The position numbers and the translations under genes were made by a program. Positions 1 through 64,000 of a DNA stretch of 64,000 nucleotides are shown here, piece after piece. This DNA is from Lachnospiraceae bacterium (lineage in GTDB: Bacteria; Bacillota; Clostridia; Lachnospirales; Lachnospiraceae): positions 6,771-70,770 of the forward strand of contig JAFQLB010000057.1 of assembly GCA_017396675.1 (NCBI GenBank), in the 5' to 3' direction. The notes below the pieces were generated by a model that was given only the letters and a program-made list of their open reading frames with translations, was not told the origin of the DNA and ran no database searches. Within the stretch, counting starts at the first letter, position 1, and every line of letters begins with the position of its first letter.

Positions 1-528
1 TCGGAAGACCGCCGGGGCGTGGGATTGCTTCTGGAGGAATCCATTCAGGAGAATATTGCCTTTACCTCCATGCAGATTCAGAATCGCTTTTTGAAAAACT
101 ACGGTCCCGTCAAATTGATGGATAAGGCCGGAATCCGGGCTCATGCCCAGGAAATGATTGAAAAGCTGGATATTCGCTGTACGGGACCCGATCAGTATGT
201 GGGAAGACTGTCCGGCGGCAATCAGCAAAAGGTGTGCCTTGCCAGAGCACTGACCATGAATCCGGCACTTCTGATTGTTTCGGAGCCCACCAGAGGTATT
301 GATATCGGAGCAAAGAAGCTGGTTCTGGAGCTGCTGGGCAAGATGAATCGTGAGCAGGGGATGACCATTATTATGATCAGTTCCGAGTTAAACGAGTTAA
401 GAAGCCTGTGTGATCGTATTGCCATTGTGTCTGATGGAAAGCTGACGGGAATTTTTGCTCCGGATGCGTCCGATGCGGAATACGGTATGGCTATGTCAGG
501 GATGAAGAAAGGAGGGGAGACACAATGA
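1..528 (+). CDS. ABC transporter ATP-binding protein, C-terminal part (5' end outside window)
   Basis: Frame is open from the window edge. It carries the ABC signature LSGGNQQKV and Walker B-like LLIVSEPTRGID. The stop overlaps the next start (ATGA). It resembles the second nucleotide-binding domain of sugar/nucleoside (CUT2-type) ATPases. Confidence 0.85.
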   Translation, partial: SEDRRGVGLLLEESIQENIAFTSMQIQNRFLKNYGPVKLMDKAGIRAHAQEMIEKLDIRCTGPDQYVGRLSGGNQQKVCLARALTMNPALLIVSEPTRGIDIGAKKLVLELLGKMNREQGMTIIMISSELNELRSLCDRIAIVSDGKLTGIFAPDASDAEYGMAMSGMKKGGETQ

Positions 529-1622
529 CAAAGGAAAAATTCAAAAAAGCGATTGATGTGATCGGTCTGCCCCGATTGATTGTGTTTTGTTTCTTTATTG
601 CGATTATTATCACGGCTTATGTGAACGGAATTAACGTTCCTTCCTTTTTCTCCTCTACCATTAAGTATTGGGGAATGTGGTGTGTTCTGGTGTTGGCTAT
701 GATTCCCACCATTAAGTGTGGAATCGGCCCCAACTTCGGTATCAGTCTCGGTATTGTATGCGGAATCCTGGGAACATTGCTGGCCATTGAGTTTGAGATT
801 ACGGCTCTCGTGGATGGTATGGTTCCGGGACTGGGTCCGTGGGTGGCCATGCTGTTTGCCATGGTAATTTCCGCAGCGGTAGCTTGGCTGGTGGGGATCG
901 GATACGGTAAGCTGCTGAACCTTGTGAAGGGCTCCGAGATGACGGTAACCACATATATCGGTTATTCTGTGATTTATTTGATGTGTATTGTATGGTTCCG
1001 TGCGCCTTTTTCCAGCGGTGAGATCATTTGGAATCTGGGCGGTAAAGGTGTACGTAATTCGGTATCTATGGAAAGCAGCTTCGGGAACCTGCTGAACGAT
1101 GCATTTGGTTTTTACATCGGAGGAGAATCCGGGATTTACATTCCTACGGGATTGATTCTCTTTTGTTTGTTGATGTGTCTGGTGGTGCACCTGTATTTTA
1201 AGAGTAAGACAGGCTTGGCCATAGCCGCCTCCGGATCCAATCCCACCTTTGCCCGTGCAAGCGGAATCAATGTGGATAAGATGAGGGTGAAAGGGATTGC
1301 CATGTCAACTATGCTGGGAGCTGTCGGTATTGTGGTCTATAATCAGGGCTTTGGCTTCCTGCAGGCCTACGGTGCTCCGCTGCAGATGGGCTTCCTGTGT
1401 GTAGCCTCCGTATTGATCGGTGGTGCCACCACAACCAAGGCAACCATTCTGCATGTCATCATTGGTACGTTTCTGTATCAGGGTCTGATTATTTTTACAC
1501 CTCCCGTGTCCAACGAGCTGTTGGCAGGAACGGATATTTCAGATACCATGCGTCAGATCATCCAGAACGGCGTTATTCTGTACGCTCTGGCGAAAGCGAA
1601 AGGAGGTTCTTCGCATGAATAA
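525..1622 (+). CDS. ABC transporter permease (CUT2 sugar/nucleoside type)
   Basis: 365-aa multi-pass hydrophobic protein. RBS AAGGAGGGGA lies upstream. It is translationally coupled to the ATPase and to the next permease. Confidence 0.8.
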   Translation: MTKEKFKKAIDVIGLPRLIVFCFFIAIIITAYVNGINVPSFFSSTIKYWGMWCVLVLAMIPTIKCGIGPNFGISLGIVCGILGTLLAIEFEITALVDGMVPGLGPWVAMLFAMVISAAVAWLVGIGYGKLLNLVKGSEMTVTTYIGYSVIYLMCIVWFRAPFSSGEIIWNLGGKGVRNSVSMESSFGNLLNDAFGFYIGGESGIYIPTGLILFCLLMCLVVHLYFKSKTGLAIAASGSNPTFARASGINVDKMRVKGIAMSTMLGAVGIVVYNQGFGFLQAYGAPLQMGFLCVASVLIGGATTTKATILHVIIGTFLYQGLIIFTPPVSNELLAGTDISDTMRQIIQNGVILYALAKAKGGSSHE

Positions 1623-3141
1623 GAATTCCGTGGCCGGAAATAATTCCGGAGAATCTTTAAAAAGAGCCTTATTCGACAATAAGGTTATCATTATGCTGGT
1701 TGTGCTGTGTTTTGCATGTATTCTTATTGCGGATACCAACGTCTCCTACATTGCATCCGAAGTATTTACCAGATTCGGTCGTAATACCTGTCTTGTACTG
1801 GCGCTGATCATTCCATGTCTGGCGGGACTGGGAATGAATTTCGGTATCGTAATCGGGGCCACGGCAGCTCAGATTGCCATTTTCTGGGTCGTACACTGGG
1901 GCTTTACGGGTATCTTCGGTTTTCTTCTGTGTGTTGTACTTTGTACGCCTCTGGCTCTTGTATTCGGTTATCTGCTGGGAAAGCTCTACAATAAAACAAA
2001 GGGCGCAGAAATGATTACCGGTCTTGTGCTGGGATTCTTTGCAGACGGTTTGTATCGCCTGTTCGTCCTTTATATAATTGGCGGCGTCATTCCTTACGAT
2101 GATCCCAACCTTTTGGATCGTGGCTTCGGCTTGAGGAATGCCTTTGATCTGACGGGGAATATCAAATATGCGCTGGATGACATCAGCTTTTTGACGGTGC
2201 TGGCACTCGTCAGTATTTTGATGATTCTTTCAACTCTGGCTGTCAGTCTGCATGATAAGAAAAAGGGCAACCCCATGGACAGCAAAAAAATCGGAATCCG
2301 ATTGGTGACGGGTGCAGCCGTGCTGGTTTTCAGCTTTGTTGCACGTATGATCCCCATCACCAACCAATTGTTCGGAGGAACAAGACTGATCTTTACGGAT
2401 GCTGCCCTGTTTGGCGGCCTGGGCTTGATTCTTTATGGGATCATGGGATTCCTGATCCGTCGTTCCAAAGGAGAAAAGGGTCCTGGAAAAGCCATAGGTA
2501 CTGCCGTACTGGGAGGACTGCTGATGGCAGGTACAGTAATTGCGCCCGTCAGAGAGATTTATCAGTCTATCCAGCTGCCGGCTGCGGCCTACGCTGTGAT
2601 CTGTATTTTCTGTATGTTCAATAACTGGATCACAAATACAAGGCTGGGACAGAACATGAGAACCGTGGGACAGAGCAGGAGTGTAGCCACTTCCGCAGGT
2701 ATCAATGTGGATAAAACACGTATCATTGCCACCTGCATTTCCACTGTTTTGGCAGCCTGGGGACAGATGATTTTCCTGCAGAATCTTGGAACCTTCAATA
2801 CCGTACAGCAGCAAAGTAATGTGGGACTGTATGCAGTAGCTGCCATTCTGGTGGGCGGTGCTACGGTACAGAAAGCCAATAACAAGCAGGCAGTCATCGG
2901 TGTATTCCTGTTCCATACGCTGTTTGTGGTGGCTCCCCTGGCCGCTACCAAGGTGGTGGGAGATTCTGCCATCAGTGAATATATCCGAATGTTTATCTCC
3001 TATGGAATTATCGCCGTATCCTTGGCCATGCATGCCTGGAAATCGGCGGGAGGAAACAAGAACAAGGGTGCGGATGCACAAACTGCCGCTGCTGTGGCGG
3101 TGACCTCCGGTGCATCGGATCTGCCGGATTCTTCTTCATAA
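1615..3141 (+). CDS. ABC transporter permease (second, long form)
   Basis: 508-aa polytopic membrane protein. It overlaps the upstream permease by 8 nt, giving the typical two-permease arrangement. Confidence 0.8.
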
Positions 3142-3151
3142 GGAGTTTGTT

Positions 3152-4057
3152 ATGCCCATTAAAACGCAAAGTGATCTCCCTGCAAAGGAGATTCTGGAGA
3201 ATGAAAATATATTTGTAATGGATGAGTACCGGGCCATTCATCAGGATATACGGCCCCTGCAGATTGCTATTTTGAATCTGATGCCCATCAAGGAGGATAC
3301 GGAGCTGCAACTGCTGCGCGCCATGTCCAATACACCGCTGCAGATCGATGTGACTTTTGTAAAGATGAACAGCCACCTGTCTTTGCATACCTCTGCCAAC
3401 CATCTGAACCGTTTTTATGTCACCTTTGATGAGATCAAATATCGCAGATGGGACGGTCTTTTGATTACCGGGGCGCCGGTGGAGCATCTGCCTTTTGAAG
3501 AGGTGGATTACTGGCAGGAATTATGCGAGATCATGGAATGGTCTAAGACCCATGTAACCTCTACACTGCACATCTGCTGGGGTGCGCAGGCAGGGCTGTA
3601 TTATCACTATGGGCTGGATAAGGTGCTGCTGCCGGAGAAGATGTTCGGTGTTTTTGAACACAGAGTGATGAAACGGAAAAACCCGTTGGTTCGGGGGTTT
3701 GATGATTACTTTTTTATTCCTCACAGCAGACATACCACGGTTCCGGCAGAAAAGTTCCATGAATGTGAGGCACTGACAGTGCTTGCGGAATCCGATGAGG
3801 CCGGTGTGATGCTGGCCATTGCGGAGGAAGGAAAGTATATCTTTGTTATGGGACATCCGGAGTATGACAGACTGACGCTTCGGAATGAATATTTCCGTGA
3901 TAAAGAAAAAGGACTTCCCATCAATCTGCCTAAGAATTATTTTCCGGATGATGATGAGACGAAGAAGCCAAAGCTGCAGTGGAGATCTCACAGCAACAAT
4001 CTGTACAGCAACTGGCTCAATTACTATGTGTATCAGATAACGGATTATGAATTGTAG
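3152..4057 (+). CDS. metA: Homoserine O-acyltransferase (MetA family)
   Basis: The N-terminus [23 protein letters not shown] is the classic MetA start. RBS AGGAG lies at 3141-3145. I prefer ATG 3152 over the ORF-track ATG 3110, which lies inside the permease gene. Confidence 0.9.
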
Positions 4058-4077
4058 AAAATCGGGATTAAAATAAG

Positions 4078-4117
4078 CCGGGACAAAAGGCTGTGGCCTT
4101 TTGTCCCGGCTTTTTGG
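4078..4117. terminator. Bidirectional intrinsic terminator between convergent metA and ptsH
   Basis: Perfect 13-bp stem CCGGGACAAAAGG (4078-4090) pairs with CCTTTTGTCCCGG (4097-4109) around a 6-nt loop. A T-run follows on the + strand and an A-run precedes it. Confidence 0.75.
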
Positions 4118-4390
4118 CTATTCTTCTCCGAATCCCTCCTGAATCAAAGCGATCAGTTCTTTGACTGCGGCCGTTTCGTCTTCACCCTCCGCACACAGGG
4201 ATATTTCGGTACCCTGTGTCAGTGCCAGAGTCATGACCTGCATCAGAGCCTTTGCATCGGCGGCTTTCCCTGTTTTTAAATTCTTAATTGTAATTTGGGA
4301 TTTATAGTTTCTTGCGGCCGTAACGAAAGCGGCAGCGGGACGGGCATGAAGTCCTGTTTTGTTGGTAATGGTGGTTGTTTGTTCGTACAT
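4118..4390 (-). CDS. ptsH: Phosphocarrier protein HPr
   Basis: 90 aa with the His15 motif TGLHARPA and HPr-length architecture. The position equivalent to the regulatory Ser46 is Ala (KALMQVM). Confidence 0.9.
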   Translation of the reverse strand: MYEQTTTITNKTGLHARPAAAFVTAARNYKSQITIKNLKTGKAADAKALMQVMTLALTQGTEISLCAEGEDETAAVKELIALIQEGFGEE

Positions 4391-4474
4391 GTTTGTATCC
4401 TTTCAGAAGAAATAATTTGATGATTTTAAAGTTATCCTTATCCACCGAGCGTGCCCTTACCAAGCTACGGTATA

Positions 4475-4503
4475 AATATAAAATGATTACAAATATCTGT
4501 CAA
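4475..4503 (-). promoter_or_regulatory. Putative sigma-A promoter of ptsH
   Basis: On the minus strand, TTGACA (4503-4498) is followed by a 17-nt spacer and TATATT (4480-4475). Confidence 0.5.
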
Positions 4504-4693
4504 GTGTATTTAAAAATTGGAAAATATAGAAAAAGAATGAAAAATGGAAGAAATTGTAATACGATTCATGGAAATTTCAACAGATGGGCGGAACGGCAAG
4601 AAAATTCGCTGTAAACAGGTATTGACAAACGACGCCTCTGCGGTGACAATCATTATACGCTATACTCGTGAAAAAGGAGGAAGCATAGGGGCA

Positions 4694-5011
4694 ATGATCC
4701 AAGGAAGAGAAATATCCCTGGAATTTATAAAAAAGGAAGCATATACCGGCAGCTATCAAGGTATGCGTTATCTGCTGGAGACAGTTACTCCGCCGGCAGA
4801 GGAGGGAGAAGGGAGAGAAGAAAGCGGGCAAAAATGGGAGAAGGCAATTCGGGCGGTAATTTGGCCGGAGCCTTACAATTACGGAAAAACACCGGAGCAA
4901 AGGAAGCAGCAGCGGCTTTTCCCGCTGTCAAGCGAGGGAAAAGACGCTGCCGTAGAGTGGCTGAATGAACAATATGTGCAGCAGAAGAGCTTGTGGAACA
5001 CGTCAAGATAG
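4694..5011 (+). CDS. Hypothetical protein (short form of ORF 4544..5011)
   Basis: An internal ATG is preceded by AAAAAGGAGG at 4672-4681, whereas the ORF-track start at 4544 has no RBS. I recognise no domain. Confidence 0.35.
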   Translation: MIQGREISLEFIKKEAYTGSYQGMRYLLETVTPPAEEGEGREESGQKWEKAIRAVIWPEPYNYGKTPEQRKQQRLFPLSSEGKDAAVEWLNEQYVQQKSLWNTSR

Positions 5012-5157
5012 TCGGCGGTGAAATAAGAAATCGTAAGCTGAAAAAGTGCCGCTGGGACGACCACCTTCTGTTTCGGCGGAATCCCACTTTGACTTTCGAG
5101 ATTTATCGTCTCCTGCTTTTCAAATGCCCGTTAGCGACCCTGCACGTGAACTCAGCC

Positions 5158-8100
5158 TTAGGATACCGTCTCCGCAAGCTTCTTTTTTGCGGTGGAAAGC
5201 ATCAATTTGATTCGGTTCAGCTGATTGACCTCACTGGCACCGGGATCGTAGTCGATGGCTACCACATTGGACTGCGGAAATTGTCGGCGCAGTTCCTTGA
5301 TCACGCCTTTTCCAACCACATGGTTAGGCAGACAGCCGAAGGGCTGTGCACATACGATATTGGGAACGCCGCTGTGGATCAGCTCGATCATTTCCCCCGT
5401 TAAAAACCATCCTTCTCCCGTCTGATTGCCGATAGAGACGATGGAGCTGGCGTATTTGGCAAGCTGCCGTATCTTGGCAGGGGGCACAAAATGCCGGCTC
5501 TTTTTCAGTGCTTTGGCTGCAGGCGCACGCAGCATCTGCAATGCGCTGATCCCGAGTCCGCAGAGATAGGCGGCTTTTTTACTGGTACCCAGTTGCCTGG
5601 CCTTGTAAATCTGATTATAAAAGCAATACAGAATAAAATCCAAAAGATCCGGCATGACAGCCTCCGCACCCTCCGTCTCCAACAGCTCAACAAGATGATT
5701 GTTGCCGGCGGGAGAGAATTTTACAAGAATTTCCCCGACGATCCCGACTCTTGGTTTTTTCAGTTCCTCCTGAATGGGAAGGCGGTCGAAGTCCCGGATG
5801 ATGCCGTGGCAGATTCGGGCAAATTCCAGGAACTGAGGATGTTTTTTCTGAACAAAGGTCTGACAGACCGAGAGCCATTTCTGATGGATGGCTTCTGCGC
5901 TGCCGGGCGTTTTTTCATATGGGCGCATACGATAGAGACAGCGCATAAATAAATCTCCGAAAATAGCGCCGTAAACCACTCTAAGCAACAAAGAGGGGGA
6001 TATATGAAAGCCGGAATTGGTCTCGATACCGCCAAAGTTTAAAGAGATTACGGGAACCTGAGTCATATCCGCTTTCTCCAGAGCTCTTCGAATAAATCCT
6101 ATGTAGTTGGTGGCACGACAGCCGCCTCCTGTCTGAGTAATAATAACGGCGGTTTTATTCAGGTCGTATTTACCGCTCTGCAGTGCTTCCATAATCTGCC
6201 CCACTACCAGCAGAGAAGGGTAGCAGGCGTCGTTGTTTACATATTTTAGTCCGATATCGATGGCCTGTCTGTTATCATTGTCAAGCACCTCAAAATGATA
6301 TCCGCAGTGCCGGAAGGCAGGTGCGATAATATCAAAATGAATGGGAGACAGCTGCGGACAGAGAATGGTATATTCCGGTTTCATGTCCTCTGTAAACTCT
6401 CTCCTGCAGATGGCAGAGGATGCCACGGTTCTTTCGGCATTTGATTTTTTCTTTTCCTCAATGGCGGCCAACAGAGACCGGATCCGGATGCGGGCAGCGC
6501 CCAGATTATTGACTTCATCAATCTTCAGGCAGGTGTAGATCTTCTCCGATCCGCTCATGATATCCCGCACCTGATCTGTGGTAACGGCATCCAGACCGCA
6601 GCCAAAGGAATTCAGCTGTACCAGATCAAGAGAATCCGTTGTCTTCACATAAGAAGCTGCAGCATACAGACGAGAGTGATACATCCACTGATCGGATACC
6701 AGCAGAGGGCGTTCTGGCGCTTTCAGATGAGAGATGGAATCCTCCGTTAAAACAGCCATATCATAGGAAGTGATCAGTTCCGGAATTCCATGGTTGATCT
6801 CGGGATCCAGATGATAGGGACGGCCGGCAAGAACAATGCCGTGGCTGCCTGTTTCTTCCAGCCAGGAGAGTACTTCTTCCCCTTTCCTGCGGATATCCCT
6901 GCGCATAGCGTCCTGTTCCAGCCAACCGGCATGGATGGCTTCTGCAAGCTGTGCGGAGGGAATATCGGGAAATTCCTTTTCCAATGCCAGAAGGATGGTA
7001 TCTTCGGAAAGGAAGGACATAAACGGGTTCTTGAAAATCACGCTGCCGCCTCTGATCTCCTCCACATTGTTTTTAATGTTTTCCGAGTAGGAGGTTACAA
7101 TGGGACAATTATAATGGTCATTGGCTTCCGGAAATTCCATCCGCTCATAGAACAGAGCAGGATAGAAAATAAAATCCACTCCCTCATGAATCAGCCAGCT
7201 GATATGGCCGTGAACCAGCTTGGCAGGGTAGCATTCCGATTCGCTGGGAATGGATTCCATGCCAAGCTCATACAGCTTGTGGGTAGAAACGGGAGATACG
7301 ACAACCCGGTACCCCAATCGGGTAAAAAAAGTAAACCAGAAGGGATAGTTTTCATACATGTTCAGGACTCTGGGAATCCCCACAGTTCCTCTGAAGGCTT
7401 GGTCAGCCGGCAATGGTTCATATCCGAACAATCGTTTCTGCTTGTAAGCATAGAGATTGGGGATGTGGGAGTTTCGCTTGTGATTGCCGATGCCCCTTTC
7501 GCAGCGGTTGCCGGAAATATACTGACGGCCGCCGGAAAAACGATTGGCGGTCAGACGGCAGGCATTGGTGCAGCCTCTGCATTTGGAGGTGCTGGTCTCA
7601 AACACAAAAGAGTTCAGCTGGGACAGAGATAAGAGTGAGGTGCGATATCCCTCCGCATGCCGTGCTCTGGCAATCAGGGCAGCACCGAAGGCTCCCATGA
7701 TCCCGGCAATGTCGGGACGAACCACCTGACAGTCTGCGATGACCTCCAGACTGCGAAGGACGGCGTCGTTGTAGAAGGTACCTCCCTGTACCACGATATG
7801 GGTTCCCAGATCGGAAGCATCCGAGACTTTGATTACCTTGAACAATGCGTTTTTTATGACGCTGTAAGCCAGACCTGCGGAGATATCGGAGACAGGCGCA
7901 CCTTCCTTCTGAGCCTGTTTTACCTTGGAATTCATAAATACGGTACAGCGTGTGCCAAGATCGATGGGGTGCTGAGCAAAAAGCGCAGCGGAGGCAAACT
8001 CCCGGACATCCATGTTCAGGGAATTGGCAAAGGTTTCGATAAAGGAACCGCAGCCGGAGGAACAGGCTTCATTCAGCTGTACACTGTCCACGGTTCCGTT

Positions 8101-9396
8101 CTTTATTCTGATGCATTTCATATCCTGACCGCCGATGTCCAGAATACAGTCTACCTGCGGGTCAAAAAAGGCAGCTGCATGATAGTGGGCAACGGTTTCC
8201 ACTTCTCCCTCATCCAGTAAAAAGGCGGCTTTCATCAGTGATTCACCGTAGCCCGTTGAGCAGGAATGAACGATCCGTGCACCCTCCGGAAGCCGGTGAT
8301 AGATCTCCTTTAGAGCATCCAGAGCCGTTTGCAGGGGGCTGCCGTTATTGCTGTTGTAAAAGGAATACAGCAATTCGCCCTGCTGCGATATGAGAGCGAT
8401 TTTTGTGGTTGTACTGCCCGCGTCAATGCCAAGATAGCAGTCGCCCCGGTAGGTCTCAAGATCTGCGGTACGTACCTTACCGGCGCTGTGGCGCAGTGTA
8501 AAATCCGCATACTCCTCCCGGGAGGAAAACAGCGGTGAGAGACGCTCCACCTCAAATCCGATGTCTACCTTCCGCTCCAGAATCCCAAGTAAGTCATCCA
8601 GAGCAAGGGTGACGGAGGTTTTCGCATTCATGGCGGCTCCCATGGCGGCAAAGAGATGGGAATGGGCAAGATCGATGACATGAGCCGCATCCAGCTTCAA
8701 AGTACGGATAAACGCTGCTTTCAATTCCGAAAGGAAATGGAGAGGCCCTCCCAAAAATGCAATGTGACCGCGAATGGGCTTTCCGCAGGCCAGACCGCTG
8801 ATGGTCTGATTCACCACAGCCTGAAAAATGGAAGCTGCCAGATCCTCCTTGGCGGCCCCTTCATTGATCAGAGGCTGGATATCCGACTTTGCAAAAACAC
8901 CGCACCTAGCCGCAATGGTGTAGAGGGACTGATAGCTTTTGGAATACTCGTTCAGTCCCGCCGCATCCGTCTGCAGCAAGGAGGCCATCTGGTCGATAAA
9001 GGAACCGGTTCCTCCGGCGCAGATACCGTTCATCCGCTGCTCGATGCCTCCGTTGTCAAAATAGATGATCTTGGCGTCTTCGCCGCCCAGTTCAATGGCA
9101 ACATCTGTCTCGGGGGCCAAGGTCTTCAGAGCCGTGGAAACGGCGATTACCTCCTGTTCAAAGGGGATCCCCAGTAAATTGGCCAGTGCAAGACCTCCGG
9201 AGCCGGTGATCACGGGATGGAGGGAGACCTTGCCCAAATGCTGTCCGGCTTTGGAAAGCAGAGCATGCAGGGTTTCCTGAATATTGGCAAAATGCCGTTC
9301 ATAATCTGCAAACAGCAGTGTGTTTTTTTCATCTAAGACGGCGATCTTCACGGTGGTGGAGCCGATGTCGATGCCCAGTGTATGGCTTGTATTCAT
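5158..9396 (-). CDS. Acyl-CoA dehydratase activase-related fusion protein (two BcrAD/BadFG ATPase domains plus a dehydratase-like C-terminal region)
   Basis: 1412 aa. Two actin-fold ATPase starts are present ([15 protein letters not shown] and [14 protein letters not shown]). Each is followed by the cluster-bridging Cys region (CAGGTGSF and CSSGCGSF). The long C-terminal part resembles the uncharacterised activase-associated domain. Confidence 0.85.
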
Positions 9397-9571
9397 CTGT
9401 AAGTACCTCTATGTTATAGGAATATTGCGGTTTTTATGTAATCTGAACTATTATATACTGCACATGAATAAAATTCAATAGGACAATATTTAAGGTTTGG
9501 TAAAAAATAAGCTTGGAATGATAAAAAAGGCGGAAAACAACATAATAATTGAGAAATAGAAAATCGCAACA

Positions 9572-9600
9572 TTTACATTTGATACTTCCAATGATAAAAT
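9572..9600 (+). promoter_or_regulatory. Putative promoter of the 9634 membrane-protein gene
   Basis: TTTACA, a 17-nt spacer, then TGA-TAAAAT (extended -10), within an AT-rich divergent intergenic region. Confidence 0.45.
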
Positions 9601-9633
9601 AACTATATTTCAACGAGAAAGGAAGTACACAAT

Positions 9634-10497
9634 ATGAAGCAAAGCTTTTCTGATAAAATGGAGAGAAAGCTGGGAAAATACGCCATCCAGAATCTTTCCC
9701 TGTATCTGATCATCTGTTACGGCTTCGGTTATATCATTCAGATGGTGAATGCGGATTTCTTCGGATATCTGATCCTTGAGCCCGCTTTGATCCTGAGAGG
9801 ACAGATCTGGAGACTGATTACCTGGATTCTTGTACCGCCCTCCTCCGGCAATCTGTTCCTGGTGTTGATCATGCTGTATTTTTATTATTCTCTGGGTACC
9901 TCTCTGGAGAGGGTGTGGGGAACCTATCGATACAATCTCTATATATTTTCGGGGATGCTGTTTACCATTCTGGGAATGTTTGTGCTGTATGTGATCTTAT
10001 ACATGCGTTATGGTATGCCGGTGACAGGGATCGGCTATGTGGCAAGCACCTATTATATCAATATGTCAATATTTCTGGCTTTTTCCGTTACCTTTCCGGA
10101 TATGCAGGTACTGCTGATGTTTGTGATCCCCATCAAAGTGAAGGTATTGGGTATTATTTATGCGATCATGCTTGTGATCGAAGCCATGGGAACACGCATG
10201 GAGGGAAGGATCGTAATCCTCGCGTCCTTACTGAATTTTATTGTTTTTTTCCTGACCTCCAGAAAAAAGATTCACATGTCTCCGAAACAGTTCCACAGGA
10301 GGCAGGTATATAAACAGCAGGTACAGAAGACTCAGGCGGTAGCCAAGCATAAATGTGCGGTCTGCGGCAGAACCAGCATTACACATCCTGAGCTGGAGTT
10401 TCGTTTTTGCTCCAAATGTGAGGGGAATTACGAATACTGTCAGGAGCATTTGTTCACCCATGAACATATCCGGTATGATGGCAGTCATAAGGGCTAA
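9634..10497 (+). CDS. Rhomboid-like polytopic membrane protein with C-terminal zinc-ribbon tail
   Basis: 287 aa with six or more hydrophobic helices. It has the rhomboid-like motif GQIWRLITW but I see no GxSG catalytic serine motif. The C-terminus reads CAVCG...CSKCEG...CQEH. Confidence 0.7.
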   Translation: MKQSFSDKMERKLGKYAIQNLSLYLIICYGFGYIIQMVNADFFGYLILEPALILRGQIWRLITWILVPPSSGNLFLVLIMLYFYYSLGTSLERVWGTYRYNLYIFSGMLFTILGMFVLYVILYMRYGMPVTGIGYVASTYYINMSIFLAFSVTFPDMQVLLMFVIPIKVKVLGIIYAIMLVIEAMGTRMEGRIVILASLLNFIVFFLTSRKKIHMSPKQFHRRQVYKQQVQKTQAVAKHKCAVCGRTSITHPELEFRFCSKCEGNYEYCQEHLFTHEHIRYDGSHKG

Positions 10498-10536
10498 AAT
10501 GATACAGATTATGACAGAAAACAGGAGCGGACGGTA

Positions 10537-11295
10537 ATGAATCGGGAAATGGAATTTGCGGAAACGCTGGAGCGGATCAGGAAGCTGGCAAGGATCCAGG
10601 GAGGCTATGTGACAAAGGAGCAGGTGGAAGAAGGCTTTGGCGCCATCGGACTGAACGGTGATCAGCTGCAGCCTGTTTACGAATACCTGAAGAATAAAAA
10701 AATTGGAATTGACACTCCGCCGGAGGCAGAGGAGGTGCTGTCCCGGGAGGACAGAGATTATTTGCAGACCTATCTGCAATCTCTGAAGGAATTACCCCGG
10801 CTCTCAGAAAAGGAAAATGAGAGATACGCCCTCATGGCCATAGACGGGGATGCCCATGCCGGAGCTCAACTCCTTACATCTTATTTGCCTATGGTGGCAG
10901 AGATTGCAAGACTGTATACGGATCAGGGGGTACTGCTGGAGGATCTGATCGGAGAAGGGAATCTTGCGCTCACCGCAGGGATGGAGATGCTGGGATGTGT
11001 GGAAACGCCGGAGGAGATTCCCGGAATGCTGGGAAAGCTGATCATGGACGGGATGGAAAGGTGCATTGCGCAGACGGAGGAGGACAGAAAGCGGGATGCC
11101 TGTCTTCTGGAAAAAATCCGGCATGTTTCAGATCAGGCCGGAGAGCTGAAAGAGCTTTTGGGACGTGACGTAACGGTGGCAGAGCTGGTGAAGGAATCCG
11201 GAATGAAGGAAGAAGATATTCGTGAGCTGATTCGGCTTTGCGGCGGAAAAATGGAGTATGTTCAACAGGAAAAAGAGGGTGAATCGGTTGAGTAA
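10537..11295 (+). CDS. Sigma-70-related protein lacking recognisable -10 and -35 binding regions
   Basis: 252 aa. There is a region 1.2/2.1/2.2-like stretch (DYLQTYLQSLKELPRLSEKE...LLTSYLPMVAEIARLYTDQGVLLEDLIGEGNLAL). I see no region 2.3/2.4 aromatic block and no region 4 helix-turn-helix. Confidence 0.6.
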   Translation: MNREMEFAETLERIRKLARIQGGYVTKEQVEEGFGAIGLNGDQLQPVYEYLKNKKIGIDTPPEAEEVLSREDRDYLQTYLQSLKELPRLSEKENERYALMAIDGDAHAGAQLLTSYLPMVAEIARLYTDQGVLLEDLIGEGNLALTAGMEMLGCVETPEEIPGMLGKLIMDGMERCIAQTEEDRKRDACLLEKIRHVSDQAGELKELLGRDVTVAELVKESGMKEEDIRELIRLCGGKMEYVQQEKEGESVE

Positions 11296-14233
11296 ATTGA
11301 GTAAAAACAGTAAAAAGAGAATTGAAGATGTGGCAGCCTATCAGGTGCTTACAAAAAAAGAATTAAAGGAATTAAAATCCACGGGATATCTGTGCCGGCA
11401 TAAGAAAACGGGAGCAAGAGTGGTACTCCTCTGCAATGAGGAAGAGAACAAAGTGTTTTCCATCGGCTTTCGGACAACGCCCAGAGAGAGTACGGGTGTC
11501 TCCCATATTCTGGAGCATTCCGTATTGTGCGGCTCCAAAAACTTTCCCGTAAAGGATCCCTTTATTGAGTTGGCCAAGGGATCTTTGAATACATTTTTAA
11601 ATGCCATGACATATCCGGACAAGACAGTGTATCCGGTGGCCAGCTGTAATGACAAGGATTTTGATAATCTGATGCATGTGTATCTGGATGCCGTGTTTTA
11701 TCCCAATATTTACGATCACGATATGACATTCCGCCAGGAAGGCTGGCATTATGAGATGGAGGATGCAGACGGTGATCTGACCATCAACGGCGTGGTATAC
11801 AACGAGATGAAGGGAGCCTTTTCCTCTCCTGACGATGTGCTGGAAAGAGAGATCATGAATTCCCTGTTTCCGGACAATGCTTACAGCGAAGAGTCCGGCG
11901 GTGATCCTGACAGGATCCCGGAACTGACCTATGAGCATTTTCTGGAGATACACCGGACCTACTATCATCCCTCCAACAGCTATATTTATCTTTACGGGAA
12001 TATGGATATGGCAGAAAAGCTGCAGTTTATCGATGAGCAGTATCTGTCTGCCTTTGAGGCGATTCAGATCGATTCAAAGCTGACGCCGCAGGAAGCCTTC
12101 CGGGAGCCTGTGGAGGTAATCAAAGAATACTCCGTGGCAGAGGGAGAGCCGCTGCGGGCCAACACCTATTTAAGCTACAATACGGCCATGCGGGACAATC
12201 TCAACAGAGAGCATTATCTGGCCTTTCAGGTGCTGGATTATGCCCTTTGCTCGGCACCGGGAGCTCCCTTGAAGCAGGCGCTGCTGGATGCGGGGATCGG
12301 TAAAGATGTCTACAGCTACTATGAAAACGGAGTATTACAGCCCTACTTCAGCATCGTGTCCAAAAATGCGGATTTGGAGCAGAAGGAAGAATTTGTGCAT
12401 CTGATCCGGGAGACACTGGAGGAGTTGTGCCTGAAGGGACTGGACAGGAAAGCCTTAAAAGCGGGATTGAACTACTATGAATTCAAGTACCGGGAAGGAG
12501 ATTTCGGCTCCTATCCGCCGGGGCTTATGTACGGACTGCAGATCATGGACAGCTGGCTGTATGATGACGCCAATCCCTTTCTCCATGTGGAATCGGATGA
12601 TACCTTTGAAAGTCTCCGGAGTAAAATAGAAACGGGATATTACGAGGAACTGATTCGGGAATTTTTACTGAACAATCCCCATAAAACCATGGTTTGTGTA
12701 AAGCCTGTGGAAAATCTGGCCCTGCATAAGGAAGAAGCACTGCATGCCCGTCTGCAGCAGTACAAGGCCTCCTTGAGCAGAGAAGAAAGAGAGCGGATCG
12801 TAGAGGAAACAAAGGCCTTGAGGGCCTATCAGGAGCAGGAAAACACACCGGAGGAGATGGCCTGTATTCCGATTCTGCAGCGAGCGGATATTAAAAAAGA
12901 AACGGGCAGACTGTACAACGAAGAGGGTCTTTTGGGAGATGTTCCCATATTGTATCATGATGTCTTTACAAATAAGATCAGTTATTTCCGGGTGATGTTT
13001 CAGGCAGACGGAATTCCCCTTAAGCTGCTTGGGTACCTGGGAATGATGAAGAGTATGCTGGGCTATGTGGATACAGAGAAGTACAGCTACAGTGAGCTGT
13101 TCAATGAGATCAATATCCGAACCGGCGGGATGACCTCTGTCATCAATCTGTACACCGATTCCAAGGATTTGTCCAATTGCCGGGTATTTTTGGAATGGAA
13201 GGTAAAAACACTGGAGCATCAGCTGGAGTCTGCCTTCGCTCTGTCGGATGAAATTCTGCTTCACTCGCAATTTACGGATGATAAGAGACTATATGAGATC
13301 ATAGCGGAAATGAAGTCGCGGATGCAGTCTTCCATGACGCAGGCGGGGCATCAGGTGGCCATGACAAGAGCCGCGTCCTATTTCAGCACTTCAGCTGCTG
13401 TTTCCGATGAGATCAACGGCCTGCCCCTGTATCAGTTGGTGGACAGCATTGAAAAAGATTTCGAGAACAAAAAGGAAGAACTGAAGGCTTCCCTGAAAGA
13501 GGTGTGTCGCTATCTGTTCCGCAAAGAGAATCTGCGGTACGATTTTACGGGCAGCCGAACCTCCTATGAGGTATTTACCCGCCTGGCAGAAGGTTGGGAG
13601 GAGAAGCTCTGCAGTCTGCCTATGTCCGAAGCTCCTTATCGGGTGACACCCTGCAGAAAGAATGAAGGTTTTGTAACCGCGGGACAGGTACAGTACGTAG
13701 CCAGAGCCGGTAACTTTACAGAGAAGGGCCTGACCTATACCGGTGCGCTGCGGGCGCTTCGGGTGATCATGGGATACGACTATCTGTGGAACCGGGTACG
13801 GGTGAAGGGCGGTGCCTACGGTTGTATGTGTAATTTCGGCAAAAACGGAGACAGCTATTTTGTTTCCTATCGGGATCCCAATCTGGAAAAGACACTGCAG
13901 GTATTTCTGGGGGCGGTAGAGTATATTCGCTCCTTTGATGTGGATGAACGCACCATGACCCAGTATATCATCGGTGCCGTCAGTGATCTGGATACGCCTC
14001 TGACTCCCGCAGGAAAAGGGCTTCGCTCTCTTACGGCCTACATGACCAATCAGACGGAAGAAGACTTCCAGAGAGAGAGAGACCAGCTGCTGGCCGCTAC
14101 ACCGGAGGATATTCGTGGATTGGCGGATCACGTGGAGGCTTTTCTGGATCAGGATTGCGTCTGTGTCGTGGGAACCAGGAATAAGATAGAGGAAAACAGA
14201 GAAGTATTTGATAAAATACAAAATCTTTTCTAA
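11258..14233 (+). CDS. Insulinase-family zinc metallopeptidase (M16C, PreP-like)
   Basis: About 990 aa with the inverted zinc motif HILEH (HxxEH) near the N-terminus. The true start may be TTG 11288, which follows GAGGGTG; ATG 11258 overlaps the upstream gene by 38 nt. Confidence 0.9.
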   Translation: MFNRKKRVNRLSKLSKNSKKRIEDVAAYQVLTKKELKELKSTGYLCRHKKTGARVVLLCNEEENKVFSIGFRTTPRESTGVSHILEHSVLCGSKNFPVKDPFIELAKGSLNTFLNAMTYPDKTVYPVASCNDKDFDNLMHVYLDAVFYPNIYDHDMTFRQEGWHYEMEDADGDLTINGVVYNEMKGAFSSPDDVLEREIMNSLFPDNAYSEESGGDPDRIPELTYEHFLEIHRTYYHPSNSYIYLYGNMDMAEKLQFIDEQYLSAFEAIQIDSKLTPQEAFREPVEVIKEYSVAEGEPLRANTYLSYNTAMRDNLNREHYLAFQVLDYALCSAPGAPLKQALLDAGIGKDVYSYYENGVLQPYFSIVSKNADLEQKEEFVHLIRETLEELCLKGLDRKALKAGLNYYEFKYREGDFGSYPPGLMYGLQIMDSWLYDDANPFLHVESDDTFESLRSKIETGYYEELIREFLLNNPHKTMVCVKPVENLALHKEEALHARLQQYKASLSREERERIVEETKALRAYQEQENTPEEMACIPILQRADIKKETGRLYNEEGLLGDVPILYHDVFTNKISYFRVMFQADGIPLKLLGYLGMMKSMLGYVDTEKYSYSELFNEINIRTGGMTSVINLYTDSKDLSNCRVFLEWKVKTLEHQLESAFALSDEILLHSQFTDDKRLYEIIAEMKSRMQSSMTQAGHQVAMTRAASYFSTSAAVSDEINGLPLYQLVDSIEKDFENKKEELKASLKEVCRYLFRKENLRYDFTGSRTSYEVFTRLAEGWEEKLCSLPMSEAPYRVTPCRKNEGFVTAGQVQYVARAGNFTEKGLTYTGALRALRVIMGYDYLWNRVRVKGGAYGCMCNFGKNGDSYFVSYRDPNLEKTLQVFLGAVEYIRSFDVDERTMTQYIIGAVSDLDTPLTPAGKGLRSLTAYMTNQTEEDFQRERDQLLAATPEDIRGLADHVEAFLDQDCVCVVGTRNKIEENREVFDKIQNLF

Positions 14234-14243
14234 GGAGTTGCGT

Positions 14244-15314
14244 ATGAAAAAGTTTCGGAAGATGATAGTATTACTGACGATCTGCTGTCTGTTTTTTACG
14301 GCTTGCGGAGGAAGCTCCGATTCTGCCGGCAGCAGTGGATCCTATAAAAGCACGACATCCTATGATATGGCGGCAGCGGAAGAGGCGGCACCGGCAGAGG
14401 CACCGGCTGCCCTTGAAGAAGCCATAGAGACAGAAGCCGGAGCAGGAGGACTGGACAGTGCAGCTACGGTAGAGGGCAGCACTGCGGAAACGGAAAGAAA
14501 ACTGATCCGTACCATTGATATGAGCGTGGAGACGCAGCACTATGATGAGCTGCTGACTACCCTGCAGCAACAGATCCGGGAGCTGGGAGGTTATATTGAA
14601 CACAAGGATGCCTATAACGGCAGCCAGACCTCCGGTGCCCTGCGTTATATTTCCATGACGGTGCGTATCCCTTCGGACAGACTGGATGCGTTTGTGGACA
14701 GAGTGGGAGAGGAATGCAATGTGATCCGGGAAAGTGAATACGTGGAGGACGTGACGCTGACCTATGTGGATATGGACAGCCACAGACAGATGCTGGCCGT
14801 CGAACAGCAGCGTCTGCTGGAGCTGCTTGAGAAGGCAGAAACCATCGAGGATATCATTGCTCTGGAGAGCCGGCTTTCCGAGGTCAGATATGAAATTGAA
14901 AGCATCGCATCCCAGCTTCGTACCTATGACAATCTGGTGGATTACAGCACTGTGTATCTGTACATAGATGAGGTGGAGCGATATACTCCCGTTCAGGAAA
15001 AAACGGATCTGGAGAAGATCAAAAGCGGCTTCGGGGAGAGCCTGTATCAGGTTGGAAGAGGCATCAAGAACTTTATCATTGAGTTTATTATCTCCATTCC
15101 CTATCTGGTAGTATGGGGAGCGGTGCTGGTTGCCCTTGCTTTCCTGCTCAGGCTGATCCGGAAGAAAAGAAGAGAAAAAAGAAGCCATGATCCATCCCCG
15201 GAGACCGGCAAGAAGGCAGCAGGCACGCTCTTTAGGAGCAGACGGGAAAGCAGATGGAAAAGAAAGGAAAAGGAGACGGAGGAATCCCATGGATCAGAGG
15301 AACCCCGGTTATAA
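14244..15314 (+). CDS. Lipoprotein with coiled-coil region and C-terminal membrane anchor (DUF4349-like)
   Basis: RBS AAGGAG at 14232-14237. The signal peptide MKKFRKMIVLLTICCLFFTAC carries a lipobox Cys. A C-terminal transmembrane segment is followed by a highly charged tail. Confidence 0.75.
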   Translation: MKKFRKMIVLLTICCLFFTACGGSSDSAGSSGSYKSTTSYDMAAAEEAAPAEAPAALEEAIETEAGAGGLDSAATVEGSTAETERKLIRTIDMSVETQHYDELLTTLQQQIRELGGYIEHKDAYNGSQTSGALRYISMTVRIPSDRLDAFVDRVGEECNVIRESEYVEDVTLTYVDMDSHRQMLAVEQQRLLELLEKAETIEDIIALESRLSEVRYEIESIASQLRTYDNLVDYSTVYLYIDEVERYTPVQEKTDLEKIKSGFGESLYQVGRGIKNFIIEFIISIPYLVVWGAVLVALAFLLRLIRKKRREKRSHDPSPETGKKAAGTLFRSRRESRWKRKEKETEESHGSEEPRL

Positions 15315-16200
15315 GGCTGGCTTTGTCAGTCTCATCGGCCGCCCCAATGTAGGAAAATCCACTAAGATGAATGCGCTGGTGGGACAGAAAATTGCCATCA
15401 CCAGCAACAAGCCCCAGACCACCAGAAACAGAATACAGACCGTCTATACGGACGAGGAAGGGCAGATTGTTTTTCTCGATACGCCGGGCATTCATAAGGC
15501 TAAAAATAAGCTGGGAAGCTATATGGTCCATGTGGCGGAGCGCACTCTCTCGGAGGTGGATGTGATCCTCTGGTTGGTGGAGCCCAGTACCTTTATCGGT
15601 GCCGGGGAGCGACATATCATTGAACAGCTGAAAAAGACTCATACGCCGGTGATACTGGTGATCAACAAGACGGATACGGTAAAACGGGAGGAGATTCTGT
15701 TATTTATCGATACCTATCGCAAAGAATTGGATTTTGCGGAGGTGGTGCCCGTATCCGCTTTGAAGAAGGACAATACGGATACGTTGCTTGCCTGTATTAT
15801 GAAGTATCTTCCTTACGGAGAGCCCTTTTACGATGAGGACACCATAACGGATCAGCCTCAGCGTCAGATCGTGGCCGAGTTGATTCGGGAGAAGGTACTG
15901 CGGTGTCTGGAGGAAGAGATTCCTCACGGTGTGGCAGTGGCCATCGACAGTATGAAATTCAGAAAAAAAATCTGCCATATTGAAGCGGTGATCGTCTGTG
16001 AGAAGGACAGTCACAAAGGGATGATCATCGGAAAGAACGGTTCCATGCTCAAAAAAATCGGTTCCATGGCCAGACCGGAGATGGAAAAGCTGCTGGAATG
16101 CAGGGTCAATCTTCAGCTTTGGGTAAAGGTGAAAAAGGATTGGAGAGACAGCGATTTTCTCTTAAAAAATTTTGGATATAATCCCAAAGATACGGAATAG
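15289..16200 (+). CDS. era: GTPase Era
   Basis: G1 motif GRPNVGKST, then TTRN, DTPG and NKTD, followed by a C-terminal KH domain. The start at MDQRNPGYKAGFVSLIG has GGAGG upstream and overlaps the previous gene by 26 nt. Confidence 0.93.
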   Translation: MDQRNPGYKAGFVSLIGRPNVGKSTKMNALVGQKIAITSNKPQTTRNRIQTVYTDEEGQIVFLDTPGIHKAKNKLGSYMVHVAERTLSEVDVILWLVEPSTFIGAGERHIIEQLKKTHTPVILVINKTDTVKREEILLFIDTYRKELDFAEVVPVSALKKDNTDTLLACIMKYLPYGEPFYDEDTITDQPQRQIVAELIREKVLRCLEEEIPHGVAVAIDSMKFRKKICHIEAVIVCEKDSHKGMIIGKNGSMLKKIGSMARPEMEKLLECRVNLQLWVKVKKDWRDSDFLLKNFGYNPKDTE

Positions 16201-16277
16201 AAATTTAAAAACGGCAGACCCTATCTGTAAGGAACAAGTGAGAAAGACAGGAATTACTTAGAGAGCGGGGATGCAGG

Positions 16278-16475
16278 ATGAATGAGAACAATTACTGGAA
16301 GCAGTTTATGAACACCGGTAAGATAGAAGACTATCTGCTGTTTGCGGGAATGCGCACACAAGACAGAAAGGAAGCCGACACAGAGCAGGCGGATGTGGGG
16401 GGAGAAAAACCTCATGGGAGAAACCATAAGTGTGACCGGAATGGTGCTGCAGGCGGCACCTATCGGGGAATATGA
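16278..16475 (+). CDS. YqzL-like small protein
   Basis: The N-terminus NYWKQFMNTGKIEDYLLF resembles the small YqzL family found between era and recO in Firmicutes. The 3' end overlaps recO by 62 nt in another frame. Confidence 0.5.
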   Translation: MNENNYWKQFMNTGKIEDYLLFAGMRTQDRKEADTEQADVGGEKPHGRNHKCDRNGAAGGTYRGI

Positions 16476-17073
16476 CAGAAGAATCGTATTGCTGACAAAG
16501 GAAAAAGGAAAGATCACTGCCTTTGCCAGAGGTGCCAGAAAGCAGAATTCCCGACTGTCGGCAGCCACGGATTTGTTTGCCTTCGGTGTATTTCGGATAT
16601 TTGAAGGGCGAAGCTCCTATTCGGTGACGGAAGCGGAGATCACCAACTATTTTGAAGAGCTGCGTAAGGATTATGAGAGCGCCTATTACGGCATGTATTT
16701 TCTGGAAGTGGCAGAATATTACACCGGAGAAAACAATGATGAGACGGAGATGCTAAAGCTCCTCTATCAGTCCCTGAGGGCTCTTTCGGCACCCGGCCTG
16801 GAAAAACCGTTTGTGCGAAGCATCTTTGAGATCAAGGCCATTGTGATCAACGGAGAATTTCCCGGCTTTCCCGCAGAGGGAACATGGCAGGAGGCCACCC
16901 GGTACGGGGTGGCTTACATAGAACGCTCCACCATTGAAAAGCTGTACACCTTTACCCTGAAAGAAAGCAGTAAGAGGGAGTTGTATCTGCTGGCGGATCG
17001 ATACAGAAAGACTTGTATGGACAGGAGATTTAAAAGCCTTCAGTTTCTGGAAGGGTTGGAAGCTTTCTCTTGA
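16414..17073 (+). CDS. recO: DNA repair protein RecO
   Basis: The N-terminal OB-fold pattern (TGMVLQAAPIGEYDRRIVLLTKEKGKITAFARGARK), the length and the position after era all fit RecO. Start chosen at ATG 16414, which follows GGGGGGAG. Confidence 0.88.
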   Translation: MGETISVTGMVLQAAPIGEYDRRIVLLTKEKGKITAFARGARKQNSRLSAATDLFAFGVFRIFEGRSSYSVTEAEITNYFEELRKDYESAYYGMYFLEVAEYYTGENNDETEMLKLLYQSLRALSAPGLEKPFVRSIFEIKAIVINGEFPGFPAEGTWQEATRYGVAYIERSTIEKLYTFTLKESSKRELYLLADRYRKTCMDRRFKSLQFLEGLEAFS

Positions 17074-17098
17074 AAATAGGAAAAGGATTCGCTATAAT
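17070..17098 (+). promoter_or_regulatory. Putative promoter of glyQS
   Basis: TTGAAA (17070-17075), a 17-nt spacer, then TATAAT (17093-17098). Confidence 0.5.
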
Positions 17099-17137
17099 GG
17101 CAGAAGTGAACATAGTGCGTAGCAGGAGGAGAACATC

Positions 17138-18526
17138 ATGGAAAAGACTATGGAGAAGATTGTCGCCCTGGCCAAATCCAGAGGCTTTGTATATCCCGGA
17201 TCGGAGATTTACGGCGGACTGGCCAATACCTGGGATTACGGCAATCTGGGCGTAGAACTTAAAAATAACGTAAAGAAGGCCTGGTGGCAGAAATTTGTTA
17301 TGGAGAATCCCTATAATGTGGGTGTGGATTGTGCCATATTGATGAATCCTCAGACCTGGGTGGCCAGCGGACATCTGGGCGGATTTTCAGATCCCCTGAT
17401 GGATTGTAAGGAATGTCACGAGCGTTTTCGTGCGGACAAACTGATTGAGGATTATGCGGGAGAGCAGGGAATTACATTGGAGGGCAGTATTGACGGCTGG
17501 AGTCAGGAGGAGATGAAAGCCTTTGTGGATGCTCATAAAGTACCCTGTCCCACCTGCGGCAAGCATAATTTTACGGATATCCGACAGTTCAACCTGATGT
17601 TTAAAACCTTTCAGGGGGTCACGGAGGATGCCAAGAATACGGTGTATCTGCGACCGGAGACGGCTCAGGGAATCTTTGTGAACTTTAAGAACGTACAGAG
17701 AACCTCAAGAAAGAAGATCCCCTTCGGTATTGCTCAGATCGGCAAATCCTTCCGTAACGAGATCACCCCCGGCAACTTTACCTTCCGGACCAGAGAGTTT
17801 GAGCAGATGGAGCTGGAATTTTTCTGTGAACCGGATACGGATCTGGAGTGGTTTGCCTATTGGAAGAAGTTCTGCATCGACTGGCTGCAGACTTTGGGAA
17901 TCAAGCCGGAGGAGATGCGGGTACGGGATCATGATCAGGAGGAGCTGTCCTTCTATTCCAAAGCTACCACAGATATTGAATTCCTCTTCCCCTTCGGATG
18001 GGGCGAGTTGTGGGGCATTGCCGACAGAACGGACTACGATCTGACCCAGCATCAGAATGTTTCGGGTGAGGATTTAAGCTACTTTGATGATCAGAAAAAT
18101 GCAAGATACATTCCCTATGTAATCGAGCCCTCGCTGGGCGCCGACCGGGTGGTACTGGCCTTCCTGTGCGCCGCTTACGACGAAGAGGAACTGGAGGGTG
18201 GAGATATGCGTACGGTGCTGCGATTCCATCCCGCTTTGGCACCGGTGAAGATCGGCGTGCTGCCGCTGTCCAAGAAGCTGAATGAGGGAGCAGAGAAAAT
18301 CTACACCCTTCTCTCCAAAAAGTACAACTGTGAATTTGATGACAGAGGCAATATCGGAAAGCGATACCGCAGACAGGATGAGATCGGGACTCCCTTCTGT
18401 ATTACCTACGATTTTGATTCGGAAGAGGACGGCGCCGTGACGGTACGTTTCCGCGATTCTATGGAGCAGGAGAGAGTGAAGATCGAGGAGCTGCCAGCCT
18501 ACTTCGCAGACAAATTCGATTTCTGA
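17138..18526 (+). CDS. glyQS: Glycine--tRNA ligase (homodimeric class II type)
   Basis: 462 aa. The N-terminus [28 protein letters not shown] is diagnostic for GlyQS. Confidence 0.95.
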
Positions 18527-18534
18527 CAAGGATT

Positions 18535-18567
18535 ATGCCGGAACCCTTGAGCATGGGGTTCCGGCAT
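18535..18567. terminator. Hairpin terminator between convergent glyQS and apbE
   Basis: ATGCCGGAACCC (18535-18546) pairs with GGGTTCCGGCAT (18556-18567). TTGTTGCTT follows on the + strand. Confidence 0.7.
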
Positions 18568-18601
18568 TGTTGCTTATCCGGATGGAGGTTGTTTCCTTCC
18601 A

Positions 18602-19600
18602 TCACTTCCATGTATAGTGAAGCTCATAGTCCTTTGTAATAAAGATTCCCTCCGCTTCCGGATATTGTGCAAGAAGCTCCATGCCCTTTTCCAGCCCCAA
18701 GGCAAAGCAAGAGGTGCTTAATACATCACCCTGCAGAGAACTGTCGGAAAGGATGGTGACTCCCAGCAGTTCGTTGTCGTAAGGGTAGCCGGTAGCCGGA
18801 TTCAAAATGTGGTGATACAATCGATCCTCCCACATAAAATACCGTTCATAGATGCCTGAAGATACCACGGATCGATCGCGAACGTCCAATACCGCAGCGG
18901 TTTCCTGGGAGGCGCCGAAGGGCTTTTGAATACCGATACGAAAGGGACTGCCGTCAGGCTTTTCTCCGATGCACAGAACATTGCCGCCAAGACTAATGAC
19001 ACCGCTTGTTACCCCTGCGGCCACCAGATGTTCCTTCAGCCTGTCTGCAATATAGCCCTTGGCAGAGGCACCCACATCCACGCCCATACCTTCCTTTGCA
19101 AAGGTGATGGTTCCGTCCTTCAAAAGAACATCCCGATGGGAAAGTAAGGGCAGGATAGAAGCCAGGGATTCCGCTTCAGGCGGTACCTTGGAGCCGGCAA
19201 AGTCCCAAAGCCCGGTAAGGGGGGCAAGAAAGGGAGAAAAAGCTCCGTTGGTTATCCGGCTGTACTGATGGCAGTAGGTCAGTAATTCATAAGCTTCCGA
19301 TGAAAGCGGATAGGCGACACCGGCTTCGTAGGTGTGGTTCATACGGTATATTTCGCTGTTTTCAAGAGTGCGGCTGAAGATTTCTTCATATTTTATGCAC
19401 AGCTGACGACATTCTTCCAGACACTCCTGCAGTTCATCCCGGGAGAGTGTAGTCTCCTTTGTAGCATACAAAGTAATGGTGACGGATGTATCAAACTGCA
19501 GGAAGGTGGCAGAAATTGGTGGCTGATCTGTAAAATCGGTGTTGCATCCGGAGGAAAACAGGAGTAATAATAGAAGGAGTAAACAAAAAATTCGGCGCAA
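18602..19600 (-). CDS. apbE: FAD:protein FMN transferase (ApbE family) lipoprotein
   Basis: 332 aa. The signal peptide carries a lipobox (LLLFSSGC). ApbE-like blocks are present (GGNVLCIG, SVVSSG.YER). Confidence 0.88.
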   Translation of the reverse strand: MRRIFCLLLLLLLLFSSGCNTDFTDQPPISATFLQFDTSVTITLYATKETTLSRDELQECLEECRQLCIKYEEIFSRTLENSEIYRMNHTYEAGVAYPLSSEAYELLTYCHQYSRITNGAFSPFLAPLTGLWDFAGSKVPPEAESLASILPLLSHRDVLLKDGTITFAKEGMGVDVGASAKGYIADRLKEHLVAAGVTSGVISLGGNVLCIGEKPDGSPFRIGIQKPFGASQETAAVLDVRDRSVVSSGIYERYFMWEDRLYHHILNPATGYPYDNELLGVTILSDSSLQGDVLSTSCFALGLEKGMELLAQYPEAEGIFITKDYELHYTWK

Positions 19601-19692
19601 AATAATTTCTCCATGATGATAAAATAATACTGACCGGAGCAGATGCTTTCGGCAGGTATTTCAACTCCCAGTTTATATAAAGGAAATACATC

Positions 19693-20094
19693 GTGTCAAG
19701 AAAAGATAGACAAAAAACGAAAAAAGCGGAAGTGGCCTTTGTGTCTCTGAGTATATTTGCGGCGGTTGTCTGCGGTTTCAACTATTATCGTACCCATGGT
19801 GTAGGTAGAGAAGCGGGAGAGCATACAAAGGGACAGGTGGAGATCTATGTGGGAAAGGGACTCTACGGAACCTATTCCCTGCGGCAGGATCAGAGCATTC
19901 CCGTAGGGGATTCCAATGTGGTAACCGTTGAAGGCGGTACAGTTGCCATGACTGAGGCGGACTGTCCGGATCATACCTGTATCCGGCAGGGGCCGGTCAG
20001 CAGTCCCGGACTGCCGATTGTATGCCTGCCCAATGAGGTAGTGGTACTCATTAGGGGAGAGGGAGAAGAAAAGATTGATGCAATGGTACAGTAA
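19693..20094 (+). CDS. NusG domain II-containing membrane-anchored protein
   Basis: GTG start after AAGGA. An N-terminal transmembrane helix is followed by the block HTCIRQGPVSSPGLPIVCLPNEVVV typical of this family. It overlaps the next gene by 20 nt. Confidence 0.75.
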   Translation: MSRKDRQKTKKAEVAFVSLSIFAAVVCGFNYYRTHGVGREAGEHTKGQVEIYVGKGLYGTYSLRQDQSIPVGDSNVVTVEGGTVAMTEADCPDHTCIRQGPVSSPGLPIVCLPNEVVVLIRGEGEEKIDAMVQ

Positions 20095-20599
20095 ATACAC
20101 TGAAGAGAGAAGAACGGAAAAAGTGGCTTTTCTGGGAATGATGATCACACTGGCCTGCCTGATCAGCTATGTAGAGGCCTGCCTTCCGCTGACTGTGGGA
20201 ATTCCGGGGATTAAGCTGGGGCTGGCCAATCTGGTGATTTTGTTTGTGTTAAATTCTGCCGGACCAAGGCCCGCACTGACGGTTTCCTTCCTTCGCATTC
20301 TGGTGGTGACATTTTTGTTCGGTAATCTGAATATGGCCATCTACAGCTGTGCGGGAGCCGCTGCCAGTCTGGCAGTGATGTGGTTCCTGAAGCATTTTCT
20401 GCAGTTTTCCGTACTCGGCATCAGTGTGGCGGGAGGGATCATGCATAATGTGGGACAATTGACGGCTGCCGCCTTGCTGCTTAGGAACCAAGGGGTTTTC
20501 GGTTATTTTCCCGTACTGCTGGCCTCGGGAGTGGCAACGGGACTGGTGGTGGGTCTGCTGGAGCGGGAAATCGAAAAGCGGCTTCCGCAGAAATTTTAA
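20075..20599 (+). CDS. Gx transporter family membrane protein (heptaprenyl diphosphate synthase component I-like)
   Basis: 174-aa protein with five transmembrane segments. It is paired with the NusG-II gene, as is usual for this family. Confidence 0.7.
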   Translation: MMQWYSKYTEERRTEKVAFLGMMITLACLISYVEACLPLTVGIPGIKLGLANLVILFVLNSAGPRPALTVSFLRILVVTFLFGNLNMAIYSCAGAAASLAVMWFLKHFLQFSVLGISVAGGIMHNVGQLTAAALLLRNQGVFGYFPVLLASGVATGLVVGLLEREIEKRLPQKF

Positions 20600-20685
20600 A
20601 AATAATGTGGAAAAGGTTTGAAATTTGTCAAAAATGGTGATAGGATAAACAGGTAGAACGATTTGTCAACAAAGGAGACCCGGGA

Positions 20686-21048
20686 ATGGCTAAGACAATT
20701 TTGATTTGTGATGACGCTGCATTTATGAGGATGATGCTGAAGGATATATTGGTCAAGGGAGGCTATGTGATCGCCGGTGAGGCGGTCAACGGTGCGGATG
20801 CCGTTGAAAAGTACAATGCATTGAAGCCGGATCTTGTGACCATGGATATTACCATGCCGGATATGGACGGGATCAACGCATTGCGGGCGATTAAGACAGC
20901 GTACCCGGGAGCCAAGGTGATTATGTGTTCCGCTATGGGCCAGCAGGCCATGGTGGTGGACGCCATTCAGGCCGGAGCCAAGGACTTTATCGTAAAGCCC
21001 TTCCAGAAGGACAGAGTACTGGAGGCGGTGAAGAAGATCATCGGATAA
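20686..21048 (+). CDS. cheY: Single-domain response regulator, CheY-like
   Basis: 120 aa with the acidic pocket (CDDAAFMR), the phospho-acceptor context (DLVTMDITMPDMDG) and a conserved Lys (IVKPF). Confidence 0.85.
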   Translation: MAKTILICDDAAFMRMMLKDILVKGGYVIAGEAVNGADAVEKYNALKPDLVTMDITMPDMDGINALRAIKTAYPGAKVIMCSAMGQQAMVVDAIQAGAKDFIVKPFQKDRVLEAVKKIIG

Positions 21049-21061
21049 GAAGCATAAGAGG

Positions 21062-21097
21062 ACACCTTCCGCTCACTGAGGCCGGAGGGTGTTTTTG
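21062..21097 (+). terminator. Intrinsic terminator after cheY
   Basis: A 10-bp stem, ACACCTTCCG pairing with CGGAGGGTGT (one G-U pair), has an 11-nt loop and is followed by TTTTT. Confidence 0.7.
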
Positions 21098-21108
21098 TTG
21101 GCAGGGTA

Positions 21109-21137
21109 TTGAAAAATACGGTGTTTTTTGGTAATAT
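21109..21137 (+). promoter_or_regulatory. Putative promoter of alaS
   Basis: TTGAAA, a 17-nt spacer, then TAATAT. A small hairpin, CTGCGG pairing with CCGCAG, lies in the leader. Confidence 0.5.
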
Positions 21138-21189
21138 ACGGACAATAGTCTGCGGTCTGCAGGTCCGCAGGCAGATGGAGGATAACGAT

Positions 21190-23847
21190 ATGAAAGCATA
21201 TGGTGTAAATGAATTAAGAAGAATGTATCTTGAATTTTTTGAATCCAAGGATCACTTATCCATGAAGAGTTTTTCCCTGGTGCCTCATAACGATAATTCA
21301 CTGCTTTTGATCAATGCGGGAATGGCTCCCTTGAAGCCTTATTTTACGGGACAGGAGATTCCTCCCAGGAATCGTGTGACCACCTGCCAGAAGTGTGTCA
21401 GAACGGGAGATATTGAGAATGTGGGAAAGACAGCCAGACATCTTACCTTTTTTGAGATGCTGGGTAATTTTTCCTTTGGAGATTATTTTAAGAAGGAAGC
21501 CATTGCATGGAGCTGGGAATTCCTCACGGAAGTGATCGGGATGGAACCGGAGAGACTGTATCCGTCCATCTATTTTGAGGATGATGAGGCTTTTGAGATA
21601 TGGAACAAGGATATAGGAGTTCCGGCAGAGAAAATTACCCGTTTTTACCGGGATGAAGACGGAAAATGTGACAATTTCTGGGAGCACGGCGCAGGACCCT
21701 GCGGTCCCTGTTCCGAGATCTACTACGACAGAGGGGAAGCATACGGATGCGGCAGTCACGACTGTAAGGTAGGCTGTGAATGCGATCGCTTTATTGAAGT
21801 GTGGAATAACGTATTTACCCAGTATGATGGAGACGGTAAGGGCAATTATGTGGAGCTGGCCAACAAAAACATCGATACCGGTATGGGGCTTGAGCGTCTT
21901 GCTGCGGTGGTACAGGAGGTAGACTCCGTTTTTGATATTGATACCATGAAGGCAATCCGTGACCGCATCTGTGAAATCGGAGGCTTGGTCTATCGCAAGG
22001 ATGAGAAACAGGACGTTTCCATCCGTCTGATCACGGATCACATCCGTTCTGCAACCTTCCTGATTTCCGACGGTGTTATGCCTTCCAATGAAGGGCGGGG
22101 GTATGTCCTGCGGCGTTTGATCCGCCGTGCTGCCAGACACGGAAGACTCTTAGGGATTCAGGAGAAGTTTCTGGCCAATCTGAGCCAAACCGTGATCGCG
22201 GAATCCAAAGACGGTTATCCGGAACTGGAAGAGAAGAAGGATTTTATTTTAAAGGTTCTGACGGAGGAAGAGAACAAATTTGATAAGACCATTGATCAGG
22301 GACTGGCCATTCTGCGTCAGATGCAGGAGGAGATGGAGAAAAAAAGCAGCACTGTTTTAAGCGGTGAAGATGCCTTTAAGCTGTACGATACCTACGGCTT
22401 CCCCTTGGATCTGACAGAGGAAATCCTTTCGGAAAAAGGATTGACGCTGGATGCGGAAGGCTTTCAGACTGCCATGAAGGAACAGAGAGAGAAGGCCAGA
22501 AAAGCCCGTAAGGTGACAAACTACATGGGTACCGATGCTACCGTATACGAAGAGATCGATCCTTCCGTAACATCGGCCTTTGTGGGATATGATGCTTTGA
22601 GCCATACCTCCGTCATTACGGTGCTGACAACGGAAACAGAACTGACGGAAGCCCTGAGTGATGGTCAGGTAGGAACCGTCATCGTGGAGGAAACTCCTTT
22701 TTACGCCACCATGGGCGGACAGAAGGCAGACATCGGAAGGGTGGTTTCGGCAGAAGGTGAGTTTGAAGTCAGTGATACCGTGAAGCTGCTGGGCGGTAAG
22801 GTGGGTCATATCGGCCGTGTGACGAAGGGAATGCTGAAAACAGGTGATAAAGTGAGTCTGCAGGTGAATTCCGAGAATCGTAAGGATACCTGCAAGAATC
22901 ACAGTGCTACACACCTTCTTCATAAGGCCTTGCGGGAGGTACTGGGTACCCATGTGGAGCAGGCAGGCTCTTTTGTGGATGCTGACAGATTGCGATTCGA
23001 TTTCAGTCATTTTTCTGCAATGACCAAGGAAGAGCTGGCTCGTGTAGAACGGATCGTCAATGAAAAAATTGAAGAGGATCTGGCTGTAACGACACAGAAC
23101 ATGCGTGTGGAAGATGCAAAGAAGAGCGGTGCCATGGCGCTCTTTGGAGAGAAATACGGGGAGACCGTTCGGGTCGTATCCATGGGAGATTTTTCCACCG
23201 AGCTTTGCGGCGGGACGCATGTAGACCATACAGGGCTCATCGGAGCCTTCAAGATTCTTTCGGAGAGTGGAATTGCGGCGGGGGTACGCCGGATCGAGGC
23301 ATTGACAGGCAACGGTGTCTTCGCCCATTACAGAGAAGCGGAAGAGATGCTGGAGAAGGCAGCCAGAACGATGAAGACCACTGCAGCCGGTGTGAATGAC
23401 AAGATCGAGCATCTTCTGTCGGAGCTGAAGCTGCTGCAGAGCGAGAACGAGGCGTTAAAGAGCAAGCTTGCCAAGGATGCGCTGGGAGACGTGATGGATC
23501 AGGTGCAGGAAATGGGAGGCGTGAAGCTCCTTGCCGCCGCTGTTTCCGGTGTGGACATGAACGGACTGCGGGGGCTGGGGGATCAGCTGAAGGAGCGTCT
23601 GCAGGAAGGTGTGGTGGTACTGGCTTCCGACAGTGACGGTAAGGTAAATCTTGTGGCTATGGCCACAGAGGGAGCTATGGAAAAGGGTGCCCATGCCGGT
23701 AATCTGATCAAAGGAATCGCGGCTCTGGTTGGCGGCGGCGGCGGCGGAAGACCCAATATGGCGCAGGCCGGAGGCAAGAATCCGGAGGGTATTCCTGCAG
23801 CGGTGAAAGAGGCTGCCGTAGTCTTGAAAGGGCAGCTTGGCATATGA
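21190..23847 (+). CDS. alaS: Alanine--tRNA ligase
   Basis: The N-terminus ELRRMYLEFFESKDH, the editing-domain motif (HSATHLL...) and the C-terminal GGGGGRPNMAQAGG are all present. Start at ATG 21190, after GGAGGA. Confidence 0.95.
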   Translation: MKAYGVNELRRMYLEFFESKDHLSMKSFSLVPHNDNSLLLINAGMAPLKPYFTGQEIPPRNRVTTCQKCVRTGDIENVGKTARHLTFFEMLGNFSFGDYFKKEAIAWSWEFLTEVIGMEPERLYPSIYFEDDEAFEIWNKDIGVPAEKITRFYRDEDGKCDNFWEHGAGPCGPCSEIYYDRGEAYGCGSHDCKVGCECDRFIEVWNNVFTQYDGDGKGNYVELANKNIDTGMGLERLAAVVQEVDSVFDIDTMKAIRDRICEIGGLVYRKDEKQDVSIRLITDHIRSATFLISDGVMPSNEGRGYVLRRLIRRAARHGRLLGIQEKFLANLSQTVIAESKDGYPELEEKKDFILKVLTEEENKFDKTIDQGLAILRQMQEEMEKKSSTVLSGEDAFKLYDTYGFPLDLTEEILSEKGLTLDAEGFQTAMKEQREKARKARKVTNYMGTDATVYEEIDPSVTSAFVGYDALSHTSVITVLTTETELTEALSDGQVGTVIVEETPFYATMGGQKADIGRVVSAEGEFEVSDTVKLLGGKVGHIGRVTKGMLKTGDKVSLQVNSENRKDTCKNHSATHLLHKALREVLGTHVEQAGSFVDADRLRFDFSHFSAMTKEELARVERIVNEKIEEDLAVTTQNMRVEDAKKSGAMALFGEKYGETVRVVSMGDFSTELCGGTHVDHTGLIGAFKILSESGIAAGVRRIEALTGNGVFAHYREAEEMLEKAARTMKTTAAGVNDKIEHLLSELKLLQSENEALKSKLAKDALGDVMDQVQEMGGVKLLAAAVSGVDMNGLRGLGDQLKERLQEGVVVLASDSDGKVNLVAMATEGAMEKGAHAGNLIKGIAALVGGGGGGRPNMAQAGGKNPEGIPAAVKEAAVVLKGQLGI

Positions 23848-23905
23848 TCCGGACAAGGAAAGAAAAATACAGATAAGAAACAGATAAGAAAATTAAAAAA
23901 AACAG

Positions 23906-23933
23906 TTGACGAACTTCCAAAATTTGATATAAT
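23906..23933 (+). promoter_or_regulatory. Putative strong promoter of rpsU
   Basis: TTGACG (23906-23911), a 16-nt spacer, then TGA-TATAAT (extended -10, TATAAT at 23928-23933). An 11-nt tandem duplication CAGATAAGAAA x2 lies just upstream (23870-23891). Confidence 0.55.
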
Positions 23934-24020
23934 GTTTATTGTGTATGTGAACGTATGCATATAATAAACCCAAATCAGTCATGTTACTAGGAAGGGACTG
24001 AAGGGAGGTTGGGGTGTAGG

Positions 24021-24197
24021 ATGTCAAACGTAATCGTAAAAGAGAACGAGACTTTAGACAGCGCTTTACGTCGTTTTAAAAGAAGCTGCGCTAAGGCCGG
24101 TATTCAGCAAGAGATTCGTAAGAGAGAGCATTGCGAGAAGCCTAGCGTAAGACGTAAGAAGAAATCCGAAGCTGCAAGAAAACGTAAATATAATTAA
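24021..24197 (+). CDS. rpsU: 30S ribosomal protein S21
   Basis: 58 aa. The sequence [28 protein letters not shown]... with a basic C-terminus is the canonical S21. Confidence 0.92.
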
Positions 24198-24206
24198 TTC
24201 AAAGCG

Positions 24207-24240
24207 GAATCCCTGATGTGTTTGTCAGGGATTTTCTTGT
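24207..24240 (+). terminator. Intrinsic terminator after rpsU
   Basis: Stem GAATCCCTGA pairs with TCAGGGATT around an 8-nt loop and is followed by TTCTTG. Confidence 0.7.
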
Positions 24241-24271
24241 AGGCGGGAGCTATGCGCCATCTCCCGGAAGG

Positions 24272-25153
24272 ATGGAAAATAAGATGTTATATGTTGTAGT
24301 TCTTTTCATGGTTCTGCTGTTATTCTTCCTTATGGTGGCAGCAGTGGATACAAACAGATTTAAGATCAGCCGATATACACTGGAAAGTCGGAAGATTGTA
24401 TCTCCCTATTCTTTTGTGGTACTGGCGGATTTGCACAACAAACAGTACGGTGCTCACAATTGGAAGCTACTGCAAGCCATTGACCGGCTGCATCCGGAGG
24501 GTATCTTTTTGGCAGGGGATATGCTGACCTCCATCAAGGGCAGAGATTTCACCCCGGCTCTGGAGCTGATTCATCGTCTGGCAGAGAAATATCCCATTTT
24601 TTACGGGGCGGGAAACCATGAGACGAGACTGTTTCTGTATCCGGAAGTATACGGTAAGATGGGAGAGGAATATGAACGGAGTCTTCTGGAAAAGCAGGTA
24701 AGGATACTGCACAATGAAGGCTGCGGCTTGCCCGAATATAATATTCATGTAACGGGACTGGAGCTTACAAGAGAGTATTACAGGCGAATGCAGAAGGTGA
24801 GGATGGCTTCCTCCTATCTGGAGGAGACCCTGGGAAAGCCTGATAAAGAGGTTTTCCAGATTCTTCTGGCGCACAATCCGGAGTATTTTAAGGAGTATGC
24901 AAAATGGGGTGCTGATCTTGTACTTTCCGGCCATCTCCATGGCGGCATTATGAGACTTCCCCTTCTGGGAGGTGTTATTTCTCCCTCCCTGAAGCTGTTT
25001 CCCGGGTATGACAGCGGTATGTATCATCAGGGGGACTCCGCCATGGTGCTCAGCAGAGGACTTGGCGTACACACCATTCCTTTAAGAATATTCAATCCCG
25101 GAGAATTGATTCTGATAGAGCTGCTGCCTGCAAAAAAGAAAGACGGCATATGA
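24272..25153 (+). CDS. Membrane-anchored metallophosphoesterase
   Basis: An N-terminal transmembrane helix is followed by calcineurin-like motifs (VVLADLHN, LAGDM, GNHE, GHLHGG). ATG 24272 is preferred because ATG 24218 lies inside the rpsU terminator. Confidence 0.8.
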   Translation: MENKMLYVVVLFMVLLLFFLMVAAVDTNRFKISRYTLESRKIVSPYSFVVLADLHNKQYGAHNWKLLQAIDRLHPEGIFLAGDMLTSIKGRDFTPALELIHRLAEKYPIFYGAGNHETRLFLYPEVYGKMGEEYERSLLEKQVRILHNEGCGLPEYNIHVTGLELTREYYRRMQKVRMASSYLEETLGKPDKEVFQILLAHNPEYFKEYAKWGADLVLSGHLHGGIMRLPLLGGVISPSLKLFPGYDSGMYHQGDSAMVLSRGLGVHTIPLRIFNPGELILIELLPAKKKDGI

Positions 25154-25160
25154 GGTATCT

Positions 25161-25913
25161 ATGGCAATTAAGGTAAAATTGCAGATGTTTGAGGGGCCTT
25201 TGGATCTGCTTTTGCATTTGATCGAAAAAAACAAAGTGGATATTTACGATATTCCCATTGTGGAAATTACGGAGCAGTATCTTGCCTACATCCGTCAGAT
25301 GGAGACGGAAGACATGAACGTTATGAGTGAATTTCTACTGATGGCCGCCACGCTGCTGGAAATCAAATGCCGCATGCTGCTTCCCCGGGAGGTCAATGAA
25401 GAAGGGGAGGAAGAGGATCCGAGAGAGGAACTGGTCCGCAGGCTTCTGGAATACAAGATGTACAAATATATGTCCTTCGAATTAAAGGACAGACAGCAGG
25501 ATGGTTGGAAGAATTATTTTAAAGGACCTACACTTCCCCAGGAGGTGGCTGCTTATCAGCCGCCGGTGGATTATCAGTGTTTGCTGGGAGATGTGGATCT
25601 TGTCAGGCTTCAGAGTATTTTTCAGGCCACACTAAAGCGGCAGGCAGATAAGATCGATCCCATCCGCAGTCGCTTCGGCAATATTGAGAAGGATGAGATT
25701 AATATGGAAGAGAAGGCGGAGTATATCAGAAATTATATCCGAACGCAGGGGATGGGAAAAAGCTTCAGCTTCCGTAAACTGCTGGAGCATCAGGGAAACA
25801 AAGGAGAGCTGGTGGTAACCTTTCTGACTGTCCTTGAAATGATAAAGATCGGGCAGATTACCATTCGACAGGATGCATTATTTGAGGATATTATCATTAC
25901 CACGGTTGCGTAA
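25161..25913 (+). CDS. scpA: Segregation and condensation protein A
   Basis: The N-terminus FEGPLDLLLHLIEKNKVDIYDIPIVEITEQYL is diagnostic. Confidence 0.9.
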   Translation: MAIKVKLQMFEGPLDLLLHLIEKNKVDIYDIPIVEITEQYLAYIRQMETEDMNVMSEFLLMAATLLEIKCRMLLPREVNEEGEEEDPREELVRRLLEYKMYKYMSFELKDRQQDGWKNYFKGPTLPQEVAAYQPPVDYQCLLGDVDLVRLQSIFQATLKRQADKIDPIRSRFGNIEKDEINMEEKAEYIRNYIRTQGMGKSFSFRKLLEHQGNKGELVVTFLTVLEMIKIGQITIRQDALFEDIIITTVA

Positions 25914-25925
25914 GGAGAGAGAAGA

Positions 25926-26495
25926 ATGGAGAGAGAAAAGCAGGAAGCCGTTTTGGAAGCCGCGCTGTTTACCATGGGAGATTCCGTGGAGATCGGCAGA
26001 CTGGCAGAACTGATTGAAGAGGACAAAGAGGTAACGAGAGCCATTCTGTATGAAATGAGAGATAAAATGTCGGAGTCCTGTCGGGGGATTACTTTGGTAG
26101 AATTGGACAATGCCTTTCAGATGTGTTCCAAAACAGAGATGTATGAGTATCTGATCCAACTGACGAAGAACCGGGCACAGTACACCCTAAGTGACAGTGC
26201 CTTGGAAACCCTTTCCATCATTGCCTATAAACAGCCTGTGACAAAAGCGGAGATTGAAAGGGTGAGGGGAGTCAACTGTGACCACGCTGTGAATCGTCTG
26301 GTGGCTTTTGATCTTGTAAAGGAGCTGGGACGGCTGGATGCGCCGGGACGTCCTTTGCTGTTTGGTACTACGGAGGAGTTTTTAAGGAGATTCGGGGTCA
26401 GATCTCTGGAAGAACTGCCAAGAATCAGTACGGTGCAGATGGAAGAGTTTAAAGAGCAGGCACAGCAGGAAGCCGGTATACAGATACCGGTGTAA
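25926..26495 (+). CDS. scpB: Segregation and condensation protein B
   Basis: Contains ALETLSIIAYKQPVTKAEIERVRGV and lies immediately after scpA. Confidence 0.9.
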   Translation: MEREKQEAVLEAALFTMGDSVEIGRLAELIEEDKEVTRAILYEMRDKMSESCRGITLVELDNAFQMCSKTEMYEYLIQLTKNRAQYTLSDSALETLSIIAYKQPVTKAEIERVRGVNCDHAVNRLVAFDLVKELGRLDAPGRPLLFGTTEEFLRRFGVRSLEELPRISTVQMEEFKEQAQQEAGIQIPV

Positions 26496-26507
26496 AAATA
26501 CCAAGCG

Positions 26508-26555
26508 TAGAAATTTAGAAGTGTAGAAATGTAGAATTGCAGAAATATAGAAGTG
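26508..26555. repeat. Six contiguous degenerate 8-bp units (TAGAAATT TAGAAGTG TAGAAATG TAGAATTG CAGAAATA TAGAAGTG)
   Basis: Read directly from the sequence. It lies between the scpB stop and its terminator. Confidence 0.85.
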
Positions 26556-26561
26556 TCAGAG

Positions 26562-26592
26562 ATTCCCGCGTTCTAAACGACGGGAATTTTTC
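26562..26592 (+). terminator. Intrinsic terminator after scpB
   Basis: ATTCCCG pairs with CGGGAAT (7-bp stem) and is followed by TTTTT. Confidence 0.65.
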
Positions 26593-26635
26593 ATATAAAT
26601 AGGATAAAATATAAACGTAAAACAGTAGGGAAATC

Positions 26636-27904
26636 ATGAACTTTAGTAAAGTCAAAGGGATGATCATACTTTCTTTCCTGTTTATGCTGGGGATCTGCAG
26701 CCGCCCCCTGCAGTGTCATGCCATGGAAGAAGAGAGCCTTCCGCAAGAGGCACTGTATGCCGGAGCGGCGGTGCTGATGGACGGAGTCAGCGGGAGAATA
26801 CTGTATGAAAAAAACGGAGAGGAGTTTCTCTCCAATGCCAGTACCACAAAAATTCTGACCTGTATTCTGGCGCTGGAGGAGGGGAGAATGCAGGATTTGG
26901 TCACGGTATCTGCCTATGCGGCCTCCATGCCGGATGTACAGCTGAATATCCGGGAAGGAGAGCGGTATCTGCTTAAGGATCTTCTGTATTCCCTGATGCT
27001 GGAGTCTCACAACGACTCTGCTGTGGCAATTGCGGAGCATATCAGCGGCTCCATCGAAGCCTTTGCCGTTAAAATGAATGAAAAGGCGGCTGCCATCGGA
27101 TGTGAAAACACCTTTTTTGTAACCCCAAACGGACTGGACGGAACGGCCATGGTAACGCTGCCGGAGGGCACCCAGATACAAATGAGTCACGGAACCACCG
27201 CAAAAGACCTGGCTGCTATCATGCGTTATTGTATCCGTATTTCTCCTGCCAGAGAGGAGTTCTTAAAGATTACGAGAACACCATCTCACAGCTTTTCCTC
27301 CCAAAAGACGCAGGAGGGAGACCGTGTCCGATCCTTTTCCTGCTACAACAGAAATGCCTTTCTTTCCATGATGGAAGGGGCTTTGAGCGGAAAAACGGGA
27401 TTTACCAATAAAGCGGGATATTGCTATGTAGGAGCCCTGCGGCAGGGAGAGGAAGAGTATGTGATTGCATTGCTGGCCTGCGGCTGGCCCAACAATAAAA
27501 CCTACAAATGGAAGGATGCAAAAGCACTGTTTACTTACGGTCTTTCACAGTATGAATACATACCCTTCACGGAAGCGGAAGAAGACATTGGAGAAATGAC
27601 GGCAGTGGAGGTGGAAAGGGGACAGACAAAAGGCTTGGGAGAGTAGGCGGTAACCGGAATCTGTCGTGAGGCAATGGAGGGAGCGCCGGAGGGACTTGTG
27701 CTGAAGCAAGATGAAAGGCTCATTGCCAGAGCCCGACTGCAGCCGCTGAAGGCTCCTGTAGAGAAGGGACAGGAAGTGGGCAGGCTGCAGTACCTCCTGG
27801 GAGAAGAGGTGGTCAGAGAGGATCGTCTGTTGTCTGCCGAAGAGGTAAAAAAGATTGATTACGGCTGGTGTCTGAAACAGATAATCGATAAATTTCTTTT
27901 TTAA
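26636..27904 (+). pseudogene. D-alanyl-D-alanine carboxypeptidase (S11, PBP5/DacB-like) interrupted by an in-frame TAG at 27644-27646
   Basis: Signal peptide, SxxK (NASTTK), SxN (ESHND) and KTG (GKTGFT) motifs lie in ORF 26636-27646. ORF 27674-27904 is in the same frame and encodes the rest of the PBP5 C-terminal domain (LKAPVEKGQEVGRLQYLL). Confidence 0.6.
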
Positions 27905-28032
27905 ATCCAGTTAAGATTCGCAATAATTCTTTCTATTTGACAAAATATGTGTTATACTGACTTCATGCGGGTTATCCTCCCGCAATAGGAGTTATTTATC
28001 AGCTATAATTATAATAAATGGAGGTCCTAAAG

Positions 28033-29463
28033 ATGAGTAATTCTACGCTTGCGAGACAGAGAATTCTCGCTCTGCTCGATGAGAACAGTTTCGTGGAAAT
28101 CGGTGCTCTTGTAACTGCCAGAGCTACGGATTTCAATTTGAAACAAACGAAGGCTCCCTCGGACGGCGTGATCACCGGCTACGGAGTTATCGACGGCAAT
28201 CCGGTGTATGTTTACAGCCAGGATGCGTCCGTATTGGGCGGAAGCATCGGTGAGATGCACGGCAAGAAAATTGTAAAGCTGTATGATCTGGCGATGAAAA
28301 CGGGTGCTCCCGTCATCGGTTTGATTGATTCTGCCGGACTCAGACTGCAGGAGGCGACAGATGCCCTTAATGCCTTTGGAGAAGTGTATCTGAAGCAGAC
28401 ATTGGCCTCGGGTGTGATTCCCCAGATTACGGCTGTCTTTGGAAGCTGCGGCGGCGGTCTGGCACTGATTCCTGCACTGACAGACTTTACCTTTATGGAG
28501 AAAACAAAGGCAAAGCTGTTTGTTAACGCACCCAATACACTGAACGGCAACGAGATCTCCAGATGTGATACCTCATCGGCAGACTTCCAGAGTGAGAAAA
28601 CAGGTCTTGTGGATGTGGCGGATGAAGAGGCACAGCTGTATGCACAGATCCGCGAGCTGGTAGGTATGCTGCCCTGCAATAACGAGGAGGACGGCGCCTA
28701 CGATGTATGCAGTGATGATCTGAACCGTCTCTGTCCCGATCTGGCAGGCTGCGCAGCGGATGCTGTGCTTGCTTTGTCAAGGATCGCAGACGATTTCAGA
28801 TTCTTTGAAACAAAAAGAAGTTATGCGGAAGAAATGGTAACGGGATTTTTGAAATTAAACGGCGTTACGGTGGGAGCCGTAGCCAATCGTACCTGCAAAT
28901 ACGACGAACAGGGAGAAAAAGCCTGTGAATTTGATCCCGTATTGACGGTACGGGGCTGCTATAAGGCAGCAGAGTTTGTAAACTTCTGTGATGCCTTTGG
29001 GATTCCCGTTCTGACCTTGACCAATGTTAAGGGATTCCGGGCAGATATCTGCTCCGAGAGAAATATTGCCAGAGCAGCCGCCAAGATGGTATACGCATTT
29101 GCCAATGCCACGGTGCCCAAGGTCAATGTAATTACAGGCAGTGCTTACGGCAGCGGTTATGTGGTTATGAATTCCCGCAGTATCGGAGCGGATATGACCT
29201 TTGCGTGGCCGGAGGCTCAGATCGGAACAATGGACGCCAGGCTGGCAGCCAGGATTATTTGCGACGGTCAGGGAGCGGAAGCCATTGAGACCTGTGCCAA
29301 AGAATATGCAAAGCTTCAGAACAATGCAGAAAGTGCGGCGGGGAGAGGGTATATCGATACCATAATCGCTCCGGAAGAGACGAGAAAATATGTGATCGGT
29401 GCTTTTGAAATGTTGTTTACAAAGAAGGAAGAACGCCCGGTGAAAAAGCACGGTACAGTATAG
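28033..29463 (+). CDS. Acyl-CoA carboxyltransferase (methylmalonyl-CoA decarboxylase alpha / 12S-like)
   Basis: Carboxyl-transferase family blocks are present (DGVITGYGVIDGNPVYVYSQDASVLGGSIGEMHGKKI, IGLIDSAGLRLQE, IPQITAVFGSCGGGLA). ATG 28033 lies 8 nt after GGAGG. Confidence 0.85.
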   Translation: MSNSTLARQRILALLDENSFVEIGALVTARATDFNLKQTKAPSDGVITGYGVIDGNPVYVYSQDASVLGGSIGEMHGKKIVKLYDLAMKTGAPVIGLIDSAGLRLQEATDALNAFGEVYLKQTLASGVIPQITAVFGSCGGGLALIPALTDFTFMEKTKAKLFVNAPNTLNGNEISRCDTSSADFQSEKTGLVDVADEEAQLYAQIRELVGMLPCNNEEDGAYDVCSDDLNRLCPDLAGCAADAVLALSRIADDFRFFETKRSYAEEMVTGFLKLNGVTVGAVANRTCKYDEQGEKACEFDPVLTVRGCYKAAEFVNFCDAFGIPVLTLTNVKGFRADICSERNIARAAAKMVYAFANATVPKVNVITGSAYGSGYVVMNSRSIGADMTFAWPEAQIGTMDARLAARIICDGQGAEAIETCAKEYAKLQNNAESAAGRGYIDTIIAPEETRKYVIGAFEMLFTKKEERPVKKHGTV

Positions 29464-29480
29464 AAAGGATGATACTTAAT

Positions 29481-30203
29481 ATGAAAAAACTGATATTAAT
29501 ATTAGGTATGATTGCCTGTATGATCGGCCTTGCGGCCTGCGGCGGAACTGCCGAAGAAACGGAAACCTTCGGGATGACGGAAGAGATCGCCGCCACGCTG
29601 GCGGAAGGTGTGGTGGCAGACATGAACACGATCGTTACTTCCGGAGGGCAGGCACAGTATGAAAGCGATCCGGTGATCCTTTCGGCATTGAACAGCTGGG
29701 AAGCAGCATTGGCGGAGATAGGAGAGCTGCAGTCCGTGAACGGTCATGAAGTAACCTATCAAAACGACGGTGTTATCGTTTTGGTAAGTGTCAGCGGAAT
29801 GAAGAAGGATGCGGAGGTAGAGATCATTCTGGATGAGGATCTGATGTATACCTCCATTACCACCAACGTGATTTATACCTTGCAGGAAACCATGGTGAAG
29901 GCTGCCATGAATACGCTGCTCGGTATGGGAACCGTGTTTGCGGTCTTGATTCTGATCAGCCTGATTATCTCCTGCTTTGGATTCATTCCAAAGATACAGG
30001 AAACCTTCCGTAAGAAGGCAAAGCCGGTGGCAGAGAGTGTTCCGGTATCCGTACCTGCGGTGGAGACATTGCAGACGATTCAGCCGCCTGCCGGCGACAA
30101 TCCGGAATTGATTGCGGTGATTGCAGCTGCCATCGCAGCAAGCGAAGGTGCTGCTTCGGCGGATGGATATGTGGTAAGAAGTATCAGAAGAAGAAACAGA
30201 TAG
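29481..30203 (+). CDS. OadG-type gamma subunit with an extra N-terminal lipoprotein domain
   Basis: A lipoprotein signal (LILGMIACMIGLAACGG) precedes a roughly 125-aa domain. An OadG-like helix follows (LLGMGTVFAVLILISLIISCF), then an Ala-rich tail (IAVIAAAIAASEGA). Confidence 0.7.
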   Translation: MKKLILILGMIACMIGLAACGGTAEETETFGMTEEIAATLAEGVVADMNTIVTSGGQAQYESDPVILSALNSWEAALAEIGELQSVNGHEVTYQNDGVIVLVSVSGMKKDAEVEIILDEDLMYTSITTNVIYTLQETMVKAAMNTLLGMGTVFAVLILISLIISCFGFIPKIQETFRKKAKPVAESVPVSVPAVETLQTIQPPAGDNPELIAVIAAAIAASEGAASADGYVVRSIRRRNR

Positions 30204-30235
30204 AACCGTAAAACAGTAGAAAAAGGAGAATGAAA

Positions 30236-30619
30236 ATGAAAAATTATACCATTACCGTAAATGGCAACGTATACGATGTTGTAGTAGAAGAAAAAGCCGG
30301 ACAGGCAGCCTCTCCGGCAGCTTCCATTCCCGTGGCAAGACCTGCCGCTGCGCCCGCTCCGGCGCCCGCTCCGGCGGCACCGGCATCGGCTCCTTCTGCA
30401 GCCGGTGGTATTCGTGTGGAAGCAGGAGCCGCAGGCAAAATCTTCAAGCTGGAAGCTTCTGTGGGACAGGCGGTGAAGAAAGGTGATGCCGTAGTGATTC
30501 TGGAAGCCATGAAGATGGAAATTCCCGTTGTAGCTCCCGAAGACGGAACGGTAGCCAGTATCGAAGTGTCAGTAGGCGATGCTGTGGAGGCAGGAGCATT
30601 ACTGGCAACCCTAAACTAG
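30236..30619 (+). CDS. Biotin carboxyl carrier protein
   Basis: An Ala/Pro-rich linker precedes the biotinylation motif EAMKME. ATG 30236 has better spacing to AAGGAG than ATG 30230. Confidence 0.88.
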   Translation: MKNYTITVNGNVYDVVVEEKAGQAASPAASIPVARPAAAPAPAPAPAAPASAPSAAGGIRVEAGAAGKIFKLEASVGQAVKKGDAVVILEAMKMEIPVVAPEDGTVASIEVSVGDAVEAGALLATLN

Positions 30620-30651
30620 TCCCGTTTATATTCTGATAGGAGGTCAACGTA

Positions 30652-31803
30652 ATGGGATACATAGAAACGACATTGGGAAATCTGCTGCATCAGACGGCCT
30701 TTTTTAACCTTACCGTCGGCAATTATATTATGATTGCGGTGGCATGTATTTTCCTGTATCTGGCAATCAGAAAGGAGTATGAGCCTCTTTTGCTGGTACC
30801 GATTGCCTTCGGTATGCTGCTGGTGAATATCTATCCCGATATCATGCTGCATATTGAGGATTCTGCAAACGGTGTAGGCGGTTTGCTGTATTATTTCTAT
30901 TTATTGGATGAATGGGCAATTCTTCCCTCCCTTATCTTTATGGGGGTGGGAGCCATGACGGACTTCGGTCCTCTGATTGCCAATCCAAAGAGCTTTTTGC
31001 TGGGAGCTGCGGCTCAGTTCGGTATTTATGCCGCCTATTTTCTGGCAATCTTCATGGGATTTAATGACAAGGCAGCTGCAGCCATCTCTATCATCGGAGG
31101 CGCTGACGGACCTACCTCCATCTTTCTGGCAAGTAAGCTGGAGCAGACGGCCCTGCTGGGACCGATTGCGGTAGCGGCCTATTCTTACATGGCGCTGGTG
31201 CCGATCATTCAGCCCCCCATCATGAAGCTTCTGACGACGGAGAAGGAGCGTAAGATAAAAATGGAGCAGCTTCGGCCTGTGTCCAAGATGGAGAGAATTC
31301 TCTTTCCCATCATTGTTACCATTGTGGTTTGTCTGATTCTTCCTACAACGGCGCCTCTGGTAGGTATGCTGATGCTGGGCAACCTCTTCCGTGAATCCGG
31401 CGTGGTACGCCAGCTGACGGAGACGGCATCCAATGCGATGATGTATATTGTGGTGATCCTGCTGGGTACCAGCGTGGGTGCCACTACCAGTGCGGAAGCA
31501 TTTTTGAATATGGATACCATTAAGATCGTGATTCTGGGTCTGGTGGCCTTTGCCTTTGGTACAGCAGCGGGAACACTTTTCGGTAAACTGATGTGTGTGG
31601 TCACCAAGGGTAAGGTGAATCCGCTGATCGGTTCTGCCGGTGTATCTGCGGTACCCATGGCTGCCCGTGTATCCCAGAAGGTGGGAGCGGAAGCAGACCC
31701 TACCAATTTCCTGCTGATGCATGCCATGGGACCTAATGTAGCAGGTGTTATTGGTACGGCTGTTGCTGCAGGCACCTTTATGGCCATATTCGGAGTAATG
31801 TAA
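30652..31803 (+). CDS. Sodium ion-translocating decarboxylase beta subunit
   Basis: 383-aa polytopic protein with OadB/MmdB/GcdB-type blocks (GAMTDFGPL, IIGGADGPT, GSAGVSAVPMAARV). Confidence 0.92.
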   Translation: MGYIETTLGNLLHQTAFFNLTVGNYIMIAVACIFLYLAIRKEYEPLLLVPIAFGMLLVNIYPDIMLHIEDSANGVGGLLYYFYLLDEWAILPSLIFMGVGAMTDFGPLIANPKSFLLGAAAQFGIYAAYFLAIFMGFNDKAAAAISIIGGADGPTSIFLASKLEQTALLGPIAVAAYSYMALVPIIQPPIMKLLTTEKERKIKMEQLRPVSKMERILFPIIVTIVVCLILPTTAPLVGMLMLGNLFRESGVVRQLTETASNAMMYIVVILLGTSVGATTSAEAFLNMDTIKIVILGLVAFAFGTAAGTLFGKLMCVVTKGKVNPLIGSAGVSAVPMAARVSQKVGAEADPTNFLLMHAMGPNVAGVIGTAVAAGTFMAIFGVM

Positions 31804-31824
31804 AACAGAAGGAGGAAACAGGAT

Positions 31825-33252
31825 ATGTCAGAACAAGTGAAAAAACCCATCGGTATTACCGAGACAATACTGCGTGACGCCCATCAGTCTCTGATCGCCA
31901 CAAGAATGCCTACAGATATGATGCTGCCGATTCTTCAGAAAATGGATCGTGTGGGCTATCATTCCGTAGAGTGCTGGGGCGGTGCCACCTTTGATGCTTC
32001 CCTCAGATTCCTAAAGGAAGATCCCTGGGAGCGTCTGAGAAAGATCAGAGAGGGATTTAAGAATACAAAGCTGCAGATGCTGTTTAGAGGACAGAATATT
32101 CTGGGATACCGTCCCTATGCAGATGATGTGGTATATAATTTTGTAGAGAAATCCATTGCAAACGGTATCGATATCATCCGTATTTTTGACTGCCTCAATG
32201 ATCTGCGTAACCTTCAGGCGGCGGTAGACGGTACCAATAAGATCAAGGTTCGCGAAGGAAGAGGCCATGCTCAGATCGCACTTTCCTATACACTGGGTGA
32301 TGCCTATACGCTGGAATACTGGACCACGATGGCCAAGAGAATTGAAGAAATGGGCGCAGATTCCATTTGTATCAAGGATATGGCAGGACTTTTGGTGCCT
32401 TACAAGGCCACGGAGATGATATCTGCCATGAAGAGTGTAACGAAGCTGCCGATTCAGCTTCACACTCATTATACCTCCGGTGTAGCCAGCATGACGTATC
32501 TGAAGGCTGTGGAGGCAGGTGTGGATGTGATCGACTGTGCAATCTCCCCGTTTGCGCTGGGAACCTCTCAGCCTGCAACGGAGGTCATGGCGGAAACCTT
32601 CAAGGGAACACCCTACGATCCCGGCTTTGATCAGAATCTTCTGGCGGAGATTGCGGATTATTTCAGACCCTACAGAGATGAGTCTCTTGCCAGCGGTCTG
32701 CTGAATCCCAAGGTTATGGGTGTGGATATCAAGACACTGCTGTATCAGGTGCCCGGTGGTATGCTCTCCAATATGGTAAGCCAGCTTAAGGAGCAGAATG
32801 CAGAGGATAAGTATTATGATGTGTTGAGGGAGATCCCGAGAGTGCGTAAGGATCTGGGAGATCCCCCGCTGGTAACGCCTTCCTCCCAGATTGTAGGAAC
32901 ACAGGCGGTATTCAATGTCCTGATGGGTGAGAGATACAAAATGGCCACAAAGGAAACCAAGGCGATGCTGAGAGGAGAGTATGGCCAGACGGTGAATCCC
33001 ATGAGCCAGGAAGTCATCGATAAGGTAATTCCGGGAGAAGAGAGAATTACCTGTCGTCCGGCAGATATGATTGAGAATGAGATGGATAAGCTGGAGGCAG
33101 AGATGAAGGAATGGAAGCAGCAGGATGAGGATGTCCTGTCCTATGCGCTGTTCCCTCAGGTGGCCGTTGACTTCTTCAAATATCGTCAGGCACAGCAGGA
33201 GAAGATGGATATGACCCAGGCAGATACGAAAAATGCGGCTTATCCCGTATAA
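31825..33252 (+). CDS. Oxaloacetate decarboxylase alpha / pyruvate carboxyltransferase (5S-like), without a biotinyl domain
   Basis: The N-terminus ITETILRDAHQSLIATRM and the block KDMAGLL are present. The protein ends after the association domain with no AMKM motif. Confidence 0.88.
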   Translation: MSEQVKKPIGITETILRDAHQSLIATRMPTDMMLPILQKMDRVGYHSVECWGGATFDASLRFLKEDPWERLRKIREGFKNTKLQMLFRGQNILGYRPYADDVVYNFVEKSIANGIDIIRIFDCLNDLRNLQAAVDGTNKIKVREGRGHAQIALSYTLGDAYTLEYWTTMAKRIEEMGADSICIKDMAGLLVPYKATEMISAMKSVTKLPIQLHTHYTSGVASMTYLKAVEAGVDVIDCAISPFALGTSQPATEVMAETFKGTPYDPGFDQNLLAEIADYFRPYRDESLASGLLNPKVMGVDIKTLLYQVPGGMLSNMVSQLKEQNAEDKYYDVLREIPRVRKDLGDPPLVTPSSQIVGTQAVFNVLMGERYKMATKETKAMLRGEYGQTVNPMSQEVIDKVIPGEERITCRPADMIENEMDKLEAEMKEWKQQDEDVLSYALFPQVAVDFFKYRQAQQEKMDMTQADTKNAAYPV

Positions 33253-33276
33253 AGCACAACATTAAATCTTGATTTA

Positions 33277-33325
33277 AAAGCGAGGCGCAAAGGATTTGGA
33301 TAATCTCTTGTACCTCGCTTTTTCA
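33277..33325 (+). terminator. Possible terminator after the decarboxylase operon
   Basis: AAAGCGAGG pairs with CCTCGCTTT around a large 27-nt loop and is followed by TTTC. This is a weak call. Confidence 0.4.
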
Positions 33326-33596
33326 TATAAGGAGACGCTCTGTGTTTTGGAAAGGAGAGTGTGGAATACAATAATAACAGATGGGATTATATAAATTAAA
33401 TCAAAAAATAATGCAAGGTTTTTCTGTGGATGCGGGTTGACAAATAGGGAATATAATAGTAAAATAACATACGTTACCAACATTGATTGTGGGGTGGCTT
33501 CATCATTTTATTATCCTGCAATGCTATGGTTTTATGGATTTGTACACGTTTTACACAGCGATGAAGGCTTGAAAGGAGCCGGAAAGGCAGGTTTGT

Positions 33597-34145
33597 ATGG
33601 CAAGAAAAGAAATGGTATCCCGCAGTTTTCTGATCAATACGGCATTCGATATGATGTGCCAGGAGGGATTGGAGAATGTCACCGCGAGAAAGCTGGCTGC
33701 ACGTGCAGGCTGCTCCACACAGCCGATTTTCCGTCTTTATGCCAGTATGGAAGACCTGTGGAGAGAATTATTTGAATTGGCCGTGGAGTATTTTGAAGAC
33801 TATTATAAAGAAATGCCGGAAGCGGACAATCCTCCCTTTGTAAATCTGGGAATAGCCTATATTCGCTTTGCCATGGAAGAGAGCCATGTATTTAAGATGC
33901 TTTTTTTGGATGAACAGCGCTGGGGGAAAAGCCTGTATGAAATGCTGAACGGAAGAGAAGGTAATCTTACAAAGGAAATCAATGCCGCCAAGGCGGCCGG
34001 ATGTAAATCTACGGGAGAGTTGTTTACAAAGATGTGGATTTTCATTCACGGTGCAGCTTGTATGTCGATTACGGGGGATTATGATTTGGAAGAAGAAGAA
34101 ACAGTAAGACTGTTGCGTAGTGTTTACACGGCATTTTCAGGATAG
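33597..34145 (+). CDS. TetR/AcrR family transcriptional regulator
   Basis: The N-terminal helix-turn-helix FLINTAFDMMCQEGLENVTARKLAARAGCSTQPIFRLY is present, and the 182-aa length fits. Confidence 0.85.
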   Translation: MARKEMVSRSFLINTAFDMMCQEGLENVTARKLAARAGCSTQPIFRLYASMEDLWRELFELAVEYFEDYYKEMPEADNPPFVNLGIAYIRFAMEESHVFKMLFLDEQRWGKSLYEMLNGREGNLTKEINAAKAAGCKSTGELFTKMWIFIHGAACMSITGDYDLEEEETVRLLRSVYTAFSG

Positions 34146-34201
34146 CGGCAACCATTGGCGGGGCAGTATGAAGGCAAATGCGGTAAAAGGGCAGACGGTT
34201 T

Positions 34202-35143
34202 ATGGAAAAAGACATTATTTCCCTGATTGATGAAAAATATCATTTGATGAGCAAAAGTCATAAAAGAATTGCCGAATTTATTAAGGTGCATTACGATCAG
34301 GCGGTTTTTATGACGGCAGCACGGATCGGAGAGAATCTGGGAGTCAGCGAATCTACGGTGGTGCGCTTTGCCTCCGGCCTGGGATATCACGGCTATCCCG
34401 ATTTTCAAAAAACACTGGCGGCCTGGGTGAAGGATAAATTGAATACGGTTTCCAAGATGGATGCCAAGTACGGGAACAGCAGTCAGTCGGAGCTTTTGCT
34501 CACCATTCTGACCGGTGATATGGAAAAAATACGTCATACGCTGGAGATGCTGGATGCGGGAGCCTTCGAGGCGGCAGTCAATGCCATTGTGGAAGCACAG
34601 ACGGTTTATATTGTAGGAATACGAACCTGTGAGCCTTTGGCAGGCTTTTTGGCGTTTTATCTGAATATGATACGGGGGAATGTGGTGCTGCTTCGTACCA
34701 CAAGTGTCAGTGAGATGTTTGAACAGATGCTGCGGATTGATGAGAAAGATGTCTTGATCGGCATCAGCTTCCCCAGATATTCCATGCGTACACTGAAGGC
34801 TATGGAATTTGCCAACGACAGGAATGCCAGGGTCATTGCCATTACAGATTCCCCCCATTCTCCCATGAATCTGTATTCTTCCTGCAATCTTTTTGCAAAG
34901 AGCGAGATGGTTTCCATTGTGGATTCCCTGGTGGCACCTCTCAGCCTGATCAATGCGCTGGTAGTGGCACTTTGTTTGAAATGTCCGCAACAGGTGAAAC
35001 AAAACCTGCAGACATTGGAGGAAACCTGGAACAATTATCAGGTGTATCTGAACGACGAGATCAATTTTATTGACCAGGCACCTGTGTTGGATTATACTCT
35101 TCACAGGCGGGAAGAGAGTGAATCCGGGGAAGAAGGAAGCTGA
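34202..35143 (+). CDS. MurR/RpiR family transcriptional regulator (HTH plus SIS domain)
   Basis: An HTH_6-like N-terminus (MSKSHKRIAEFI...AARIGENLGVSESTVVRFASGLGYHGY) is followed by a SIS domain (VYIVGIRTCE). Confidence 0.85.
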   Translation: MEKDIISLIDEKYHLMSKSHKRIAEFIKVHYDQAVFMTAARIGENLGVSESTVVRFASGLGYHGYPDFQKTLAAWVKDKLNTVSKMDAKYGNSSQSELLLTILTGDMEKIRHTLEMLDAGAFEAAVNAIVEAQTVYIVGIRTCEPLAGFLAFYLNMIRGNVVLLRTTSVSEMFEQMLRIDEKDVLIGISFPRYSMRTLKAMEFANDRNARVIAITDSPHSPMNLYSSCNLFAKSEMVSIVDSLVAPLSLINALVVALCLKCPQQVKQNLQTLEETWNNYQVYLNDEINFIDQAPVLDYTLHRREESESGEEGS

Positions 35144-35145
35144 AT

Positions 35146-36378
35146 ATGCATGTGATCGTTGCAGGGGGAGGTGCTGCCGGAATGATGGCGGCTTTGGCCG
35201 CTGCCGGATGCGGGCACCGGGTGGAATTGCTGGAACAGAATGAGAAGCTGGGGAAAAAGATTTATATTACCGGCAAAGGAAGATGTAACGTTACGAATGA
35301 TTGTGAAGCGGAGGAATTTTTTCGCAACATTGTAAGCAATGAAAAGTTTGTATACAGTGCCTTTCGGGGATTTGACAATCATGCGCTTATGGAACTGCTG
35401 GAAGAAGGAGGCTGTGCTTTAAAAACAGAGAGGGGGAATCGTGTTTTTCCCGTTTCCGATCATGCTTCCGATGTGACTAAGGCACTTACCGGTCTGCTGC
35501 ATGAGAGAGGTGTGTCCGTCAGCCTGAGACAGCGTGTGGTTGCTGTCATGACCGAAAACGGAAGCGTTTCCGGTGTTGTTACGGAAAAAGGAGAGCATAA
35601 AAGATGTGACAGCGTGATTCTTGCTACGGGAGGATGCTCTTATCCCACCACAGGATCGGACGGCGGGGGATGGAAGATAGCAGAGGAACTGGGACATACC
35701 ATCATACCTCCCAAGCCTGCGCTGACGCCTCTTTGTCTGAAAGAGGAATACGGCCGGCTGCTGCAGGGGCTGGCACTCAAACATGTGAGTCTTCGTCTGG
35801 TGCATGGAAAGAAAACCATCTATGAGGGCTTCGGAGAAATTTTGTTCACTCATTTCGGAATCAGCGGACCGCTCGTTCTTTCTGCCAGCAGCTACTATGT
35901 GAAGGCCTGCTATGAGCAGGAGATCACCTGTGTTTTGGATTTGAAACCGGCACTTACAAATGAGCAGCTGGATAAGCGGCTGATCCGGGATTTTGAGGCA
36001 AGTCGTAACAAACAGTTCAAAAATGCTCTGGACGGTCTGCTGCCTGCCAGATTGATTCCGGTTATAATAAAAGAAAGCGGTATTTTACCGGAGAAAAAAG
36101 TCAATGAGATCAGCAGAGAGGAACGGCAGCGGCTGGTGCAGAGGTTGAAGCACTGGTCTATGACGGTAACGGGCGTCCGGGGATTCTCGGAAGCTATTGT
36201 GACGCAGGGTGGAATTCATGTAAAGCAGGTGAATCCCTCTACCATGGAGTCAAAACTGGTGCCGGGTCTGTATTTTGCCGGGGAGATGCTGGATGTGGAT
36301 GCCCTGACAGGGGGCTTCAACCTGCAGCTTGCCTGGTCTACGGGCTATCAGGCGGGAAGTGGCCTTTGCGACGGCTGA
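35146..36378 (+). CDS. NAD(P)/FAD-dependent oxidoreductase (HI0933/BaiN-like flavoprotein)
   Basis: Contains VIVAGGGAAGMMAA, GKKIYITGKGRCNVTN and C-terminal GLYFAGEMLDVDALTGGFNLQ. Confidence 0.85.
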   Translation: MHVIVAGGGAAGMMAALAAAGCGHRVELLEQNEKLGKKIYITGKGRCNVTNDCEAEEFFRNIVSNEKFVYSAFRGFDNHALMELLEEGGCALKTERGNRVFPVSDHASDVTKALTGLLHERGVSVSLRQRVVAVMTENGSVSGVVTEKGEHKRCDSVILATGGCSYPTTGSDGGGWKIAEELGHTIIPPKPALTPLCLKEEYGRLLQGLALKHVSLRLVHGKKTIYEGFGEILFTHFGISGPLVLSASSYYVKACYEQEITCVLDLKPALTNEQLDKRLIRDFEASRNKQFKNALDGLLPARLIPVIIKESGILPEKKVNEISREERQRLVQRLKHWSMTVTGVRGFSEAIVTQGGIHVKQVNPSTMESKLVPGLYFAGEMLDVDALTGGFNLQLAWSTGYQAGSGLCDG

Positions 36379-36407
36379 GGGAAAGCCGATGCAGGCGGAA
36401 GAAGAGA

Positions 36408-36442
36408 GTACACATACATGTGCACATGCATGTGCACATACA
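36408..36442. repeat. 35-nt perfectly alternating purine-pyrimidine tract containing a 22-nt perfect palindrome (36418-36439)
   Basis: ATGTGCACATGCATGTGCACAT equals its own reverse complement. The flanks keep the purine/pyrimidine alternation from 36408 to 36442. Confidence 0.9.
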
Positions 36443-36474
36443 GGTGTACCTGCATGGGGAAAAGGAGAGAGAGA

Positions 36475-37146
36475 ATGGGATACAGTGTAGCCATTGACGG
36501 CCCGGCAGGGGCGGGAAAAAGCACCATTGCCAAAAGAATCGCTGCGGAAATGGGTTTTATATATGTAGATACGGGAGCTATGTATCGTGCCATGGCACTG
36601 TTTTTGATCAGAAACGGTATCGGAGCACAGGAGACGGAAAGAATCGAGTCGGTTTGTGACAAGGCGGATATCACCATTGATTATCGCGGAGGAGAACAAA
36701 TCGTGCTTCTGAAAGGAGAGAACGTGAACGGTCTGATCCGTACGGAAGAGGTGGGAAATATGGCCTCTGCCAGCTCCGTCAACGGCAGGGTCAGGGAAAA
36801 GCTGGTAGAACTGCAGCGCAGACTGGCTGCGGATAAAGCGGTGATCATGGATGGGAGAGATATTGGCACCTGTGTTCTGCCCGGTGCCGATGTAAAAATC
36901 TATCTGACGGCGGACAGTCGTGTTCGGGCAAAACGCCGCTATGATGAACTGAGAGCGGGGGGACAGGTCTGTGACCTGGATCGGCTCGAAGCGGATATCA
37001 AGGAGCGGGATGATCGTGACAGGAACAGAGAGATCAGTCCGCTGAAACAGGCAGAGGATGCGATCCTGATAGATACCTCGTATATGACAATAGAGGAAGT
37101 GGCAGAAAGGATCATGGAGCTCATAAGAGAAAACAGAGGAGCATGA
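36475..37146 (+). CDS. cmk: Cytidylate kinase
   Basis: VAIDGPAGAGKSTIAKRIA followed by YVDTGAMYRA. RBS AAGGAG at 36462-36467. Confidence 0.93.
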   Translation: MGYSVAIDGPAGAGKSTIAKRIAAEMGFIYVDTGAMYRAMALFLIRNGIGAQETERIESVCDKADITIDYRGGEQIVLLKGENVNGLIRTEEVGNMASASSVNGRVREKLVELQRRLAADKAVIMDGRDIGTCVLPGADVKIYLTADSRVRAKRRYDELRAGGQVCDLDRLEADIKERDDRDRNREISPLKQAEDAILIDTSYMTIEEVAERIMELIRENRGA

Positions 37147-37164
37147 TTCGGGAGGAGTAAGAAA

Positions 37165-38025
37165 TTGTCTGTGGAAATCAGAAAAGCAAAAAGTGCCGGA
37201 TTCTGTTTCGGAGTGAAAAAGGCTATGGATGCGGTGTATGAACAGATTCGTACCGGAGGCGGAAAGCCTATTTATACCTATGGGCCCCTGATCCATAATG
37301 ATGAAGTGGTAAGGGAATTAAAGGAAAAAGGTGTGGAGGTGATTCATTCACAGGAGGAGCTGCGTCAGTTGAAGGAGGGCATCGTCATCATTCGCTCCCA
37401 TGGAGTCAGCAGGGAGATTTATGATATATTGACAAAAAACGGAATTACCTGTGTGGATGCCACCTGTCCTTTTGTGAAGCGGATTCACAAAATTGCGGAA
37501 AAAGAAAGTCTTGCGGGAAGACGGGTGATCATCATCGGAAACGAGGGACATCCTGAGGTAGAGGGCATCAAAGGCTGGTGCGGCACGCCTGCCGCCGTCA
37601 TAGAAAATGAAGCGCAGGCACGGGAATTTACGTGTAAAACAGGGGAAAAACTGTGCATAGTTTCCCAAACGACATTTAACTACAATAAATTTAAAGATTT
37701 AGTTGAAATTTTCCAGAAAAAAGGTTATGATACTGTTGTTGTGAATACGATTTGCAGCGCAACAGAAGAACGACAGACGGAAGCAAGAGAGATTGCTGCG
37801 GATGTCGATGTAATGATAGTGATAGGTGGGACTCATAGCTCCAACACACGTAAGTTATATGAAATTTGCCGGAGCGAATGTGAGAATACACATTTCATAC
37901 AGACACTGGATAACTTGCATTTAGAACTACCTGAATCTGTCCGAAGGGTGGGTATTACCGCCGGGGCGTCAACCCCCAACAATATTATTGAGGAGGTTCA
38001 AAATTATGTCAGAATTAACTTTTGA
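37165..38025 (+). CDS. ispH: 4-hydroxy-3-methylbut-2-enyl diphosphate reductase
   Basis: TTG start after GGAGGAG. The three cluster cysteines appear in the contexts GFCFGV, DATCPFV and NTICSAT. Confidence 0.92.
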   Translation: MSVEIRKAKSAGFCFGVKKAMDAVYEQIRTGGGKPIYTYGPLIHNDEVVRELKEKGVEVIHSQEELRQLKEGIVIIRSHGVSREIYDILTKNGITCVDATCPFVKRIHKIAEKESLAGRRVIIIGNEGHPEVEGIKGWCGTPAAVIENEAQAREFTCKTGEKLCIVSQTTFNYNKFKDLVEIFQKKGYDTVVVNTICSATEERQTEAREIAADVDVMIVIGGTHSSNTRKLYEICRSECENTHFIQTLDNLHLELPESVRRVGITAGASTPNNIIEEVQNYVRINF

Positions 38026-39208
38026 ACAAATGCTGGAAGAATCATTTAAAACTATTCATTCAGGGGAGGTAGTGGAAGGCATTGTTATCGATGTGAAACC
38101 GGAAGAGATCATCCTTAACATAGGTCATAAGTCAGACGGTGTTCTTACAAGAAACGAATATACCAATGAGCCCAATGTGGATTTGACTACCCTTGTGAAG
38201 CCCGGAGATACCATGGAAGTGAAGGTGCTGAAGGTGAATGACGGCGAGGGTCAGGTTCTTCTTACTTATAAGAGACTGGCCGTAGAGAGGGGCAATAAGA
38301 GAATCGAGGAAGCGTTCAACAATCAGGAAGTTTTGACTGCCAAGGTAGCACAGGTATTGGACGGCGGATTGAGCGTGGTTGTGGAAGAGATGCGTATTTT
38401 TATTCCCGCCAGTCTGGTTTCCGACACCTATGAAAAGGATCTGAGCAAATACGCCGGTCAGGAAATTGAATTTGTTATCACGGAATATAATCCCAAGAGA
38501 AGAAGATATATCGGCAATCGTAAGCAGTTGATTGTGGCCCGGAAGGCAGAGATGCAAAAGGAACTGTTTGAGCGGATTCAGGAAGGCGATATTGTAGAGG
38601 GAACCGTTAAGAATGTGACGGATTTCGGAGCTTTTGTGGATCTTGGCGGTGCAGACGGACTGTTGCATATTTCGGAAATGTCCTGGGGCAGAGTCGAGAA
38701 TCCCAAGAAAGTGTTTAAAGTGGGAGATACCCTTAACGTATTGATCAAAGAGATCTCAGGAAGTAAGATCGCGCTCAGTCTGAAGTTTGAGGATGCCAAT
38801 CCCTGGAAGGATGCTTCCGTCAAATATGCGGTGGGAAATGTGGTCACCGGTAAAGTGGCAAGAATGACGGATTTCGGAGCTTTTGTGGAGCTGGAAACGG
38901 GTGTGGATGCACTGCTTCATGTTTCCCAGATTTCCAGAGAGCATATTGAGAAGCCCTCAGATGTTTTAAAGGTGGGTGACGAGGTCACGGCCAGAATTGT
39001 GGACTTTAATGAAGAAGATAAGAAGATCAGCCTCAGTGTGAAAGTATTGCTGGCTCCGGAACCGGCAGCAGAATCTCAGGAGGAAGCGGCAGCCGTACAG
39101 GAGGATGAGGATGCGGATGTGGTTTCCGTGGATATCGAAGCTGTGATCGCGCAGCAGAAGGCGGAAGAGGAAAAAGAGCTGGAAGAGGCTGAACAGACAG
39201 AAGAATAA
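38006..39208 (+). CDS. rpsA: 30S ribosomal protein S1 (four S1 domains, acidic tail)
   Basis: Repeated S1 motifs are present (G.V...V.DFGAFVDLGG.DGLLHISE). ATG 38006 follows GAGGAGG and overlaps ispH by 20 nt in a different frame. Confidence 0.9.
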   Translation: MSELTFEQMLEESFKTIHSGEVVEGIVIDVKPEEIILNIGHKSDGVLTRNEYTNEPNVDLTTLVKPGDTMEVKVLKVNDGEGQVLLTYKRLAVERGNKRIEEAFNNQEVLTAKVAQVLDGGLSVVVEEMRIFIPASLVSDTYEKDLSKYAGQEIEFVITEYNPKRRRYIGNRKQLIVARKAEMQKELFERIQEGDIVEGTVKNVTDFGAFVDLGGADGLLHISEMSWGRVENPKKVFKVGDTLNVLIKEISGSKIALSLKFEDANPWKDASVKYAVGNVVTGKVARMTDFGAFVELETGVDALLHVSQISREHIEKPSDVLKVGDEVTARIVDFNEEDKKISLSVKVLLAPEPAAESQEEAAAVQEDEDADVVSVDIEAVIAQQKAEEEKELEEAEQTEE

Positions 39209-39247
39209 GAGATTTACTCCCCGGATTTTACAGAACAAGCAGAATAG

Positions 39248-39287
39248 AAATACACACAACACATTGTTTTGGTTGTGTGTATTTTCA
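39248..39287 (+). terminator. Intrinsic terminator after rpsA
   Basis: A 13-bp perfect stem, AAATACACACAAC pairing with GTTGTGTGTATTT, has an 11-nt loop. Confidence 0.8.
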
Positions 39288-39308
39288 TAGACAGAATGAG
39301 GGTTAGCA

Positions 39309-40085
39309 ATGGTATACGATTATGAATATTTCAAAAAAGAGGTTTATGCACTGACGAAGATCGATTTGAGTTGCTATAAGCAGAATCAGATGAAGAGAAG
39401 GATCGATGCCCTGATCGCCAAGCATAAAATTAAAGGGTACGATAATTTTGTAAAAGCGATCCGCACGGATCACAAGATGTTTGAGGCCTTTGTCAATTAC
39501 CTTACCATCAACGTTTCCGAGTTTTATAGGAATCCGGAGCAGTGGAAGACCCTGGATAAGGAAGTGTTTCCCGGATTGATTAAGCGTTTCGGAACGAATC
39601 TGAAGATCTGGAGCGCAGCTTGTTCTACCGGAGACGAGCCTTATTCTCTGGTCATGGCTTTGGCAGAGCATATTCCGATCAAGCAGATCAAGATCATTGC
39701 TACCGACATTGATAAACAGGTGATAGAGACCGCAAAGTTGGGGCTGTACGGTGCCAAGAGCATTGCGGCGGTGCCGGAACCTATGAAAAAGAAGTATTTT
39801 ACCAAGGTGGGTACCTCTTACAGAATCTCGGATGAGGTAAAATCCAGAGTAGAGTTCAAGGAAAGCAACCTGTTGAAGGATCCCTACCCAACCAATTGTC
39901 ATATGATCGTGTGCCGCAACGTGCTGATTTATTTTACGGAAGAAGCCAAGGATGAGGTGTTCGTGAAATTCCGTAAGTCGCTTGTCAAAGACGGTGTTTT
40001 GTTTATCGGAAGTACAGAACAGATATTAAACTACAAGGATATAGGATACGGACGGATGAGCTCTTTCTTTTATCAGGCAGAATAA
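39309..40085 (+). CDS. cheR: Chemotaxis protein-glutamate O-methyltransferase CheR
   Basis: Contains TINVSEFYRNPEQW, the SAM motif IWSAACSTGDEPYSL, and CRNVLIYF. Confidence 0.88.
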   Translation: MVYDYEYFKKEVYALTKIDLSCYKQNQMKRRIDALIAKHKIKGYDNFVKAIRTDHKMFEAFVNYLTINVSEFYRNPEQWKTLDKEVFPGLIKRFGTNLKIWSAACSTGDEPYSLVMALAEHIPIKQIKIIATDIDKQVIETAKLGLYGAKSIAAVPEPMKKKYFTKVGTSYRISDEVKSRVEFKESNLLKDPYPTNCHMIVCRNVLIYFTEEAKDEVFVKFRKSLVKDGVLFIGSTEQILNYKDIGYGRMSSFFYQAE

Positions 40086-40089
40086 CAGT

Positions 40090-40153
40090 ATCCCCTGCAG
40101 AGAAAATGTGAGATATGTGTATGATCTCGCATCTCTTTGCAGGGGATTTTTTT
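40090..40153. terminator. Bidirectional terminator between convergent cheR and mgtC
   Basis: The long hairpin ATCCCCTGCAGAG ... CTCTTTGCAGGGGAT is followed by TTTTTT. Confidence 0.75.
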
Positions 40154-40160
40154 AATCCGG

Positions 40161-40862
40161 CTAATCCAGCTCTTCCACATATCGGAACCCTTCCAGATTT
40201 CGGATATTTTCCAGCAGTGTTTTGTGCAGCTTGCGTTTGCCCTGATCCAGCTCCAGCATGGCGCAGACATCAGAATCATACCATTTGTTTTCCGATTGTC
40301 TCTGGAAGGACAGAACTCTGATATGATGGGTGGAGAGGTACTGTTCCAGTCGCAGCATAAATTCCTCGTCGATTCCCTCTACATAGATCTTGATCTGACG
40401 GGAACGTTCGGAAATGAACCTGTCAATATATCGGAAACCGACAGAGGAAATGCACACGATAGCCAGTCCGATCAGTCCGCCCGCATAGAATCCGGAACCG
40501 ATGGCGATCCCGAGTGCTGCGGTTACCCAGAGTGAGGCGGCGGTGGTCAGTCCCATCACTTGTTTGTGACCTGTCACCATAATGGAACCCGCCCCGAGAA
40601 AACCGATACCGCTGATCACTTGGGCGGCCATCCGGGTAATGTCTCCTTCTCCGGGGGAGACGTAAGTATATATGTAGTCATTGGTGATCATGACCAGAGC
40701 GGCACCCACACAGACGAGAGAGAAAGTTTTCAGTCCCGCCGGTCTTCCGCGCAGCTCGCGCTCCAGTCCGATCACGCCGCCGCATACGGAAGCCAGAAGT
40801 AGCTTACACAGAGCAGTGAGTTCAAAGTCGGATATTCCCAGTGCGAATAAATCATTCATCAT
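40161..40862 (-). CDS. mgtC: MgtC/SapB family membrane protein
   Basis: The N-terminal MgtC domain (LLLASVCGGVIGLERELRGRPAGLKT) is followed by a soluble ACT-like C-terminal domain. Confidence 0.85.
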   Translation of the reverse strand: MMNDLFALGISDFELTALCKLLLASVCGGVIGLERELRGRPAGLKTFSLVCVGAALVMITNDYIYTYVSPGEGDITRMAAQVISGIGFLGAGSIMVTGHKQVMGLTTAASLWVTAALGIAIGSGFYAGGLIGLAIVCISSVGFRYIDRFISERSRQIKIYVEGIDEEFMLRLEQYLSTHHIRVLSFQRQSENKWYDSDVCAMLELDQGKRKLHKTLLENIRNLEGFRYVEELD

Positions 40863-40966
40863 AGTGTTCTAAAAGCTCCCTTTTTTGATAAAAATAGTAT
40901 AGCATCTTTCCATGAAAAGAACAGTGATTATGTGATAAAAAAATAATAAAAAAGGTAAAAAAACAG

Positions 40967-40984
40967 TTGTTAATTCTTTAACAA
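40967..40984. promoter_or_regulatory. Putative Rex (NADH/NAD+ sensing repressor) operator
   Basis: TTGTTAATTCTTTAACAA is a perfect 7-4-7 inverted repeat, TTGTTAA-N4-TTAACAA. As I recall, this is the Clostridia variant of the Rex box TTGTGAA-N4-TTCACAA. It covers the -35 element. Confidence 0.6.
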
Positions 40985-40995
40985 TATGATAAAAT
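40967..40995 (+). promoter_or_regulatory. Putative promoter of the mdh-hdr-flx-frd-fum operon
   Basis: TTGTTA (40967-40972), a 17-nt spacer, then TGA-TAAAAT (extended -10, 40990-40995), 43 nt upstream of ATG 41038. Confidence 0.55.
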
Positions 40996-41037
40996 ACAAA
41001 AGAATGAGAGTAAGAAAAAAATAAGTGAGGTAACACC

Positions 41038-42051
41038 ATGAATCAGAAAACCACAAACAAAATCGTTGTCGTAGGCGCAGGAAAGGTAGGGGAGGCCATT
41101 TGCTACACATTGATGTTAAAAATACAGGTCAGCGAGATCGTCATCATCGATGTGGATGAGGAGAGGGCGGAGGGCGCCGCTATGGATATCTCCCACGGTA
41201 CTGCCTATTACAGCCAGGTTAGGATCCGCCAGGGCGGATATGAGGAGTGCGCCGACGCAGCAGCGATTATAGTTACGGCGGGAATTCCCAGAAAACCGGG
41301 TCAGACAAGACTGGATCTGGCCAAGGTAAATACTTCCGTGGCAAAGAGCGTAGCAAGAAACATTATGCAGTATGCCGAGAATCCGCTGATCATCGTGGTG
41401 GCCAATCCGGTAGATGTGAATACATATTTGATCCGTAAGGAGACGGGACTGCCGGCGGGACGCGTCATCGGAACGGGAACCTCTCTGGATACCGCCCGTT
41501 TTCGCTTCCTGATCAGTGAGCTTTGTCATGTGGATGTACGGGATGTCCAAGGGTACATACTGGGAGAGCACGGAGATGCACAGGTGCCCATCTGGAGCGG
41601 TGTGAATGTTGCGGGAGAACCCATTGAGAACTTCCTTCCCATGGCACCCGATCATTGGGAAAAGATAAAAAGTGAAATTGCTGACAAGGCCAAGTCCGGC
41701 GGTGCCGATGTTATTTCCTTGAAGGGAGCCACCTTTGAGGGTATTGCAATGGCTACACTGCGCATCATAGAAGCGATTATCAAGGATCAGAACACGGTGC
41801 TTCCCGTAGCCCATGTACTGGGAGAGGAATACGGGGAGATGGCAGATTCCTGCATCAGTCTGCCATGTGTGATCAACAGCGAGGGAATTTCCAGGGCTCT
41901 GCAGCTGACCATGTCGAAATATGAGGAGCAGCAGATGATCCAATCTGCTCTTACTTTGAAGAGGTTTATCCGGAGTGTCTGCGGAGAGGATGAGGGCAGC
42001 GGAGAGAAGAAGACGAAGGAAACAAAGGAAACAAAAGAAACAAAAAAGTAA
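41038..42051 (+). CDS. mdh: LDH-family 2-hydroxyacid dehydrogenase with MDH-type Arg at the substrate-discriminating position (probable malate dehydrogenase)
   Basis: Contains VVVGAGKVG, LDTARFRF and GEHGD. The loop reads AGIPRKPGQTRLDL, with Arg (codon 41290-41292) where lactate dehydrogenases have Gln. There is a C-terminal KETKETKETKK tail. Confidence 0.8.
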   Translation: MNQKTTNKIVVVGAGKVGEAICYTLMLKIQVSEIVIIDVDEERAEGAAMDISHGTAYYSQVRIRQGGYEECADAAAIIVTAGIPRKPGQTRLDLAKVNTSVAKSVARNIMQYAENPLIIVVANPVDVNTYLIRKETGLPAGRVIGTGTSLDTARFRFLISELCHVDVRDVQGYILGEHGDAQVPIWSGVNVAGEPIENFLPMAPDHWEKIKSEIADKAKSGGADVISLKGATFEGIAMATLRIIEAIIKDQNTVLPVAHVLGEEYGEMADSCISLPCVINSEGISRALQLTMSKYEEQQMIQSALTLKRFIRSVCGEDEGSGEKKTKETKETKETKK

Positions 42052-42109
42052 GCTCTACAAATTAAGCATAGGATAAAAACAAAAGCATAGGAAAGAAGGA
42101 GGAAGACAA

Positions 42110-42898
42110 ATGGTGTATAGTTACTATCCGGGATGTACCTTAAAGAATAAGGCACAGGATCTGGACAAGTATGCCAGAATGTCGGCTGAGGCTCTGGGAT
42201 TTACCCTGGAGGAGATTCAGGAGTGGCAATGCTGCGGCGCCGTGTATCCCATGGCGACGGACGAGATTGCCACCAAGCTCTCCGCAGTACGGGCCTTAAA
42301 CGACGCAAAGGAGAAGGGGCAGGATCTTGTGACACTTTGCTCTGCCTGTCATCATGTGATCAAACGTGTCAATGATGATATGCAAAACGTGGAGGACATC
42401 CGGACCAGGGCAAACAACTACATGGAATTGAAGGAGCCCTACAGCGGAGAAACGAAAGTACTGCATTTTCTGGAGGTGATCAGAGACCGGATCGGTTTTG
42501 ACGCGCTGAAGGAGAAGGTGGTGAAGCCGTTAACGGGAAGAAAGATTGGTGCGTATTACGGCTGTATGCTGCTCCGCCCCGGCAATATCATGGCTTTTGA
42601 TGATCCGGAAAACCCCACCATCATGGAGGATTTCATCAGTGCTCTGGGAGCGGAAGCCGTAGTGTATCCGTACCGCAACGAATGCTGCGGAGGTTATATC
42701 TCCCTGAAGGATAAGGAACTGCCGGGCAAACTGGTAGACCAGGTGATGGCCTCCGCCGCTTATAAGGGTGCAGAGGAATTGATCACCGCCTGTCCTCTCT
42801 GTCTCTACAATCTGAAGCACAGCGGCAGCGGAAAGAAGCTGACGGTCTCCTATATCACGGAGCTGTTGGCAGAAGCACTGGGAGTAAAGGAAGAATAG
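42110..42898 (+). CDS. hdrB: HdrB-like protein with two CCG domains
   Basis: Two complete C...CCG...CxxC motifs are present: C9/C41-C42-G43/C77xxC80, and GC...CCGG...CPLC. Confidence 0.85.
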   Translation: MVYSYYPGCTLKNKAQDLDKYARMSAEALGFTLEEIQEWQCCGAVYPMATDEIATKLSAVRALNDAKEKGQDLVTLCSACHHVIKRVNDDMQNVEDIRTRANNYMELKEPYSGETKVLHFLEVIRDRIGFDALKEKVVKPLTGRKIGAYYGCMLLRPGNIMAFDDPENPTIMEDFISALGAEAVVYPYRNECCGGYISLKDKELPGKLVDQVMASAAYKGAEELITACPLCLYNLKHSGSGKKLTVSYITELLAEALGVKEE

Positions 42899-42909
42899 GG
42901 GGTAGAAGC

Positions 42910-43302
42910 GTGCATAAAACAGAAAAAGATAAGGCTATACTGCTGAGAGAAATGAGCGGTGCCAATGTGGACAAATGTATGAAATGCGGAAAGTGTTCCG
43001 CCTCCTGCCCGTCTTATGACGAAATGGACATCCGGCCCCATCAGTTCGTCTCCTACGTACAGAATGAGGATGTAGAGGCACTGCTGGAATCGAAAAGTCT
43101 CTGGAAATGTCTTTCCTGCTTTGCATGTGTGGAACGCTGTCCCAGAGATGTAAAGCCCGCCATGATCATTGAAGCGGTTCGCCAGATGGTGGTTCGTCAG
43201 AGAGGCGGCAACTATCTGTTGCCCGATGAAGTGCCGGAGCTTTTGGACGAAGAGCTGCCTCAGCAGCTTTTGGCAAGTGCATTCAGGAAGTACAGTAAAT
43301 AG
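42910..43302 (+). CDS. hdrC: HdrC-like 2x[4Fe-4S] ferredoxin subunit
   Basis: CMKCGKCSASCP and CLSCFACVERCP are present. The GTG start is tentative; an internal ATG at 42952 is possible. Confidence 0.8.
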   Translation: MHKTEKDKAILLREMSGANVDKCMKCGKCSASCPSYDEMDIRPHQFVSYVQNEDVEALLESKSLWKCLSCFACVERCPRDVKPAMIIEAVRQMVVRQRGGNYLLPDEVPELLDEELPQQLLASAFRKYSK

Positions 43303-43310
43303 GAGAAAGG

Positions 43311-45311
43311 TTGGAGGTGAATCAAGTGCAAAGAATCGGTGTATTTGTCTGCCATTGCGGAACAAATATCGCGGCCACGGTGGATATCAAGCGGGTATTG
43401 GAAGCGGCAGCGAAGGAGCCCGGCGTCGTTCATGCGGAAGACTATCAGTACATGTGTTCCGAAGCCGGCCAGCAGAAGGTTCGCGAGGCGATCAAAGAAA
43501 AGCAGCTTACGGGAGTCGTGGTTTGTTCCTGTTCTCCCCGTATGCATGAGAATACGTTCCGGGGAGCTGCCCAGAAGGCAGGACTCAATCCTTACATGGT
43601 TGAGATTGCCAATATTCGGGAGCATGTATCATGGATTCATAAGAATATAGAAGAAGGAACGGAAAAGGCCATCATCCTGACAAGAGCAGCCATTGCCAAG
43701 GTCATGCTGAATGCACCGCTGCAGGCAGGTCAAAGCAAGGTTGTAAAACGGGCATTGGTGATCGGCGGAGGTATTGCCGGTATTCAGACGGCACTGGATA
43801 TAGCAGATGCGGGATACGAGGTGGATATCGTGGAGAAAACACCCAGTATCGGAGGCAGAATGTCTCAGCTGGATAAAACATTCCCTACGCTGGACTGCTC
43901 AGCCTGTATTCTGACACCTAAAATGGTGGATGCGGCTGCCCATGAAAAGATCACCATCTACACCTACAGCGAGGTGGAGAAGGTTTCCGGCTTTGTGGGA
44001 GATTTCCAGGTGGATATCCGCAAAAAGGCACGCAGCGTGGATATGAGCAAGTGTACCGGCTGCGGTGTTTGTCAGGAAAAGTGTCCTTCCAAAAAGATAC
44101 CCAATGAATTCAACAGGGAGCTTGACAATCGGGCGGCCATCTATACGCCCTTCGCTCAGGCCATTCCCAATGTTCCCGTCATCGACCGGGAGAACTGTAT
44201 CAAGTTCAAGACGGGGAAATGCGGCGTCTGCTCCAAGGTGTGTCTGGCAGGAGCCGTAGATTACGAACAGCAGGATGAGATCGTCAGTCAGAACTACGGA
44301 GCCATTGTAGTGGCCACAGGTTTTGATACCATCAAGCTGGATAAGTATGAAGAGTATTCCTATCAATCGTGTCCCGACGTAATCACCTCTCTGGAGCTGG
44401 AACGTATCATGAATGCTGCCGGTCCTACCAAAGGACATCTGGAGCGTCTTTCAGACGGAAAAGCGCCCAAATCCATGGTATTCATTCAGTGTGTGGGCTC
44501 CAGGTGCGCGGATGAGAGAGGCAAGAGCTACTGCTCCAAGATCTGTTGTATGTATACGGCCAAGCATGCCATGCTGATCCGGGATAAGTATCCCGATGTG
44601 GATGTGACCGTTTTTTATATCGATGTACGGACACCGGGAAAGAACTTTGATGAATTTTACCGCCGGGCAGTGGAAGAATACGGCGTCCACTATATCAAGG
44701 GTCAGGTAGGTAAGGTGGCGGAACATAACGGCAGACTGCTTGTGCAGGGAGCCGATCTGATCGACAACAGACGTATCCTGATGGAAACGGATATGGTAGT
44801 TCTGGCAACCGCCATTGAACCCAATCCGGATGTGAGAAAGATCGCAACGATGCTGACAGCCAGTATCGATACGAACAACTTCCTGACGGAATCCCATGCC
44901 AAGCTGCGTCCCGTAGAGTCGCCTACCGCAGGAATCTTCCTCTCCGGTGTCTGTCAGGGACCCAAGGATATTCCGGAGACGGTGGCCCAGGCAGGTGCGG
45001 CTGCCATCAAGGTAGTGGGTCTTTTGGCCAAGGATTATCTGGTGACCAACCCTTGCGTGGCCAAGTCCGACGAGCTGTACTGCAACGGATGCTCGGCTTG
45101 CGAGAAGGTATGTCCCTACGGTGCCATTTCCTATGAGGACAGAGAGGTAAATGATCATGGAATCCGTGAAGTCAGAAGAGTGGCAAGCGTAAACAGCGCC
45201 CTCTGTCAGGGGTGCGGCGCCTGTACCGTGGCCTGTCCTTCGGGAGCCATGGACTTGCAGGGCTTTTCAAACAGACAAATTCTTGCGGAGGTGGATGCGA
45301 TATGCAGGTAG
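43311..45311 (+). CDS. hdrA: HdrA-like FAD/Fe-S flavoprotein (candidate bifurcating subunit)
   Basis: Contains N-terminal IGVFVCHCG, the FAD fold ALVIGGGIAGIQTALDIADAGYEV, the inserted ferredoxin CTGCGVCQEKCP / CGVCSKVC, and the C-terminal CNGCSACEKVCP / CQGCGACTVACP. The real start may be GTG 43326, which follows GGAGGTG. Confidence 0.88.
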   Translation: MEVNQVQRIGVFVCHCGTNIAATVDIKRVLEAAAKEPGVVHAEDYQYMCSEAGQQKVREAIKEKQLTGVVVCSCSPRMHENTFRGAAQKAGLNPYMVEIANIREHVSWIHKNIEEGTEKAIILTRAAIAKVMLNAPLQAGQSKVVKRALVIGGGIAGIQTALDIADAGYEVDIVEKTPSIGGRMSQLDKTFPTLDCSACILTPKMVDAAAHEKITIYTYSEVEKVSGFVGDFQVDIRKKARSVDMSKCTGCGVCQEKCPSKKIPNEFNRELDNRAAIYTPFAQAIPNVPVIDRENCIKFKTGKCGVCSKVCLAGAVDYEQQDEIVSQNYGAIVVATGFDTIKLDKYEEYSYQSCPDVITSLELERIMNAAGPTKGHLERLSDGKAPKSMVFIQCVGSRCADERGKSYCSKICCMYTAKHAMLIRDKYPDVDVTVFYIDVRTPGKNFDEFYRRAVEEYGVHYIKGQVGKVAEHNGRLLVQGADLIDNRRILMETDMVVLATAIEPNPDVRKIATMLTASIDTNNFLTESHAKLRPVESPTAGIFLSGVCQGPKDIPETVAQAGAAAIKVVGLLAKDYLVTNPCVAKSDELYCNGCSACEKVCPYGAISYEDREVNDHGIREVRRVASVNSALCQGCGACTVACPSGAMDLQGFSNRQILAEVDAICR

Positions 45312-45748
45312 AGAACAAAAAGGAATTTCAACCGAAAATCGTGGCATTCTGCTGTAATTGGTGCAGCTATGCGGGCGCAGACCTGGCCGGAAGCAGCCGT
45401 CTTGCCTATCCGGCCGACGTTAAGATCATTCGCGTTCCCTGTTCCTGCCGCGTAAACCCCATGTTTATTCTGCGGGCGTTTCAGCGGGGAGCCGACGGAG
45501 TCATAATGTGCGGCTGTCATCCGGGGGACTGCCACTATACAACGGGTAATTATTATGCCAGAAGAAGAATGACCCTTCTTTTCTCCATGCTGGACTATCT
45601 GGGAGTGGAGCACGGACGCACCCGCGTGGAATGGGTGTCCGCAGCAGAGGGCGTCAAATTTTCCACGGTCATGAATGAGTTTGTGGAAAAAATATATTCT
45701 CTGGGTGAAAACGTAAGATTGGAGGACTTAAGATGCAAAGAGAGCTGA
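45302..45748 (+). CDS. MvhD/FlxD-like [2Fe-2S] protein
   Basis: IVAFCCNWCSYAGADLAG, RVPCSCRV and MCGCHPGDCHY are typical of the methyl-viologen-reducing hydrogenase delta subunit family. It overlaps hdrA by 10 nt. Confidence 0.85.
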   Translation: MQVENKKEFQPKIVAFCCNWCSYAGADLAGSSRLAYPADVKIIRVPCSCRVNPMFILRAFQRGADGVIMCGCHPGDCHYTTGNYYARRRMTLLFSMLDYLGVEHGRTRVEWVSAAEGVKFSTVMNEFVEKIYSLGENVRLEDLRCKES

Positions 45749-46713
45749 TGAACCGAGCAAAAGAACTCCTGATCGACGAAACCGTGGTACGCGTTCTTGG
45801 CTGGAAAAAAGGAGATCTGGGTTACAACCACGAACCGGCCTATTTTGACAGCCCGGAGGAACTGGAAGAGAATTTTGTATACGATGCGTTTTGCGGAGCC
45901 AATTTGAGCAAATATATGATCGAAGCGGGAAAGCAGGAGGGAAAGACGCTGGTCTTTTTAAAGCCCTGTGATACATACAGCTTTAATCAATTGCTGAAGG
46001 AGCACCGGATCAAGCGGGAAAACACATATATCATCGGTGTGGGATGTCGGGGCAATCTGGACATTGATAAGATCAAGGCTGCCGGCATCAAGGGAATCGA
46101 GAGTGTGGATGCGGACGGAGATATGCTGAAGGTAAAAACCGTTTACGGTGAAAAAGAGATGCCTTTCGAAGAGGCGCTTCTGGAACGGTGTCTTGCCTGC
46201 AAGGGAAAAACCCACATGGTATATGATGAGCTGATAGGAGCCGGGGAGAAGGAAGAGGCGGGACCGAAAGGAAACCGTTTTGACAGAGTAAGTGAGCTGG
46301 AAAGTCTGTCTCCGGAGGAGAGGTTTGCCTTTTGGCGCAGTGAACTGTCAAAATGTATCCGATGTAATGCCTGCCGCAATGCCTGTCCGGCCTGCAGCTG
46401 TCTGAAATGTGTATTTGACAGCAATCAGTTCGATTCCAATCAAAAGGCAAATGCGGATACCTTTGAAGAGCAGATGTTTCATATTATCCGTGCCTTCCAT
46501 GTGGCAGGACGCTGTACCGACTGCGGTGAATGCAGCCGTGTCTGTCCTCAGGGGATCCCGCTGCATCTTTTGAACCGTAAATTTATAAAGGATATTAATA
46601 CCCTGTACGGAGAATATCAGGCCGGTGAGGATACCGACAGCCTTGCTCCTTTGACAAATTATACCTTTGAGGATGCGGAGCCGGGGATCGTGGCAGAAAG
46701 GGGGCGGAAATGA
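45733..46713 (+). CDS. Fe-S protein, FlxC-like (2x[4Fe-4S] motifs)
   Basis: Contains CIRCNACRNACPAC and CTDCGECSRVCP. It overlaps the upstream gene by 16 nt. The family assignment is tentative. Confidence 0.6.
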   Translation: MQRELMNRAKELLIDETVVRVLGWKKGDLGYNHEPAYFDSPEELEENFVYDAFCGANLSKYMIEAGKQEGKTLVFLKPCDTYSFNQLLKEHRIKRENTYIIGVGCRGNLDIDKIKAAGIKGIESVDADGDMLKVKTVYGEKEMPFEEALLERCLACKGKTHMVYDELIGAGEKEEAGPKGNRFDRVSELESLSPEERFAFWRSELSKCIRCNACRNACPACSCLKCVFDSNQFDSNQKANADTFEEQMFHIIRAFHVAGRCTDCGECSRVCPQGIPLHLLNRKFIKDINTLYGEYQAGEDTDSLAPLTNYTFEDAEPGIVAERGRK

Positions 46714-47735
46714 TGTATAAGATCGATCAGGCAAGGTTAGGAGAGCTGTTTGCGGCAATTGCCGAAAAGAAAGACCTGTTTCTGCCCGTAAAAAAAGCAG
46801 ATCAGACGGATTTTGCCCTCTGGACAAAAGAGGCGGAAGTGGATCTGGATACCTTAAGAACCGTTAAATCACCAAAGGACTGCTTCTTCCCCCAGAGTGA
46901 AACCCTGTATAACACTTCATTGGAAGAAGGAAAGCTGTCCATCGACGCCGCTGCCCTTTGCGACCGTGACTTTGTGGTATTTGGGATGAGAGCCTGTGAC
47001 GTGCAGGCTGTCAAGGTATTGGACAATGTTTTTCTGGCAGATCCGGTGGACACTTATTATGCCGCCAGAAGAGAGCATGCGGTTCTGGTGGCCGGTGCCT
47101 GTCATGAACCGGAGGAGACCTGCTTCTGTAAGGTGTTCGGCATTGATGCTGCTGCACCGGCTGCGGACGTAGCAACCTGGAGGGTTGGAGAGGCGCTCTA
47201 CTGGAAAGCGCTGACCAAGAAGGGGGAGGCACTTTCGGAGGTCGTGAAGGAGCACCTGACACCAGCAGAAGAGAGTGCAGTGGAAGAAGCCCAGACACAG
47301 ATCAGAAGCATCATAGACAAGCTGCCCTATTCTCACCTGAAGCTGGATGTCTTTAAGGAAACACCTATGATGGAGCTGTTTGACTCTGATCGGTGGGAAG
47401 AGATGTATAAGCCCTGTCTGGCCTGCGGCACCTGTACCTTCGTATGTCCTACGTGCCAGTGCTACGATATCCGGGACTTCAAGACGAAGGACGGTGTACA
47501 GCGTTACCGCTGCTGGGATTCCTGTATGTATTCCGATTTTACGATGATGGCTCACGGAAACATGCGTACCAGCCAGATGCAGAGATTCCGCCAGCGTTTT
47601 ATGCATAAGCTTGTGTATTATCCGGACAATTATGAGGGAATGTTTTCCTGTGTGGGCTGCGGCCGTTGTGTCAGCAAGTGCCCGGCGGCACTGAATATTG
47701 TAAAAGTGATCAAAACAATGGGAGGTGAAGGATAA
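46710..47735 (+). CDS. AsrA / sulfhydrogenase-beta (HydB) / FlxB-like Fe-S protein
   Basis: Contains FGMRACD, ETCFCKVFG, CLACGTCTFVCPTCQCYD and CVGCGRCVSKCP, the architecture typical of the AsrA/HydB family. ATGA-type overlap with the neighbouring gene. Confidence 0.7.
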   Translation: MMYKIDQARLGELFAAIAEKKDLFLPVKKADQTDFALWTKEAEVDLDTLRTVKSPKDCFFPQSETLYNTSLEEGKLSIDAAALCDRDFVVFGMRACDVQAVKVLDNVFLADPVDTYYAARREHAVLVAGACHEPEETCFCKVFGIDAAAPAADVATWRVGEALYWKALTKKGEALSEVVKEHLTPAEESAVEEAQTQIRSIIDKLPYSHLKLDVFKETPMMELFDSDRWEEMYKPCLACGTCTFVCPTCQCYDIRDFKTKDGVQRYRCWDSCMYSDFTMMAHGNMRTSQMQRFRQRFMHKLVYYPDNYEGMFSCVGCGRCVSKCPAALNIVKVIKTMGGEG

Positions 47736-48598
47736 TGGGTGAATGTACCTGCGCAACCGGAACAGGGAATAAAAAACAGGATATACTGATCCCGATGATC
47801 GGTGTGATTACGGATATCCGCACGGAAACGCCGGATGTAAAAACCTTTCGCGTGGTGGGCCGTGACGGAAAAAAGCTGTTTGAGCATATGCCGGGACAGT
47901 GTGCTATGGTTTCCGTACCGGGGGTGGGAGAGGCCATGTTTTCCATCACTTCCTCACCTACCAATACCCAGTTCCAGGAATTCAGCATCAAACGCTGTGG
48001 TGTGCTGACGGATTGCCTTCACGGAATGAGCCCGGGAGACGAGGTGACCGTAAGAGGACCCTACGGAAATGCATTTCCGGTGGAGACAGCTCTGAAAGGA
48101 GAAAATCTTCTGTTCATTGCAGGTGGTATCGGACTTGCACCTTTGCGCTCCGTGATCAATTATGTGCTGGATAAGCGTGAGAATTACGGTACCGTGGAAA
48201 TTCTTTACGGCTCCCGTTCCATGGAGGATCTGGTACAGCTGAAGGAAATTCAGGAAGTATGGTGTAAGACAGAAGGAGTGGATGTATATCTGACCATTGA
48301 CCGGGAACAGGAAGGCTGGAACGGTCATGTAGGCTTCGTTCCCTCTTACCTGAAGGAGATTGGATTTTCTACCAATAAGACAGTGCTGGTCTGCGGACCT
48401 CCGATCATGATCAAGTTTGTACTGTCGGGATTGATGGAAATGGGATTTAAAAGAGAACAGATCTATACGACCCTGGAACTTCGGATGAAATGCGGCATCG
48501 GAAAATGCGGACGGTGCAACATCGGCTCCAAATACGTATGTAAGGACGGTCCCGTATTCCGTTTTGATGAAATCGATGAGTTACCGCCTGAATACTAG
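47735..48598 (+). CDS. FAD/NAD(P)H-binding [2Fe-2S] oxidoreductase (PyrK/AsrB/HydG/FlxA-like)
   Basis: Contains the flavin-binding region AMFSITSSP, the nucleotide fold LLFIAGGIGLAPLRS, and the C-terminal cluster CGIGKCGRCNIG...VCKDGPVF. TAATG overlap with the upstream gene. Confidence 0.8.
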   Translation: MGECTCATGTGNKKQDILIPMIGVITDIRTETPDVKTFRVVGRDGKKLFEHMPGQCAMVSVPGVGEAMFSITSSPTNTQFQEFSIKRCGVLTDCLHGMSPGDEVTVRGPYGNAFPVETALKGENLLFIAGGIGLAPLRSVINYVLDKRENYGTVEILYGSRSMEDLVQLKEIQEVWCKTEGVDVYLTIDREQEGWNGHVGFVPSYLKEIGFSTNKTVLVCGPPIMIKFVLSGLMEMGFKREQIYTTLELRMKCGIGKCGRCNIGSKYVCKDGPVFRFDEIDELPPEY

Positions 48599-48642
48599 AA
48601 GCGGTGTACTGTGACAAATTAAGAAGGAAAGGAACAGTAAAA

Positions 48643-49317
48643 ATGCAGAATATGGTAAATGTTTATTTTTATGGAAAACAGTACTCCGTGCCCGCTGAAC
48701 TTACAATCATGACAGCAATGGAATACGCAGGTTATAAGCTGGTACGGGGCTGCGGGTGCCGTCACGGATTCTGCGGCGCCTGTGCAACAATCTACAGAAT
48801 CAAGGGAAGCAATGAATTAAAGACATGTCTGGCCTGCCAGACGCAGGTGCAGGAGGGGATGTACATCTCCACACTTCCCTTCTTCCCGGCGGATAAGAGA
48901 ACCTATGACATGGAAGAGATCAGCGCCGAGCAGCGTGTCATGATGGAGCTGTATCCGGAGATCTACAGCTGCATCGGCTGTAACGCATGTACCAAGGGAT
49001 GTCCTCAGAGTCTGGAAGTAATGCAGTACATTGCCTATGCACAAAGGGGAGACTTTGCAAAATGTGCGGAGGAATCCTTCGACTGTATCAATTGCGGGAT
49101 TTGTACCTCCAGATGTCCTGCCGGCATTTCCCATCCTATGGTAGGTGTGCTGGCAAGGCGCTTGAACGGCAAATATATCGCGCCCAAAACAGAGCATCTG
49201 GCAGAACGTGTGGAAGCCATCAACAGCGGTGCTTTCGATGAGATCATCGAAAAGGTGATGCAAAAGCCCATCGAAGAGATGAAAGAGCTCTACAACACCA
49301 GAGATATTGAGAAATAA
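48643..49317 (+). CDS. Succinate dehydrogenase/fumarate reductase iron-sulfur subunit-like protein
   Basis: An N-terminal 2Fe-2S-type Cys cluster (CGCRHGFCGACATIY...C) is followed by CIGCNACTKGCP and CINCGICTSRCP. ATG 48643 follows AAGGAAAGGA. Confidence 0.75.
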   Translation: MQNMVNVYFYGKQYSVPAELTIMTAMEYAGYKLVRGCGCRHGFCGACATIYRIKGSNELKTCLACQTQVQEGMYISTLPFFPADKRTYDMEEISAEQRVMMELYPEIYSCIGCNACTKGCPQSLEVMQYIAYAQRGDFAKCAEESFDCINCGICTSRCPAGISHPMVGVLARRLNGKYIAPKTEHLAERVEAINSGAFDEIIEKVMQKPIEEMKELYNTRDIEK

Positions 49318-49331
49318 GGAGGGAAGCGCAT

Positions 49332-50936
49332 ATGTTTACAGCAGAAATGTTGGAATCTATTAAAAAGGTAGAGGCCACAAGAGCCGCCAGGATCGGTGTG
49401 GAGCCGAGAAGAATGACGGCAGAGGAAAAAGATGAGCTTCTCCGCAAATTTCATCCGGATTACAGAGCGGAAGGATTCCAGGAAATCAAAGTCGGGCCTA
49501 ACAAAGGTGAAAAGGCGCCTTACGAGCTGGGAACACTTCTCCACTCCAACAGCCGTCTGTTGGGAGCGCCCATCAATCTGGAGAAGGTGGACTACGATGT
49601 GGACGTACTCGTGATCGGAGGAGGCGGAGCGGGTTCCTCGGCTGCCATTGAAGCACACGAAGCCGGTGCCAATGTCATGCTGGTAACGAAGCTGCGGATC
49701 GGTGACGCCAATACCATGATGGCAGAGGGCGGAATCCAGGCAGCAGACAAAGAAAATGATTCTCCCCAGCAGCATTATCTGGATGCCTTCGGAGGCGGAC
49801 ATTTTGCAGCAAGACCGGAGCTTCTTCGCCGTCTTGTCATGGAAGCACCGGACGCAATCCGTTGGCTGAACGATCTGGGCGTTATGTTTGATAAGGATCC
49901 GGACGGAAGAATGGTAACCACTCACGGAGGAGGAACCTCCAGAAAGCGTATGCATGCCTGTAAGGATTATTCCGGTGCGGAGATCATGCGTGTGCTCAGA
50001 GATGAGGTATGGAACCGTCAGATTCCCGTAGTGGACTTTACAGCAGCCGTAGAGCTGATTATGGACGATCAGGGACAGGTAGCAGGTGCCGTCCTGCAGA
50101 ATATGGAGACGGGCGTATATCTGGTGGCCAGAGCCAAGACCGTGATCATTGCAACGGGTGGCGCAGGAAGGCTGCATTATCAGGATTTTCCTACCTCCAA
50201 CCACTACGGAGCCACGGCCGACGGCCTGGTGATGGGATACCGTGCGGGAGCACCCTTGCTGTATCAGGATACCATCCAGTATCATCCTACCGGCGTAGCT
50301 TATCCTGCACAGATCTTCGGCGCTCTTGTAACGGAGAAGGTACGTTCTCTGGGAGCCATGCTGATCAATGCGGAAGGTGAAGCGTTTATGCATCCTCTGG
50401 AGACCCGTGATGTGTCCGCTGCTTCCATTATCCGGGAATGCAGGGAACGGGGGAAAGGCGTTCCCACACCCACGGGATTTGGAATCTGGCTGGATACTCC
50501 CATGATCGAAATGATTCACGGCGAGGGTACCATAGAGAAGAGGATTCCCGCTATGCTCCGCATGTATTTAAATTATGACATTGATATGAGAAAGCAGCCG
50601 ATTCTGATCTATCCTACGCTGCATTACCAGAACGGCGGTCTGGAGATCGGAGGAGAGGGCTTTACCAAGGCCATTCCCAACCTGCTGGTAGCAGGAGAGG
50701 CAGTGGGAGGCATCCACGGAAGAAATCGTCTCATGGGGAATTCCCTGCTGGATATCATCGTATTTGGCCGTAATGCAGGCAAGGCGGCAGCCGGAAAATG
50801 TAAGGAAGTGACTCTGGGAAGAATGAATCTGGATCATAGTCAGACCTATGCGGAAGAATTAAAGGCAGCCGGACTGGACACACAGGAGGTATCTCCGCTG
50901 CTTCTGCCCAAATATACATTCGGCATGCCCAAATAA
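49332..50936 (+). CDS. Succinate dehydrogenase/fumarate reductase flavoprotein-like FAD protein (soluble)
   Basis: Contains VDVLVIGGGGAGSSAA, ATGGAGRLH, QYHPTG and LMGNSLLDIIVFGRNAG. There is a roughly 85-aa N-terminal extension. No membrane-anchor gene is nearby. Confidence 0.8.
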   Translation: MFTAEMLESIKKVEATRAARIGVEPRRMTAEEKDELLRKFHPDYRAEGFQEIKVGPNKGEKAPYELGTLLHSNSRLLGAPINLEKVDYDVDVLVIGGGGAGSSAAIEAHEAGANVMLVTKLRIGDANTMMAEGGIQAADKENDSPQQHYLDAFGGGHFAARPELLRRLVMEAPDAIRWLNDLGVMFDKDPDGRMVTTHGGGTSRKRMHACKDYSGAEIMRVLRDEVWNRQIPVVDFTAAVELIMDDQGQVAGAVLQNMETGVYLVARAKTVIIATGGAGRLHYQDFPTSNHYGATADGLVMGYRAGAPLLYQDTIQYHPTGVAYPAQIFGALVTEKVRSLGAMLINAEGEAFMHPLETRDVSAASIIRECRERGKGVPTPTGFGIWLDTPMIEMIHGEGTIEKRIPAMLRMYLNYDIDMRKQPILIYPTLHYQNGGLEIGGEGFTKAIPNLLVAGEAVGGIHGRNRLMGNSLLDIIVFGRNAGKAAAGKCKEVTLGRMNLDHSQTYAEELKAAGLDTQEVSPLLLPKYTFGMPK

Positions 50937-50952
50937 AAGGAGGTAAGGATTC

Positions 50953-51795
50953 ATGCGTGAAATTCAGGCACAACAGATTACGGATGTTGTGGAAAAGTTA
51001 TGTATTGAAGCAAACCAGTTTTTGCCAAAGGATGTACAGGGCGCCATCCGACGCTGCCGTGAGTGTGAGGATTGGGATATTGCCAAAGGCGTGCTGGATC
51101 AGATCATCACCAATTTTGAAATTGCGGAAGATGAGCAGGTTCCCATCTGCCAGGATACGGGTATGGCCTGTGTCTTTCTGGAAATCGGACAGGATGTACA
51201 TATCGTTGGCGGAGATCTGAGAGAAGCGGTAGATGAAGGTGTGCGCCGCGGCTATGACAAGGGATATCTTCGTAAATCCGTTGTCAAGGATCCGGTGCGC
51301 AGAGGCAATACGGGAGACAATACGCCGGCCATGCTGTATACGGAAATCGTTCCCGGCGAGAAGATCAAGGTAACGGTGGGACCCAAGGGCTTCGGCAGTG
51401 AAAATATGAGTGCCATTCGCATGTTCAAGCCCTCTGCCGGTATCCAGGGAATCAAGGATTTCATTTTGGAAACAGTGGAAACAGCAGGACCCAATCCATG
51501 TCCTCCCATGGTGGTAGGCGTGGGAATCGGCGGTACCTTTGATAAATGTGCGCTTTTGGCAAAAAAGGCATTGATGAGAAGCACCGACATTCGGAATCCT
51601 GACCCCTATTACGCAGAGCTGGAGGCAGAAATGCTGGAGAAGATCAACAGCCTTGGTATCGGGCCCCAGGGCTTTGGCGGAAAGACTACGGCACTGGCTT
51701 TGAATATCGAAACCTTACCTACCCACATTGCGGGTATGCCTTGTGCCATCAATATCAACTGCCATGTGACACGTCATCAAACGGAGGTGATCTAG
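50953..51795 (+). CDS. fumA: Class I (Fe-S) fumarate hydratase, alpha subunit
   Basis: 280 aa. Contains PICQDTGMA and an Fe-S hydro-lyase (tartrate/fumarate) alpha-type layout. Confidence 0.85.
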   Translation: MREIQAQQITDVVEKLCIEANQFLPKDVQGAIRRCRECEDWDIAKGVLDQIITNFEIAEDEQVPICQDTGMACVFLEIGQDVHIVGGDLREAVDEGVRRGYDKGYLRKSVVKDPVRRGNTGDNTPAMLYTEIVPGEKIKVTVGPKGFGSENMSAIRMFKPSAGIQGIKDFILETVETAGPNPCPPMVVGVGIGGTFDKCALLAKKALMRSTDIRNPDPYYAELEAEMLEKINSLGIGPQGFGGKTTALALNIETLPTHIAGMPCAININCHVTRHQTEVI

Positions 51796-51796
51796 A

Positions 51797-52354
51797 ATGG
51801 AAAAACGTATTCAGCTTCCCTTAACAGAAGAAGTGGCAAAAAGTCTTCGTGCCGGCGACAGTGTATTGCTAACCGGTACCATATATACCTCCCGGGATGC
51901 CGGTCACAAGAGAATGTGTGAAACACTGGCACGTGGAGAGGAGCTTCCCTTCGATCCCAAGGATGCCACCATTTACTATGTGGGTCCTACGCCGGCCAAG
52001 CCGGGTCAGGTCATCGGATCTGCAGGTCCCACCACCAGCGGTCGTATGGATGCTTATGCGCCTACCATGATGTCCGTGGGAGCCAGAGGCATGATCGGCA
52101 AAGGTGCCAGACTTCCCGAAGTGGTGGAAGCCATGAAGAAATACAGCGGCGTATACTTCGGAGCCATCGGCGGTGCAGGCGCCCTTCTTGCAAAGTGCAT
52201 CAAGAAGTGTGAACTGATCGCATACGAGGATCTTGGAGCGGAAGCCCTTCGTGAACTGTATGTGGAGGATATGCCTCTTGTGGTCATTATCGACAGTGAG
52301 GGCCGCAATCTCTACGAAGACGGTAAGGCTGCTTATCTTTCCCGGAAGAAATAG
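51797..52354 (+). CDS. fumB: Class I (Fe-S) fumarate hydratase, beta subunit
   Basis: 185 aa. Contains GTIYTSRDAGHKR, GPTTSGRMD and GKG. It starts 1 nt after the alpha subunit. Confidence 0.85.
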   Translation: MEKRIQLPLTEEVAKSLRAGDSVLLTGTIYTSRDAGHKRMCETLARGEELPFDPKDATIYYVGPTPAKPGQVIGSAGPTTSGRMDAYAPTMMSVGARGMIGKGARLPEVVEAMKKYSGVYFGAIGGAGALLAKCIKKCELIAYEDLGAEALRELYVEDMPLVVIIDSEGRNLYEDGKAAYLSRKK

Positions 52355-52363
52355 GAGGTCTCT

Positions 52364-53488
52364 TTAGGATCCACCCAAACGCAGCATGTAAAGGACATGG
52401 GAAGCGTATTTTGAAAGCGCTTCTCTGTCCTTTTTCATTTCCTCCTTCCATTCAAAAAACAGCAGAGGAGAATCATACCTTTGTTTGAAGAAGGGAGTAA
52501 ACAGGACATCCCACTGGGGCAGATAGGAGGAATGCTTTCTCATATAACAGTTCTTGGCAGAGGCTGCTCTGCGATGGTCTTTGGCCACAAAGGAGGAGAC
52601 AGATCTGTGGATGGCAATATCCTCCTCCGGCAGATAATCGTACTCCTTATAATTGTCATAGAAATGCTTCATTTCTTCCAGGTAGATGGGAATGCGCAGC
52701 AGTGCTCTGTTTTCCTCTGCGGTAAAGAAGCAGCCATTGGCATGGAAGGAAACGGGAAGGGGCAGACGGGAGGGAAGAGAAAGCCTCAGCACCAGCTCCT
52801 GTTTTTCCCGATTTTCAAGATCCAGGTATTGATTGGTCTCTGCCTGTGTCACAAGGGGACTGTGATCAAACAGATCTGCATAGGAGAGCATGGGAAGAAG
52901 CTGTACCATTCCCTGAAGATCCTCCCGGTTGTGAAGCAGGAGAAGAGAAAGCTGCTCTGGTTCCCGCTCCTTAAGATAGCTCTTGTAAACCTTGATCAGC
53001 TGTCCGCCGTCAAATTCGTCCTCCCGATGAATCTTCATAAACTGTTCCAAAGCCTTCTGACGGCAGCTTTGCAGCCGCAGAAAGCTTTTACAGGGAAGGA
53101 TGCGTGCGTAAAGATCAATGCTGCAAAAGCCATCAAAAGGGAAAGGAATCCCATGCAGCTCCATGCGGGACTTAAGAAAGGGGAGATCAAACCTGGTTCC
53201 GTTAAAATGGATCAGTGTGGAAAAGCCGGAAAGATAGGAAGAAAGAGCCTTCAGGATATTTTTTTCTTCCCCCGGTGAATCCGCAAACCACTGGATCCCC
53301 TGCCACTGATTTTCCCCATAGAAGGCGCCGCCGATGAGGTAGACATAGGCGGATTTCGGGGAAAATCCCGTGGTTTCGATATCGAGAAAGAAGACGGAGC
53401 CGGGATCCGTGAGCGCATAGGAGGGTTGTATTTGTCCGAAAATGTAAGTATTTGTTTCCATGTCAGATATAGTATCATAATTTATCAA
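52364..53488 (-). CDS. RNase H-like (YprB-type) predicted exonuclease domain protein
   Basis: Contains FFLDIETTGFSPK, HFNGTRFDLPFL and HNREDL, with a C-terminal extension of about 170 aa. It converges on fumB with a 9-nt gap. Confidence 0.75.
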   Translation of the reverse strand: MINYDTISDMETNTYIFGQIQPSYALTDPGSVFFLDIETTGFSPKSAYVYLIGGAFYGENQWQGIQWFADSPGEEKNILKALSSYLSGFSTLIHFNGTRFDLPFLKSRMELHGIPFPFDGFCSIDLYARILPCKSFLRLQSCRQKALEQFMKIHREDEFDGGQLIKVYKSYLKEREPEQLSLLLLHNREDLQGMVQLLPMLSYADLFDHSPLVTQAETNQYLDLENREKQELVLRLSLPSRLPLPVSFHANGCFFTAEENRALLRIPIYLEEMKHFYDNYKEYDYLPEEDIAIHRSVSSFVAKDHRRAASAKNCYMRKHSSYLPQWDVLFTPFFKQRYDSPLLFFEWKEEMKKDREALSKYASHVLYMLRLGGS

Positions 53489-53611
53489 ATTACTGTAGCA
53501 TTTTTTTGAAAAACAGTGTATATTAGTAAAAAGGCATGTTCACATGCCGTGTTTTTGTGCGGCTTTTTTGTGAATGTCAATATGCGTATAGCAGAAAGGT
53601 ATGGTGTAGAA

Positions 53612-54925
53612 ATGGCAAAACTGACATTTGCCGGGGGGATTCACCCTTACGACGGGAAGGAGTTATCCAAGGATAAGCCGATTACGGATTATCTTCCCAA
53701 GGGAGATTTGGTATATCCCCTGTCGCAGCACATAGGCGCACCTGCAGCACCTATTGTAAAGCCGGGCGATCACGTCAAAACGGGACAGAAGATCGCCGAA
53801 GCAGGAGGATTTGTGTCCGCACCGGTCTACGCAACGGTTTCGGGCACCGTGAAGTCCATTGAACCGAGACGGGTCGTGGTCGGAGATAAGGTGATGTGTA
53901 TTGTGTTGGAGAATGACCATCAATACGAGGAAGTCACCTATGAACCGGGTGATCCGGAAGAAATGTCGAGGGAAGAGATCCTAAGCCGCATCAAGGAGGC
54001 AGGGATCGTGGGAATGGGAGGAGCCGGTTTTCCCACCCATGTGAAATTGTCACCAAAGGAACCGGATAAGATTGATTACGTGATTGCAAACTGTGCCGAG
54101 TGTGAGCCCTATCTTACCTCCGACTATCGCAGGATCTTAGAGGAGCCGGAGAAGGTGGTAGGCGGTCTGAAGACCATTCTGGAATTGTTTCCCAATGCCA
54201 CGGGAATTCTCGGTGTAGAGGATAACAAGCCGGACTGCATTAAGATTTTAAAGGATCTCACCAGAGATGAATCGAGAATCCTTGTTAAAGAATTGGCAAC
54301 CAAATATCCCCAGGGTGCGGAGCGGCAGTTGATTTATGCCACTACCAAGAGGAAGCTGAATTCATCGATGCTGCCTGCTGACGTAGGCTGTGTTGTGAAT
54401 AACGTGGATACGGTAGTGGCGATTTATAATGCCGTGGTTCTGGGAAGACCGCTGATGCACAGGATCGTGACGGTGACGGGAGATGCGGTTGCCGACCCCA
54501 GGAATTTCCGGGTATGCGTGGGTACCAGCTACAAAGAGCTGATGGATGCTGCGGGAGGATTGAAGGCGGAGCCGGAGAAAATCATCTGCGGCGGCCCTAT
54601 GATGGGATTTTCGCTGTTTGAACTGGATGTTCCTACCACCAAGTCTGCCTCTGCCCTGCTTTGTTTGACAAAGGATGAGGTCTCCAGGATGGAGCCGTCT
54701 GCCTGTATCAACTGCGGAAGATGCGTGGAGGCATGTCCCAGTACGTTGGTGCCCAGCAGACTGGCGGATATTGCAGAGCGTCATAATAAGGAAGAATTTG
54801 TCAGACTGGACGGCATGGAGTGCTGCGAGTGCGGATGCTGCAGCTTTATCTGCCCTGCCAAGCGCCATCTGACCCAGAGCATCAAGTCGATGCGTAAAAT
54901 AATTCTGGCGGACAGAAAGAAGTAG
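53612..54925 (+). CDS. rnfC: Rnf complex subunit C
   Basis: Starts MAKLTFAGGIHP. Contains GMGGAGFPTHVK and the ferredoxin motifs CINCGRCVEACP / CCECGCCSFICP. Confidence 0.92.
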   Translation: MAKLTFAGGIHPYDGKELSKDKPITDYLPKGDLVYPLSQHIGAPAAPIVKPGDHVKTGQKIAEAGGFVSAPVYATVSGTVKSIEPRRVVVGDKVMCIVLENDHQYEEVTYEPGDPEEMSREEILSRIKEAGIVGMGGAGFPTHVKLSPKEPDKIDYVIANCAECEPYLTSDYRRILEEPEKVVGGLKTILELFPNATGILGVEDNKPDCIKILKDLTRDESRILVKELATKYPQGAERQLIYATTKRKLNSSMLPADVGCVVNNVDTVVAIYNAVVLGRPLMHRIVTVTGDAVADPRNFRVCVGTSYKELMDAAGGLKAEPEKIICGGPMMGFSLFELDVPTTKSASALLCLTKDEVSRMEPSACINCGRCVEACPSTLVPSRLADIAERHNKEEFVRLDGMECCECGCCSFICPAKRHLTQSIKSMRKIILADRKK

Positions 54926-54936
54926 GAGGAATGAGC

Positions 54937-55869
54937 ATGAGTGAGTTAAGGAGGGTTTCATCCAATCCCCACATCCGTTCCAAGGTGCATACCGGCGGGA
55001 TTATGCTTTCGGTAGTGATCGCCCTGCTGCCGGCCGCCTGCTTTGGAATCTATAATTTCGGGATCAATGCCTTGATTCTGATCCTTGTGACTGTGGCAAG
55101 CGCCGTTTTGACGGAGCTGCTGTATGAGAAGCTGATGAAGAAGCCGGTGACTGTGGGAGATTTTTCCGCTGTGGTAACGGGACTTCTTCTGGCCTTGAAC
55201 CTTCCCGCCTCCGCTCCCTGGTGGATCGGTGCGGTAGGTGCTGTTTTTGCCATATTGGTAGTGAAGATGCTGTTTGGAGGTCTGGGACAGAATTTCATGA
55301 ATCCGGCTCTGGCAGCCAGATGCTTTTTGCTGATTTCCTTTGCCTCCATTATGACAAACTTTGAATGTGACGCCTATACGGGAGCCACCCCCCTTGCAGC
55401 CCTGAAGGCAGGAGAGAATGTGGATGTGATGTCCATGATCATCGGTACCTGTAACGGCACCATCGGAGAGACGTCCATGATCGCCATTGTTGCGGGAGCC
55501 TGCTTTCTGATTCTTCTTGGTGTCATCGATCTGCGTGTTCCGGGCAGCTATATCGTAAGCTTTGTGCTGTTTGTTGGGATCTTCGGCGGGCGGGGCTTTG
55601 ATCCGGCATTCCTTTCCGCCCATCTGGCAGGGGGCGGTCTGATGCTGGGTGCCTTTTTCATGGCTACGGATTATACCACCAGACCAATTACGAAAAGCGG
55701 GCAGTATGTTTTCGGTATTTTTCTTGGAATCATGACGGGTATTTTCCGATTGCTGGGTCCTGCTTCCGAGGGCGTTTCCTATGCCATTATCCTGGGTAAT
55801 ATTTTGGTGCCTCTGATTGAGAAAGTAACCTGGCCCAAGGGCTTTGGAACAAGGAGGGCGGCCAAATGA
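54937..55869 (+). CDS. rnfD: Rnf complex subunit D
   Basis: Polytopic membrane protein with the FMN-attachment-type motif TGATPL. ATG 54937 is better spaced from GGAGGA than ATG 54931. Confidence 0.92.
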   Translation: MSELRRVSSNPHIRSKVHTGGIMLSVVIALLPAACFGIYNFGINALILILVTVASAVLTELLYEKLMKKPVTVGDFSAVVTGLLLALNLPASAPWWIGAVGAVFAILVVKMLFGGLGQNFMNPALAARCFLLISFASIMTNFECDAYTGATPLAALKAGENVDVMSMIIGTCNGTIGETSMIAIVAGACFLILLGVIDLRVPGSYIVSFVLFVGIFGGRGFDPAFLSAHLAGGGLMLGAFFMATDYTTRPITKSGQYVFGIFLGIMTGIFRLLGPASEGVSYAIILGNILVPLIEKVTWPKGFGTRRAAK

Positions 55870-56447
55870 AACAGATGATGAAAGATACCTTTGTTATTTT
55901 TATGATTACGTTAATCTCCGGTCTGTTGCTGGGGGGTGTATACGAGATCACCAAAGCGCCCATAGCCCAACAGGAGGCGCGCAGAAAAAATGAAGCCTGT
56001 CAGAATGTCTTTTCCGATGCCGCTACGTTTACGGCTCTGGAAACAGAGAAAGAGGAGGGGAAAGCCGCTGCTGAGGTGGAAGGTGCATACGAGGCTCTGG
56101 CAGCAGACGGCAGCCTGCTGGGATATGTGGTGGAGATAGTGACCCATGAAGGCTACAACGGAGACATTCAGTTTTCCGTGGGGATCAGGCTGGACGGTAC
56201 CGTCAACGGCATTTCCCTGCTGTCCATTGCGGAAACACCGGGTCTTGGTATGCAGGCAGAGGATGTGATACAGCCTCAGTTTGAGGGAAAGACGGCATCC
56301 GTATTTGAAAGTACGAAGACAGGAGCTGTGGCGGAGCATCAGATCGATGCCATCAGCGGAGCTACGATTACCACGAACGCCATTGTAGAGGGCGTCAATA
56401 CGGGAGTGGCTTATTTTCAGACGCAGCTGTTAGGAGGTGGTCAGTGA
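55866..56447 (+). CDS. rnfG: Rnf complex subunit G
   Basis: An N-terminal anchor is followed by an FMN-binding domain with the flavinylation motif SGATIT (Ser codon at 56355). Confidence 0.9.
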   Translation: MKQMMKDTFVIFMITLISGLLLGGVYEITKAPIAQQEARRKNEACQNVFSDAATFTALETEKEEGKAAAEVEGAYEALAADGSLLGYVVEIVTHEGYNGDIQFSVGIRLDGTVNGISLLSIAETPGLGMQAEDVIQPQFEGKTASVFESTKTGAVAEHQIDAISGATITTNAIVEGVNTGVAYFQTQLLGGGQ

Positions 56448-56448
56448 T

Positions 56449-57141
56449 ATGAAGGAAGCAAAAGAGAGATTTCTAAACGGGCTTTTCAGAGAAAATCCCA
56501 CCCTGGTACTGATGCTGGGCATGTGTCCTACGCTGGCAGTCACCACATCTGCCGTCAACGGAGTGGGTATGGGTCTTACCACTACGGCGGTTCTGGTACT
56601 CAGCAATGCGCTGATTTCCATGCTGAGAAATATCATCCCCGATAAGGTAAGAATCCCTGCTTTTATCGTCGTGATCGCTACCTTTGTAACGGTGGTGGAG
56701 CTTTTGCTGGAGGGCTTTCTTCCGGCGTTGTATGATGCCCTTGGAATCTACATTCCCCTGATCGTGGTAAACTGTATTATTTTGGGAAGGGCGGAGGCAT
56801 ATGCCTCTAAGGCTGCCGTCATTCCTTCGATCTTTGACGGATTCGGAATGGGTCTGGGATTCACACTGGCGCTTACCTGTATCGGCAGTATCCGGGAATT
56901 GATCGGAATGGGAGAGGTCTTTGGCTATCGTGTTATGCCTGCCTCCTACGTGCCTTTCAGTATTTTCGTACTGGCACCCGGCGCCTTTTTTGTACTGGCG
57001 ATTCTGACGGCTATTCAGAATAAGGTAAAGATCGCCGGAGAAAAGAAGGGCAAGGATATGTCCAGGATTCAGTCAGGCTGCGGGTCGGACTGCACAAGCT
57101 GCACAGGCTGCGGCGGGGATTCCGGAAAGGGGGAGGCATAA
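56449..57141 (+). CDS. rnfE: Rnf complex subunit E (with Cys-rich C-terminal tail)
   Basis: Contains FRENPTLVLMLGMCPTLAVT and GIYIPLIVVNCIILGRAEA. The tail reads SGCGSDCTSCTGCGGDSGKGEA. Confidence 0.92.
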   Translation: MKEAKERFLNGLFRENPTLVLMLGMCPTLAVTTSAVNGVGMGLTTTAVLVLSNALISMLRNIIPDKVRIPAFIVVIATFVTVVELLLEGFLPALYDALGIYIPLIVVNCIILGRAEAYASKAAVIPSIFDGFGMGLGFTLALTCIGSIRELIGMGEVFGYRVMPASYVPFSIFVLAPGAFFVLAILTAIQNKVKIAGEKKGKDMSRIQSGCGSDCTSCTGCGGDSGKGEA

Positions 57142-57144
57142 GGT

Positions 57145-57726
57145 ATGGATGTGAAAGAATTATTGATGATCGCCATAGGCTCATCGTTGGTAAGCAATGT
57201 AGTCCTCAGTCAGTTTTTGGGTCTTTGTCCCTTCCTTGGCGTTTCCAGGAAGACGGAGACCGCGGTGGGAATGGGCGCTGCTGTTATTTTCGTAATTACC
57301 CTGGCCAGTGCGGTGACGGGTACAATTTATGAGTACGTATTGAAGCCCTTTGATATCACCTTCCTGCAGACCATCGTTTTTATCCTTGTGATCGCTGCGT
57401 TGGTGCAGTTTGTTGAGATGTTTTTGAAGAAATTCATGGTGGGGCTGTATCAGTCTCTGGGTGTGTACCTGCCGCTTATCACCACCAACTGTGCTGTTTT
57501 GGGTGTGGCATTGAACAATGTAAAATATGAATACAACGTACTGACCGGTATAGTCAACGGATTTGCCACGGCTGTCGGATTTGCCATTGCTATCGTGATT
57601 TTAGCGGGAATCCGTGAGAAGATTGAATATAATGATATTCCCCGTTCCTTTCAGGGAATGCCCATTGTTCTGATTACCGCAGGCTTGATGGCGATTGCTT
57701 TCTTTGGATTTGCGGGATTGCTGTAG
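57145..57726 (+). CDS. rnfA: Rnf complex subunit A
   Basis: Contains NVVLSQFLGLCPFLGVS and LGVYLPLITTNCAVLGV. Confidence 0.93.
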   Translation: MDVKELLMIAIGSSLVSNVVLSQFLGLCPFLGVSRKTETAVGMGAAVIFVITLASAVTGTIYEYVLKPFDITFLQTIVFILVIAALVQFVEMFLKKFMVGLYQSLGVYLPLITTNCAVLGVALNNVKYEYNVLTGIVNGFATAVGFAIAIVILAGIREKIEYNDIPRSFQGMPIVLITAGLMAIAFFGFAGLL

Positions 57727-57741
57727 GAGGAGGAGTCTGGT

Positions 57742-58527
57742 ATGACAGGAATTATCACGGCAACCGCAGTGGTTGCGGCTGTGGGTTTGTTTATTGGAAT
57801 TTTTTTGGGATTGGCAGCCATTCAATTTCGGGTGGAAGTGGATCCCAAGGAAGAGCTGGTACTGGAAGCGCTTCCGGGAAATAACTGCGGAGGATGCGGA
57901 TTTGCAGGCTGTTCCGGTTTGGCTGCTGCCATTGCCAAGGGGGAGGCGCGGGTCAGTGCCTGTCCGGTAGGCGGTGCGGAAGTGGCCGGGAAAATTGCAG
58001 AGATCATGGGGGTGGAGTCTGAAGAGATGAACAGAATGACGGCCTTCGTCATGTGTAAGGGAACCTGTGACAAGACGGCCTCCGACTATGTGTATACGGG
58101 TGTAGAGGACTGTAAAATGGTATCCTTTGTTCCGGGAGGTGGAGCAAAGAGCTGTAATTACGGCTGCCACGGATACGGCAACTGTGTCAGAGCCTGCTCC
58201 TTTGACGCTATCCATATTGTGGACGGAGTGGCTCTTGTGGATAAGGAGGCCTGTACGGCCTGCGGCCGATGCGTGGAAGCCTGTCCCAAGCATCTGATCG
58301 AGCTGGTTCCTTATACGGCGAAGCATTTGGTGGCATGCAGCTCTAAGGACAAGGGGCCTGTTGTTATGAAGGCTTGCCAGACGGGCTGTATCGGATGTCA
58401 GATCTGTAAAAAGAACTGTCCTTCCGATGCCATTGAAATCACGGATTTCCTTGCAAAGATCGACTACGATAAATGTACCGGCTGCGGAATCTGTGAAGAA
58501 AAATGTCCGAAAAAGGCGATTGTATAA
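57742..58527 (+). CDS. rnfB: Rnf complex subunit B
   Basis: An N-terminal anchor, then the block NCGGCGFAGCSGLA, then multiple 4Fe-4S motifs. Confidence 0.9.
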   Translation: MTGIITATAVVAAVGLFIGIFLGLAAIQFRVEVDPKEELVLEALPGNNCGGCGFAGCSGLAAAIAKGEARVSACPVGGAEVAGKIAEIMGVESEEMNRMTAFVMCKGTCDKTASDYVYTGVEDCKMVSFVPGGGAKSCNYGCHGYGNCVRACSFDAIHIVDGVALVDKEACTACGRCVEACPKHLIELVPYTAKHLVACSSKDKGPVVMKACQTGCIGCQICKKNCPSDAIEITDFLAKIDYDKCTGCGICEEKCPKKAIV

Positions 58528-58544
58528 TCAGGAGGAAACTACAG

Positions 58545-59714
58545 GTGCGTCAAACAGACGGATATGAAGACCGCAGCGGTGGATTACCGTTGATCTATAT
58601 GGCTCTCGCTGTCTCATTCTTTGTACTTATGATTCTTTTGCTGGTTCTTTTCATGAATCGGGATCAGAGCAAGCCTGCCTACATTGCGGAGGGTGCCGGC
58701 GGAGGAACGGAGCAGGTCGCTTCCGGACAGGGAGGAGCATATCTTTCTCAGGGAAGTGATCTGACCGTAGGGGGAGAGGCGTATGCGCCGGAGGATTCTA
58801 CGGCAGATTCTGCCGGCAGCGGAGGAATGGTGGCCGGTGATCTGGACTTTTGGGACATGTATCCCATGGGAGGAGAAGGATTGGAAGAAGAGAGCGGGGA
58901 GGAACGGGATGAGGACAGTAAGGAGCAGGAGAACGTGCTTCCCGACCCTTCTGCAGACGGGAATCACGTAGAGATCGTTTATGCTGACGGTACCAGTGAA
59001 TGGGTTCCCATTAATCCCTATTGGAAGAAAAATACCTATGACTTTACAAATCTTGTCAGTAAGAATAAGCTGCTGGAGTATTACTCCGACGGAAAACAGG
59101 TATCCTTCCTTGGGGTTGACCTGTCCAGATACCAAAAGGATGTGGATTTCCGTGCACTGAAACGGGCTGGGATTGATTTTTGTATGCTGCGGGTGGGATC
59201 CAGAGGCTATGAAACGGGAGCGCTTCAGGCAGATGAATACTTCGATCAATATTTGGCCGGAGCCAAAGAGGCCGGTTTGGATATCGGTGTTTATTTTTAT
59301 TCTCAGGCCGTTACGGAAGCGGAAGCCATTGAAGAAGCTTCCATGGTACTGCAGAAGATTGCCGGACAGCCTGTGAAATATCCCGTGGCCTTTGATATGG
59401 AATTTGTCAACAATGACGACGCCAGGGTAGAGACTTTAACAAGAGACGAAAGAACAGCCATTTCCTTAGCCTTTTTAAGAACCATAGAGGACGCCGGATA
59501 TACGGGGATGCTCTACGGCAATAAGGAATGGCTGTTGAAGAGGATCGATCTTTCCAAATTTGAGAATTACGATATCTGGCTGTCTCAGGAGGATGATGTT
59601 CCGGATTATCCTTATGAGTATTCCATGTGGCAATATTCGAGACAGGGAGAGGTTAGCGGAGTGGACGGCTACGTAGATCTGAATATCAGCTTTGTGGACT
59701 ATTCCGCACGATAA
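58545..59714 (+). CDS. Membrane-anchored GH25 family muramidase
   Basis: GTG start 9 nt after GGAGG. A transmembrane helix and an acidic low-complexity linker precede the GH25 blocks (GVDLSRYQKDVDF, FCMLRVG, GVYFYS, AFDME). Confidence 0.8.
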   Translation: MRQTDGYEDRSGGLPLIYMALAVSFFVLMILLLVLFMNRDQSKPAYIAEGAGGGTEQVASGQGGAYLSQGSDLTVGGEAYAPEDSTADSAGSGGMVAGDLDFWDMYPMGGEGLEEESGEERDEDSKEQENVLPDPSADGNHVEIVYADGTSEWVPINPYWKKNTYDFTNLVSKNKLLEYYSDGKQVSFLGVDLSRYQKDVDFRALKRAGIDFCMLRVGSRGYETGALQADEYFDQYLAGAKEAGLDIGVYFYSQAVTEAEAIEEASMVLQKIAGQPVKYPVAFDMEFVNNDDARVETLTRDERTAISLAFLRTIEDAGYTGMLYGNKEWLLKRIDLSKFENYDIWLSQEDDVPDYPYEYSMWQYSRQGEVSGVDGYVDLNISFVDYSAR

Positions 59715-60490
59715 TTCAGAATTCTGGGAGACAGCTTCAATTCGGAATAAATTTTTGCGTAAACAGAAGGCAATATGCCTTCTGTTTCATTTTGCAGAAA
59801 ATTTTTACGGCATCCGTTGCGCTTGAGGATATCCACGGCCTTGTTGTAGGCGATGGCAGCCTCTGCTTCCGTCTTATAGTATCCGATGGTATAGTTGCCT
59901 TTCAGATGGATCTGCGCTTTATACCTTTGCTTTCCTCTGTGTGTCACTTTACTTACGCCGTGGTATGTATTGAAGATTTCTATGTTTTCATACCGGAAGT
60001 CGTGGTTGTTACCGTTGCGAAAACGATAATCCCTGCCTTCCACACCATAGCTTTTGATGCCGTATCGTGAAGTGATGGTGATCTGCATACCGTAATCTGC
60101 CACGAAAAAATGGTTTTTTCGACGCATGATCTTATGGGAGGAATAAAAGAAAAGATCATCGATATCAAAAATCAACCGTTCATGGGGGGACAGATAATAG
60201 TAAAAAAAGCGGGGGCGGACGTAGATGGGGGTGGAGAAATAGATCCCGTTGTCCCGAAAATTAAGAATACACACCCACTTTTCAAAGGAAAGAGGAGAAG
60301 TGTGGGTATAGGAATCGATTGTCAAAAGCGCCTCCCGGGTCAGCGCAATGGCCTGAAGATAGGCCTCATGAGCCGTCTCCGGATCAGAAAAGCTGCCCAG
60401 ACTGATATGCTTGCTTCGATAGGTAAAGGAGGCACGGAAGTAGGCTGTGCCGTCTTTTTTTTTCGCCTTGAATACACCGGGCAGTTTCAT
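59699..60490 (-). CDS. Protein with two AP2/ERF-like DNA-binding domains
   Basis: Two AP2-like units are present: PGVFKAKKKDGTAYFRASFTYRSKHISLGSFSDPETAHEAYLQA and YHGVSKVTHRGKQRYKAQIHLKGNYTIGYYKTEAEAAIAYNKAV. ATG 60490 follows GGAGG by 5 nt. The 3' end overlaps the muramidase gene by 16 nt. Confidence 0.7.
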   Translation of the reverse strand: MKLPGVFKAKKKDGTAYFRASFTYRSKHISLGSFSDPETAHEAYLQAIALTREALLTIDSYTHTSPLSFEKWVCILNFRDNGIYFSTPIYVRPRFFYYYLSPHERLIFDIDDLFFYSSHKIMRRKNHFFVADYGMQITITSRYGIKSYGVEGRDYRFRNGNNHDFRYENIEIFNTYHGVSKVTHRGKQRYKAQIHLKGNYTIGYYKTEAEAAIAYNKAVDILKRNGCRKNFLQNETEGILPSVYAKIYSELKLSPRILNYRAE

Positions 60491-60622
60491 AGGATCCTCC
60501 GCTTTTATGTACATTCGCTCATACCCTATTGTAGCATCATATGAAAAAAATAGAAATATTTTTTCCGGCTTCTGTATAAAATAGTAAGGAGTATAACAGA
60601 TACGGACAACCGGAGGTTATTT

Positions 60623-61243
60623 ATGTATAAAAAACATGCTACGATCCTGATACTGCTGAACCTCGTGATGATCGCCGCATTTCTGGATATTCGGGAAGAT
60701 GCACTTTTTGGAACCCGGGTCAGGGAGGCTTTTACACTGGCCACAGAGGACAACGGCCAGGTGCTTCAGGCAATCAACTATACGGGAATCACCCAGGAGG
60801 CCGTTTCCCGTCAGCGTATCCTGGATATGAACCTGCTGACAAGAGAGGAATTTGTATCCGTTTCTCAGACAGATTATGAGAACCTGCTGCGGATCGTGGA
60901 AGCGGAGGCCGGCGGAGAAGATAAAAACGGTAAGATTCTGGTGGCCAACGTGGTGCTGAACAGAGTCAGAAGCGATAAGTTTCCGGATACCATTACGGAA
61001 GTGATTTTTCAGTCGGAAAACGGGACAAGCCAGTTTTCCCCCATCAGTGACGGGAGATTCTATACCGTTACCGTCAGTGAGGAAACTAAAAAAGCGGTGG
61101 ATGAGGCTCTGCTGGGAAAGGATCTGTCTCAGGGGGCATTGTATTTTGTAGCCAGAAAATATGTCAGCGATGAAAAAATGAGTTGGTTTGATACGAAACT
61201 GACCAGATTATTTGAATACGGCGGTCATGAGTTTTTTTCCTGA
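60623..61243 (+). CDS. SleB/CwlJ-type cell wall hydrolase
   Basis: An N-terminal anchor is followed by LLRIVEAEAGGEDKNGKILVANVVLNRV and QFSP. Confidence 0.85.
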   Translation: MYKKHATILILLNLVMIAAFLDIREDALFGTRVREAFTLATEDNGQVLQAINYTGITQEAVSRQRILDMNLLTREEFVSVSQTDYENLLRIVEAEAGGEDKNGKILVANVVLNRVRSDKFPDTITEVIFQSENGTSQFSPISDGRFYTVTVSEETKKAVDEALLGKDLSQGALYFVARKYVSDEKMSWFDTKLTRLFEYGGHEFFS

Positions 61244-61337
61244 ATGTTGAAGTTGAAAAAAAGTTATGTTAGAATAAGAACCGATAGTGAGAACCTTGAA
61301 AGCACTGTCAGACCGGCGGAGAAAAGAGGAATGATAA

Positions 61338-62828
61338 ATGGAGACATTATACAAAAGCACACGGGGAACGGAAAGTAAAATAACGGCTTCAAAAGCCATT
61401 GTTCAGGGTCTTTCGTCCGATGGTGGACTGTTTGTTCCGGAGCGGATTCCCACCTTTGACAAGCCCCTGTCAGAGTGGATGGAGCTTGATTACAGACAGC
61501 TTGCCTATGAGGTTATGAAGCTGTTTTTTACGGATTTTTCCGAAAAAGAACTGAGGCAATGCATCGACAGAGCTTATGATGATAAGTTTGACGAGAAGGA
61601 GATTGTTTCAATCAGGGAGGCAGACGGTGCATTCTACCTGGAGCTGTTCCATGGTGCAACCATCGCCTTTAAGGATATGGCACTATCCCTTTTGCCCCAT
61701 CTGATGACTGTGGGCGCCGCAAAAAACGGAATCAAAAATCGGATCATCATTTTGGCCGCAACCTCCGGAGATACGGGAAAGGCTGCGCTGGCCGGATTTG
61801 CGGAGGTGGAAGGGACAGGCATTGTGGTATTCTATCCTAAGGACGGTGTCAGTCCTGTGCAGGAGCTTCAGATGGTGACCCAGAAGGGGGCCAATACACA
61901 TGTGGCGGGTATCCTTGGGAATTTTGATGATGCGCAGGCCGGTGTGAAGCAGATTTTTGCGGATAAGGAGCTTGCCGATCGACTGGATCAGTCAGGCTTT
62001 CAGCTGTCTTCGGCCAATTCCATTAATATCGGGCGTCTTATACCACAGATCTGCTATTATGTATATACATACCTAAAACTGCAAAAAGAGGGTATCATCC
62101 GGCAGGGAGAAGAGATCAACGTGGTGGTGCCAACGGGTAATTTCGGCAATATTCTGGCTGCCTACTATGCCAAGCAGATGGGATTGCCCATTGCCCGGCT
62201 GATCTGTGCTTCCAATGATAACAAGGTGCTCTACGACTTCTTTGAAACGGGATGCTATGACAGGAACAGAGACTTCATTCTGACCAATTCTCCCTCCATG
62301 GACATTTTAATTTCCAGTAATCTGGAGCGTCTGATCTACCATATTTGCGGGGAAGATGCGAAGCAGAATGCTGCCTTCATGGAATCCTTACGGAAAAACG
62401 GTAAATACGAAATCACGTCCGAAATGCGGGAGCATCTTGCGGATTTTACCGCCGGATATGCCACGGAGAAAGAGACCATGGAGCGCATCCGGACTGTCTA
62501 TGAAAAAACAGGATATGTGCTGGATACTCATACGGCAGTGGCATCCGCTGTTTATGAAAAATACAGAGCATCCTCCGGGGATGAGAGAAAAACAGTGATC
62601 GCAGCCACCGCAAGTCCTTTTAAGTTCGGGCGCAGTGTCATGAGCGCCATAGACGAAGGGTATAAGGACCTGTCTGACTTTGAGCTTGTGGATGCGCTGG
62701 CGGATAAAGCAGGTATTCCCGTACCGGCAGCGGTGGAGGAGCTTCGAAGTGCTCCGATCCTGCATCGAAACGTTTGTAAAAAGGAAAACATGCAGGAGGA
62801 GATTTTGGAGTTTTTGCGAAAATTATAA
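61338..62828 (+). CDS. thrC: Threonine synthase (long form)
   Basis: Starts YKSTRG and contains HGATIAFKDMAL, with the PLP lysine in FKD. 496 aa. Confidence 0.93.
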   Translation: METLYKSTRGTESKITASKAIVQGLSSDGGLFVPERIPTFDKPLSEWMELDYRQLAYEVMKLFFTDFSEKELRQCIDRAYDDKFDEKEIVSIREADGAFYLELFHGATIAFKDMALSLLPHLMTVGAAKNGIKNRIIILAATSGDTGKAALAGFAEVEGTGIVVFYPKDGVSPVQELQMVTQKGANTHVAGILGNFDDAQAGVKQIFADKELADRLDQSGFQLSSANSINIGRLIPQICYYVYTYLKLQKEGIIRQGEEINVVVPTGNFGNILAAYYAKQMGLPIARLICASNDNKVLYDFFETGCYDRNRDFILTNSPSMDILISSNLERLIYHICGEDAKQNAAFMESLRKNGKYEITSEMREHLADFTAGYATEKETMERIRTVYEKTGYVLDTHTAVASAVYEKYRASSGDERKTVIAATASPFKFGRSVMSAIDEGYKDLSDFELVDALADKAGIPVPAAVEELRSAPILHRNVCKKENMQEEILEFLRKL

Positions 62829-62839
62829 GGAGATGACCC

Positions 62840-63178
62840 ATGCAGATCGTAGACTATATTGTATTGGGATGCGGAATTTATCTGATCTTTAAGGCATATA
62901 TGATGAAAAAGGAAGGGGAGATTCCGGAAGGTGTACTGATCGGCAGACAGCAGCAGATTTCCAAAAACGCGGATGTGGCGGGATTTATCCGGGCCATGTA
63001 TGGGAAGACCGTGGTACTGGGACTTGCTGCCATGCTGGCAGGTATCCTTCCCATGATAGCCAGAGGAATACACGGAGTATCCCTTTGGGCCTTTCTTTCC
63101 AATGCTGCATTTTTTGTGATCCTTGTCATCTATGCGGTACTGCTTCGAAAGGCTCAGAGGGAGTATTTAGAGAGATAA
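62840..63178 (+). CDS. Small membrane protein, function unknown
   Basis: 112 aa with three hydrophobic helices. RBS AAGGAG precedes it and a strong terminator follows. Confidence 0.55.
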   Translation: MQIVDYIVLGCGIYLIFKAYMMKKEGEIPEGVLIGRQQQISKNADVAGFIRAMYGKTVVLGLAAMLAGILPMIARGIHGVSLWAFLSNAAFFVILVIYAVLLRKAQREYLER

Positions 63179-63190
63179 AAGGGATATGAG

Positions 63191-63220
63191 ATGTCCTGCC
63201 GTTATGGCAGGGCATTTTTT
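63191..63220 (+). terminator. Intrinsic terminator
   Basis: ATGTCCTGCC pairs with GGCAGGGCAT (one G-U pair) around a 4-nt loop and is followed by TTTTTT. Confidence 0.75.
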
Positions 63221-63371
63221 ATAAAAATAATAGAATTGTGGTTATAACAACGTAAAAGAGAAAATAAACCTGATATGATAGGAAGCAGGACAAGGGAGAA
63301 AATCATTGCAGTATTATTTGAAAATTCGTTAAAAAGCTCCCTATGTTAAAGTGTGTAAGGAGGAAAAGAGA

Positions 63372-64000
63372 ATGAATTATCCGATGTTTTGTTATCAGTG
63401 TCAGGAAACTGCCGGTTGTACCGGCTGCACCAAAGCAGGTGTTTGTGGAAAGACCGCTGATGTGGCAGGAATGCAGGATCTTCTGGTCTATGTGACCAAG
63501 GGACTCGCTGCCGTTGCTACCCGGCTTCGTGCCGAGGGTAAGGGGGTTTCGCCCGGTATTAACCATATGATCACCCTTAACCTGTTCGTCACCATTACGA
63601 ATGCCAATTTCGATGAATGTGCAATCAATGCCCGCATCCGTGCCACCCTGGATCAGACAAGGGATTTGCTTCCCGTAGTGGAGAACGTGGATGCTCTGCC
63701 GGAAGCCAGCCGGTGGTATGAGACAGATGAGGACATGTGGAAAGCCAAGGCGGCACAGGTAGGCGTTCTGTCCACTGCTGATGAGGATATCCGCAGTCTG
63801 AGAGAGCTGCTTACGTATGGACTGAAAGGTCTGTCTGCCTACTGTAAGCACGCAAATGCTCTGCTGCAGGACGACGCTGATGTGGATGCCTTCCTGCAGC
63901 GTGCTCTGGCCGCAACATTGGATGACAGTCTCTCAGTAAGTGACCTGATCGATCTCACCCTGGAGGCCGGCAAATACGGTGTCAGCGGTATGGCACTGCT
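63372..64000 (+). CDS. hcp: Hybrid cluster protein / hydroxylamine reductase, N-terminal part (3' end outside window)
   Basis: This gene is not in the ORF track because no stop falls within the window. My manual translation is MNYPMFCYQCQETAGCTGCTKAGVCGKTADVAGMQDLLVY...FVTITNANFDE. RBS AAGGAGG at 63357-63363. Confidence 0.85.
   Translation, partial: MNYPMFCYQCQETAGCTGCTKAGVCGKTADVAGMQDLLVYVTKGLAAVATRLRAEGKGVSPGINHMITLNLFVTITNANFDECAINARIRATLDQTRDLLPVVENVDALPEASRWYETDEDMWKAKAAQVGVLSTADEDIRSLRELLTYGLKGLSAYCKHANALLQDDADVDAFLQRALAATLDDSLSVSDLIDLTLEAGKYGVSGMAL

Follow-up and report, generated by a model that had tools for sequence, protein, structure and literature searches.

The five-gene cluster CT-G-BCCP-B-A (positions 28033-33252, + strand) of the 64,000-nucleotide stretch of Lachnospiraceae DNA analyzed here (the window) is a single operon, and the reading that we favor, with a probability somewhat above one half (roughly 0.55), is that it is mainly an oxaloacetate-driven Na+ pump, in which the acyl-CoA carboxyltransferase (CT) has become a core or anchoring subunit of the enzyme head and whose ancestor was a malonyl-CoA transcarboxylase. 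We found no biochemical study of this five-gene operon in the literature.

The genes are all co-directional, with intergenic gaps of 17, 26, 32, and 21 nt in gene order, and the first-pass annotation, which pointed to two different carboxyltransferases encoded together with a single biotin carrier and a single beta subunit, was right in this respect: all five genes are present in the order proposed and on the + strand. The gene upstream ends at 27904, and a possible extended -10 promoter element (TGTTATACT, 27950..27958, + strand) lies 75 nt upstream of the CT start codon; this element was read from the sequence and is tentative, and a consensus promoter scan did not list it because it lacks a good -35 hexamer. 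The operon ends with a predicted Rho-independent terminator (33276..33327, + strand), a long hairpin after the OadA stop codon followed by UUUUU, with a folding energy of -24.7 kcal/mol versus -12.6 +/- 2.9 kcal/mol for shuffled sequences (z = -4.19); a simple scan missed it because loops were limited to 3-8 nt. There is one biotinyl domain in the operon, on the free carrier, and no second. Because two carboxyltransferases, one carrier, and one beta subunit form a conserved unit, a complex built around a shared carrier is the natural reading.

The second carboxyltransferase, OadA (31825..33252, + strand; 475 aa; PYC_OADA, 191 bits), is of the OadA/5S oxaloacetate-pyruvate type and passes the NCBIfam model for short split-type OadA (NF008985; 730.6 bits, cut-off 718). 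It matches the carboxyltransferase domain of Vibrio cholerae OadA (2nx9, 2e-144) and transcarboxylase 5S (1rqb, 4e-126), and has the metal and carbamyl-lysine ligands D18, K184, H213, and H215. Neither an association domain nor a biotinyl (Biotin_lipoyl) domain was found in its 475 residues, in agreement with the earlier description of a 5S-like protein lacking its own biotinyl domain. Biotin is carried by a stand-alone protein of 129 aa, the biotin carboxyl carrier protein (BCCP; 30230..30619, + strand; PF00364, 64 bits), which is of the MmdC/1.3S/GcdC type. An anchor motif (YTITVNGNVYDVVVEE) lies at its N terminus; it also has an Ala/Pro linker, and K95 within EAMKME is the biotinyl-lysine. 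In NCBIfam it comes closest to MmdC (NF047903), with 98 bits, short of the cut-off of 200.

The beta subunit, OadB (30652..31803, + strand; 383 aa; PF03977 [OAD_beta], 519 bits), belongs to the OadB/MmdB family of carboxybiotin decarboxylases and Na+ pumps (TIGR01109, 482 bits, cut-off 190.6), and no other OAD_beta gene is present in the assembly. It aligns with Salmonella OadB (6iva, 2e-115) with GGADGPT, GVSAVP, AARVS, and MGPNVAG all kept, so that the conserved decarboxylation and Na+-site motifs of an oxaloacetate decarboxylase (OAD) beta subunit are present. Both OadA and OadB score above curated cut-offs, and the motifs for catalysis and the Na+ site are intact in them. The product of the second gene, OadG (29481..30203, + strand; 240 aa; PF04277, 76 bits over residues 144-225), scores 37 bits with TIGR01195 (cut-off 36.05), which qualifies it as a membrane anchor of the OadG/MmdD type. 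A lipoprotein-type N-terminal signal ending in LAAC is followed, outside the cytoplasm, by a domain of ~100 aa with an alpha+beta fold. A single transmembrane helix comes next, then an Ala/Pro linker, and the protein finishes with a conserved tail (ELIAVIAAAIAA...VVRSIRR). Across 25 orthologues, this tail, C20, and the membrane-spanning segment do not vary. An AlphaFold2 model has pLDDT >90 at residues 34-130 and places the transmembrane helix at 134-166, and a fold search gave weak matches only, to NTF2-like/DUF3887 proteins (E >= 0.01).

The CT (28033..29463, + strand; 476 aa; Pfam Carboxyl_trans PF01039, 363 bits) is a diverged member of the PccB/12S/MmdA family. Its ATG at 28033 is preceded by a GGAGG ribosome-binding site, and its orthologues are also 476 aa. 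The best structural match is 1vrg (1.6e-109), followed by PccB (1e-104) and 12S (1on3, 3e-90), so the placement of this protein as 12S/MmdA-like stands at the level of the family; identity as an MmdA equivalog was considered and rejected (TIGR01117, 420 bits versus a cut-off of 998.8). A GcdA-type enzyme specific for glutaconyl-CoA, the alternative that the first-pass annotation had itself set against its reading, was likewise rejected, as GcdA structures give only partial matches (1e-17 and 1e-13), compared with 1e-105 to 1e-110 for PccB-type CTs.

Relative to PccB, the CT lacks ~40 N-terminal residues and has a clade-specific insertion of roughly 10 residues (CKYDEQGEKACEF at residue 288). 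It is at most 46% identical to canonical CTs, and the Lachnospiraceae CTs form a clade with a long branch (stem 0.52). A set of 20 canonical CTs, three of them Mmd-type, has 190 positions with >=95% conservation; the clade agrees with the consensus at only 116 of these (61%). Fourteen canonical-conserved positions are fixed clade-wide to another residue (e.g., T206N, D375N, E217N, and A181G in PccB numbering), and 60 of the 190 are intermediate or variable, including neighbors of the acyl-CoA oxyanion hole, the DVPGFLPG motif, and both arginines of KAARFVR. The oxyanion-hole glycines G141/G142 are retained, GSG replaces the GGA motif, and V occupies the position of PccB D422. Across 162 CT sequences, GGG (140-142) and AYGS(A/G)Y are both conserved; we note that a purely structural CT, as in the explanation that we favor, leaves this conservation unexplained.

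Far from being particular to this locus, the operon comes near to being a housekeeping feature of the whole family. The order CT-G-BCCP-B-A is constant in 80/80 loci, one per species representative, judged where the contig reaches far enough, and recurs in another 80 Lachnospiraceae genomes retrieved by coordinates; OadA is always present behind the first four genes, and the arrangement is far from chance. In a sample of 150 Lachnospiraceae genera (genomes >=90% complete), at least 125 carry the operon and 140 have OadB, and the CT is likewise missing from each of the 10 genera that have no OadB; these co-occurrence counts were taken across related genomes and are uncorrected for kinship. The CT is intact in all of ~160 Lachnospiraceae sequences, and flanking genes vary from locus to locus, with no conserved neighbor hinting at a source of an acyl-CoA substrate.

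Classical AccA is present in ~75% of the genera. Thirteen sampled genera lack both AccA and FabD, and the CT is still intact in these, with a ratio of CT distance to OadB-plus-OadA distance that is ~10% higher. In one genome, G149 (99% complete), a complete FASII cluster coexists with the diverged CT as the only CT, and neither a biotin carboxylase nor AccA is encoded. This is one genome, and FabD is missing from its congeners; against the explanation that we favor, it argues that a diverged CT can still make malonyl-CoA. Congeners of the studied genome have AccC-AccD-AccA adjoining FabD, plus pyruvate carboxylase. This ATP-dependent enzyme is also encoded in the studied genus, and its presence together with the pump, which would be a futile cycle unless regulated, is a further point against our explanation.

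Evidence for what the ancestral module did comes from the gene contexts of 20 non-Lachnospiraceae Clostridia genomes. Nine of these loci are CT-(G)-BCCP-B-A, eight are pump-less CT-BCCP-A, and three are CT-(G)-BCCP-B. The pump-less module was found in eight families, seven of them without any biotin carboxylase; by genome, the biotin-carboxylase domain is missing from 7/8 of the pump-less and 7/9 of the five-gene cases, and one of the two five-gene genomes that have it has pyruvate carboxylase only. FabD is present in 16/17 OadA-containing genomes, and five closed genomes have no Carboxyl_trans match other than the operon CT. The combination of FASII with neither a biotin carboxylase nor another carboxyltransferase occurs with 13 of the 17 OadA-containing loci in other families and in one Lachnospiraceae genome (G149); the studied genus does not have it, since its congeners encode AccC, AccD, and AccA. 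In the CT tree, end branches are 0.07-0.42 for genomes with FabD and without an AccC-type biotin carboxylase, two loci with classical AccC have long branches (1.37 and 1.8), and one locus from a FabD-less genome has a branch of 1.94. Because FabD occurs without biotin carboxylase in most of these genomes and the CT is the sole carboxyltransferase in five closed ones, the clostridial CT-BCCP-OadA module is probably an oxaloacetate:acetyl-CoA transcarboxylase that yields malonyl-CoA, and we infer that the ancestral CT was specific for acetyl-CoA. There are precedents: Clostridium thermocellum is reported to lack a standard acetyl-CoA carboxylase (ACC), and Clo1313_1523-1526 serve in one model as a malonyl-CoA transcarboxylase (PMC5414155); and a transcarboxylase forming malonyl-CoA from oxaloacetate and acetyl-CoA is described as demonstrated in Entamoeba in work cited in PMC8136499.

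The operon has the plan of a methylmalonyl-CoA decarboxylase operon (alpha-delta-gamma-beta) with OadA at the end. From these comparisons, a probable account is that it encodes a split-alpha oxaloacetate decarboxylase of the Firmicute type, which depends on biotin and translocates Na+. OadA would transfer the carboxyl group of oxaloacetate to biotin on the free carrier, which would swing to OadB, where carboxybiotin would be decarboxylated and Na+ exported, with OadG serving as the membrane anchor for the soluble head. The ancestral module would have made malonyl-CoA from oxaloacetate and acetyl-CoA without ATP, and the pump would have provided a second outlet for carboxybiotin. In the Lachnospiraceae, which mostly have classical AccABCD, the CT would have lost its essential role; it has diverged, yet it is kept intact. 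Because classical AccABCD is present in the genus and the CT appears to have lost its essential role and diverged, the main reaction in the studied genome would be the decarboxylation of oxaloacetate to pyruvate and CO2, coupled to Na+ export. The present CT looks like the leftover of an ATP-free malonyl-CoA-making machine, and is most likely a head core or anchoring subunit with, at most, an auxiliary role in acetyl-CoA/malonyl-CoA transfer. An OAD complex is highly expressed in Epulopiscium, a giant member of the Lachnospiraceae (PMC10756260).

A less likely alternative, to which we would give perhaps one chance in a few, is that the diverged CT has retained acetyl-CoA carboxyltransferase activity, so that carboxybiotin is divided between Na+ export and ATP-free synthesis of malonyl-CoA, alongside classical ACC. 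The intactness of the CT in the ~160 sequences with invariant oxyanion-hole glycines is consistent with this, as is G149, with FASII but no biotin carboxylase or ACC and this CT alone, and the hydrophobic residue at the PccB D422 position (V here) resembles that of the Thermotoga maritima CT (I); moreover, the canonical relatives very probably do precisely such splitting. However, the CT is kept, with only ~10% faster relative evolution, in at least 13 genera without FabD and AccA, ~75% of the genera also have classical AccA, the variable positions include the KAARFVR arginines and DVPGFLPG, and G149 is one genome only.

It is more doubtful that the specificity of the CT has shifted to another carboxylated CoA ester, whose decarboxylation would also drive OadB in a dual-substrate pump. 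The 14 positions newly fixed across the clade, the clade-specific insertion and N-terminal truncation, and CT retention that is independent of fatty-acid synthesis could all reflect such a change, but the varied flanking genes offer no conserved neighbor as a source of substrate, no mutase was found in the 150 Lachnospiraceae genera, and relaxation of the CT is likelier than re-tuning because conserved positions that have become variable are as numerous as those newly fixed.

The first-pass annotation had proposed either a decarboxylase acting on both methylmalonyl-CoA and oxaloacetate or a transcarboxylase like that of Propionibacterium, in a succinate-to-propionate fermentation with the nearby fumarate reductase operon, and had advised looking for the mutase elsewhere in the genome. 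Methylmalonyl-CoA mutase (PF01642, a search that was positive in 8 control genomes) was found in 0/150 Lachnospiraceae genera (genomes >=90% complete), and there is no match in the studied genome (72% complete); among the 20 other Clostridia, the mutase occurs only in the three genomes with an OadA-less operon, adjoining that operon. This reading is therefore already contradicted and very improbable, even though the first four genes of the operon are ordered as in mmdA-D-C-B, the CT is of the MmdA/12S family (far below the MmdA cut-off), and the MDH-fumarase-fumarate reductase operon begins only 8 kb further on. With that operon, the oxaloacetate node is all that is common. What survives of the transcarboxylase idea is the general reaction, in the pump-less CT-BCCP-OadA clusters of other Clostridia; methylmalonyl-CoA is not a plausible partner.

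Among known systems, the oxaloacetate-driven pump that we favor is similar to the split-alpha OAD of Enterococcus faecalis (OadA, the biotin carrier OadD, OadB, and OadH; PMC6193673), which also has a biotin-less OadA, a separate small carrier, OadB, and a small anchor. The E. faecalis enzyme sits in a citrate-fermentation cluster and has no 12S/PccB-type CT, whereas the operon here begins with the CT gene, has an OadG anchor with a lipoprotein domain, and lacks adjacent citrate lyase genes; that the E. faecalis complex is built without any such CT counts against our explanation, since assembly evidently does not require one as a rule (PMC6193673). In the classical OAD of Vibrio and Klebsiella, the biotinyl and association domains are fused to alpha, and both are absent from the OadA here. 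The Mmd Na+ pump of Veillonella parvula and Propionigenium modestum (MmdA, MmdD, MmdC, and MmdB, as cited in PMC7145394) has the same order of the first four genes, a CT of the same superfamily, and a similar carrier with an N-terminal anchor and Ala/Pro linker, but differs in the extra OadA, the low MmdA score of the CT, and the lack of a mutase in the Lachnospiraceae; the genuine Mmd-type operons of other Clostridia have no OadA and an adjoining mutase.

The methylmalonyl-CoA:pyruvate transcarboxylase of Propionibacterium (12S, 5S, and 1.3S; 1on3, 1rqb) is encoded by the same three protein families together, but that soluble enzyme only exchanges carboxyl groups and has no carboxybiotin decarboxylase, whereas OadB and OadG are added here, the CT is diverged, and the acyl-CoA of the wider clostridial family is likely acetyl-CoA rather than propionyl-CoA. 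The putative transcarboxylase or 'oxaloacetate decarboxylase' of C. thermocellum (Cthe_0699-0701, Clo1313_1523-1526; PMC5414155, PMC8303734, PMC3039559) likewise combines CT, BCCP, and OadA, and differs from the operon here in that the latter has OadB and OadG, a short, long-branch CT, and classical ACC in the genus. In functional terms, the ancestor of the operon is best modeled by this cluster together with the Entamoeba enzyme as cited in PMC8136499.

Profile searches and an ORF listing confirm five adjacent + strand genes in the window, separated by gaps of 17 to 32 nt. The first (28033-29463) encodes a 476-aa carboxyltransferase (CT) of the PccB/12S/MmdA family (Pfam Carboxyl_trans, 363 bits), and is followed by OadG (29481-30203; 240 aa, with the OadG domain at residues 144-225), a free biotin carrier (BCCP; 30230-30619; 129 aa, EAMKME, K95), and OadB (30652-31803; Pfam 519 bits; 2e-115 to Salmonella OadB, 6iva), in which every motif checked is conserved. 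The last gene (31825-33252) encodes an OadA/5S carboxyltransferase in which the biotinyl domain is absent; it scores 730.6 bits against NF008985, the NCBIfam model of short OadA proteins (cut-off, 718), matches 2nx9 at 2e-144, and retains the catalytic D, K, H, and H. A strong hairpin and U-run lie 3' of the final stop codon, and an extended -10 element can be read by eye upstream of the operon, where a promoter scan found no consensus sigma-70 or full promoter. The assembly contains a single Carboxyl_trans gene and a single OadB gene, and its second PYC_OADA match is part of a full-length pyruvate carboxylase. Directly upstream of the operon, a PBP5-type D-Ala-D-Ala carboxypeptidase gene (26636-27904) is split into a 336-aa ORF (Peptidase_S11) and a 76-aa ORF (PBP5_C); the syntenic gene is one ORF of 406-414 aa in two related contigs, which fits the in-frame stop recorded there by the first-pass annotation.

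In the N-terminal part of OadG (window 29481-29900, residues 1-140), a lipoprotein-type signal with an invariant C20 and a ∼100-residue domain without a Pfam match precede the OadG domain. Residues 34-130 are modeled as an alpha+beta domain (pLDDT >90) that is expected to face outward, and a fold search with this extracytoplasmic domain returned weak matches to an NTF2-like fold and to a DUF3887 protein of Ruminococcus gnavus (4hyz; TM 0.62 on target, E = 0.026). The OadG proteins of other Clostridia families have only 117-130 aa, compared with 240 aa in the window.

Lachnospiraceae are among the most abundant bacteria of the gut, and the operon is a widespread feature of the family. Among 80 loci of species-representative genomes (from Blautia, Dorea, Faecalicatena, Faecalimonas, Mediterraneibacter, Butyrivibrio, Parablautia, Acetatifactor, and others), every sufficiently long one has the order CT, OadG, BCCP, OadB, OadA, and two metagenomic contigs present an identical picture. 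Cultured, non-pathogenic species with the operon include Faecalicatena contorta (L039), Faecalimonas umbilicata (L054), and Parablautia muri (L015). In a sample of 150 genera, represented by Lachnospiraceae genomes at least 90% complete, a CT of this type (∼476-500 aa, 287-400 bits) occurs in at least 125 (about 127 counted) and OadB in 140; the 10 genera without OadB also do not have this CT, and operons from 80 of these genomes carry the full gene set wherever the contig permits. With its parts complete and conserved, the complex in the window's genome probably functions mainly as an oxaloacetate-driven Na+ pump, a reading to which we assign a probability of roughly 85%. For the Lachnospiraceae giant Epulopiscium, an OAD complex is reported to be strongly expressed and to play a central part in the sodium economy (PMC10756260).

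The window comes from a Lachnospiraceae MAG that is 1.8 Mb in size and 72% complete. AccA, AccC, AccD, and FabD are missing from it, but this is not meaningful and reflects an assembly gap, since 8 of 12 congeners carry AccC/AccD/AccA adjoining FabD. Pyruvate carboxylase is also present in congeners, and the MAG itself encodes a full-length enzyme (1168-aa frame) as well as a 569-aa frame with a weak PEPCK_ATP match (62.6 bits); these frames lie at G000:C36:43298-48331 (loci L004 and L006) and G000:C108:4882-6069. Pyruvate carboxylase together with an oxaloacetate decarboxylase pump would constitute an ATP-to-Na+ futile cycle unless both were regulated.

In other Clostridia, the gene neighborhoods of 20 CTs, drawn from 18 families, fall into three recurring layouts with a constant gene order: the five-gene form CT-(G)-BCCP-B-A (nine loci, seven families), a pump-less form CT-BCCP-A (eight loci, eight families), and CT-(G)-BCCP-B in which OadA is absent (three loci, three families). 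A biotin-carboxylase domain is absent from seven of the eight pump-less genomes and seven of the nine five-gene genomes, as judged by profile searches of assemblies, many of them closed or at least 97% complete; the two remaining five-gene genomes encode pyruvate carboxylase only in one case and a classical AccC in the other. Sixteen of the 17 OadA-containing genomes have FabD, and the operon CT is the sole Carboxyl_trans match genome-wide in five closed genomes, each of a different family, although these co-occurrence counts come from related genomes and from 20 loci outside Lachnospiraceae. Because malonyl-CoA is needed in such organisms, which have neither an ATP-dependent biotin carboxylase nor AccA/AccD, the CT-BCCP-OadA module is the only visible route to it, and would catalyze oxaloacetate + acetyl-CoA -> pyruvate + malonyl-CoA. 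Three outside observations are in line with this route. A model of Clostridium thermocellum assigns exactly such a transcarboxylase solution to Clo1313_1523-1526 (PMC5414155); oxaloacetate decarboxylase activity is reported as undetected in that organism (PMC8303734, PMC5414155), and its CT was located in the membrane fraction (PMC3039559). For an Entamoeba transcarboxylase, formation of malonyl-CoA from oxaloacetate and acetyl-CoA has been demonstrated, according to the citation in PMC8136499. Thermotoga maritima, a control genome, has matches for FabD, Carboxyl_trans, OAD_beta, and PYC_OADA and none for Biotin_carb_C or AccA, so that an oxaloacetate-dependent route to malonyl-CoA may operate there also.

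The Lachnospiraceae CT departs from these canonical proteins. In a set of 250 genomes from Clostridia, identity to the window's CT is 58-70% for CTs of Lachnospiraceae and at most 46% for those of all other families, which are 516-530 aa long; within the order, several sister families have CTs 49-59% identical to the window's. Other Lachnospirales families have shorter and weaker homologues (399-475 aa, 35-42% identity to the window's CT; genomes G433, G442, G478, G434, G448, G468, G482, and G446), which may descend from the same subunit by further degradation. CT branch lengths in a maximum-likelihood tree track which carboxylases a genome encodes: end branches are 0.07-0.42 where FabD is present and an AccC-type biotin carboxylase absent, 1.37 and 1.8 in the two genomes with classical AccC, and 1.94 in the one genome without FabD; the stem of the Lachnospiraceae clade measures 0.52 (support, 99/99). 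The Lachnospiraceae form shows that once a classical ACC is present, such a subunit diverges quickly yet stays. Relative to OadB and OadA, the Lachnospiraceae CT evolves ∼2.4-fold faster. In 20 canonical CTs, 190 positions are conserved to 95% or more; of these, the 162 Lachnospiraceae sequences keep the consensus at 116, have a new residue fixed at 14, and are intermediate at 30 and variable at 30. Changed positions include the residues after the acyl-CoA oxyanion-hole glycines (GGAVYSPA to GGGLA(V/L)(V/I)P), both arginines of KAARFVR, DVPGFLPG (to NVKGF...), and R414 and G419 (PccB numbering); the oxyanion-hole glycines and the AYG(S)(A/G)Y motif are still present.

Malonyl-CoA supply for fatty-acid synthesis can be rejected as the main role of CT in Lachnospiraceae, because AccA is present in 115 of the 150 genera (FabD in 131) and 13 sampled genera without both AccA and FabD keep the operon with CT intact. 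CT is in fact intact throughout the family, several species of a further genus without biotin carboxylase included. A test for relaxed selection on CT in lineages without FASII gave a relative rate just ∼10% higher there: the ratio of CT to OadB+OadA distances is 2.66, against 2.42 elsewhere (Mann-Whitney p = 0.003), a small effect among related genomes in which the FASII-less group included the window itself, probably wrongly given FabD in its congeners. Intact genes and a nearly unchanged rate imply that selection on the Lachnospiraceae CT is independent of fatty-acid synthesis. The genome G149 (99% complete) argues to the contrary: it encodes ACP-FabH-FabK-FabD-FabG-FabF-FabZ, biotin carboxylase and AccA are absent, and the diverged operon CT is its sole carboxyltransferase. 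This full FASII cluster (loci L088, G149:C11:18000-37999, and L089) includes a MarR gene and is not adjoined by acc genes, and FabD is missing in all five congeners of G149 that were checked, out of 12. A second candidate for a diverged CT standing alone, G112, was discarded, as its partial CT scores canonical-like (409 bits over 356 model positions), and G106 is an uncertain candidate, judged from its sequence less 11.6 kb.

Eighteen Lachnospiraceae genomes have a canonical PccB-type CT (558-677 bits), and 17 of these do not have AccA. At two loci, L090 (G038:C3) and L091 (G020:C9), it adjoins a FabD-like acyltransferase, L090 including a thiolase-like gene and a thioesterase, and L091 an AMP-ligase, ACP, a double ketosynthase, KR, and DH. 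Both lie in specialized clusters (AMP-ligase/ACP/ketosynthase) and outside the core FASII cluster. No biotin carboxylase was found in the G038 genome.

A mainly structural role for the present CT, with its activity auxiliary or lost, is the account we somewhat favor, and it would explain retention without fatty-acid synthesis. The mmdADCB-like gene order, the MmdC/GcdC-type carrier anchor with its Ala/Pro linker, and the conserved C-terminal tail of OadG suggest that CT is the subunit held by the OadG tail; the same arrangement is found in a proposed Gcd model (PMC7145394), and the short OadA itself lacks an association domain. The conserved glycines, together with G149, leave room for residual acetyl-CoA transfer, and there is perhaps a one-in-four case, put cautiously, that CT still functions in malonyl-CoA formation. 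Equally tentative is a three-way carboxybiotin hub, in which one carrier would serve OadA, CT, and OadB, and the oxaloacetate carboxyl would go partly to Na+ export and partly to acetyl-CoA, carboxylated at no cost in ATP. The pump can in principle run backward, so that a Na+ gradient could also drive ATP-free carboxylation of pyruvate and acetyl-CoA; such a hub would be the only malonyl-CoA route in Clostridia without biotin carboxylase, and would run parallel to classical ACC in the window's genome. That CT has acquired a new acyl-CoA substrate is improbable. Its best solved relative is the Thermotoga maritima 'propionyl-CoA carboxylase beta' 1vrg (1.6e-109), with PccB at 1e-104 and 12S at 3e-90, and membership of GcdA is rejected, with a match of only 1e-17.

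Methylmalonyl-CoA is very improbable as the CT substrate in the window's genome. The first-pass annotation had judged the locus to fit a succinate-to-propionate fermentation, which is unsupported because methylmalonyl-CoA mutase (PF01642) has no match in the 72%-complete genome and none in the 150 Lachnospiraceae genera, the identical search being positive in eight control genomes; nor did the proposed connection to the downstream fumarate reductase operon hold beyond the shared oxaloacetate node. CT scores 420 bits against the MmdA model TIGR01117 (cut-off, 998.8). Among the 20 loci of other Clostridia, the mutase occurs solely in the three CT-(G)-BCCP-B genomes, within a few kb of the operon, and in none of the 17 OadA-containing genomes; the operons beside it are genuine methylmalonyl-CoA decarboxylases. 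These Mmd-type CT-G-BCCP-B loci without OadA are L187 (G177:C6), L181, and L182, each with the mutase adjoining; G177 has FabD, and biotin carboxylase and OadA are absent.

Many Clostridia thus have fatty-acid synthesis genes and no biotin carboxylase, with their sole carboxyltransferase in this operon or its pump-less version. If the proposed route is correct, they make malonyl-CoA from oxaloacetate with no ATP spent, and in the five-gene form the same carboxybiotin could alternatively build a sodium gradient. Annotation should then change, because the genes are now named propionyl-CoA carboxylase, methylmalonyl-CoA decarboxylase, or oxaloacetate decarboxylase, and metabolic models would change too, for gut as well as cellulolytic Clostridia. 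A full-text literature search turned up no account of a pump that combines the two carboxyltransferases, and the family-wide absence of the mutase, the series of three layouts with its tie to missing biotin carboxylase, the contrast in CT branch lengths, and the retention of CT in FASII-less lineages are new here. Among described systems, the nearest are the split OAD of Enterococcus faecalis (PMC6193673), the Mmd of Veillonella and Propionigenium, the transcarboxylase of Propionibacterium, and the putative transcarboxylase of C. thermocellum.

Follow-up and report, generated by a model that had tools for sequence, protein, structure and literature searches.

An 18-bp inverted repeat lies on the promoter of a fumarate reductase operon in a Lachnospiraceae genome, and the question that it raises is whether the repeat is an operator and, if so, which regulator reads it and which genes it serves. 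The window, by which we mean the whole stretch of 64,000 nucleotides analysed (G000:C11:6771-70770), belongs to the MAG of an uncultured gut bacterium, which has 1,800,632 bases in 120 contigs and is 72% complete. The original prediction, made from the letters of this stretch, was a Rex-type operator. We consider it highly probable that the palindrome at 40967-40984 is the operator of the genome's single Rex protein, placed on the promoter of a 12-gene, NADH-consuming operon that leads from oxaloacetate to succinate.

The palindrome and its rarity

The intergenic region that holds the palindrome has the following features, in window positions.

40967-40984, no strand assigned: putative Rex-type operator, agreeing with 14/14 specified consensus positions; the sole perfect site
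40967-40972, plus strand: -35 hexamer TTGTTA, the left end of the operator (promoter scan, 9/12 matches, 17-nt spacer)
40987-40995, plus strand: extended -10 element TGaTAAAAT (TG at 40987-40988, hexamer TAAAAT at 40990-40995)
40862-40161, minus strand: divergent mgtC-family gene, which starts 105 nt from the palindrome in a shared 175-nt intergenic region

Positions 40967-40984 read TTGTTAATTCTTTAACAA, in which the halves TTGTTAA and TTAACAA flank the centre TTCT; the perfect 18-bp inverted repeat of the form TTGTTAA-N4-TTAACAA that had been claimed here is read directly in the sequence. The Rex consensus of Clostridiaceae and Thermoanaerobacterales is cited as TTGTTAANNNNTTAACAA (PMC5367854, PMC8457756, PMC9600882, PMC12044746), and the Clostridia variant named in the original prediction agrees with it as given in three of these papers (PMC5367854, PMC8457756, PMC12044746). 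The Thermoanaerobacterales consensus is the same box as the window palindrome (PMC12044746). For C. thermocellum Rex, both the consensus and the sites have been validated by DAP-seq and EMSA (PMC8457756).

The assembly was scanned with the pattern TTGTKAA-N4-TTMACAA, which allows T/A or G/C at the fifth half-site position, and boxes were ranked by mismatch count rather than by a curated weight matrix. The whole assembly contains one perfect site, that at 40967-40984, together with 1 site carrying 1 mismatch and 21 sites carrying 2 mismatches. In the window, 2 matches have no more than 2 mismatches, whereas dinucleotide-preserving shuffles of its 64 kb give an expectation of 0.13 +/- 0.34. The other match, at 54282 with 2 mismatches, falls within the rnfC coding region, in keeping with the earlier statement that the window has no further full site and has only a half-site upstream of rnfC, a lone TTGTGAA at 53568 without a right half-site partner. 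This half-site (53568-53574) lies ~40 nt 5′ of rnfC, directly after a hairpin with T-runs (53533-53563), and is not a full Rex box.

Promoter overlap and the divergent gene

The predicted promoter has the form TTGTTA-17-TGaTAAAAT, and the palindrome spans its -35 hexamer and 12 of the 17 spacer bases. The match to consensus (TTGTTA, 17 nt, TAAAAT, plus the TG) supports the description of the promoter as well spaced. The start codon of the first gene, at 41038, is 42 nt past the -10 hexamer, and the palindrome lies 54 nt upstream of this codon. Given the transcription start predicted for the operon promoter, a dimer bound to the palindrome would block RNA polymerase.

Such a placement could also arise without any regulatory protein, the palindrome being a chance feature of an AT-rich promoter and TTGTTA merely its -35 element. 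Local G+C around the palindrome is 21%, the motif is itself AT-rich and its left half, as the -35 hexamer, is constrained for reasons of its own. Against this stands the rarity of the motif: 1.8 Mb contain a single perfect site, and a window of 64 kb should hold about 0.13 matches of at most 2 mismatches. The related promoters described below weigh further against chance.

The palindrome might otherwise chiefly control the divergent mgtC-family gene (40862-40161, minus strand), as it lies within the 175-nt intergenic region common to both genes. However, it sits exactly on the plus-strand promoter, the MgtC-family protein has no evident tie to redox balance, and mgtC adjoins the operon in 0 of 84 related loci, whereas the box is kept with the operon. 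Because mgtC never neighbours the operon in relatives, control of this gene is extremely unlikely, and the operon on the plus strand is taken as the target of the putative Rex operator.

Gene content of the operon

The original prediction placed hdr at the head of the unit. On this point it needs correction: the first gene belongs to the LDH family and carries the arginine of malate dehydrogenases, and the unit is mdh-hdr-flx-frd-fum. Its genes, all on the plus strand, are listed here.

41038-42051, plus strand: LDH/MDH-family dehydrogenase, first gene, a probable NADH-dependent malate dehydrogenase (family models, Arg85)
42110-42898, plus strand: HdrB-like protein with two CCG domains (PF02754; TIGR03288 132.9 bits, below cut-off)
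42910-43302, plus strand: HdrC-like 4Fe-4S dicluster protein (family assignment)
43311-45311, plus strand: HdrA-like flavoprotein, putative bifurcating FAD subunit (NF040770 HdrA2 777.5 bits, below the cut-off of 1100)
45302-45748, plus strand: MvhD/FlpD-like subunit, FlxD equivalent (PF02662 180.9 bits; ATG at 45302 overlaps the end of hdrA)
45733-46713, plus strand: FlxC-like Fe-S protein (family assignment)
46710-47735, plus strand: FlxB-like Fe-S protein of the AsrA / sulfhydrogenase beta type (family assignment)
47735-48598, plus strand: FlxA-like FAD/NAD(H)-binding subunit, putative NADH entry point (PF00175, PF10418)
48604-49317, plus strand: SdhB/FrdB/TfrB-like iron-sulfur subunit (family assignment)
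49332-50936, plus strand: fumarate reductase flavoprotein, TfrA/FrdA-like (NF004900 323.7 bits, below cut-off; TIGR01812 277 bits)
50953-51795, plus strand: class I (Fe-S) fumarate hydratase alpha (NF004885 421.7 bits, cut-off 276)
51797-52354, plus strand: class I fumarate hydratase beta, last gene of the unit (NF005310 288.8 bits, cut-off 238)

The 12 genes follow one another in the order mdh-hdrBCA-mvhD-flxCBA-frdBA-fumAB. As the intergenic gaps are at most 58 nt or give way to overlaps, and the next gene is convergent, they most probably form a single transcription unit. By family assignment, these target genes fit NAD(H)-linked fermentation or respiration, with an MDH-type enzyme, the NADH-binding Flx subunit, Hdr proteins, fumarate reductase and fumarase. 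The operon is predicted to encode every step from oxaloacetate to succinate, and NADH would be used in at least two of them, by the MDH-type enzyme and by the NAD(H)-binding FlxA-like subunit. Coupling of NADH oxidation to the reduction of ferredoxin is proposed for the HdrABC/FlxABCD-type module; how the Hdr/Flx-fumarate reductase complex would work is deduced from the protein families.

The assignment of the first gene is less straightforward than that of its neighbours. It passes both L-LDH models, TIGR01771 with 331 bits (cut-off 303.55) and NF000824 with 342 bits (cut-off 339), and reaches 282.7 bits with the MDH model NF004863, whose cut-off is 283. The substrate loop, TAGIPRKPGQTR (GIPRKPGQTR), places Arg85 (codon 41290-41292) where LDH has Gln102. 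In the orthologous operons, 44 first genes have a detectable loop, and every one of them has arginine here. Residue 102 is said to determine specificity, in the classic switch to oxaloacetate attributed to Wilks et al. 1988. The family of the first gene is LDH by sequence, while the specificity residue and the gene context point to a probable malate dehydrogenase. The corrected identity strengthens the logic of redox control, because an MDH-type enzyme also consumes NADH. Compared with its counterparts at the head of orthologous operons (L034-L117), the gene shows no more than 33-43% identity, against 53-93% for most other genes, and it looks as if mdh had been replaced in the window by an analogous LDH-branch enzyme. 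Its protein ends in a low-complexity tail (...GEKKTKETKETKETKK).

The Rex repressor of the genome

A rex gene, whose presence in the genome the original prediction had left for confirmation, lies at G000:C56:18817-19503, on a different contig from the operon. It encodes a protein of 228 aa that scores 319 bits with the NF003990 equivalog model (cut-off 233) and holds the one match in the assembly to the N-terminal, winged-helix Rex DNA-binding domain PF06971 (81.7 bits, domain positions 1-49 of 49). The protein aligns end to end with five solved Rex proteins, the best being Thermoanaerobacter Rex 3WG9 (E = 1e-75). Identity to 3WG9 is 59% overall and reaches 30 of 35 residues across the recognition helix and wing, with VTASQIRQDLNNFGGFGQQGYGYN identical, and the recognition regions of the two proteins are near-identical. 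The C-terminal Rossmann NAD(H)-binding domain has the GxGxxG motif in the form IGAGNLG.

No second strong Rex site was found in the 72%-complete assembly, a point against the Rex reading. Sites with at most 2 mismatches adjoin genes for a diguanylate cyclase, an ABC-F ATPase, chemotaxis receptors and a PTS enzyme I-like protein, or lie inside genes. Upstream boxes with 3 mismatches were seen for rex, for a nox-like flavoprotein gene (C107:8470) and for pckA (C108:4446) and gap (C6:38873); these identities were assigned by eye from translations. A wider Rex regulon was considered as support for the operator and rejected, the 2-mismatch sites standing beside non-redox genes and the 3-mismatch boxes being too weak to count.

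The weak box upstream of rex, TTGACATACAATTCACAA (G000:C56:18749-18766, L001), has 3 mismatches, lies ~51 nt from the gene and might serve autoregulation. Two pairs of near-identical ~100-nt stretches (G000:C43:3433-3530 with C52:128-225, and C58:24432-24529 with C104:85-182) hold a Rex-like box with 1-2 mismatches in each copy; one pair is located upstream of a chemotaxis-receptor gene, and the stretches are either repeated intergenic elements or duplicated promoters.

Rex-like boxes at orthologous promoters

Orthologous operons were located through HdrA, because the LDH-like first gene is without a close orthologue in relatives (at most 43%); its best matches there are 30-43% identical and are mostly unlinked housekeeping ldh genes. 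The comparison comprises 84 loci, from 4 related genomes and 80 species-collection loci. The named loci come from Blautia, Dorea, Merdimonas, Mediterraneibacter, Schaedlerella, Marvinbryantia, Agathobacter and Faecalimonas, and also from Oscillospiraceae and Christensenellaceae. The order hdrB-hdrC-hdrA-mvhD-flxCBA-frdBA is kept in relatives, usually with an LDH/MDH-family gene first. Gene calls in this comparison are crude, being the longest non-overlapping ORFs, and 41 promoters were evaluable, namely those with an LDH/MDH-type first gene and at least 300 nt of upstream sequence.

Within 300 nt upstream, 23 of the 41 orthologous operons have Rex-like boxes with at most 2 mismatches, 29 boxes in total. 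In 300 dinucleotide shuffles of the same 41 regions, boxes averaged 0.81 +/- 0.90 and never exceeded 4, which makes the observed number a 36-fold enrichment. Box density is 2.36 per kb in the upstream regions, 0.075 per kb in other intergenic DNA of these loci (31-fold less) and 0.033 per kb in the rest of the loci. The palindrome or a near variant of it is therefore present at orthologous promoters far above chance, as would be expected if the original prediction were right, and its conservation is partial, the other 18 of 41 promoters having no box with at most 2 mismatches within 300 nt.

The boxes also occupy a constant place. In about 17 species from at least 10 named genera, the left half is the -35 element, the spacing is 17 nt and t(a/g)TG precedes the -10 hexamer. 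Cultured strains with this layout include Schaedlerella arabinosiphila DSM 106076 (L051), Blautia faecis DFI.3.66 (L054) and Blautia intestinihominis CLA-AA-H95 (L062). Among the related promoters selected for their box, TTG..AA and TT..CAA persist, whereas the N4 centre varies, as do both flanks, which are unrelated. In 15 of 18 such promoters TT..CAA is unchanged, and TT and C-A are found in 18 of 18. Choosing the sites for their box inflates their information content, but they do stand out against the flanks. This conservation of the right half falls within the spacer, at bases for which RNA polymerase shows no preference, and boxes are enriched 36-fold relative to composition-matched shuffles and 31-fold relative to the remaining intergenic DNA. 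The uniqueness of the site in the genome and this footprint rule out, for practical purposes, that the palindrome arose by chance, a reading to which we give almost no credence.

A parallel to the putative Rex operator is found in G031, among the closest operon relatives found (HdrA 84% identical), which has the perfect box TTGTTAATTGATTAACAA at the same promoter position and a second box, with 1 mismatch, nearer the gene. A proximal second box, TTGTTAAAAAATAAACAA and variants of it, occurs near the ribosome-binding site, 15-110 nt before the start codon, in many orthologous operons, including those of G031 (L034, reverse strand), L046, L047, L054, L060, L062, L069, L085 and others. It is absent from the window, which has the promoter box only.

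Some relatives differ from the window in other respects. In G057 (L035:4510-5874) and G023 (L036:4933-6303), a class II fumarase FumC (PF00206 and PF10415) is encoded between mdh and hdrB, and class I fumAB, the pair with which the window operon closes, has no match at either locus; judging from these genes, the pathway appears to be kept by means of a non-homologous fumarase. G032 (L037) and several of L098-L117 have an equally large gap between mdh and hdrB. The closest HdrA relative (90% identical) is on L038, a contig of a bin labelled Prevotella sp. CAG:279; all other close relatives are Clostridia, and the label is probably a binning or labelling error. On L038, a 1-mismatch box lies 83 nt 5′ of hdrB; the 476 nt of sequence available there yielded no mdh.

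Co-occurrence of box and repressor

Presence of the box follows presence of the repressor. A close Rex orthologue (46-67% identity) is encoded in 29 genomes, 22 of which have a box; of the 12 with no Rex match or only a paralogue of 32-35% identity, 1 has a box (Fisher's exact p ~1e-4, uncorrected for shared ancestry, with most genomes being MAGs). G023, a genome of 96% completeness, lacks both a box and any detectable rex; in its locus, an RNase P RNA gene (RF00010, 311 bits, L036:3423-3786) fills the upstream space and ends 35 nt before the mdh start. G057 has rex and no box with at most 4 mismatches within 400 nt of the first gene, so Rex control is common, not universal.

These exceptions bear on whether the palindrome, as a true operator, belongs to another transcription factor with a similar preference for AT-rich inverted or direct repeats. 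In many related promoters, the right half-site is TTGTCAA, TTATCAA or TTGACAA rather than TTAACAA, and with such variant halves the site reads almost as well as a direct repeat, TTGTTAA-N4-TTGTCAA. Besides the case of G057, the MAG L042 has boxes where no rex was found, and the 72%-complete genome of the window yielded no other strong Rex site. The half-site positions that vary in relatives, 4-5, are among the less conserved positions of Rex motifs, and the window palindrome fits none of what we take to be the consensus sequences of FNR/CRP, ArgR, Fur/PerR and CcpA cre boxes. Since the sites of the window and of G031 equal the published Rex consensus at 14/14 specified positions, and the presence of the box tracks that of a close Rex orthologue, we judge a different regulator to be quite unlikely and retain Rex as the protein that reads the site.

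Comparison with known Rex systems

The FrdA proteins of S. suis and Listeria are stand-alone soluble enzymes, and in bacilli and lactic acid bacteria Rex recognizes operators of the form TTGTGAA-N4-TTCACAA. In S. suis, Rex directly represses frdA, as indicated by an EMSA shift and a 6-7.6-fold increase in expression in a rex mutant (PMC6154617), and in a rex mutant of Listeria monocytogenes frdA is 85-fold up (PMC8389512). The logic is the same as that proposed for the window, with Rex holding a fumarate-reducing NADH sink off until NADH accumulates. Both reports describe frdA simply as a gene for a 'fumarate reductase flavoprotein subunit', whereas the flavoprotein of the window is encoded within a 12-gene operon with an HdrABC/FlxABCD-type module.

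Rex operators of the Clostridia type offer a closer likeness, as they share with the window site the consensus (14/14), an intergenic promoter placement and a fermentative, NADH-consuming target. Rex boxes have been predicted in C. pasteurianum (PMC5367854), Caproicibacterium (PMC9600882) and Thermoanaerobacter kivui (PMC12044746). With the regulon surveys Ravcheev 2012 and Zhang 2014 set aside, the papers on Clostridia-type Rex cited here do not name an Hdr/Flx-linked fumarate reductase operon with mdh and fumarase as a target, and with the same two surveys set aside, a literature search found no paper combining Rex with the 'succinate operon'.

That term comes from Pseudoclostridium thermosuccinogenes, whose 'succinate operon' is ~4-fold up under CO2 limitation, a condition read by the authors as NADH excess (PMC7282089). 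It comprises the same gene set as the window operon (fumarate hydratase, Flx-Hdr complex, fumarate reductase), in a different gene order, and the paper mentions neither Rex nor an operator. Induction under NADH excess is the behaviour expected of a Rex-controlled operon. A homologous NADH dehydrogenase / heterodisulfide-reductase-like module, FlxABCD-HdrABC of Desulfovibrio vulgaris, is tied to ethanol metabolism and DsrC in the account of Ramos et al. 2015 given in PMC7282089, and within that account, unlike in the window, it has no link to fumarate reductase.

A model of redox control

By analogy with characterized Rex systems, the following mechanism is proposed. At a low NADH/NAD+ ratio, a Rex dimer on 40967-40984 would cover the -35 hexamer together with 12 of the 17 bases of the spacer, excluding RNA polymerase. 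Rising NADH would bind the Rossmann domains of Rex, the repressor would be released and the operon transcribed, and the transcribed operon would provide the cell with an extra NADH sink. Physical binding of Rex at 40967-40984 and its relief by NADH are thus expected from these characterized systems, and the scheme fits the published induction in P. thermosuccinogenes, the repression of frdA in S. suis and its derepression in Listeria.

Significance

Rex control of fumarate reductase genes is already known from Streptococcus and Listeria, and the window site is very probably an ordinary, well-supported example of it. What it adds is an extension of the predicted Clostridia Rex regulon to the Hdr/Flx-fumarate reductase type of operon, by a kind of regulation that is already familiar. 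This operon, with its soluble fumarate reductase, is widespread in gut Clostridia and biochemically uncharacterized. A conserved candidate Rex operator predicts when the pathway switches on, namely when NADH is in excess, and it agrees with the proposal that the complex acts as an NADH sink.

The TTGTCAA and TTATCAA right halves, together with the proximal second box of relatives, could reflect a changed Rex specificity, or a two-operator mode (looping or roadblock) not described for Rex. Taken jointly, the observations also allow a broader and rather doubtful reading, in which promoter and Rex box form an ancestral unit of the Hdr/Flx-linked fumarate reductase operons of gut Lachnospiraceae and their neighbours, with succinate output gated by NADH/NAD+. 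Succinate is a major gut cross-feeding and host-signalling metabolite, and if this broader reading were true, the succinate output of many gut commensals would be gated directly by the NADH/NAD+ ratio.

Follow-up and report, generated by a model that had tools for sequence, protein, structure and literature searches.

The question raised by this locus of a gut Lachnospiraceae bacterium is whether twelve adjacent genes, in which an Hdr/Flx-type module stands beside a fumarate reductase, could together encode a soluble enzyme that passes electrons from NAD(P)H to both fumarate and ferredoxin. Within the window (the whole stretch of DNA analysed, 64 kb) the cluster runs on the forward strand from the ATG of its first gene at 41038 to the stop codon of its last at 52354, as co-oriented and tightly packed open reading frames in the order mdh, hdrB, hdrC, hdrA, mvhD/flxD, flxC, flxB, flxA, frdB, frdA, fumA, fumB (Table 1). 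The operon, its gene order, coordinates and junction sizes were all recovered as described in the earlier note: hdrA/flxD overlap by 10 nt, flxD/flxC by 16 nt, flxC/flxB by 4 nt and flxB/flxA by 1 nt, and the remaining gaps measure 58, 11, 8, 5, 14, 16 and 1 nt. Of the 12 starts in the initial calls, 11 are preceded by a GGAGG-like ribosome-binding site, the exception being the GTG of frdB at 48604. Moving this start to the ATG at 48643 widens the flxA/frdB gap from 5 to 44 nt and supplies a purine-rich ribosome-binding site, better than that of the GTG and weaker than those of the other genes; the ATG is likely the true start, with a product of 224 aa. Terminator-like matches are at background (14 found versus 13.2 expected) and none lies in the intergenic gaps of the operon, in agreement with the claim that it has no internal terminator. 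Minus-strand genes flank the operon: a divergent one of the MgtC family upstream (40161-40862) and a convergent one downstream (52364-53488). Between the former and mdh, a candidate promoter, TTGTTA-17-TAAAAT with a TG extension (40967-40995), is proposed from its match to the consensus. An rnf operon begins 1.2 kb downstream of fumB.

Table 1. Position and annotation of the operon genes and neighbouring features in the 64-kb window
Feature	Position	Strand	Annotation
AT-rich intergenic region, 175 bp	40863..41037	+	5' of mdh; promoter-like site
mdh: LDH-family malate dehydrogenase, 337 aa	41038..42051	+	Ldh_1_N and Ldh_1_C domains
hdrB: HdrB-like protein, 262 aa, two CCG domains	42110..42898	+	PF02754 matched twice
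hdrC: HdrC-like protein, 130 aa, motifs for two [4Fe-4S]	42910..43302	+	HdrC models, E = 1e-20
hdrA: HdrA, 666 aa, FAD and Fe-S	43311..45311	+	HdrA2 model, 777 bits
flxD: MvhD/FlxD-like [2Fe-2S] connector, 148 aa	45302..45748	+	PF02662 FlpD, 181.6 bits
flxC: FlxC-like Fe-S protein, 326 aa	45733..46713	+	Fer4 domain; two CxxCxxCxxxCP motifs
flxB: FlxB-like Fe-S protein, AsrA/sulfhydrogenase-beta type, 341 aa	46710..47735	+	Fer4_22 domain
flxA: FlxA-like NAD(P)H-binding flavoprotein, 287 aa	47735..48598	+	FAD_binding_6, NAD_binding_1 and DHODB_Fe-S_bind
frdB: FrdB-like Fe-S subunit	48604..49317	+	Fer2_4 and Fer4 domains
frdA: FrdA-like flavoprotein, 534 aa	49332..50936	+	FAD_binding_2, 240 bits
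fumA: class I (Fe-S) fumarate hydratase alpha, 280 aa	50953..51795	+	PF05681, 398 bits
fumB: class I fumarate hydratase beta, 185 aa	51797..52354	+	PF05683 (Fumerase_C)
rnfCDGEAB (ferredoxin:NAD+ oxidoreductase)	53516..58527	+	Pfam matches; neighbour, outside the operon

Profile-HMM annotation of the 12 products gave domains that match the gene labels assigned from the sequence alone. The Cys motifs are intact across the operon products, as had been claimed, including both CCG motifs of HdrB, the ferredoxin motifs and the [2Fe-2S] motif of FlxA. We found no membrane anchor or other hydrophobic subunit among the 12 products (Kyte-Doolittle, 19-residue window), and the earlier statement that an FrdC/D-type anchor is absent therefore holds. 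The highest means were 1.72 (FlxA) and 1.62 (Mdh); these peaks are most plausibly the Rossmann or nucleotide-binding parts of soluble families, as judged by inspection of the translations.

The enzymes at either end of the operon point to fumarate as the substrate in between. The first product clears NCBIfam cut-offs for L-LDH. However, its specificity position is Arg (AGIPRKPGQTR), where true LDHs carry Gln, as in 3wsv (NQKPG); the best PDB match, 1y6j (NRKPG), likewise has Arg. The L-LDH identity was dropped for this reason, and the malate dehydrogenase call of the earlier note stands despite the NCBIfam score. FumA clears the fumarate hydratase equivalog NF004885 (422 bits, cut-off 276) and FumB the 'Fe-S-containing hydro-lyase' equivalog NF005310 (289 bits, cut-off 238). 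A TtdA identity for the alpha subunit was rejected, its score being far under the TtdA cut-off.

For FrdA itself the assignment needs more care. It fails every curated equivalog cut-off, NadB models reach 250-262 bits versus 278 for Sdh/Frd, and the protein carries a conserved 88-aa N-terminal extension unique to its family and lacks the usual Succ_DH_flav_C domain. Hence it might be argued that FrdA acts on another enoate or on L-aspartate, or that the system runs towards succinate oxidation, but we regard this as very improbable. All the dicarboxylate-binding residues of a fumarate site are conserved (the His of QYHPTG, TEKVR, the proton-donor Arg in RD, the His of HYQNGG and the Arg of NRLMGNSL), and the AF2 model (pLDDT 82) has E. 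coli FrdA as its best match (TM 0.68). Fumarase and malate dehydrogenase share the operon in most loci, and FrdA has a dedicated Fe-S partner in FrdB, whereas we know of no Fe-S partner of NadB. Against succinate oxidation, the His that binds FAD covalently is lost: an Asn takes its place, as it does in all 58 members of the family compared from bacteria and archaea, so that from its sequence the FAD is non-covalent. In FrdA His44 mutants the covalent FAD link is lost and succinate oxidation with it, while fumarate reduction is kept; the Asn thus fits FrdA as a reductase. Moreover, forming NADH by confurcation from reduced ferredoxin and succinate would be endergonic by standard potentials.

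HdrA is of the type expected of a bifurcating enzyme. Residues 7-664 of HdrA align to residues 4-649 of the HdrA in the solved structure of a bifurcating complex, 5ODC (676 bits), that is, end to end, whereas with the non-bifurcating HdrA of a sulfur oxidiser, 6tjr (349 aa), the match is confined to residues 330-571. HdrA has an N-terminal CHCG motif, an inserted ferredoxin motif and C-terminal ferredoxin motifs, with three CxxCxxCxxxCP in all, and is presumed to be the bifurcating flavoprotein of the complex. HdrC has two CxxCxxCxxxCP motifs. HdrB has 10 Cys and two complete CX31CCX34-35CXXC motifs, presumably the sites of two non-cubane [4Fe-4S] clusters; in NCBIfam it scores 139 bits with SdhE (8-methylmenaquinol:fumarate reductase) and 133 bits with the HdrB model. 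Among the Flx subunits, FlxB has a CxxCxxCxxxCP pair and matches ShyB/HydB/AsrA models at E = 1e-43 to 1e-55 and sulfhydrogenase I beta (PDB 9nez_B) at E = 6e-42; FlxC is distant kin, its ferredoxin part aligning to FlxB at E = 7e-5. FlxA matches HydG/AsrB/PyrK-type models and ends in its [2Fe-2S] motif. Modules of the FlxA type serve NADH- and NADPH-dependent enzymes alike, for example as the sulfhydrogenase gamma subunit.

How HdrB and FrdB might be connected is suggested by thiol:fumarate reductase. In TfrB, part of a characterised enzyme, an FrdB-like N-terminus is fused to an HdrB-like C-terminus, whereas in the operon these are separate proteins. FrdB has one [2Fe-2S] motif, two [4Fe-4S] motifs and no 3Fe-4S motif, and carries a CxxCxxCxxxCP pair; its best NCBIfam match is the N-terminal part of TfrB (profile positions 17-185 of 488). 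HdrB also matches the TfrB C-terminus (E = 2e-8), and the best model for FrdA is TfrA (324 bits). The TfrB fusion is the sole structural precedent for a route from HdrB to FrdB; a FrdB-FrdA fusion was found among relatives (P0123). These likenesses would also suit a shuttle in which Flx-HdrABC bifurcates to ferredoxin and to a disulfide (of a small thiol or DsrC-like protein) and a Tfr-like FrdAB re-oxidises the thiol. Both CCG motifs kept in HdrB form the disulfide-reducing site in methanogens, and one of the models put forward for Ca. Endoriftia runs by way of a DsrC-like protein (PMC11636981). We nevertheless think such a shuttle quite unlikely: the thiol-oxidising site of TfrB is made up of CCG domains that are missing from FrdB, HdrB being the operon's only CCG protein, the FrdA score is far under the TfrA cut-off of 718, and none of the 12 genes encodes a thiol carrier or a DsrC-like protein. 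Nor do we know of CoM or CoB synthesis in Clostridia.

The earlier note had proposed a neighbourhood survey, and this bears out the association of the modules. In a set of 80 close loci (77-93% identity, so that the counts are partly non-independent), hdrB-hdrC-hdrA-flxD-flxC-flxB-flxA-frdB-frdA is colinear in 52/52 gut-Clostridia loci with enough upstream sequence, fumAB follows in 64 of 71, and in 36 of 49 the gene immediately before hdrB belongs to the LDH family and encodes the same Arg. Species-representative genomes gave at least 585 matches; the operon is very common in gut Clostridia, with Blautia schinkii (L080) among its carriers, and gene transfer is the probable cause of the cluster's spread. 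Archaea show other layouts: hdrA-mvhD-hdrC-hdrB-frdB-frdA on an uncultured contig that, among named sequences, is most closely related to Bathyarchaeota MAGs (L086), and hdrA-mvhD-mvhG-mvhA-hycI-hdrC-hdrB-frdB-frdA in an Asgard locus (L088). In the latter, an Mvh [NiFe]-hydrogenase occupies the place that Flx has in the Lachnospiraceae operon, making it an H2-input version. As Hdr and FrdBA recur while the input module varies, the core is HdrABC together with FrdBA, and the modules for electron input are exchangeable.

The same survey bears on the idea that two separate enzymes are merely co-transcribed, Flx-Hdr serving another acceptor or acting as an NADH:ferredoxin module and FrdAB being fed independently, for example by reduced ferredoxin. 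FrdAB pairs do occur without Hdr, in Prochlorococcus (L084), in Bathyarchaeota (L087, with a distant CCG gene only) and in marine Gammaproteobacteria (frdB-frdA-nuoF-like), and the Blautia fumarate reductase was assayed with methyl viologen only (PMC12773636). But the invariable colinearity, the adjacency of hdrB and frdB in archaea despite a different input module, and the lack, for Flx-Hdr alone, of the high-potential acceptor required for bifurcation leave this idea with only a slight chance.

A further possibility is that the complex is a soluble NAD(P)H:fumarate oxidoreductase without bifurcation, in which Hdr/Flx just relay electrons to FrdBA and no ferredoxin is reduced. Hydrogenobacter thermophilus has yielded, on purification, a soluble fumarate reductase of five subunits that depends on NADH (Miura 2008, described in PMC13147460). 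In work on Blautia luti the enzyme is drawn simply as NADH-dependent (PMC12773636), and HdrA-like proteins without bifurcation exist, as 6tjr exemplifies. However, HdrA here is of the full-length bifurcation type and has both ferredoxin domains, the low-potential exit. The three-gene unit of Gammaproteobacteria is a far simpler relay for the same FrdBA family and shows that Hdr is unneeded merely to wire NADH to FrdBA; a relay of nine redox subunits, of which seven are Hdr/Flx, would squander a driving force of about 350 mV; and the Asgard arrangement follows the known bifurcating Mvh-Hdr layout. We therefore consider a mere relay unlikely.

Our slight preference is for a soluble, NAD(P)H-fed and quinone-independent fumarate reductase that bifurcates electrons to ferredoxin, a model that agrees with the fumarate-type site, the predicted non-covalent FAD, the full-length HdrA, the synteny and the archaeal Hdr-FrdBA. 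The operon would then carry the reductive branch through its three final steps to succinate (oxaloacetate to malate to fumarate to succinate), the last by a multi-subunit enzyme built around HdrA. Electrons of NAD(P)H would enter at FlxA (FAD and [2Fe-2S]) and pass through the [4Fe-4S] clusters of FlxB/FlxC and the [2Fe-2S] of FlxD to the HdrA FAD, where the pair would be split. The downhill electron might travel by HdrC, the CCG clusters of HdrB, FrdB (two [4Fe-4S] and one [2Fe-2S]) and the FrdA FAD to fumarate, the uphill one by the ferredoxin domains of HdrA to ferredoxin. The net reaction would be 2 NADH + fumarate + Fd(ox) -> 2 NAD+ + succinate + Fd(red), roughly -33 to -48 kJ as reckoned from standard potentials. 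We infer the physical complex, the HdrB to FrdB path, bifurcation, NADH rather than NADPH, and the stoichiometry. Reduced ferredoxin could be re-oxidised by Rnf or by a hydrogenase; Rnf may thus be a metabolic partner of the operon, although adjacency is not conserved, rnfC having been found in none of the 80 related loci within flanks of up to 10 kb on either side.

The novelty implied by the earlier note did not hold, the hypothesis being present already in PMC7282089, PMC6315080, PMC11636981 and PMC13147460. A ferredoxin-reducing, Flx-Hdr-coupled fumarate reductase was proposed in 2019/2020 for the 'succinate operon' of Pseudoclostridium thermosuccinogenes (PMC7282089, citing a 2019 preprint), and for the flxABCD-hdrABC/tfrAB clusters of tubeworm symbionts first in 2019 (PMC6315080; PMC11636981; PMC13147460). 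The idea is thus already published for other bacteria, and the operon is a member of a predicted type. As the earlier note had supposed, our literature search found no characterised Hdr/Flx-coupled fumarate reductase, nor biochemical proof of ferredoxin coupling for any member. The P. thermosuccinogenes operon, which has the same gene content by its published description, is up about 4-fold when CO2 is low, and in that organism succinate formation is abolished by H2 (PMC7282089). Blautia luti, a succinate producer, transcribes frdAB highly and shows methyl-viologen-dependent fumarate reductase of 500-990 mU/mg in crude extract (PMC12773636); in Ca. Endoriftia tfrAB departs in its expression pattern from the other genes of the cluster (PMC11636981). 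If the proposed mechanism is true, succinate formation would conserve energy without quinones, in a manner comparable to Bcd-Etf plus Rnf of butyrate producers.

The best-supported reading of the operon is that its product would be a soluble NAD(P)H-dependent fumarate reductase which bifurcates electrons at the FAD of HdrA. The twelve genes are tightly packed, with overlaps of 10 nt (hdrA/flxD), 16 nt (flxD/flxC), 4 nt (flxC/flxB) and 1 nt (flxB/flxA) and gaps of 1-58 nt elsewhere, and the junctions described in the earlier note were thus recovered. Of the 12 starts in the original calls, 11 are preceded by a GGAGG-like ribosome-binding site. The exception is frdB, for which ATG 48643 is the more likely start than GTG 48604; this is the sole adjustment to the called operon genes. 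The claim that internal terminators are lacking also holds: terminator-like matches occur in the window at the rate of shuffled sequence and none lies inside an intergenic gap. Scan matches for internal promoters and terminators, being at that rate, were not counted as evidence. No terminator-like structure was found between the stops of fumB and the convergent RNase_H_2 gene, which are only 9 nt apart, and an Rfam scan of the whole window for a leader RNA gave no match.

Positions and gene content of the operon, its neighbours and the related loci named in the text
Feature	Source	Position	Strand	Remarks
MgtC-family gene	window	40161-40862	-	divergent; upstream limit of operon
AT-rich spacer, 175 bp	window	between MgtC-family gene and gene 1		with promoter-like site
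mdh-hdrB-hdrC-hdrA-flxD-flxC-flxB-flxA-frdB-frdA-fumA-fumB	window	41038-52354	+	12 co-oriented ORFs (ORF calling)
mdh (gene 1)	window	41038-42051	+	directly upstream of hdrB
Lys/Glu-rich MDH tail	window	41986-42051	+	22 residues, C-terminal, low complexity
RNase_H_2-family gene, 374 aa	window	52364-53488	-	convergent on fumB; downstream limit of operon
rnfCDGEAB	window	53516-58527		complete operon (Pfam), 1.2 kb downstream of cluster
Dehydrogenase gene upstream of hdrB	L002, close relative	1677-2612
Asp-Al_Ex permease gene after frdA	L016, close relative	11673-12926		no fumAB
Hydrophobic ORF after frdA	L039, close relative	11629-12921		no fumAB
frdB-frdA-nuoF-like (Complex1_51K + NADH_4Fe-4S)	L081-L083, marine Gammaproteobacteria MAGs	9366-12891		translationally coupled
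frdA-frdB	L084, Prochlorococcus sp. MIT 1201	8001-10357		pair alone, 43% identity
frdA	L085 contig			alone
OFOR-hdrA-mvhD-hdrC-hdrB-frdB-frdA	L086, nearest named relatives Bathyarchaeota MAGs
malic enzyme-fumA-fumB-frdB-frdA	L087, Bathyarchaeota			CCG gene 8 kb off
OFOR-hdrA-mvhD-mvhG-mvhA-hycI-hdrC-hdrB-frdB-frdA	L088, Asgardarchaeia	42-11656
hdrA	L088, Asgardarchaeia	2614-4539		not among called genes; recovered by tblastn, 50% identity

Profile annotation of all products by Pfam and NCBIfam agrees with each gene label proposed before. The Cys motifs claimed to be intact were all found so on inspection, and in line with the claimed absence of a membrane anchor no product has a convincing helix (19-residue Kyte-Doolittle scan) and no hydrophobic anchor subunit is encoded in the operon. 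The highest means, 1.72 in FlxA and 1.62 in Mdh, most plausibly belong to Rossmann or nucleotide-binding parts, as judged from the translations. Contiguous hdrA, hdrB and hdrC together with an MvhD-like flxD are present, as in the FlxABCD-HdrABC type; FlxD, an MvhD/FlpD-family product by Pfam, is encoded between hdrA and flxC. HdrB has two CCG domains (Pfam) and scores about equally against SdhE of the Campylobacter-type methylmenaquinol:fumarate reductase and against methanogen HdrB (NCBIfam). HdrA reaches 777 bits against the HdrA2 model (NCBIfam), and its residues 7-664 align with 4-649 of the HdrA in the MvhADG-HdrABC structure (5ODC chain A, 676 bits). It is full length, with the N-terminal Cys cluster, the FAD domain and both the inserted and the C-terminal ferredoxin domains; Fdh-Hdr structures align well with it, and the short, non-bifurcating HdrA of a sulfur oxidiser (6tjr) covers just residues 330-571. 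These features point to an HdrA of the bifurcating type. No [NiFe]-hydrogenase MvhAG is encoded in the operon; FlxABC stands in its place. FlxA is an FAD/NAD/[2Fe-2S] flavoprotein with the motifs GIGLAP and CX4CX2CX7C. FlxB and FlxC are [4Fe-4S] proteins with two CxxCxxCxxxCP motifs each, FlxC being a Fer4 protein and FlxB of the AsrA/sulfhydrogenase-beta type (PDB 9nez_B, E = 6e-42).

FrdA has the FAD_binding_2 fold with a capping domain (PF00890, 240 bits), and its AF2 model (pLDDT 82, pTM 0.86) is closest to FrdA of the E. coli quinol:fumarate reductase (1kf6_A, TM 0.68). Aligned to E. coli SdhA and relatives, it keeps the His of QYHPTG, the TEKVR motif, the proton-donor Arg in RD, the His of HYQNGG and the Arg of NRLMGNSL. 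The residues conserved with E. coli SdhA are H318, T334/E335, R338, R359, H431 and R466 (reference site residues in E. coli FrdA numbering: H232, T244/E245, R287, H355, R390); catalytic and substrate residues are invariant in 58 family members, save E335, which is nearly so (at least 90%). At the position of the covalent-FAD His in the SHT motif of E. coli SdhA there is an Asn (Asn127, GDANTMMAEGG), invariant across the 58 bacterial and archaeal family members. Non-covalent FAD accompanies enzymes that only reduce fumarate. Two longer homologues without the N-terminal extension (P0182 and P0195), which were not identified as TfrA or SdhA, retain the covalent-FAD His. The extension of the window FrdA is conserved and comprises 88 residues, and the C-terminal tail is conserved as well; the C-terminal helical domain PF02910 gave no match, the protein ending about 40 residues past the FAD domain. 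The extension-bearing family forms just a handful of clusters at 50% clustering. A further homologue of 727 aa (P0123), 54% identical to the window FrdA, is a natural FrdB-FrdA fusion whose N-terminal approximately 228 aa are the FrdB-like part.

For the placement of FrdA relative to SdhA, FrdA, NadB, AprA, TfrA and TcuA, curated profile scores were used as a proxy for a tree. None of the equivalog cut-offs of the Sdh, Frd, Tfr and NadB models was reached: TfrA gave the best score (324 bits, cut-off 718), followed by Sdh/Frd (278, cut-off 819) and NadB (262, cut-off 639). L-aspartate oxidase or another enoate reductase was rejected in view of the profile scores, the presence of an FrdB partner dedicated to this FrdA and the surrounding operon. 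FrdB (224-237 aa) carries a [2Fe-2S] and two [4Fe-4S] clusters and matches only positions 17-185 of the TfrB profile, of which HdrB matches 414-487. The likeness to Tfr raises the possibility that a Tfr-like FrdAB is served by a thiol shuttle. We regard this as quite improbable, because FrdB has no CCG domains, which sit in the separate HdrB, and because no carrier gene is found in the operon. CoM and CoB thiols are not to be expected in Clostridia.

Gene 1 and the last two genes would supply the fumarate reductase from within the C4 branch. Gene 1 scores above the NCBIfam L-LDH cut-offs. Its specificity loop reads AGIPRKPGQTR, compared with NQKPGQTR in the true LDH 3wsv, and its top PDB match, the Clostridium thermocellum protein 1y6j, likewise has NRKPG. 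The Gln102Arg exchange is a known switch in LDH, the Arg conferring specificity for oxaloacetate/malate. The Arg in place of Gln at the Q102 specificity position predicts an MDH, so the MDH-type assignment made earlier stands despite the L-LDH profile scores; L-lactate dehydrogenase was ruled out by this Arg together with the matching C. thermocellum-type protein. Of 49 related loci, 36 have an Ldh/Mdh-family gene immediately before hdrB. In most of these 36 it is only 33-37% identical to gene 1 and yet has the same Arg, hence position and function of mdh appear conserved although the paralogue differs. The window MDH and these more distant upstream genes (in L002 and equivalents elsewhere) all pass the L-LDH cut-offs with an Arg in place, and such dehydrogenases are probably mis-named LDH systematically in annotations. 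The window MDH ends in a tail, GEDEGSGEKKTKETKETKETKK, that is missing in the 81%-identical orthologue of L039. The fumarase alpha subunit scores 422 (cut-off 276, fumarate hydratase equivalog) and the beta subunit 289 (cut-off 238, 'Fe-S-containing hydro-lyase'), which predicts a two-subunit class I fumarate hydratase distinct from tartrate dehydratase. The latter was rejected with scores far from the cut-offs (TtdA 176 vs 365, TtdB 93 vs 264).

The window stems from a Lachnospiraceae MAG (100% match to P0001), and the system is very widespread in gut Clostridia. A survey with one genome per species matched at least 585 relatives, and the carriers among these matches include Blautia schinkii as well as MAGs and isolates labelled Lachnospiraceae, Oscillospiraceae, Acutalibacteraceae, Faecousia, Lawsonibacter, Dorea and Mediterraneibacter. 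Co-conservation of the hdr and flx genes with frdBA, on which the earlier note had made its proposal depend, is borne out: hdrB-hdrC-hdrA-flxD-flxC-flxB-flxA-frdB-frdA is colinear in each of the 52 loci whose upstream sequence reaches far enough, fumAB follows frdA in 64 of 71, and no gapped gene pattern was seen among the related loci examined. Among the seven (of 71) that lack fumAB, L016 has an Asp-Al_Ex permease of the AAE family (SucE-like, by Pfam) after frdA, and L039 a similarly placed hydrophobic ORF. This placing of the permease in L016 recalls the operon of Pseudoclostridium thermosuccinogenes, for which a putative succinate transporter has been reported. FrdA identity among the close loci is 77-93%. 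Values of 83-86% between Lachnospiraceae-labelled genomes and those labelled Oscillospiraceae, Acutalibacteraceae or Faecousia (L001-L080) suggest either that the whole cluster has moved horizontally among gut Clostridia or that MAGs are mislabelled. The cluster has probably been dispersed horizontally, and on both counts, relatedness and transfer, the close loci are not fully independent.

More informative are the distant members of the FrdA family. The Asgardarchaeal locus L088, whose proteins are 38-59% identical to those of the window, unites MvhAGD, HdrACB and FrdBA and would be an H2-input version of the Hdr-FrdBA core. In L086 the core lies beside OFOR, and flxABC was not found on the 10-kb contig. 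In the marine Gammaproteobacteria (L081-L083) no Hdr genes are present; their FrdA belongs to the same family (48% identity to the window FrdA), and the frdB-frdA-nuoF-like trio is a candidate for an NADH:fumarate reductase of a simple, soluble kind. A pair such as that of Prochlorococcus (L084) would not be expected in a cyanobacterium; genes of the Hdr, Flx or NuoF-like kinds were not found next to it, and apart from an adjacent acetyltransferase its neighbours are short ORFs without a Pfam match. From these arrangements we draw HdrA-MvhD-HdrC-HdrB plus FrdB-FrdA as the recurrent unit, a core common to the gut clostridial system and Archaea. Its electron-input module is exchangeable, being either Flx (for NAD(P)H) or Mvh (for H2); the NuoF-like input is a simpler solution, found where Hdr is absent.

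Two alternatives can be judged from these loci. A non-bifurcating relay from NAD(P)H to FrdBA is unlikely: against it speak the full bifurcation-type HdrA, the existence of the much simpler NuoF-like trio and the resemblance of the Asgard arrangement to Mvh-Hdr. That the Hdr-Flx and Frd parts are two independent enzymes is very unlikely, given the invariant colinearity and the adjacency of hdrB and frdB across domains of life. HdrABC and an anchor-less FrdBA with non-covalent FAD may form an ancient modular core for quinone-independent, ferredoxin-reducing and hence bifurcating fumarate reduction, common to Bacteria and Archaea, with swappable inputs (Flx/NAD(P)H in Clostridia, Mvh/H2 in Asgard archaea) and a non-bifurcating NuoF-like version in marine Gammaproteobacteria. 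In gut Lachnospiraceae and Oscillospiraceae it might be the main route by which succinate is formed with energy conservation, one that has been overlooked so far. We put this forward tentatively, as a proposal that still falls a little short of probable.

In the proposed bifurcating fumarate reductase, the downhill branch would run from HdrC over HdrB and FrdB to the FAD of FrdA and to fumarate, the uphill branch through the ferredoxin domains of HdrA to ferredoxin. Both halves of the downhill branch have precedents: HdrC to HdrB is the established electron path in HdrABC, and methanogen TfrB is a natural fusion of an FrdB-like part with CCG domains. [quoted passage not shown] A different substrate, or operation as a succinate oxidase, is extremely unlikely in view of the fumarase and MDH context, the conserved active site, the loss of the covalent-FAD His and the thermodynamics. 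The downstream rnfCDGEAB could turn reduced ferredoxin into ion-motive force. A conserved adjacency of Rnf was ruled out: the flanks of the 80 related loci, covered to at most 10 kb on either side, contained no rnfC, and the arrangement is thus specific to the lineage of the window. We infer complex formation, bifurcation, pyridine-nucleotide specificity and stoichiometry. As to the bifurcating NADH/fumarate/ferredoxin reading of the earlier note, it is plausible, and the comparative data lend it further weight, yet it is still unproven and, having already been published, it is not new.

The idea of an Flx-Hdr fumarate reductase dates from 2019, a specialist is unlikely to be surprised by it, and the window adds another predicted system. 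If the enzyme is bifurcating, many abundant gut Clostridia would be conserving energy via ferredoxin and Rnf, without quinone, when they form succinate, and the system would be the C4-dicarboxylate equivalent of Bcd-Etf/Rnf in butyrate producers. Assumed ATP and redox balances would then change, for example in Blautia luti, which was modelled with a plain NADH-dependent enzyme (PMC12773636), and gut and rumen model predictions of H2 and succinate fluxes would be affected. Fumarate would join the short list of high-potential acceptors for HdrA-based bifurcation, and the CCG module of HdrB would be able to pass electrons to an Fe-S/flavin reductase and not to a disulfide. Because the operon is compact, abundant and carried by cultivable Blautia species, this seven-year-old open hypothesis is directly testable.

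Among known systems, FlxABCD-HdrABC of Desulfovibrio vulgaris has the same seven subunit types (NAD(P)H flavoprotein, two Fe-S proteins, MvhD-like protein, HdrABC). The window order hdrBCA-flxDCBA is unlike the flxABCD-hdrABC which we take to be that of D. vulgaris. The acceptor proposed there is the DsrC disulfide, in ethanol metabolism, according to the papers that cite the work (Ramos et al. 2015, via PMC7282089 and PMC6315080), whereas in the window FrdBA is appended. MvhADG-HdrABC of methanogens (5ODC, 8RVU) shares the full-length HdrA match, the HdrB CCG motifs, HdrC and MvhD with the window, and it splits a medium-potential donor between ferredoxin and a high-potential acceptor, as is proposed for the window system. 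However, its donor module is a [NiFe]-hydrogenase instead of Flx with NAD(P)H, and its acceptor is CoM-S-S-CoB, compared with fumarate via FrdBA as proposed here. Bcd-EtfAB with Rnf in butyrate-forming Clostridia is a functional analogue, in which NADH serves to reduce ferredoxin along with a C=C acceptor whose potential lies near 0 mV, and Rnf builds an ion-motive force from the reduced ferredoxin; the families (Etf, acyl-CoA dehydrogenase) are unrelated, and it is a CoA thioester that is reduced. TfrAB of Methanothermobacter (Heim et al. 1998, as cited in PMC6315080) is the best curated profile for both FrdA and FrdB, is soluble without an anchor and links FrdB-type clusters to CCG domains. 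It differs in that TfrB is a single FrdB-CCG polypeptide, split into separate FrdB and HdrB genes in the window, and in that the window FrdA stays below the TfrA cut-off. In work on Asgard and related archaea, the flavoprotein has been interpreted as a Tfr that depends on CoM/CoB, and Mvh-Hdr as an enzyme that reduces disulfides. The enzyme purified from Hydrogenobacter thermophilus is, as summarised in PMC13147460 (Miura et al. 2008), a soluble cytoplasmic five-subunit NADH-dependent irreversible fumarate reductase, similarly multi-subunit and quinone-free; its genes are dispersed in the genome, and that summary reports no ferredoxin coupling.

The earlier authors knew of no characterised Hdr/Flx-coupled fumarate reductase, and the literature searched likewise contained no biochemical demonstration of an Flx-Hdr-coupled ferredoxin-reducing enzyme. 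In Blautia luti, a 2026 study found methyl-viologen-dependent fumarate reductase at 500-990 mU/mg, succinate formation and high frdAB transcription; it assumes a plain NADH-dependent enzyme and does not mention Hdr/Flx (PMC12773636). In tubeworm symbionts and Thioflavicoccus mobilis, Rubin-Blum et al. described flxABCD-hdrABC genes with tfrAB and korABCD scattered among them, and they suggested that the products form a single complex for shuttling electrons (PMC6315080); carriers of this layout are Ca. Endoriftia, the Escarpia symbiont and T. mobilis (PMC6315080; PMC11636981; PMC13147460), and later papers added co-expression data and restated the model (PMC11636981, PMC13147460). As in the window, an Flx-Hdr set stands beside an anchor-less AB-type fumarate reductase with Rnf nearby, and a bifurcating complex from NADH to fumarate and ferredoxin was proposed. 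Unlike the fermentative window system with mdh and fumAB, these Gammaproteobacteria are autotrophs (reductive TCA cycle) with an embedded 2-oxoglutarate:ferredoxin oxidoreductase, and in Endoriftia tfrAB is not co-expressed with the remaining cluster genes. The 'succinate operon' of P. thermosuccinogenes combines a fumarate hydratase with seven Flx-Hdr genes, two fumarate reductase genes and a putative (succinate) transporter, and is induced about 4-fold at low CO2 (PMC7282089). According to that paper, earlier work found that H2 suppresses succinate formation in this organism, and Koendjbiharie & van Kranenburg proposed in a 2019 preprint that succinate formation is coupled to ferredoxin reduction. 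Its host is a thermophile of another family, and its fumarase gene is listed first, whereas in the window fumarase comes last and mdh first. [quoted passage not shown]
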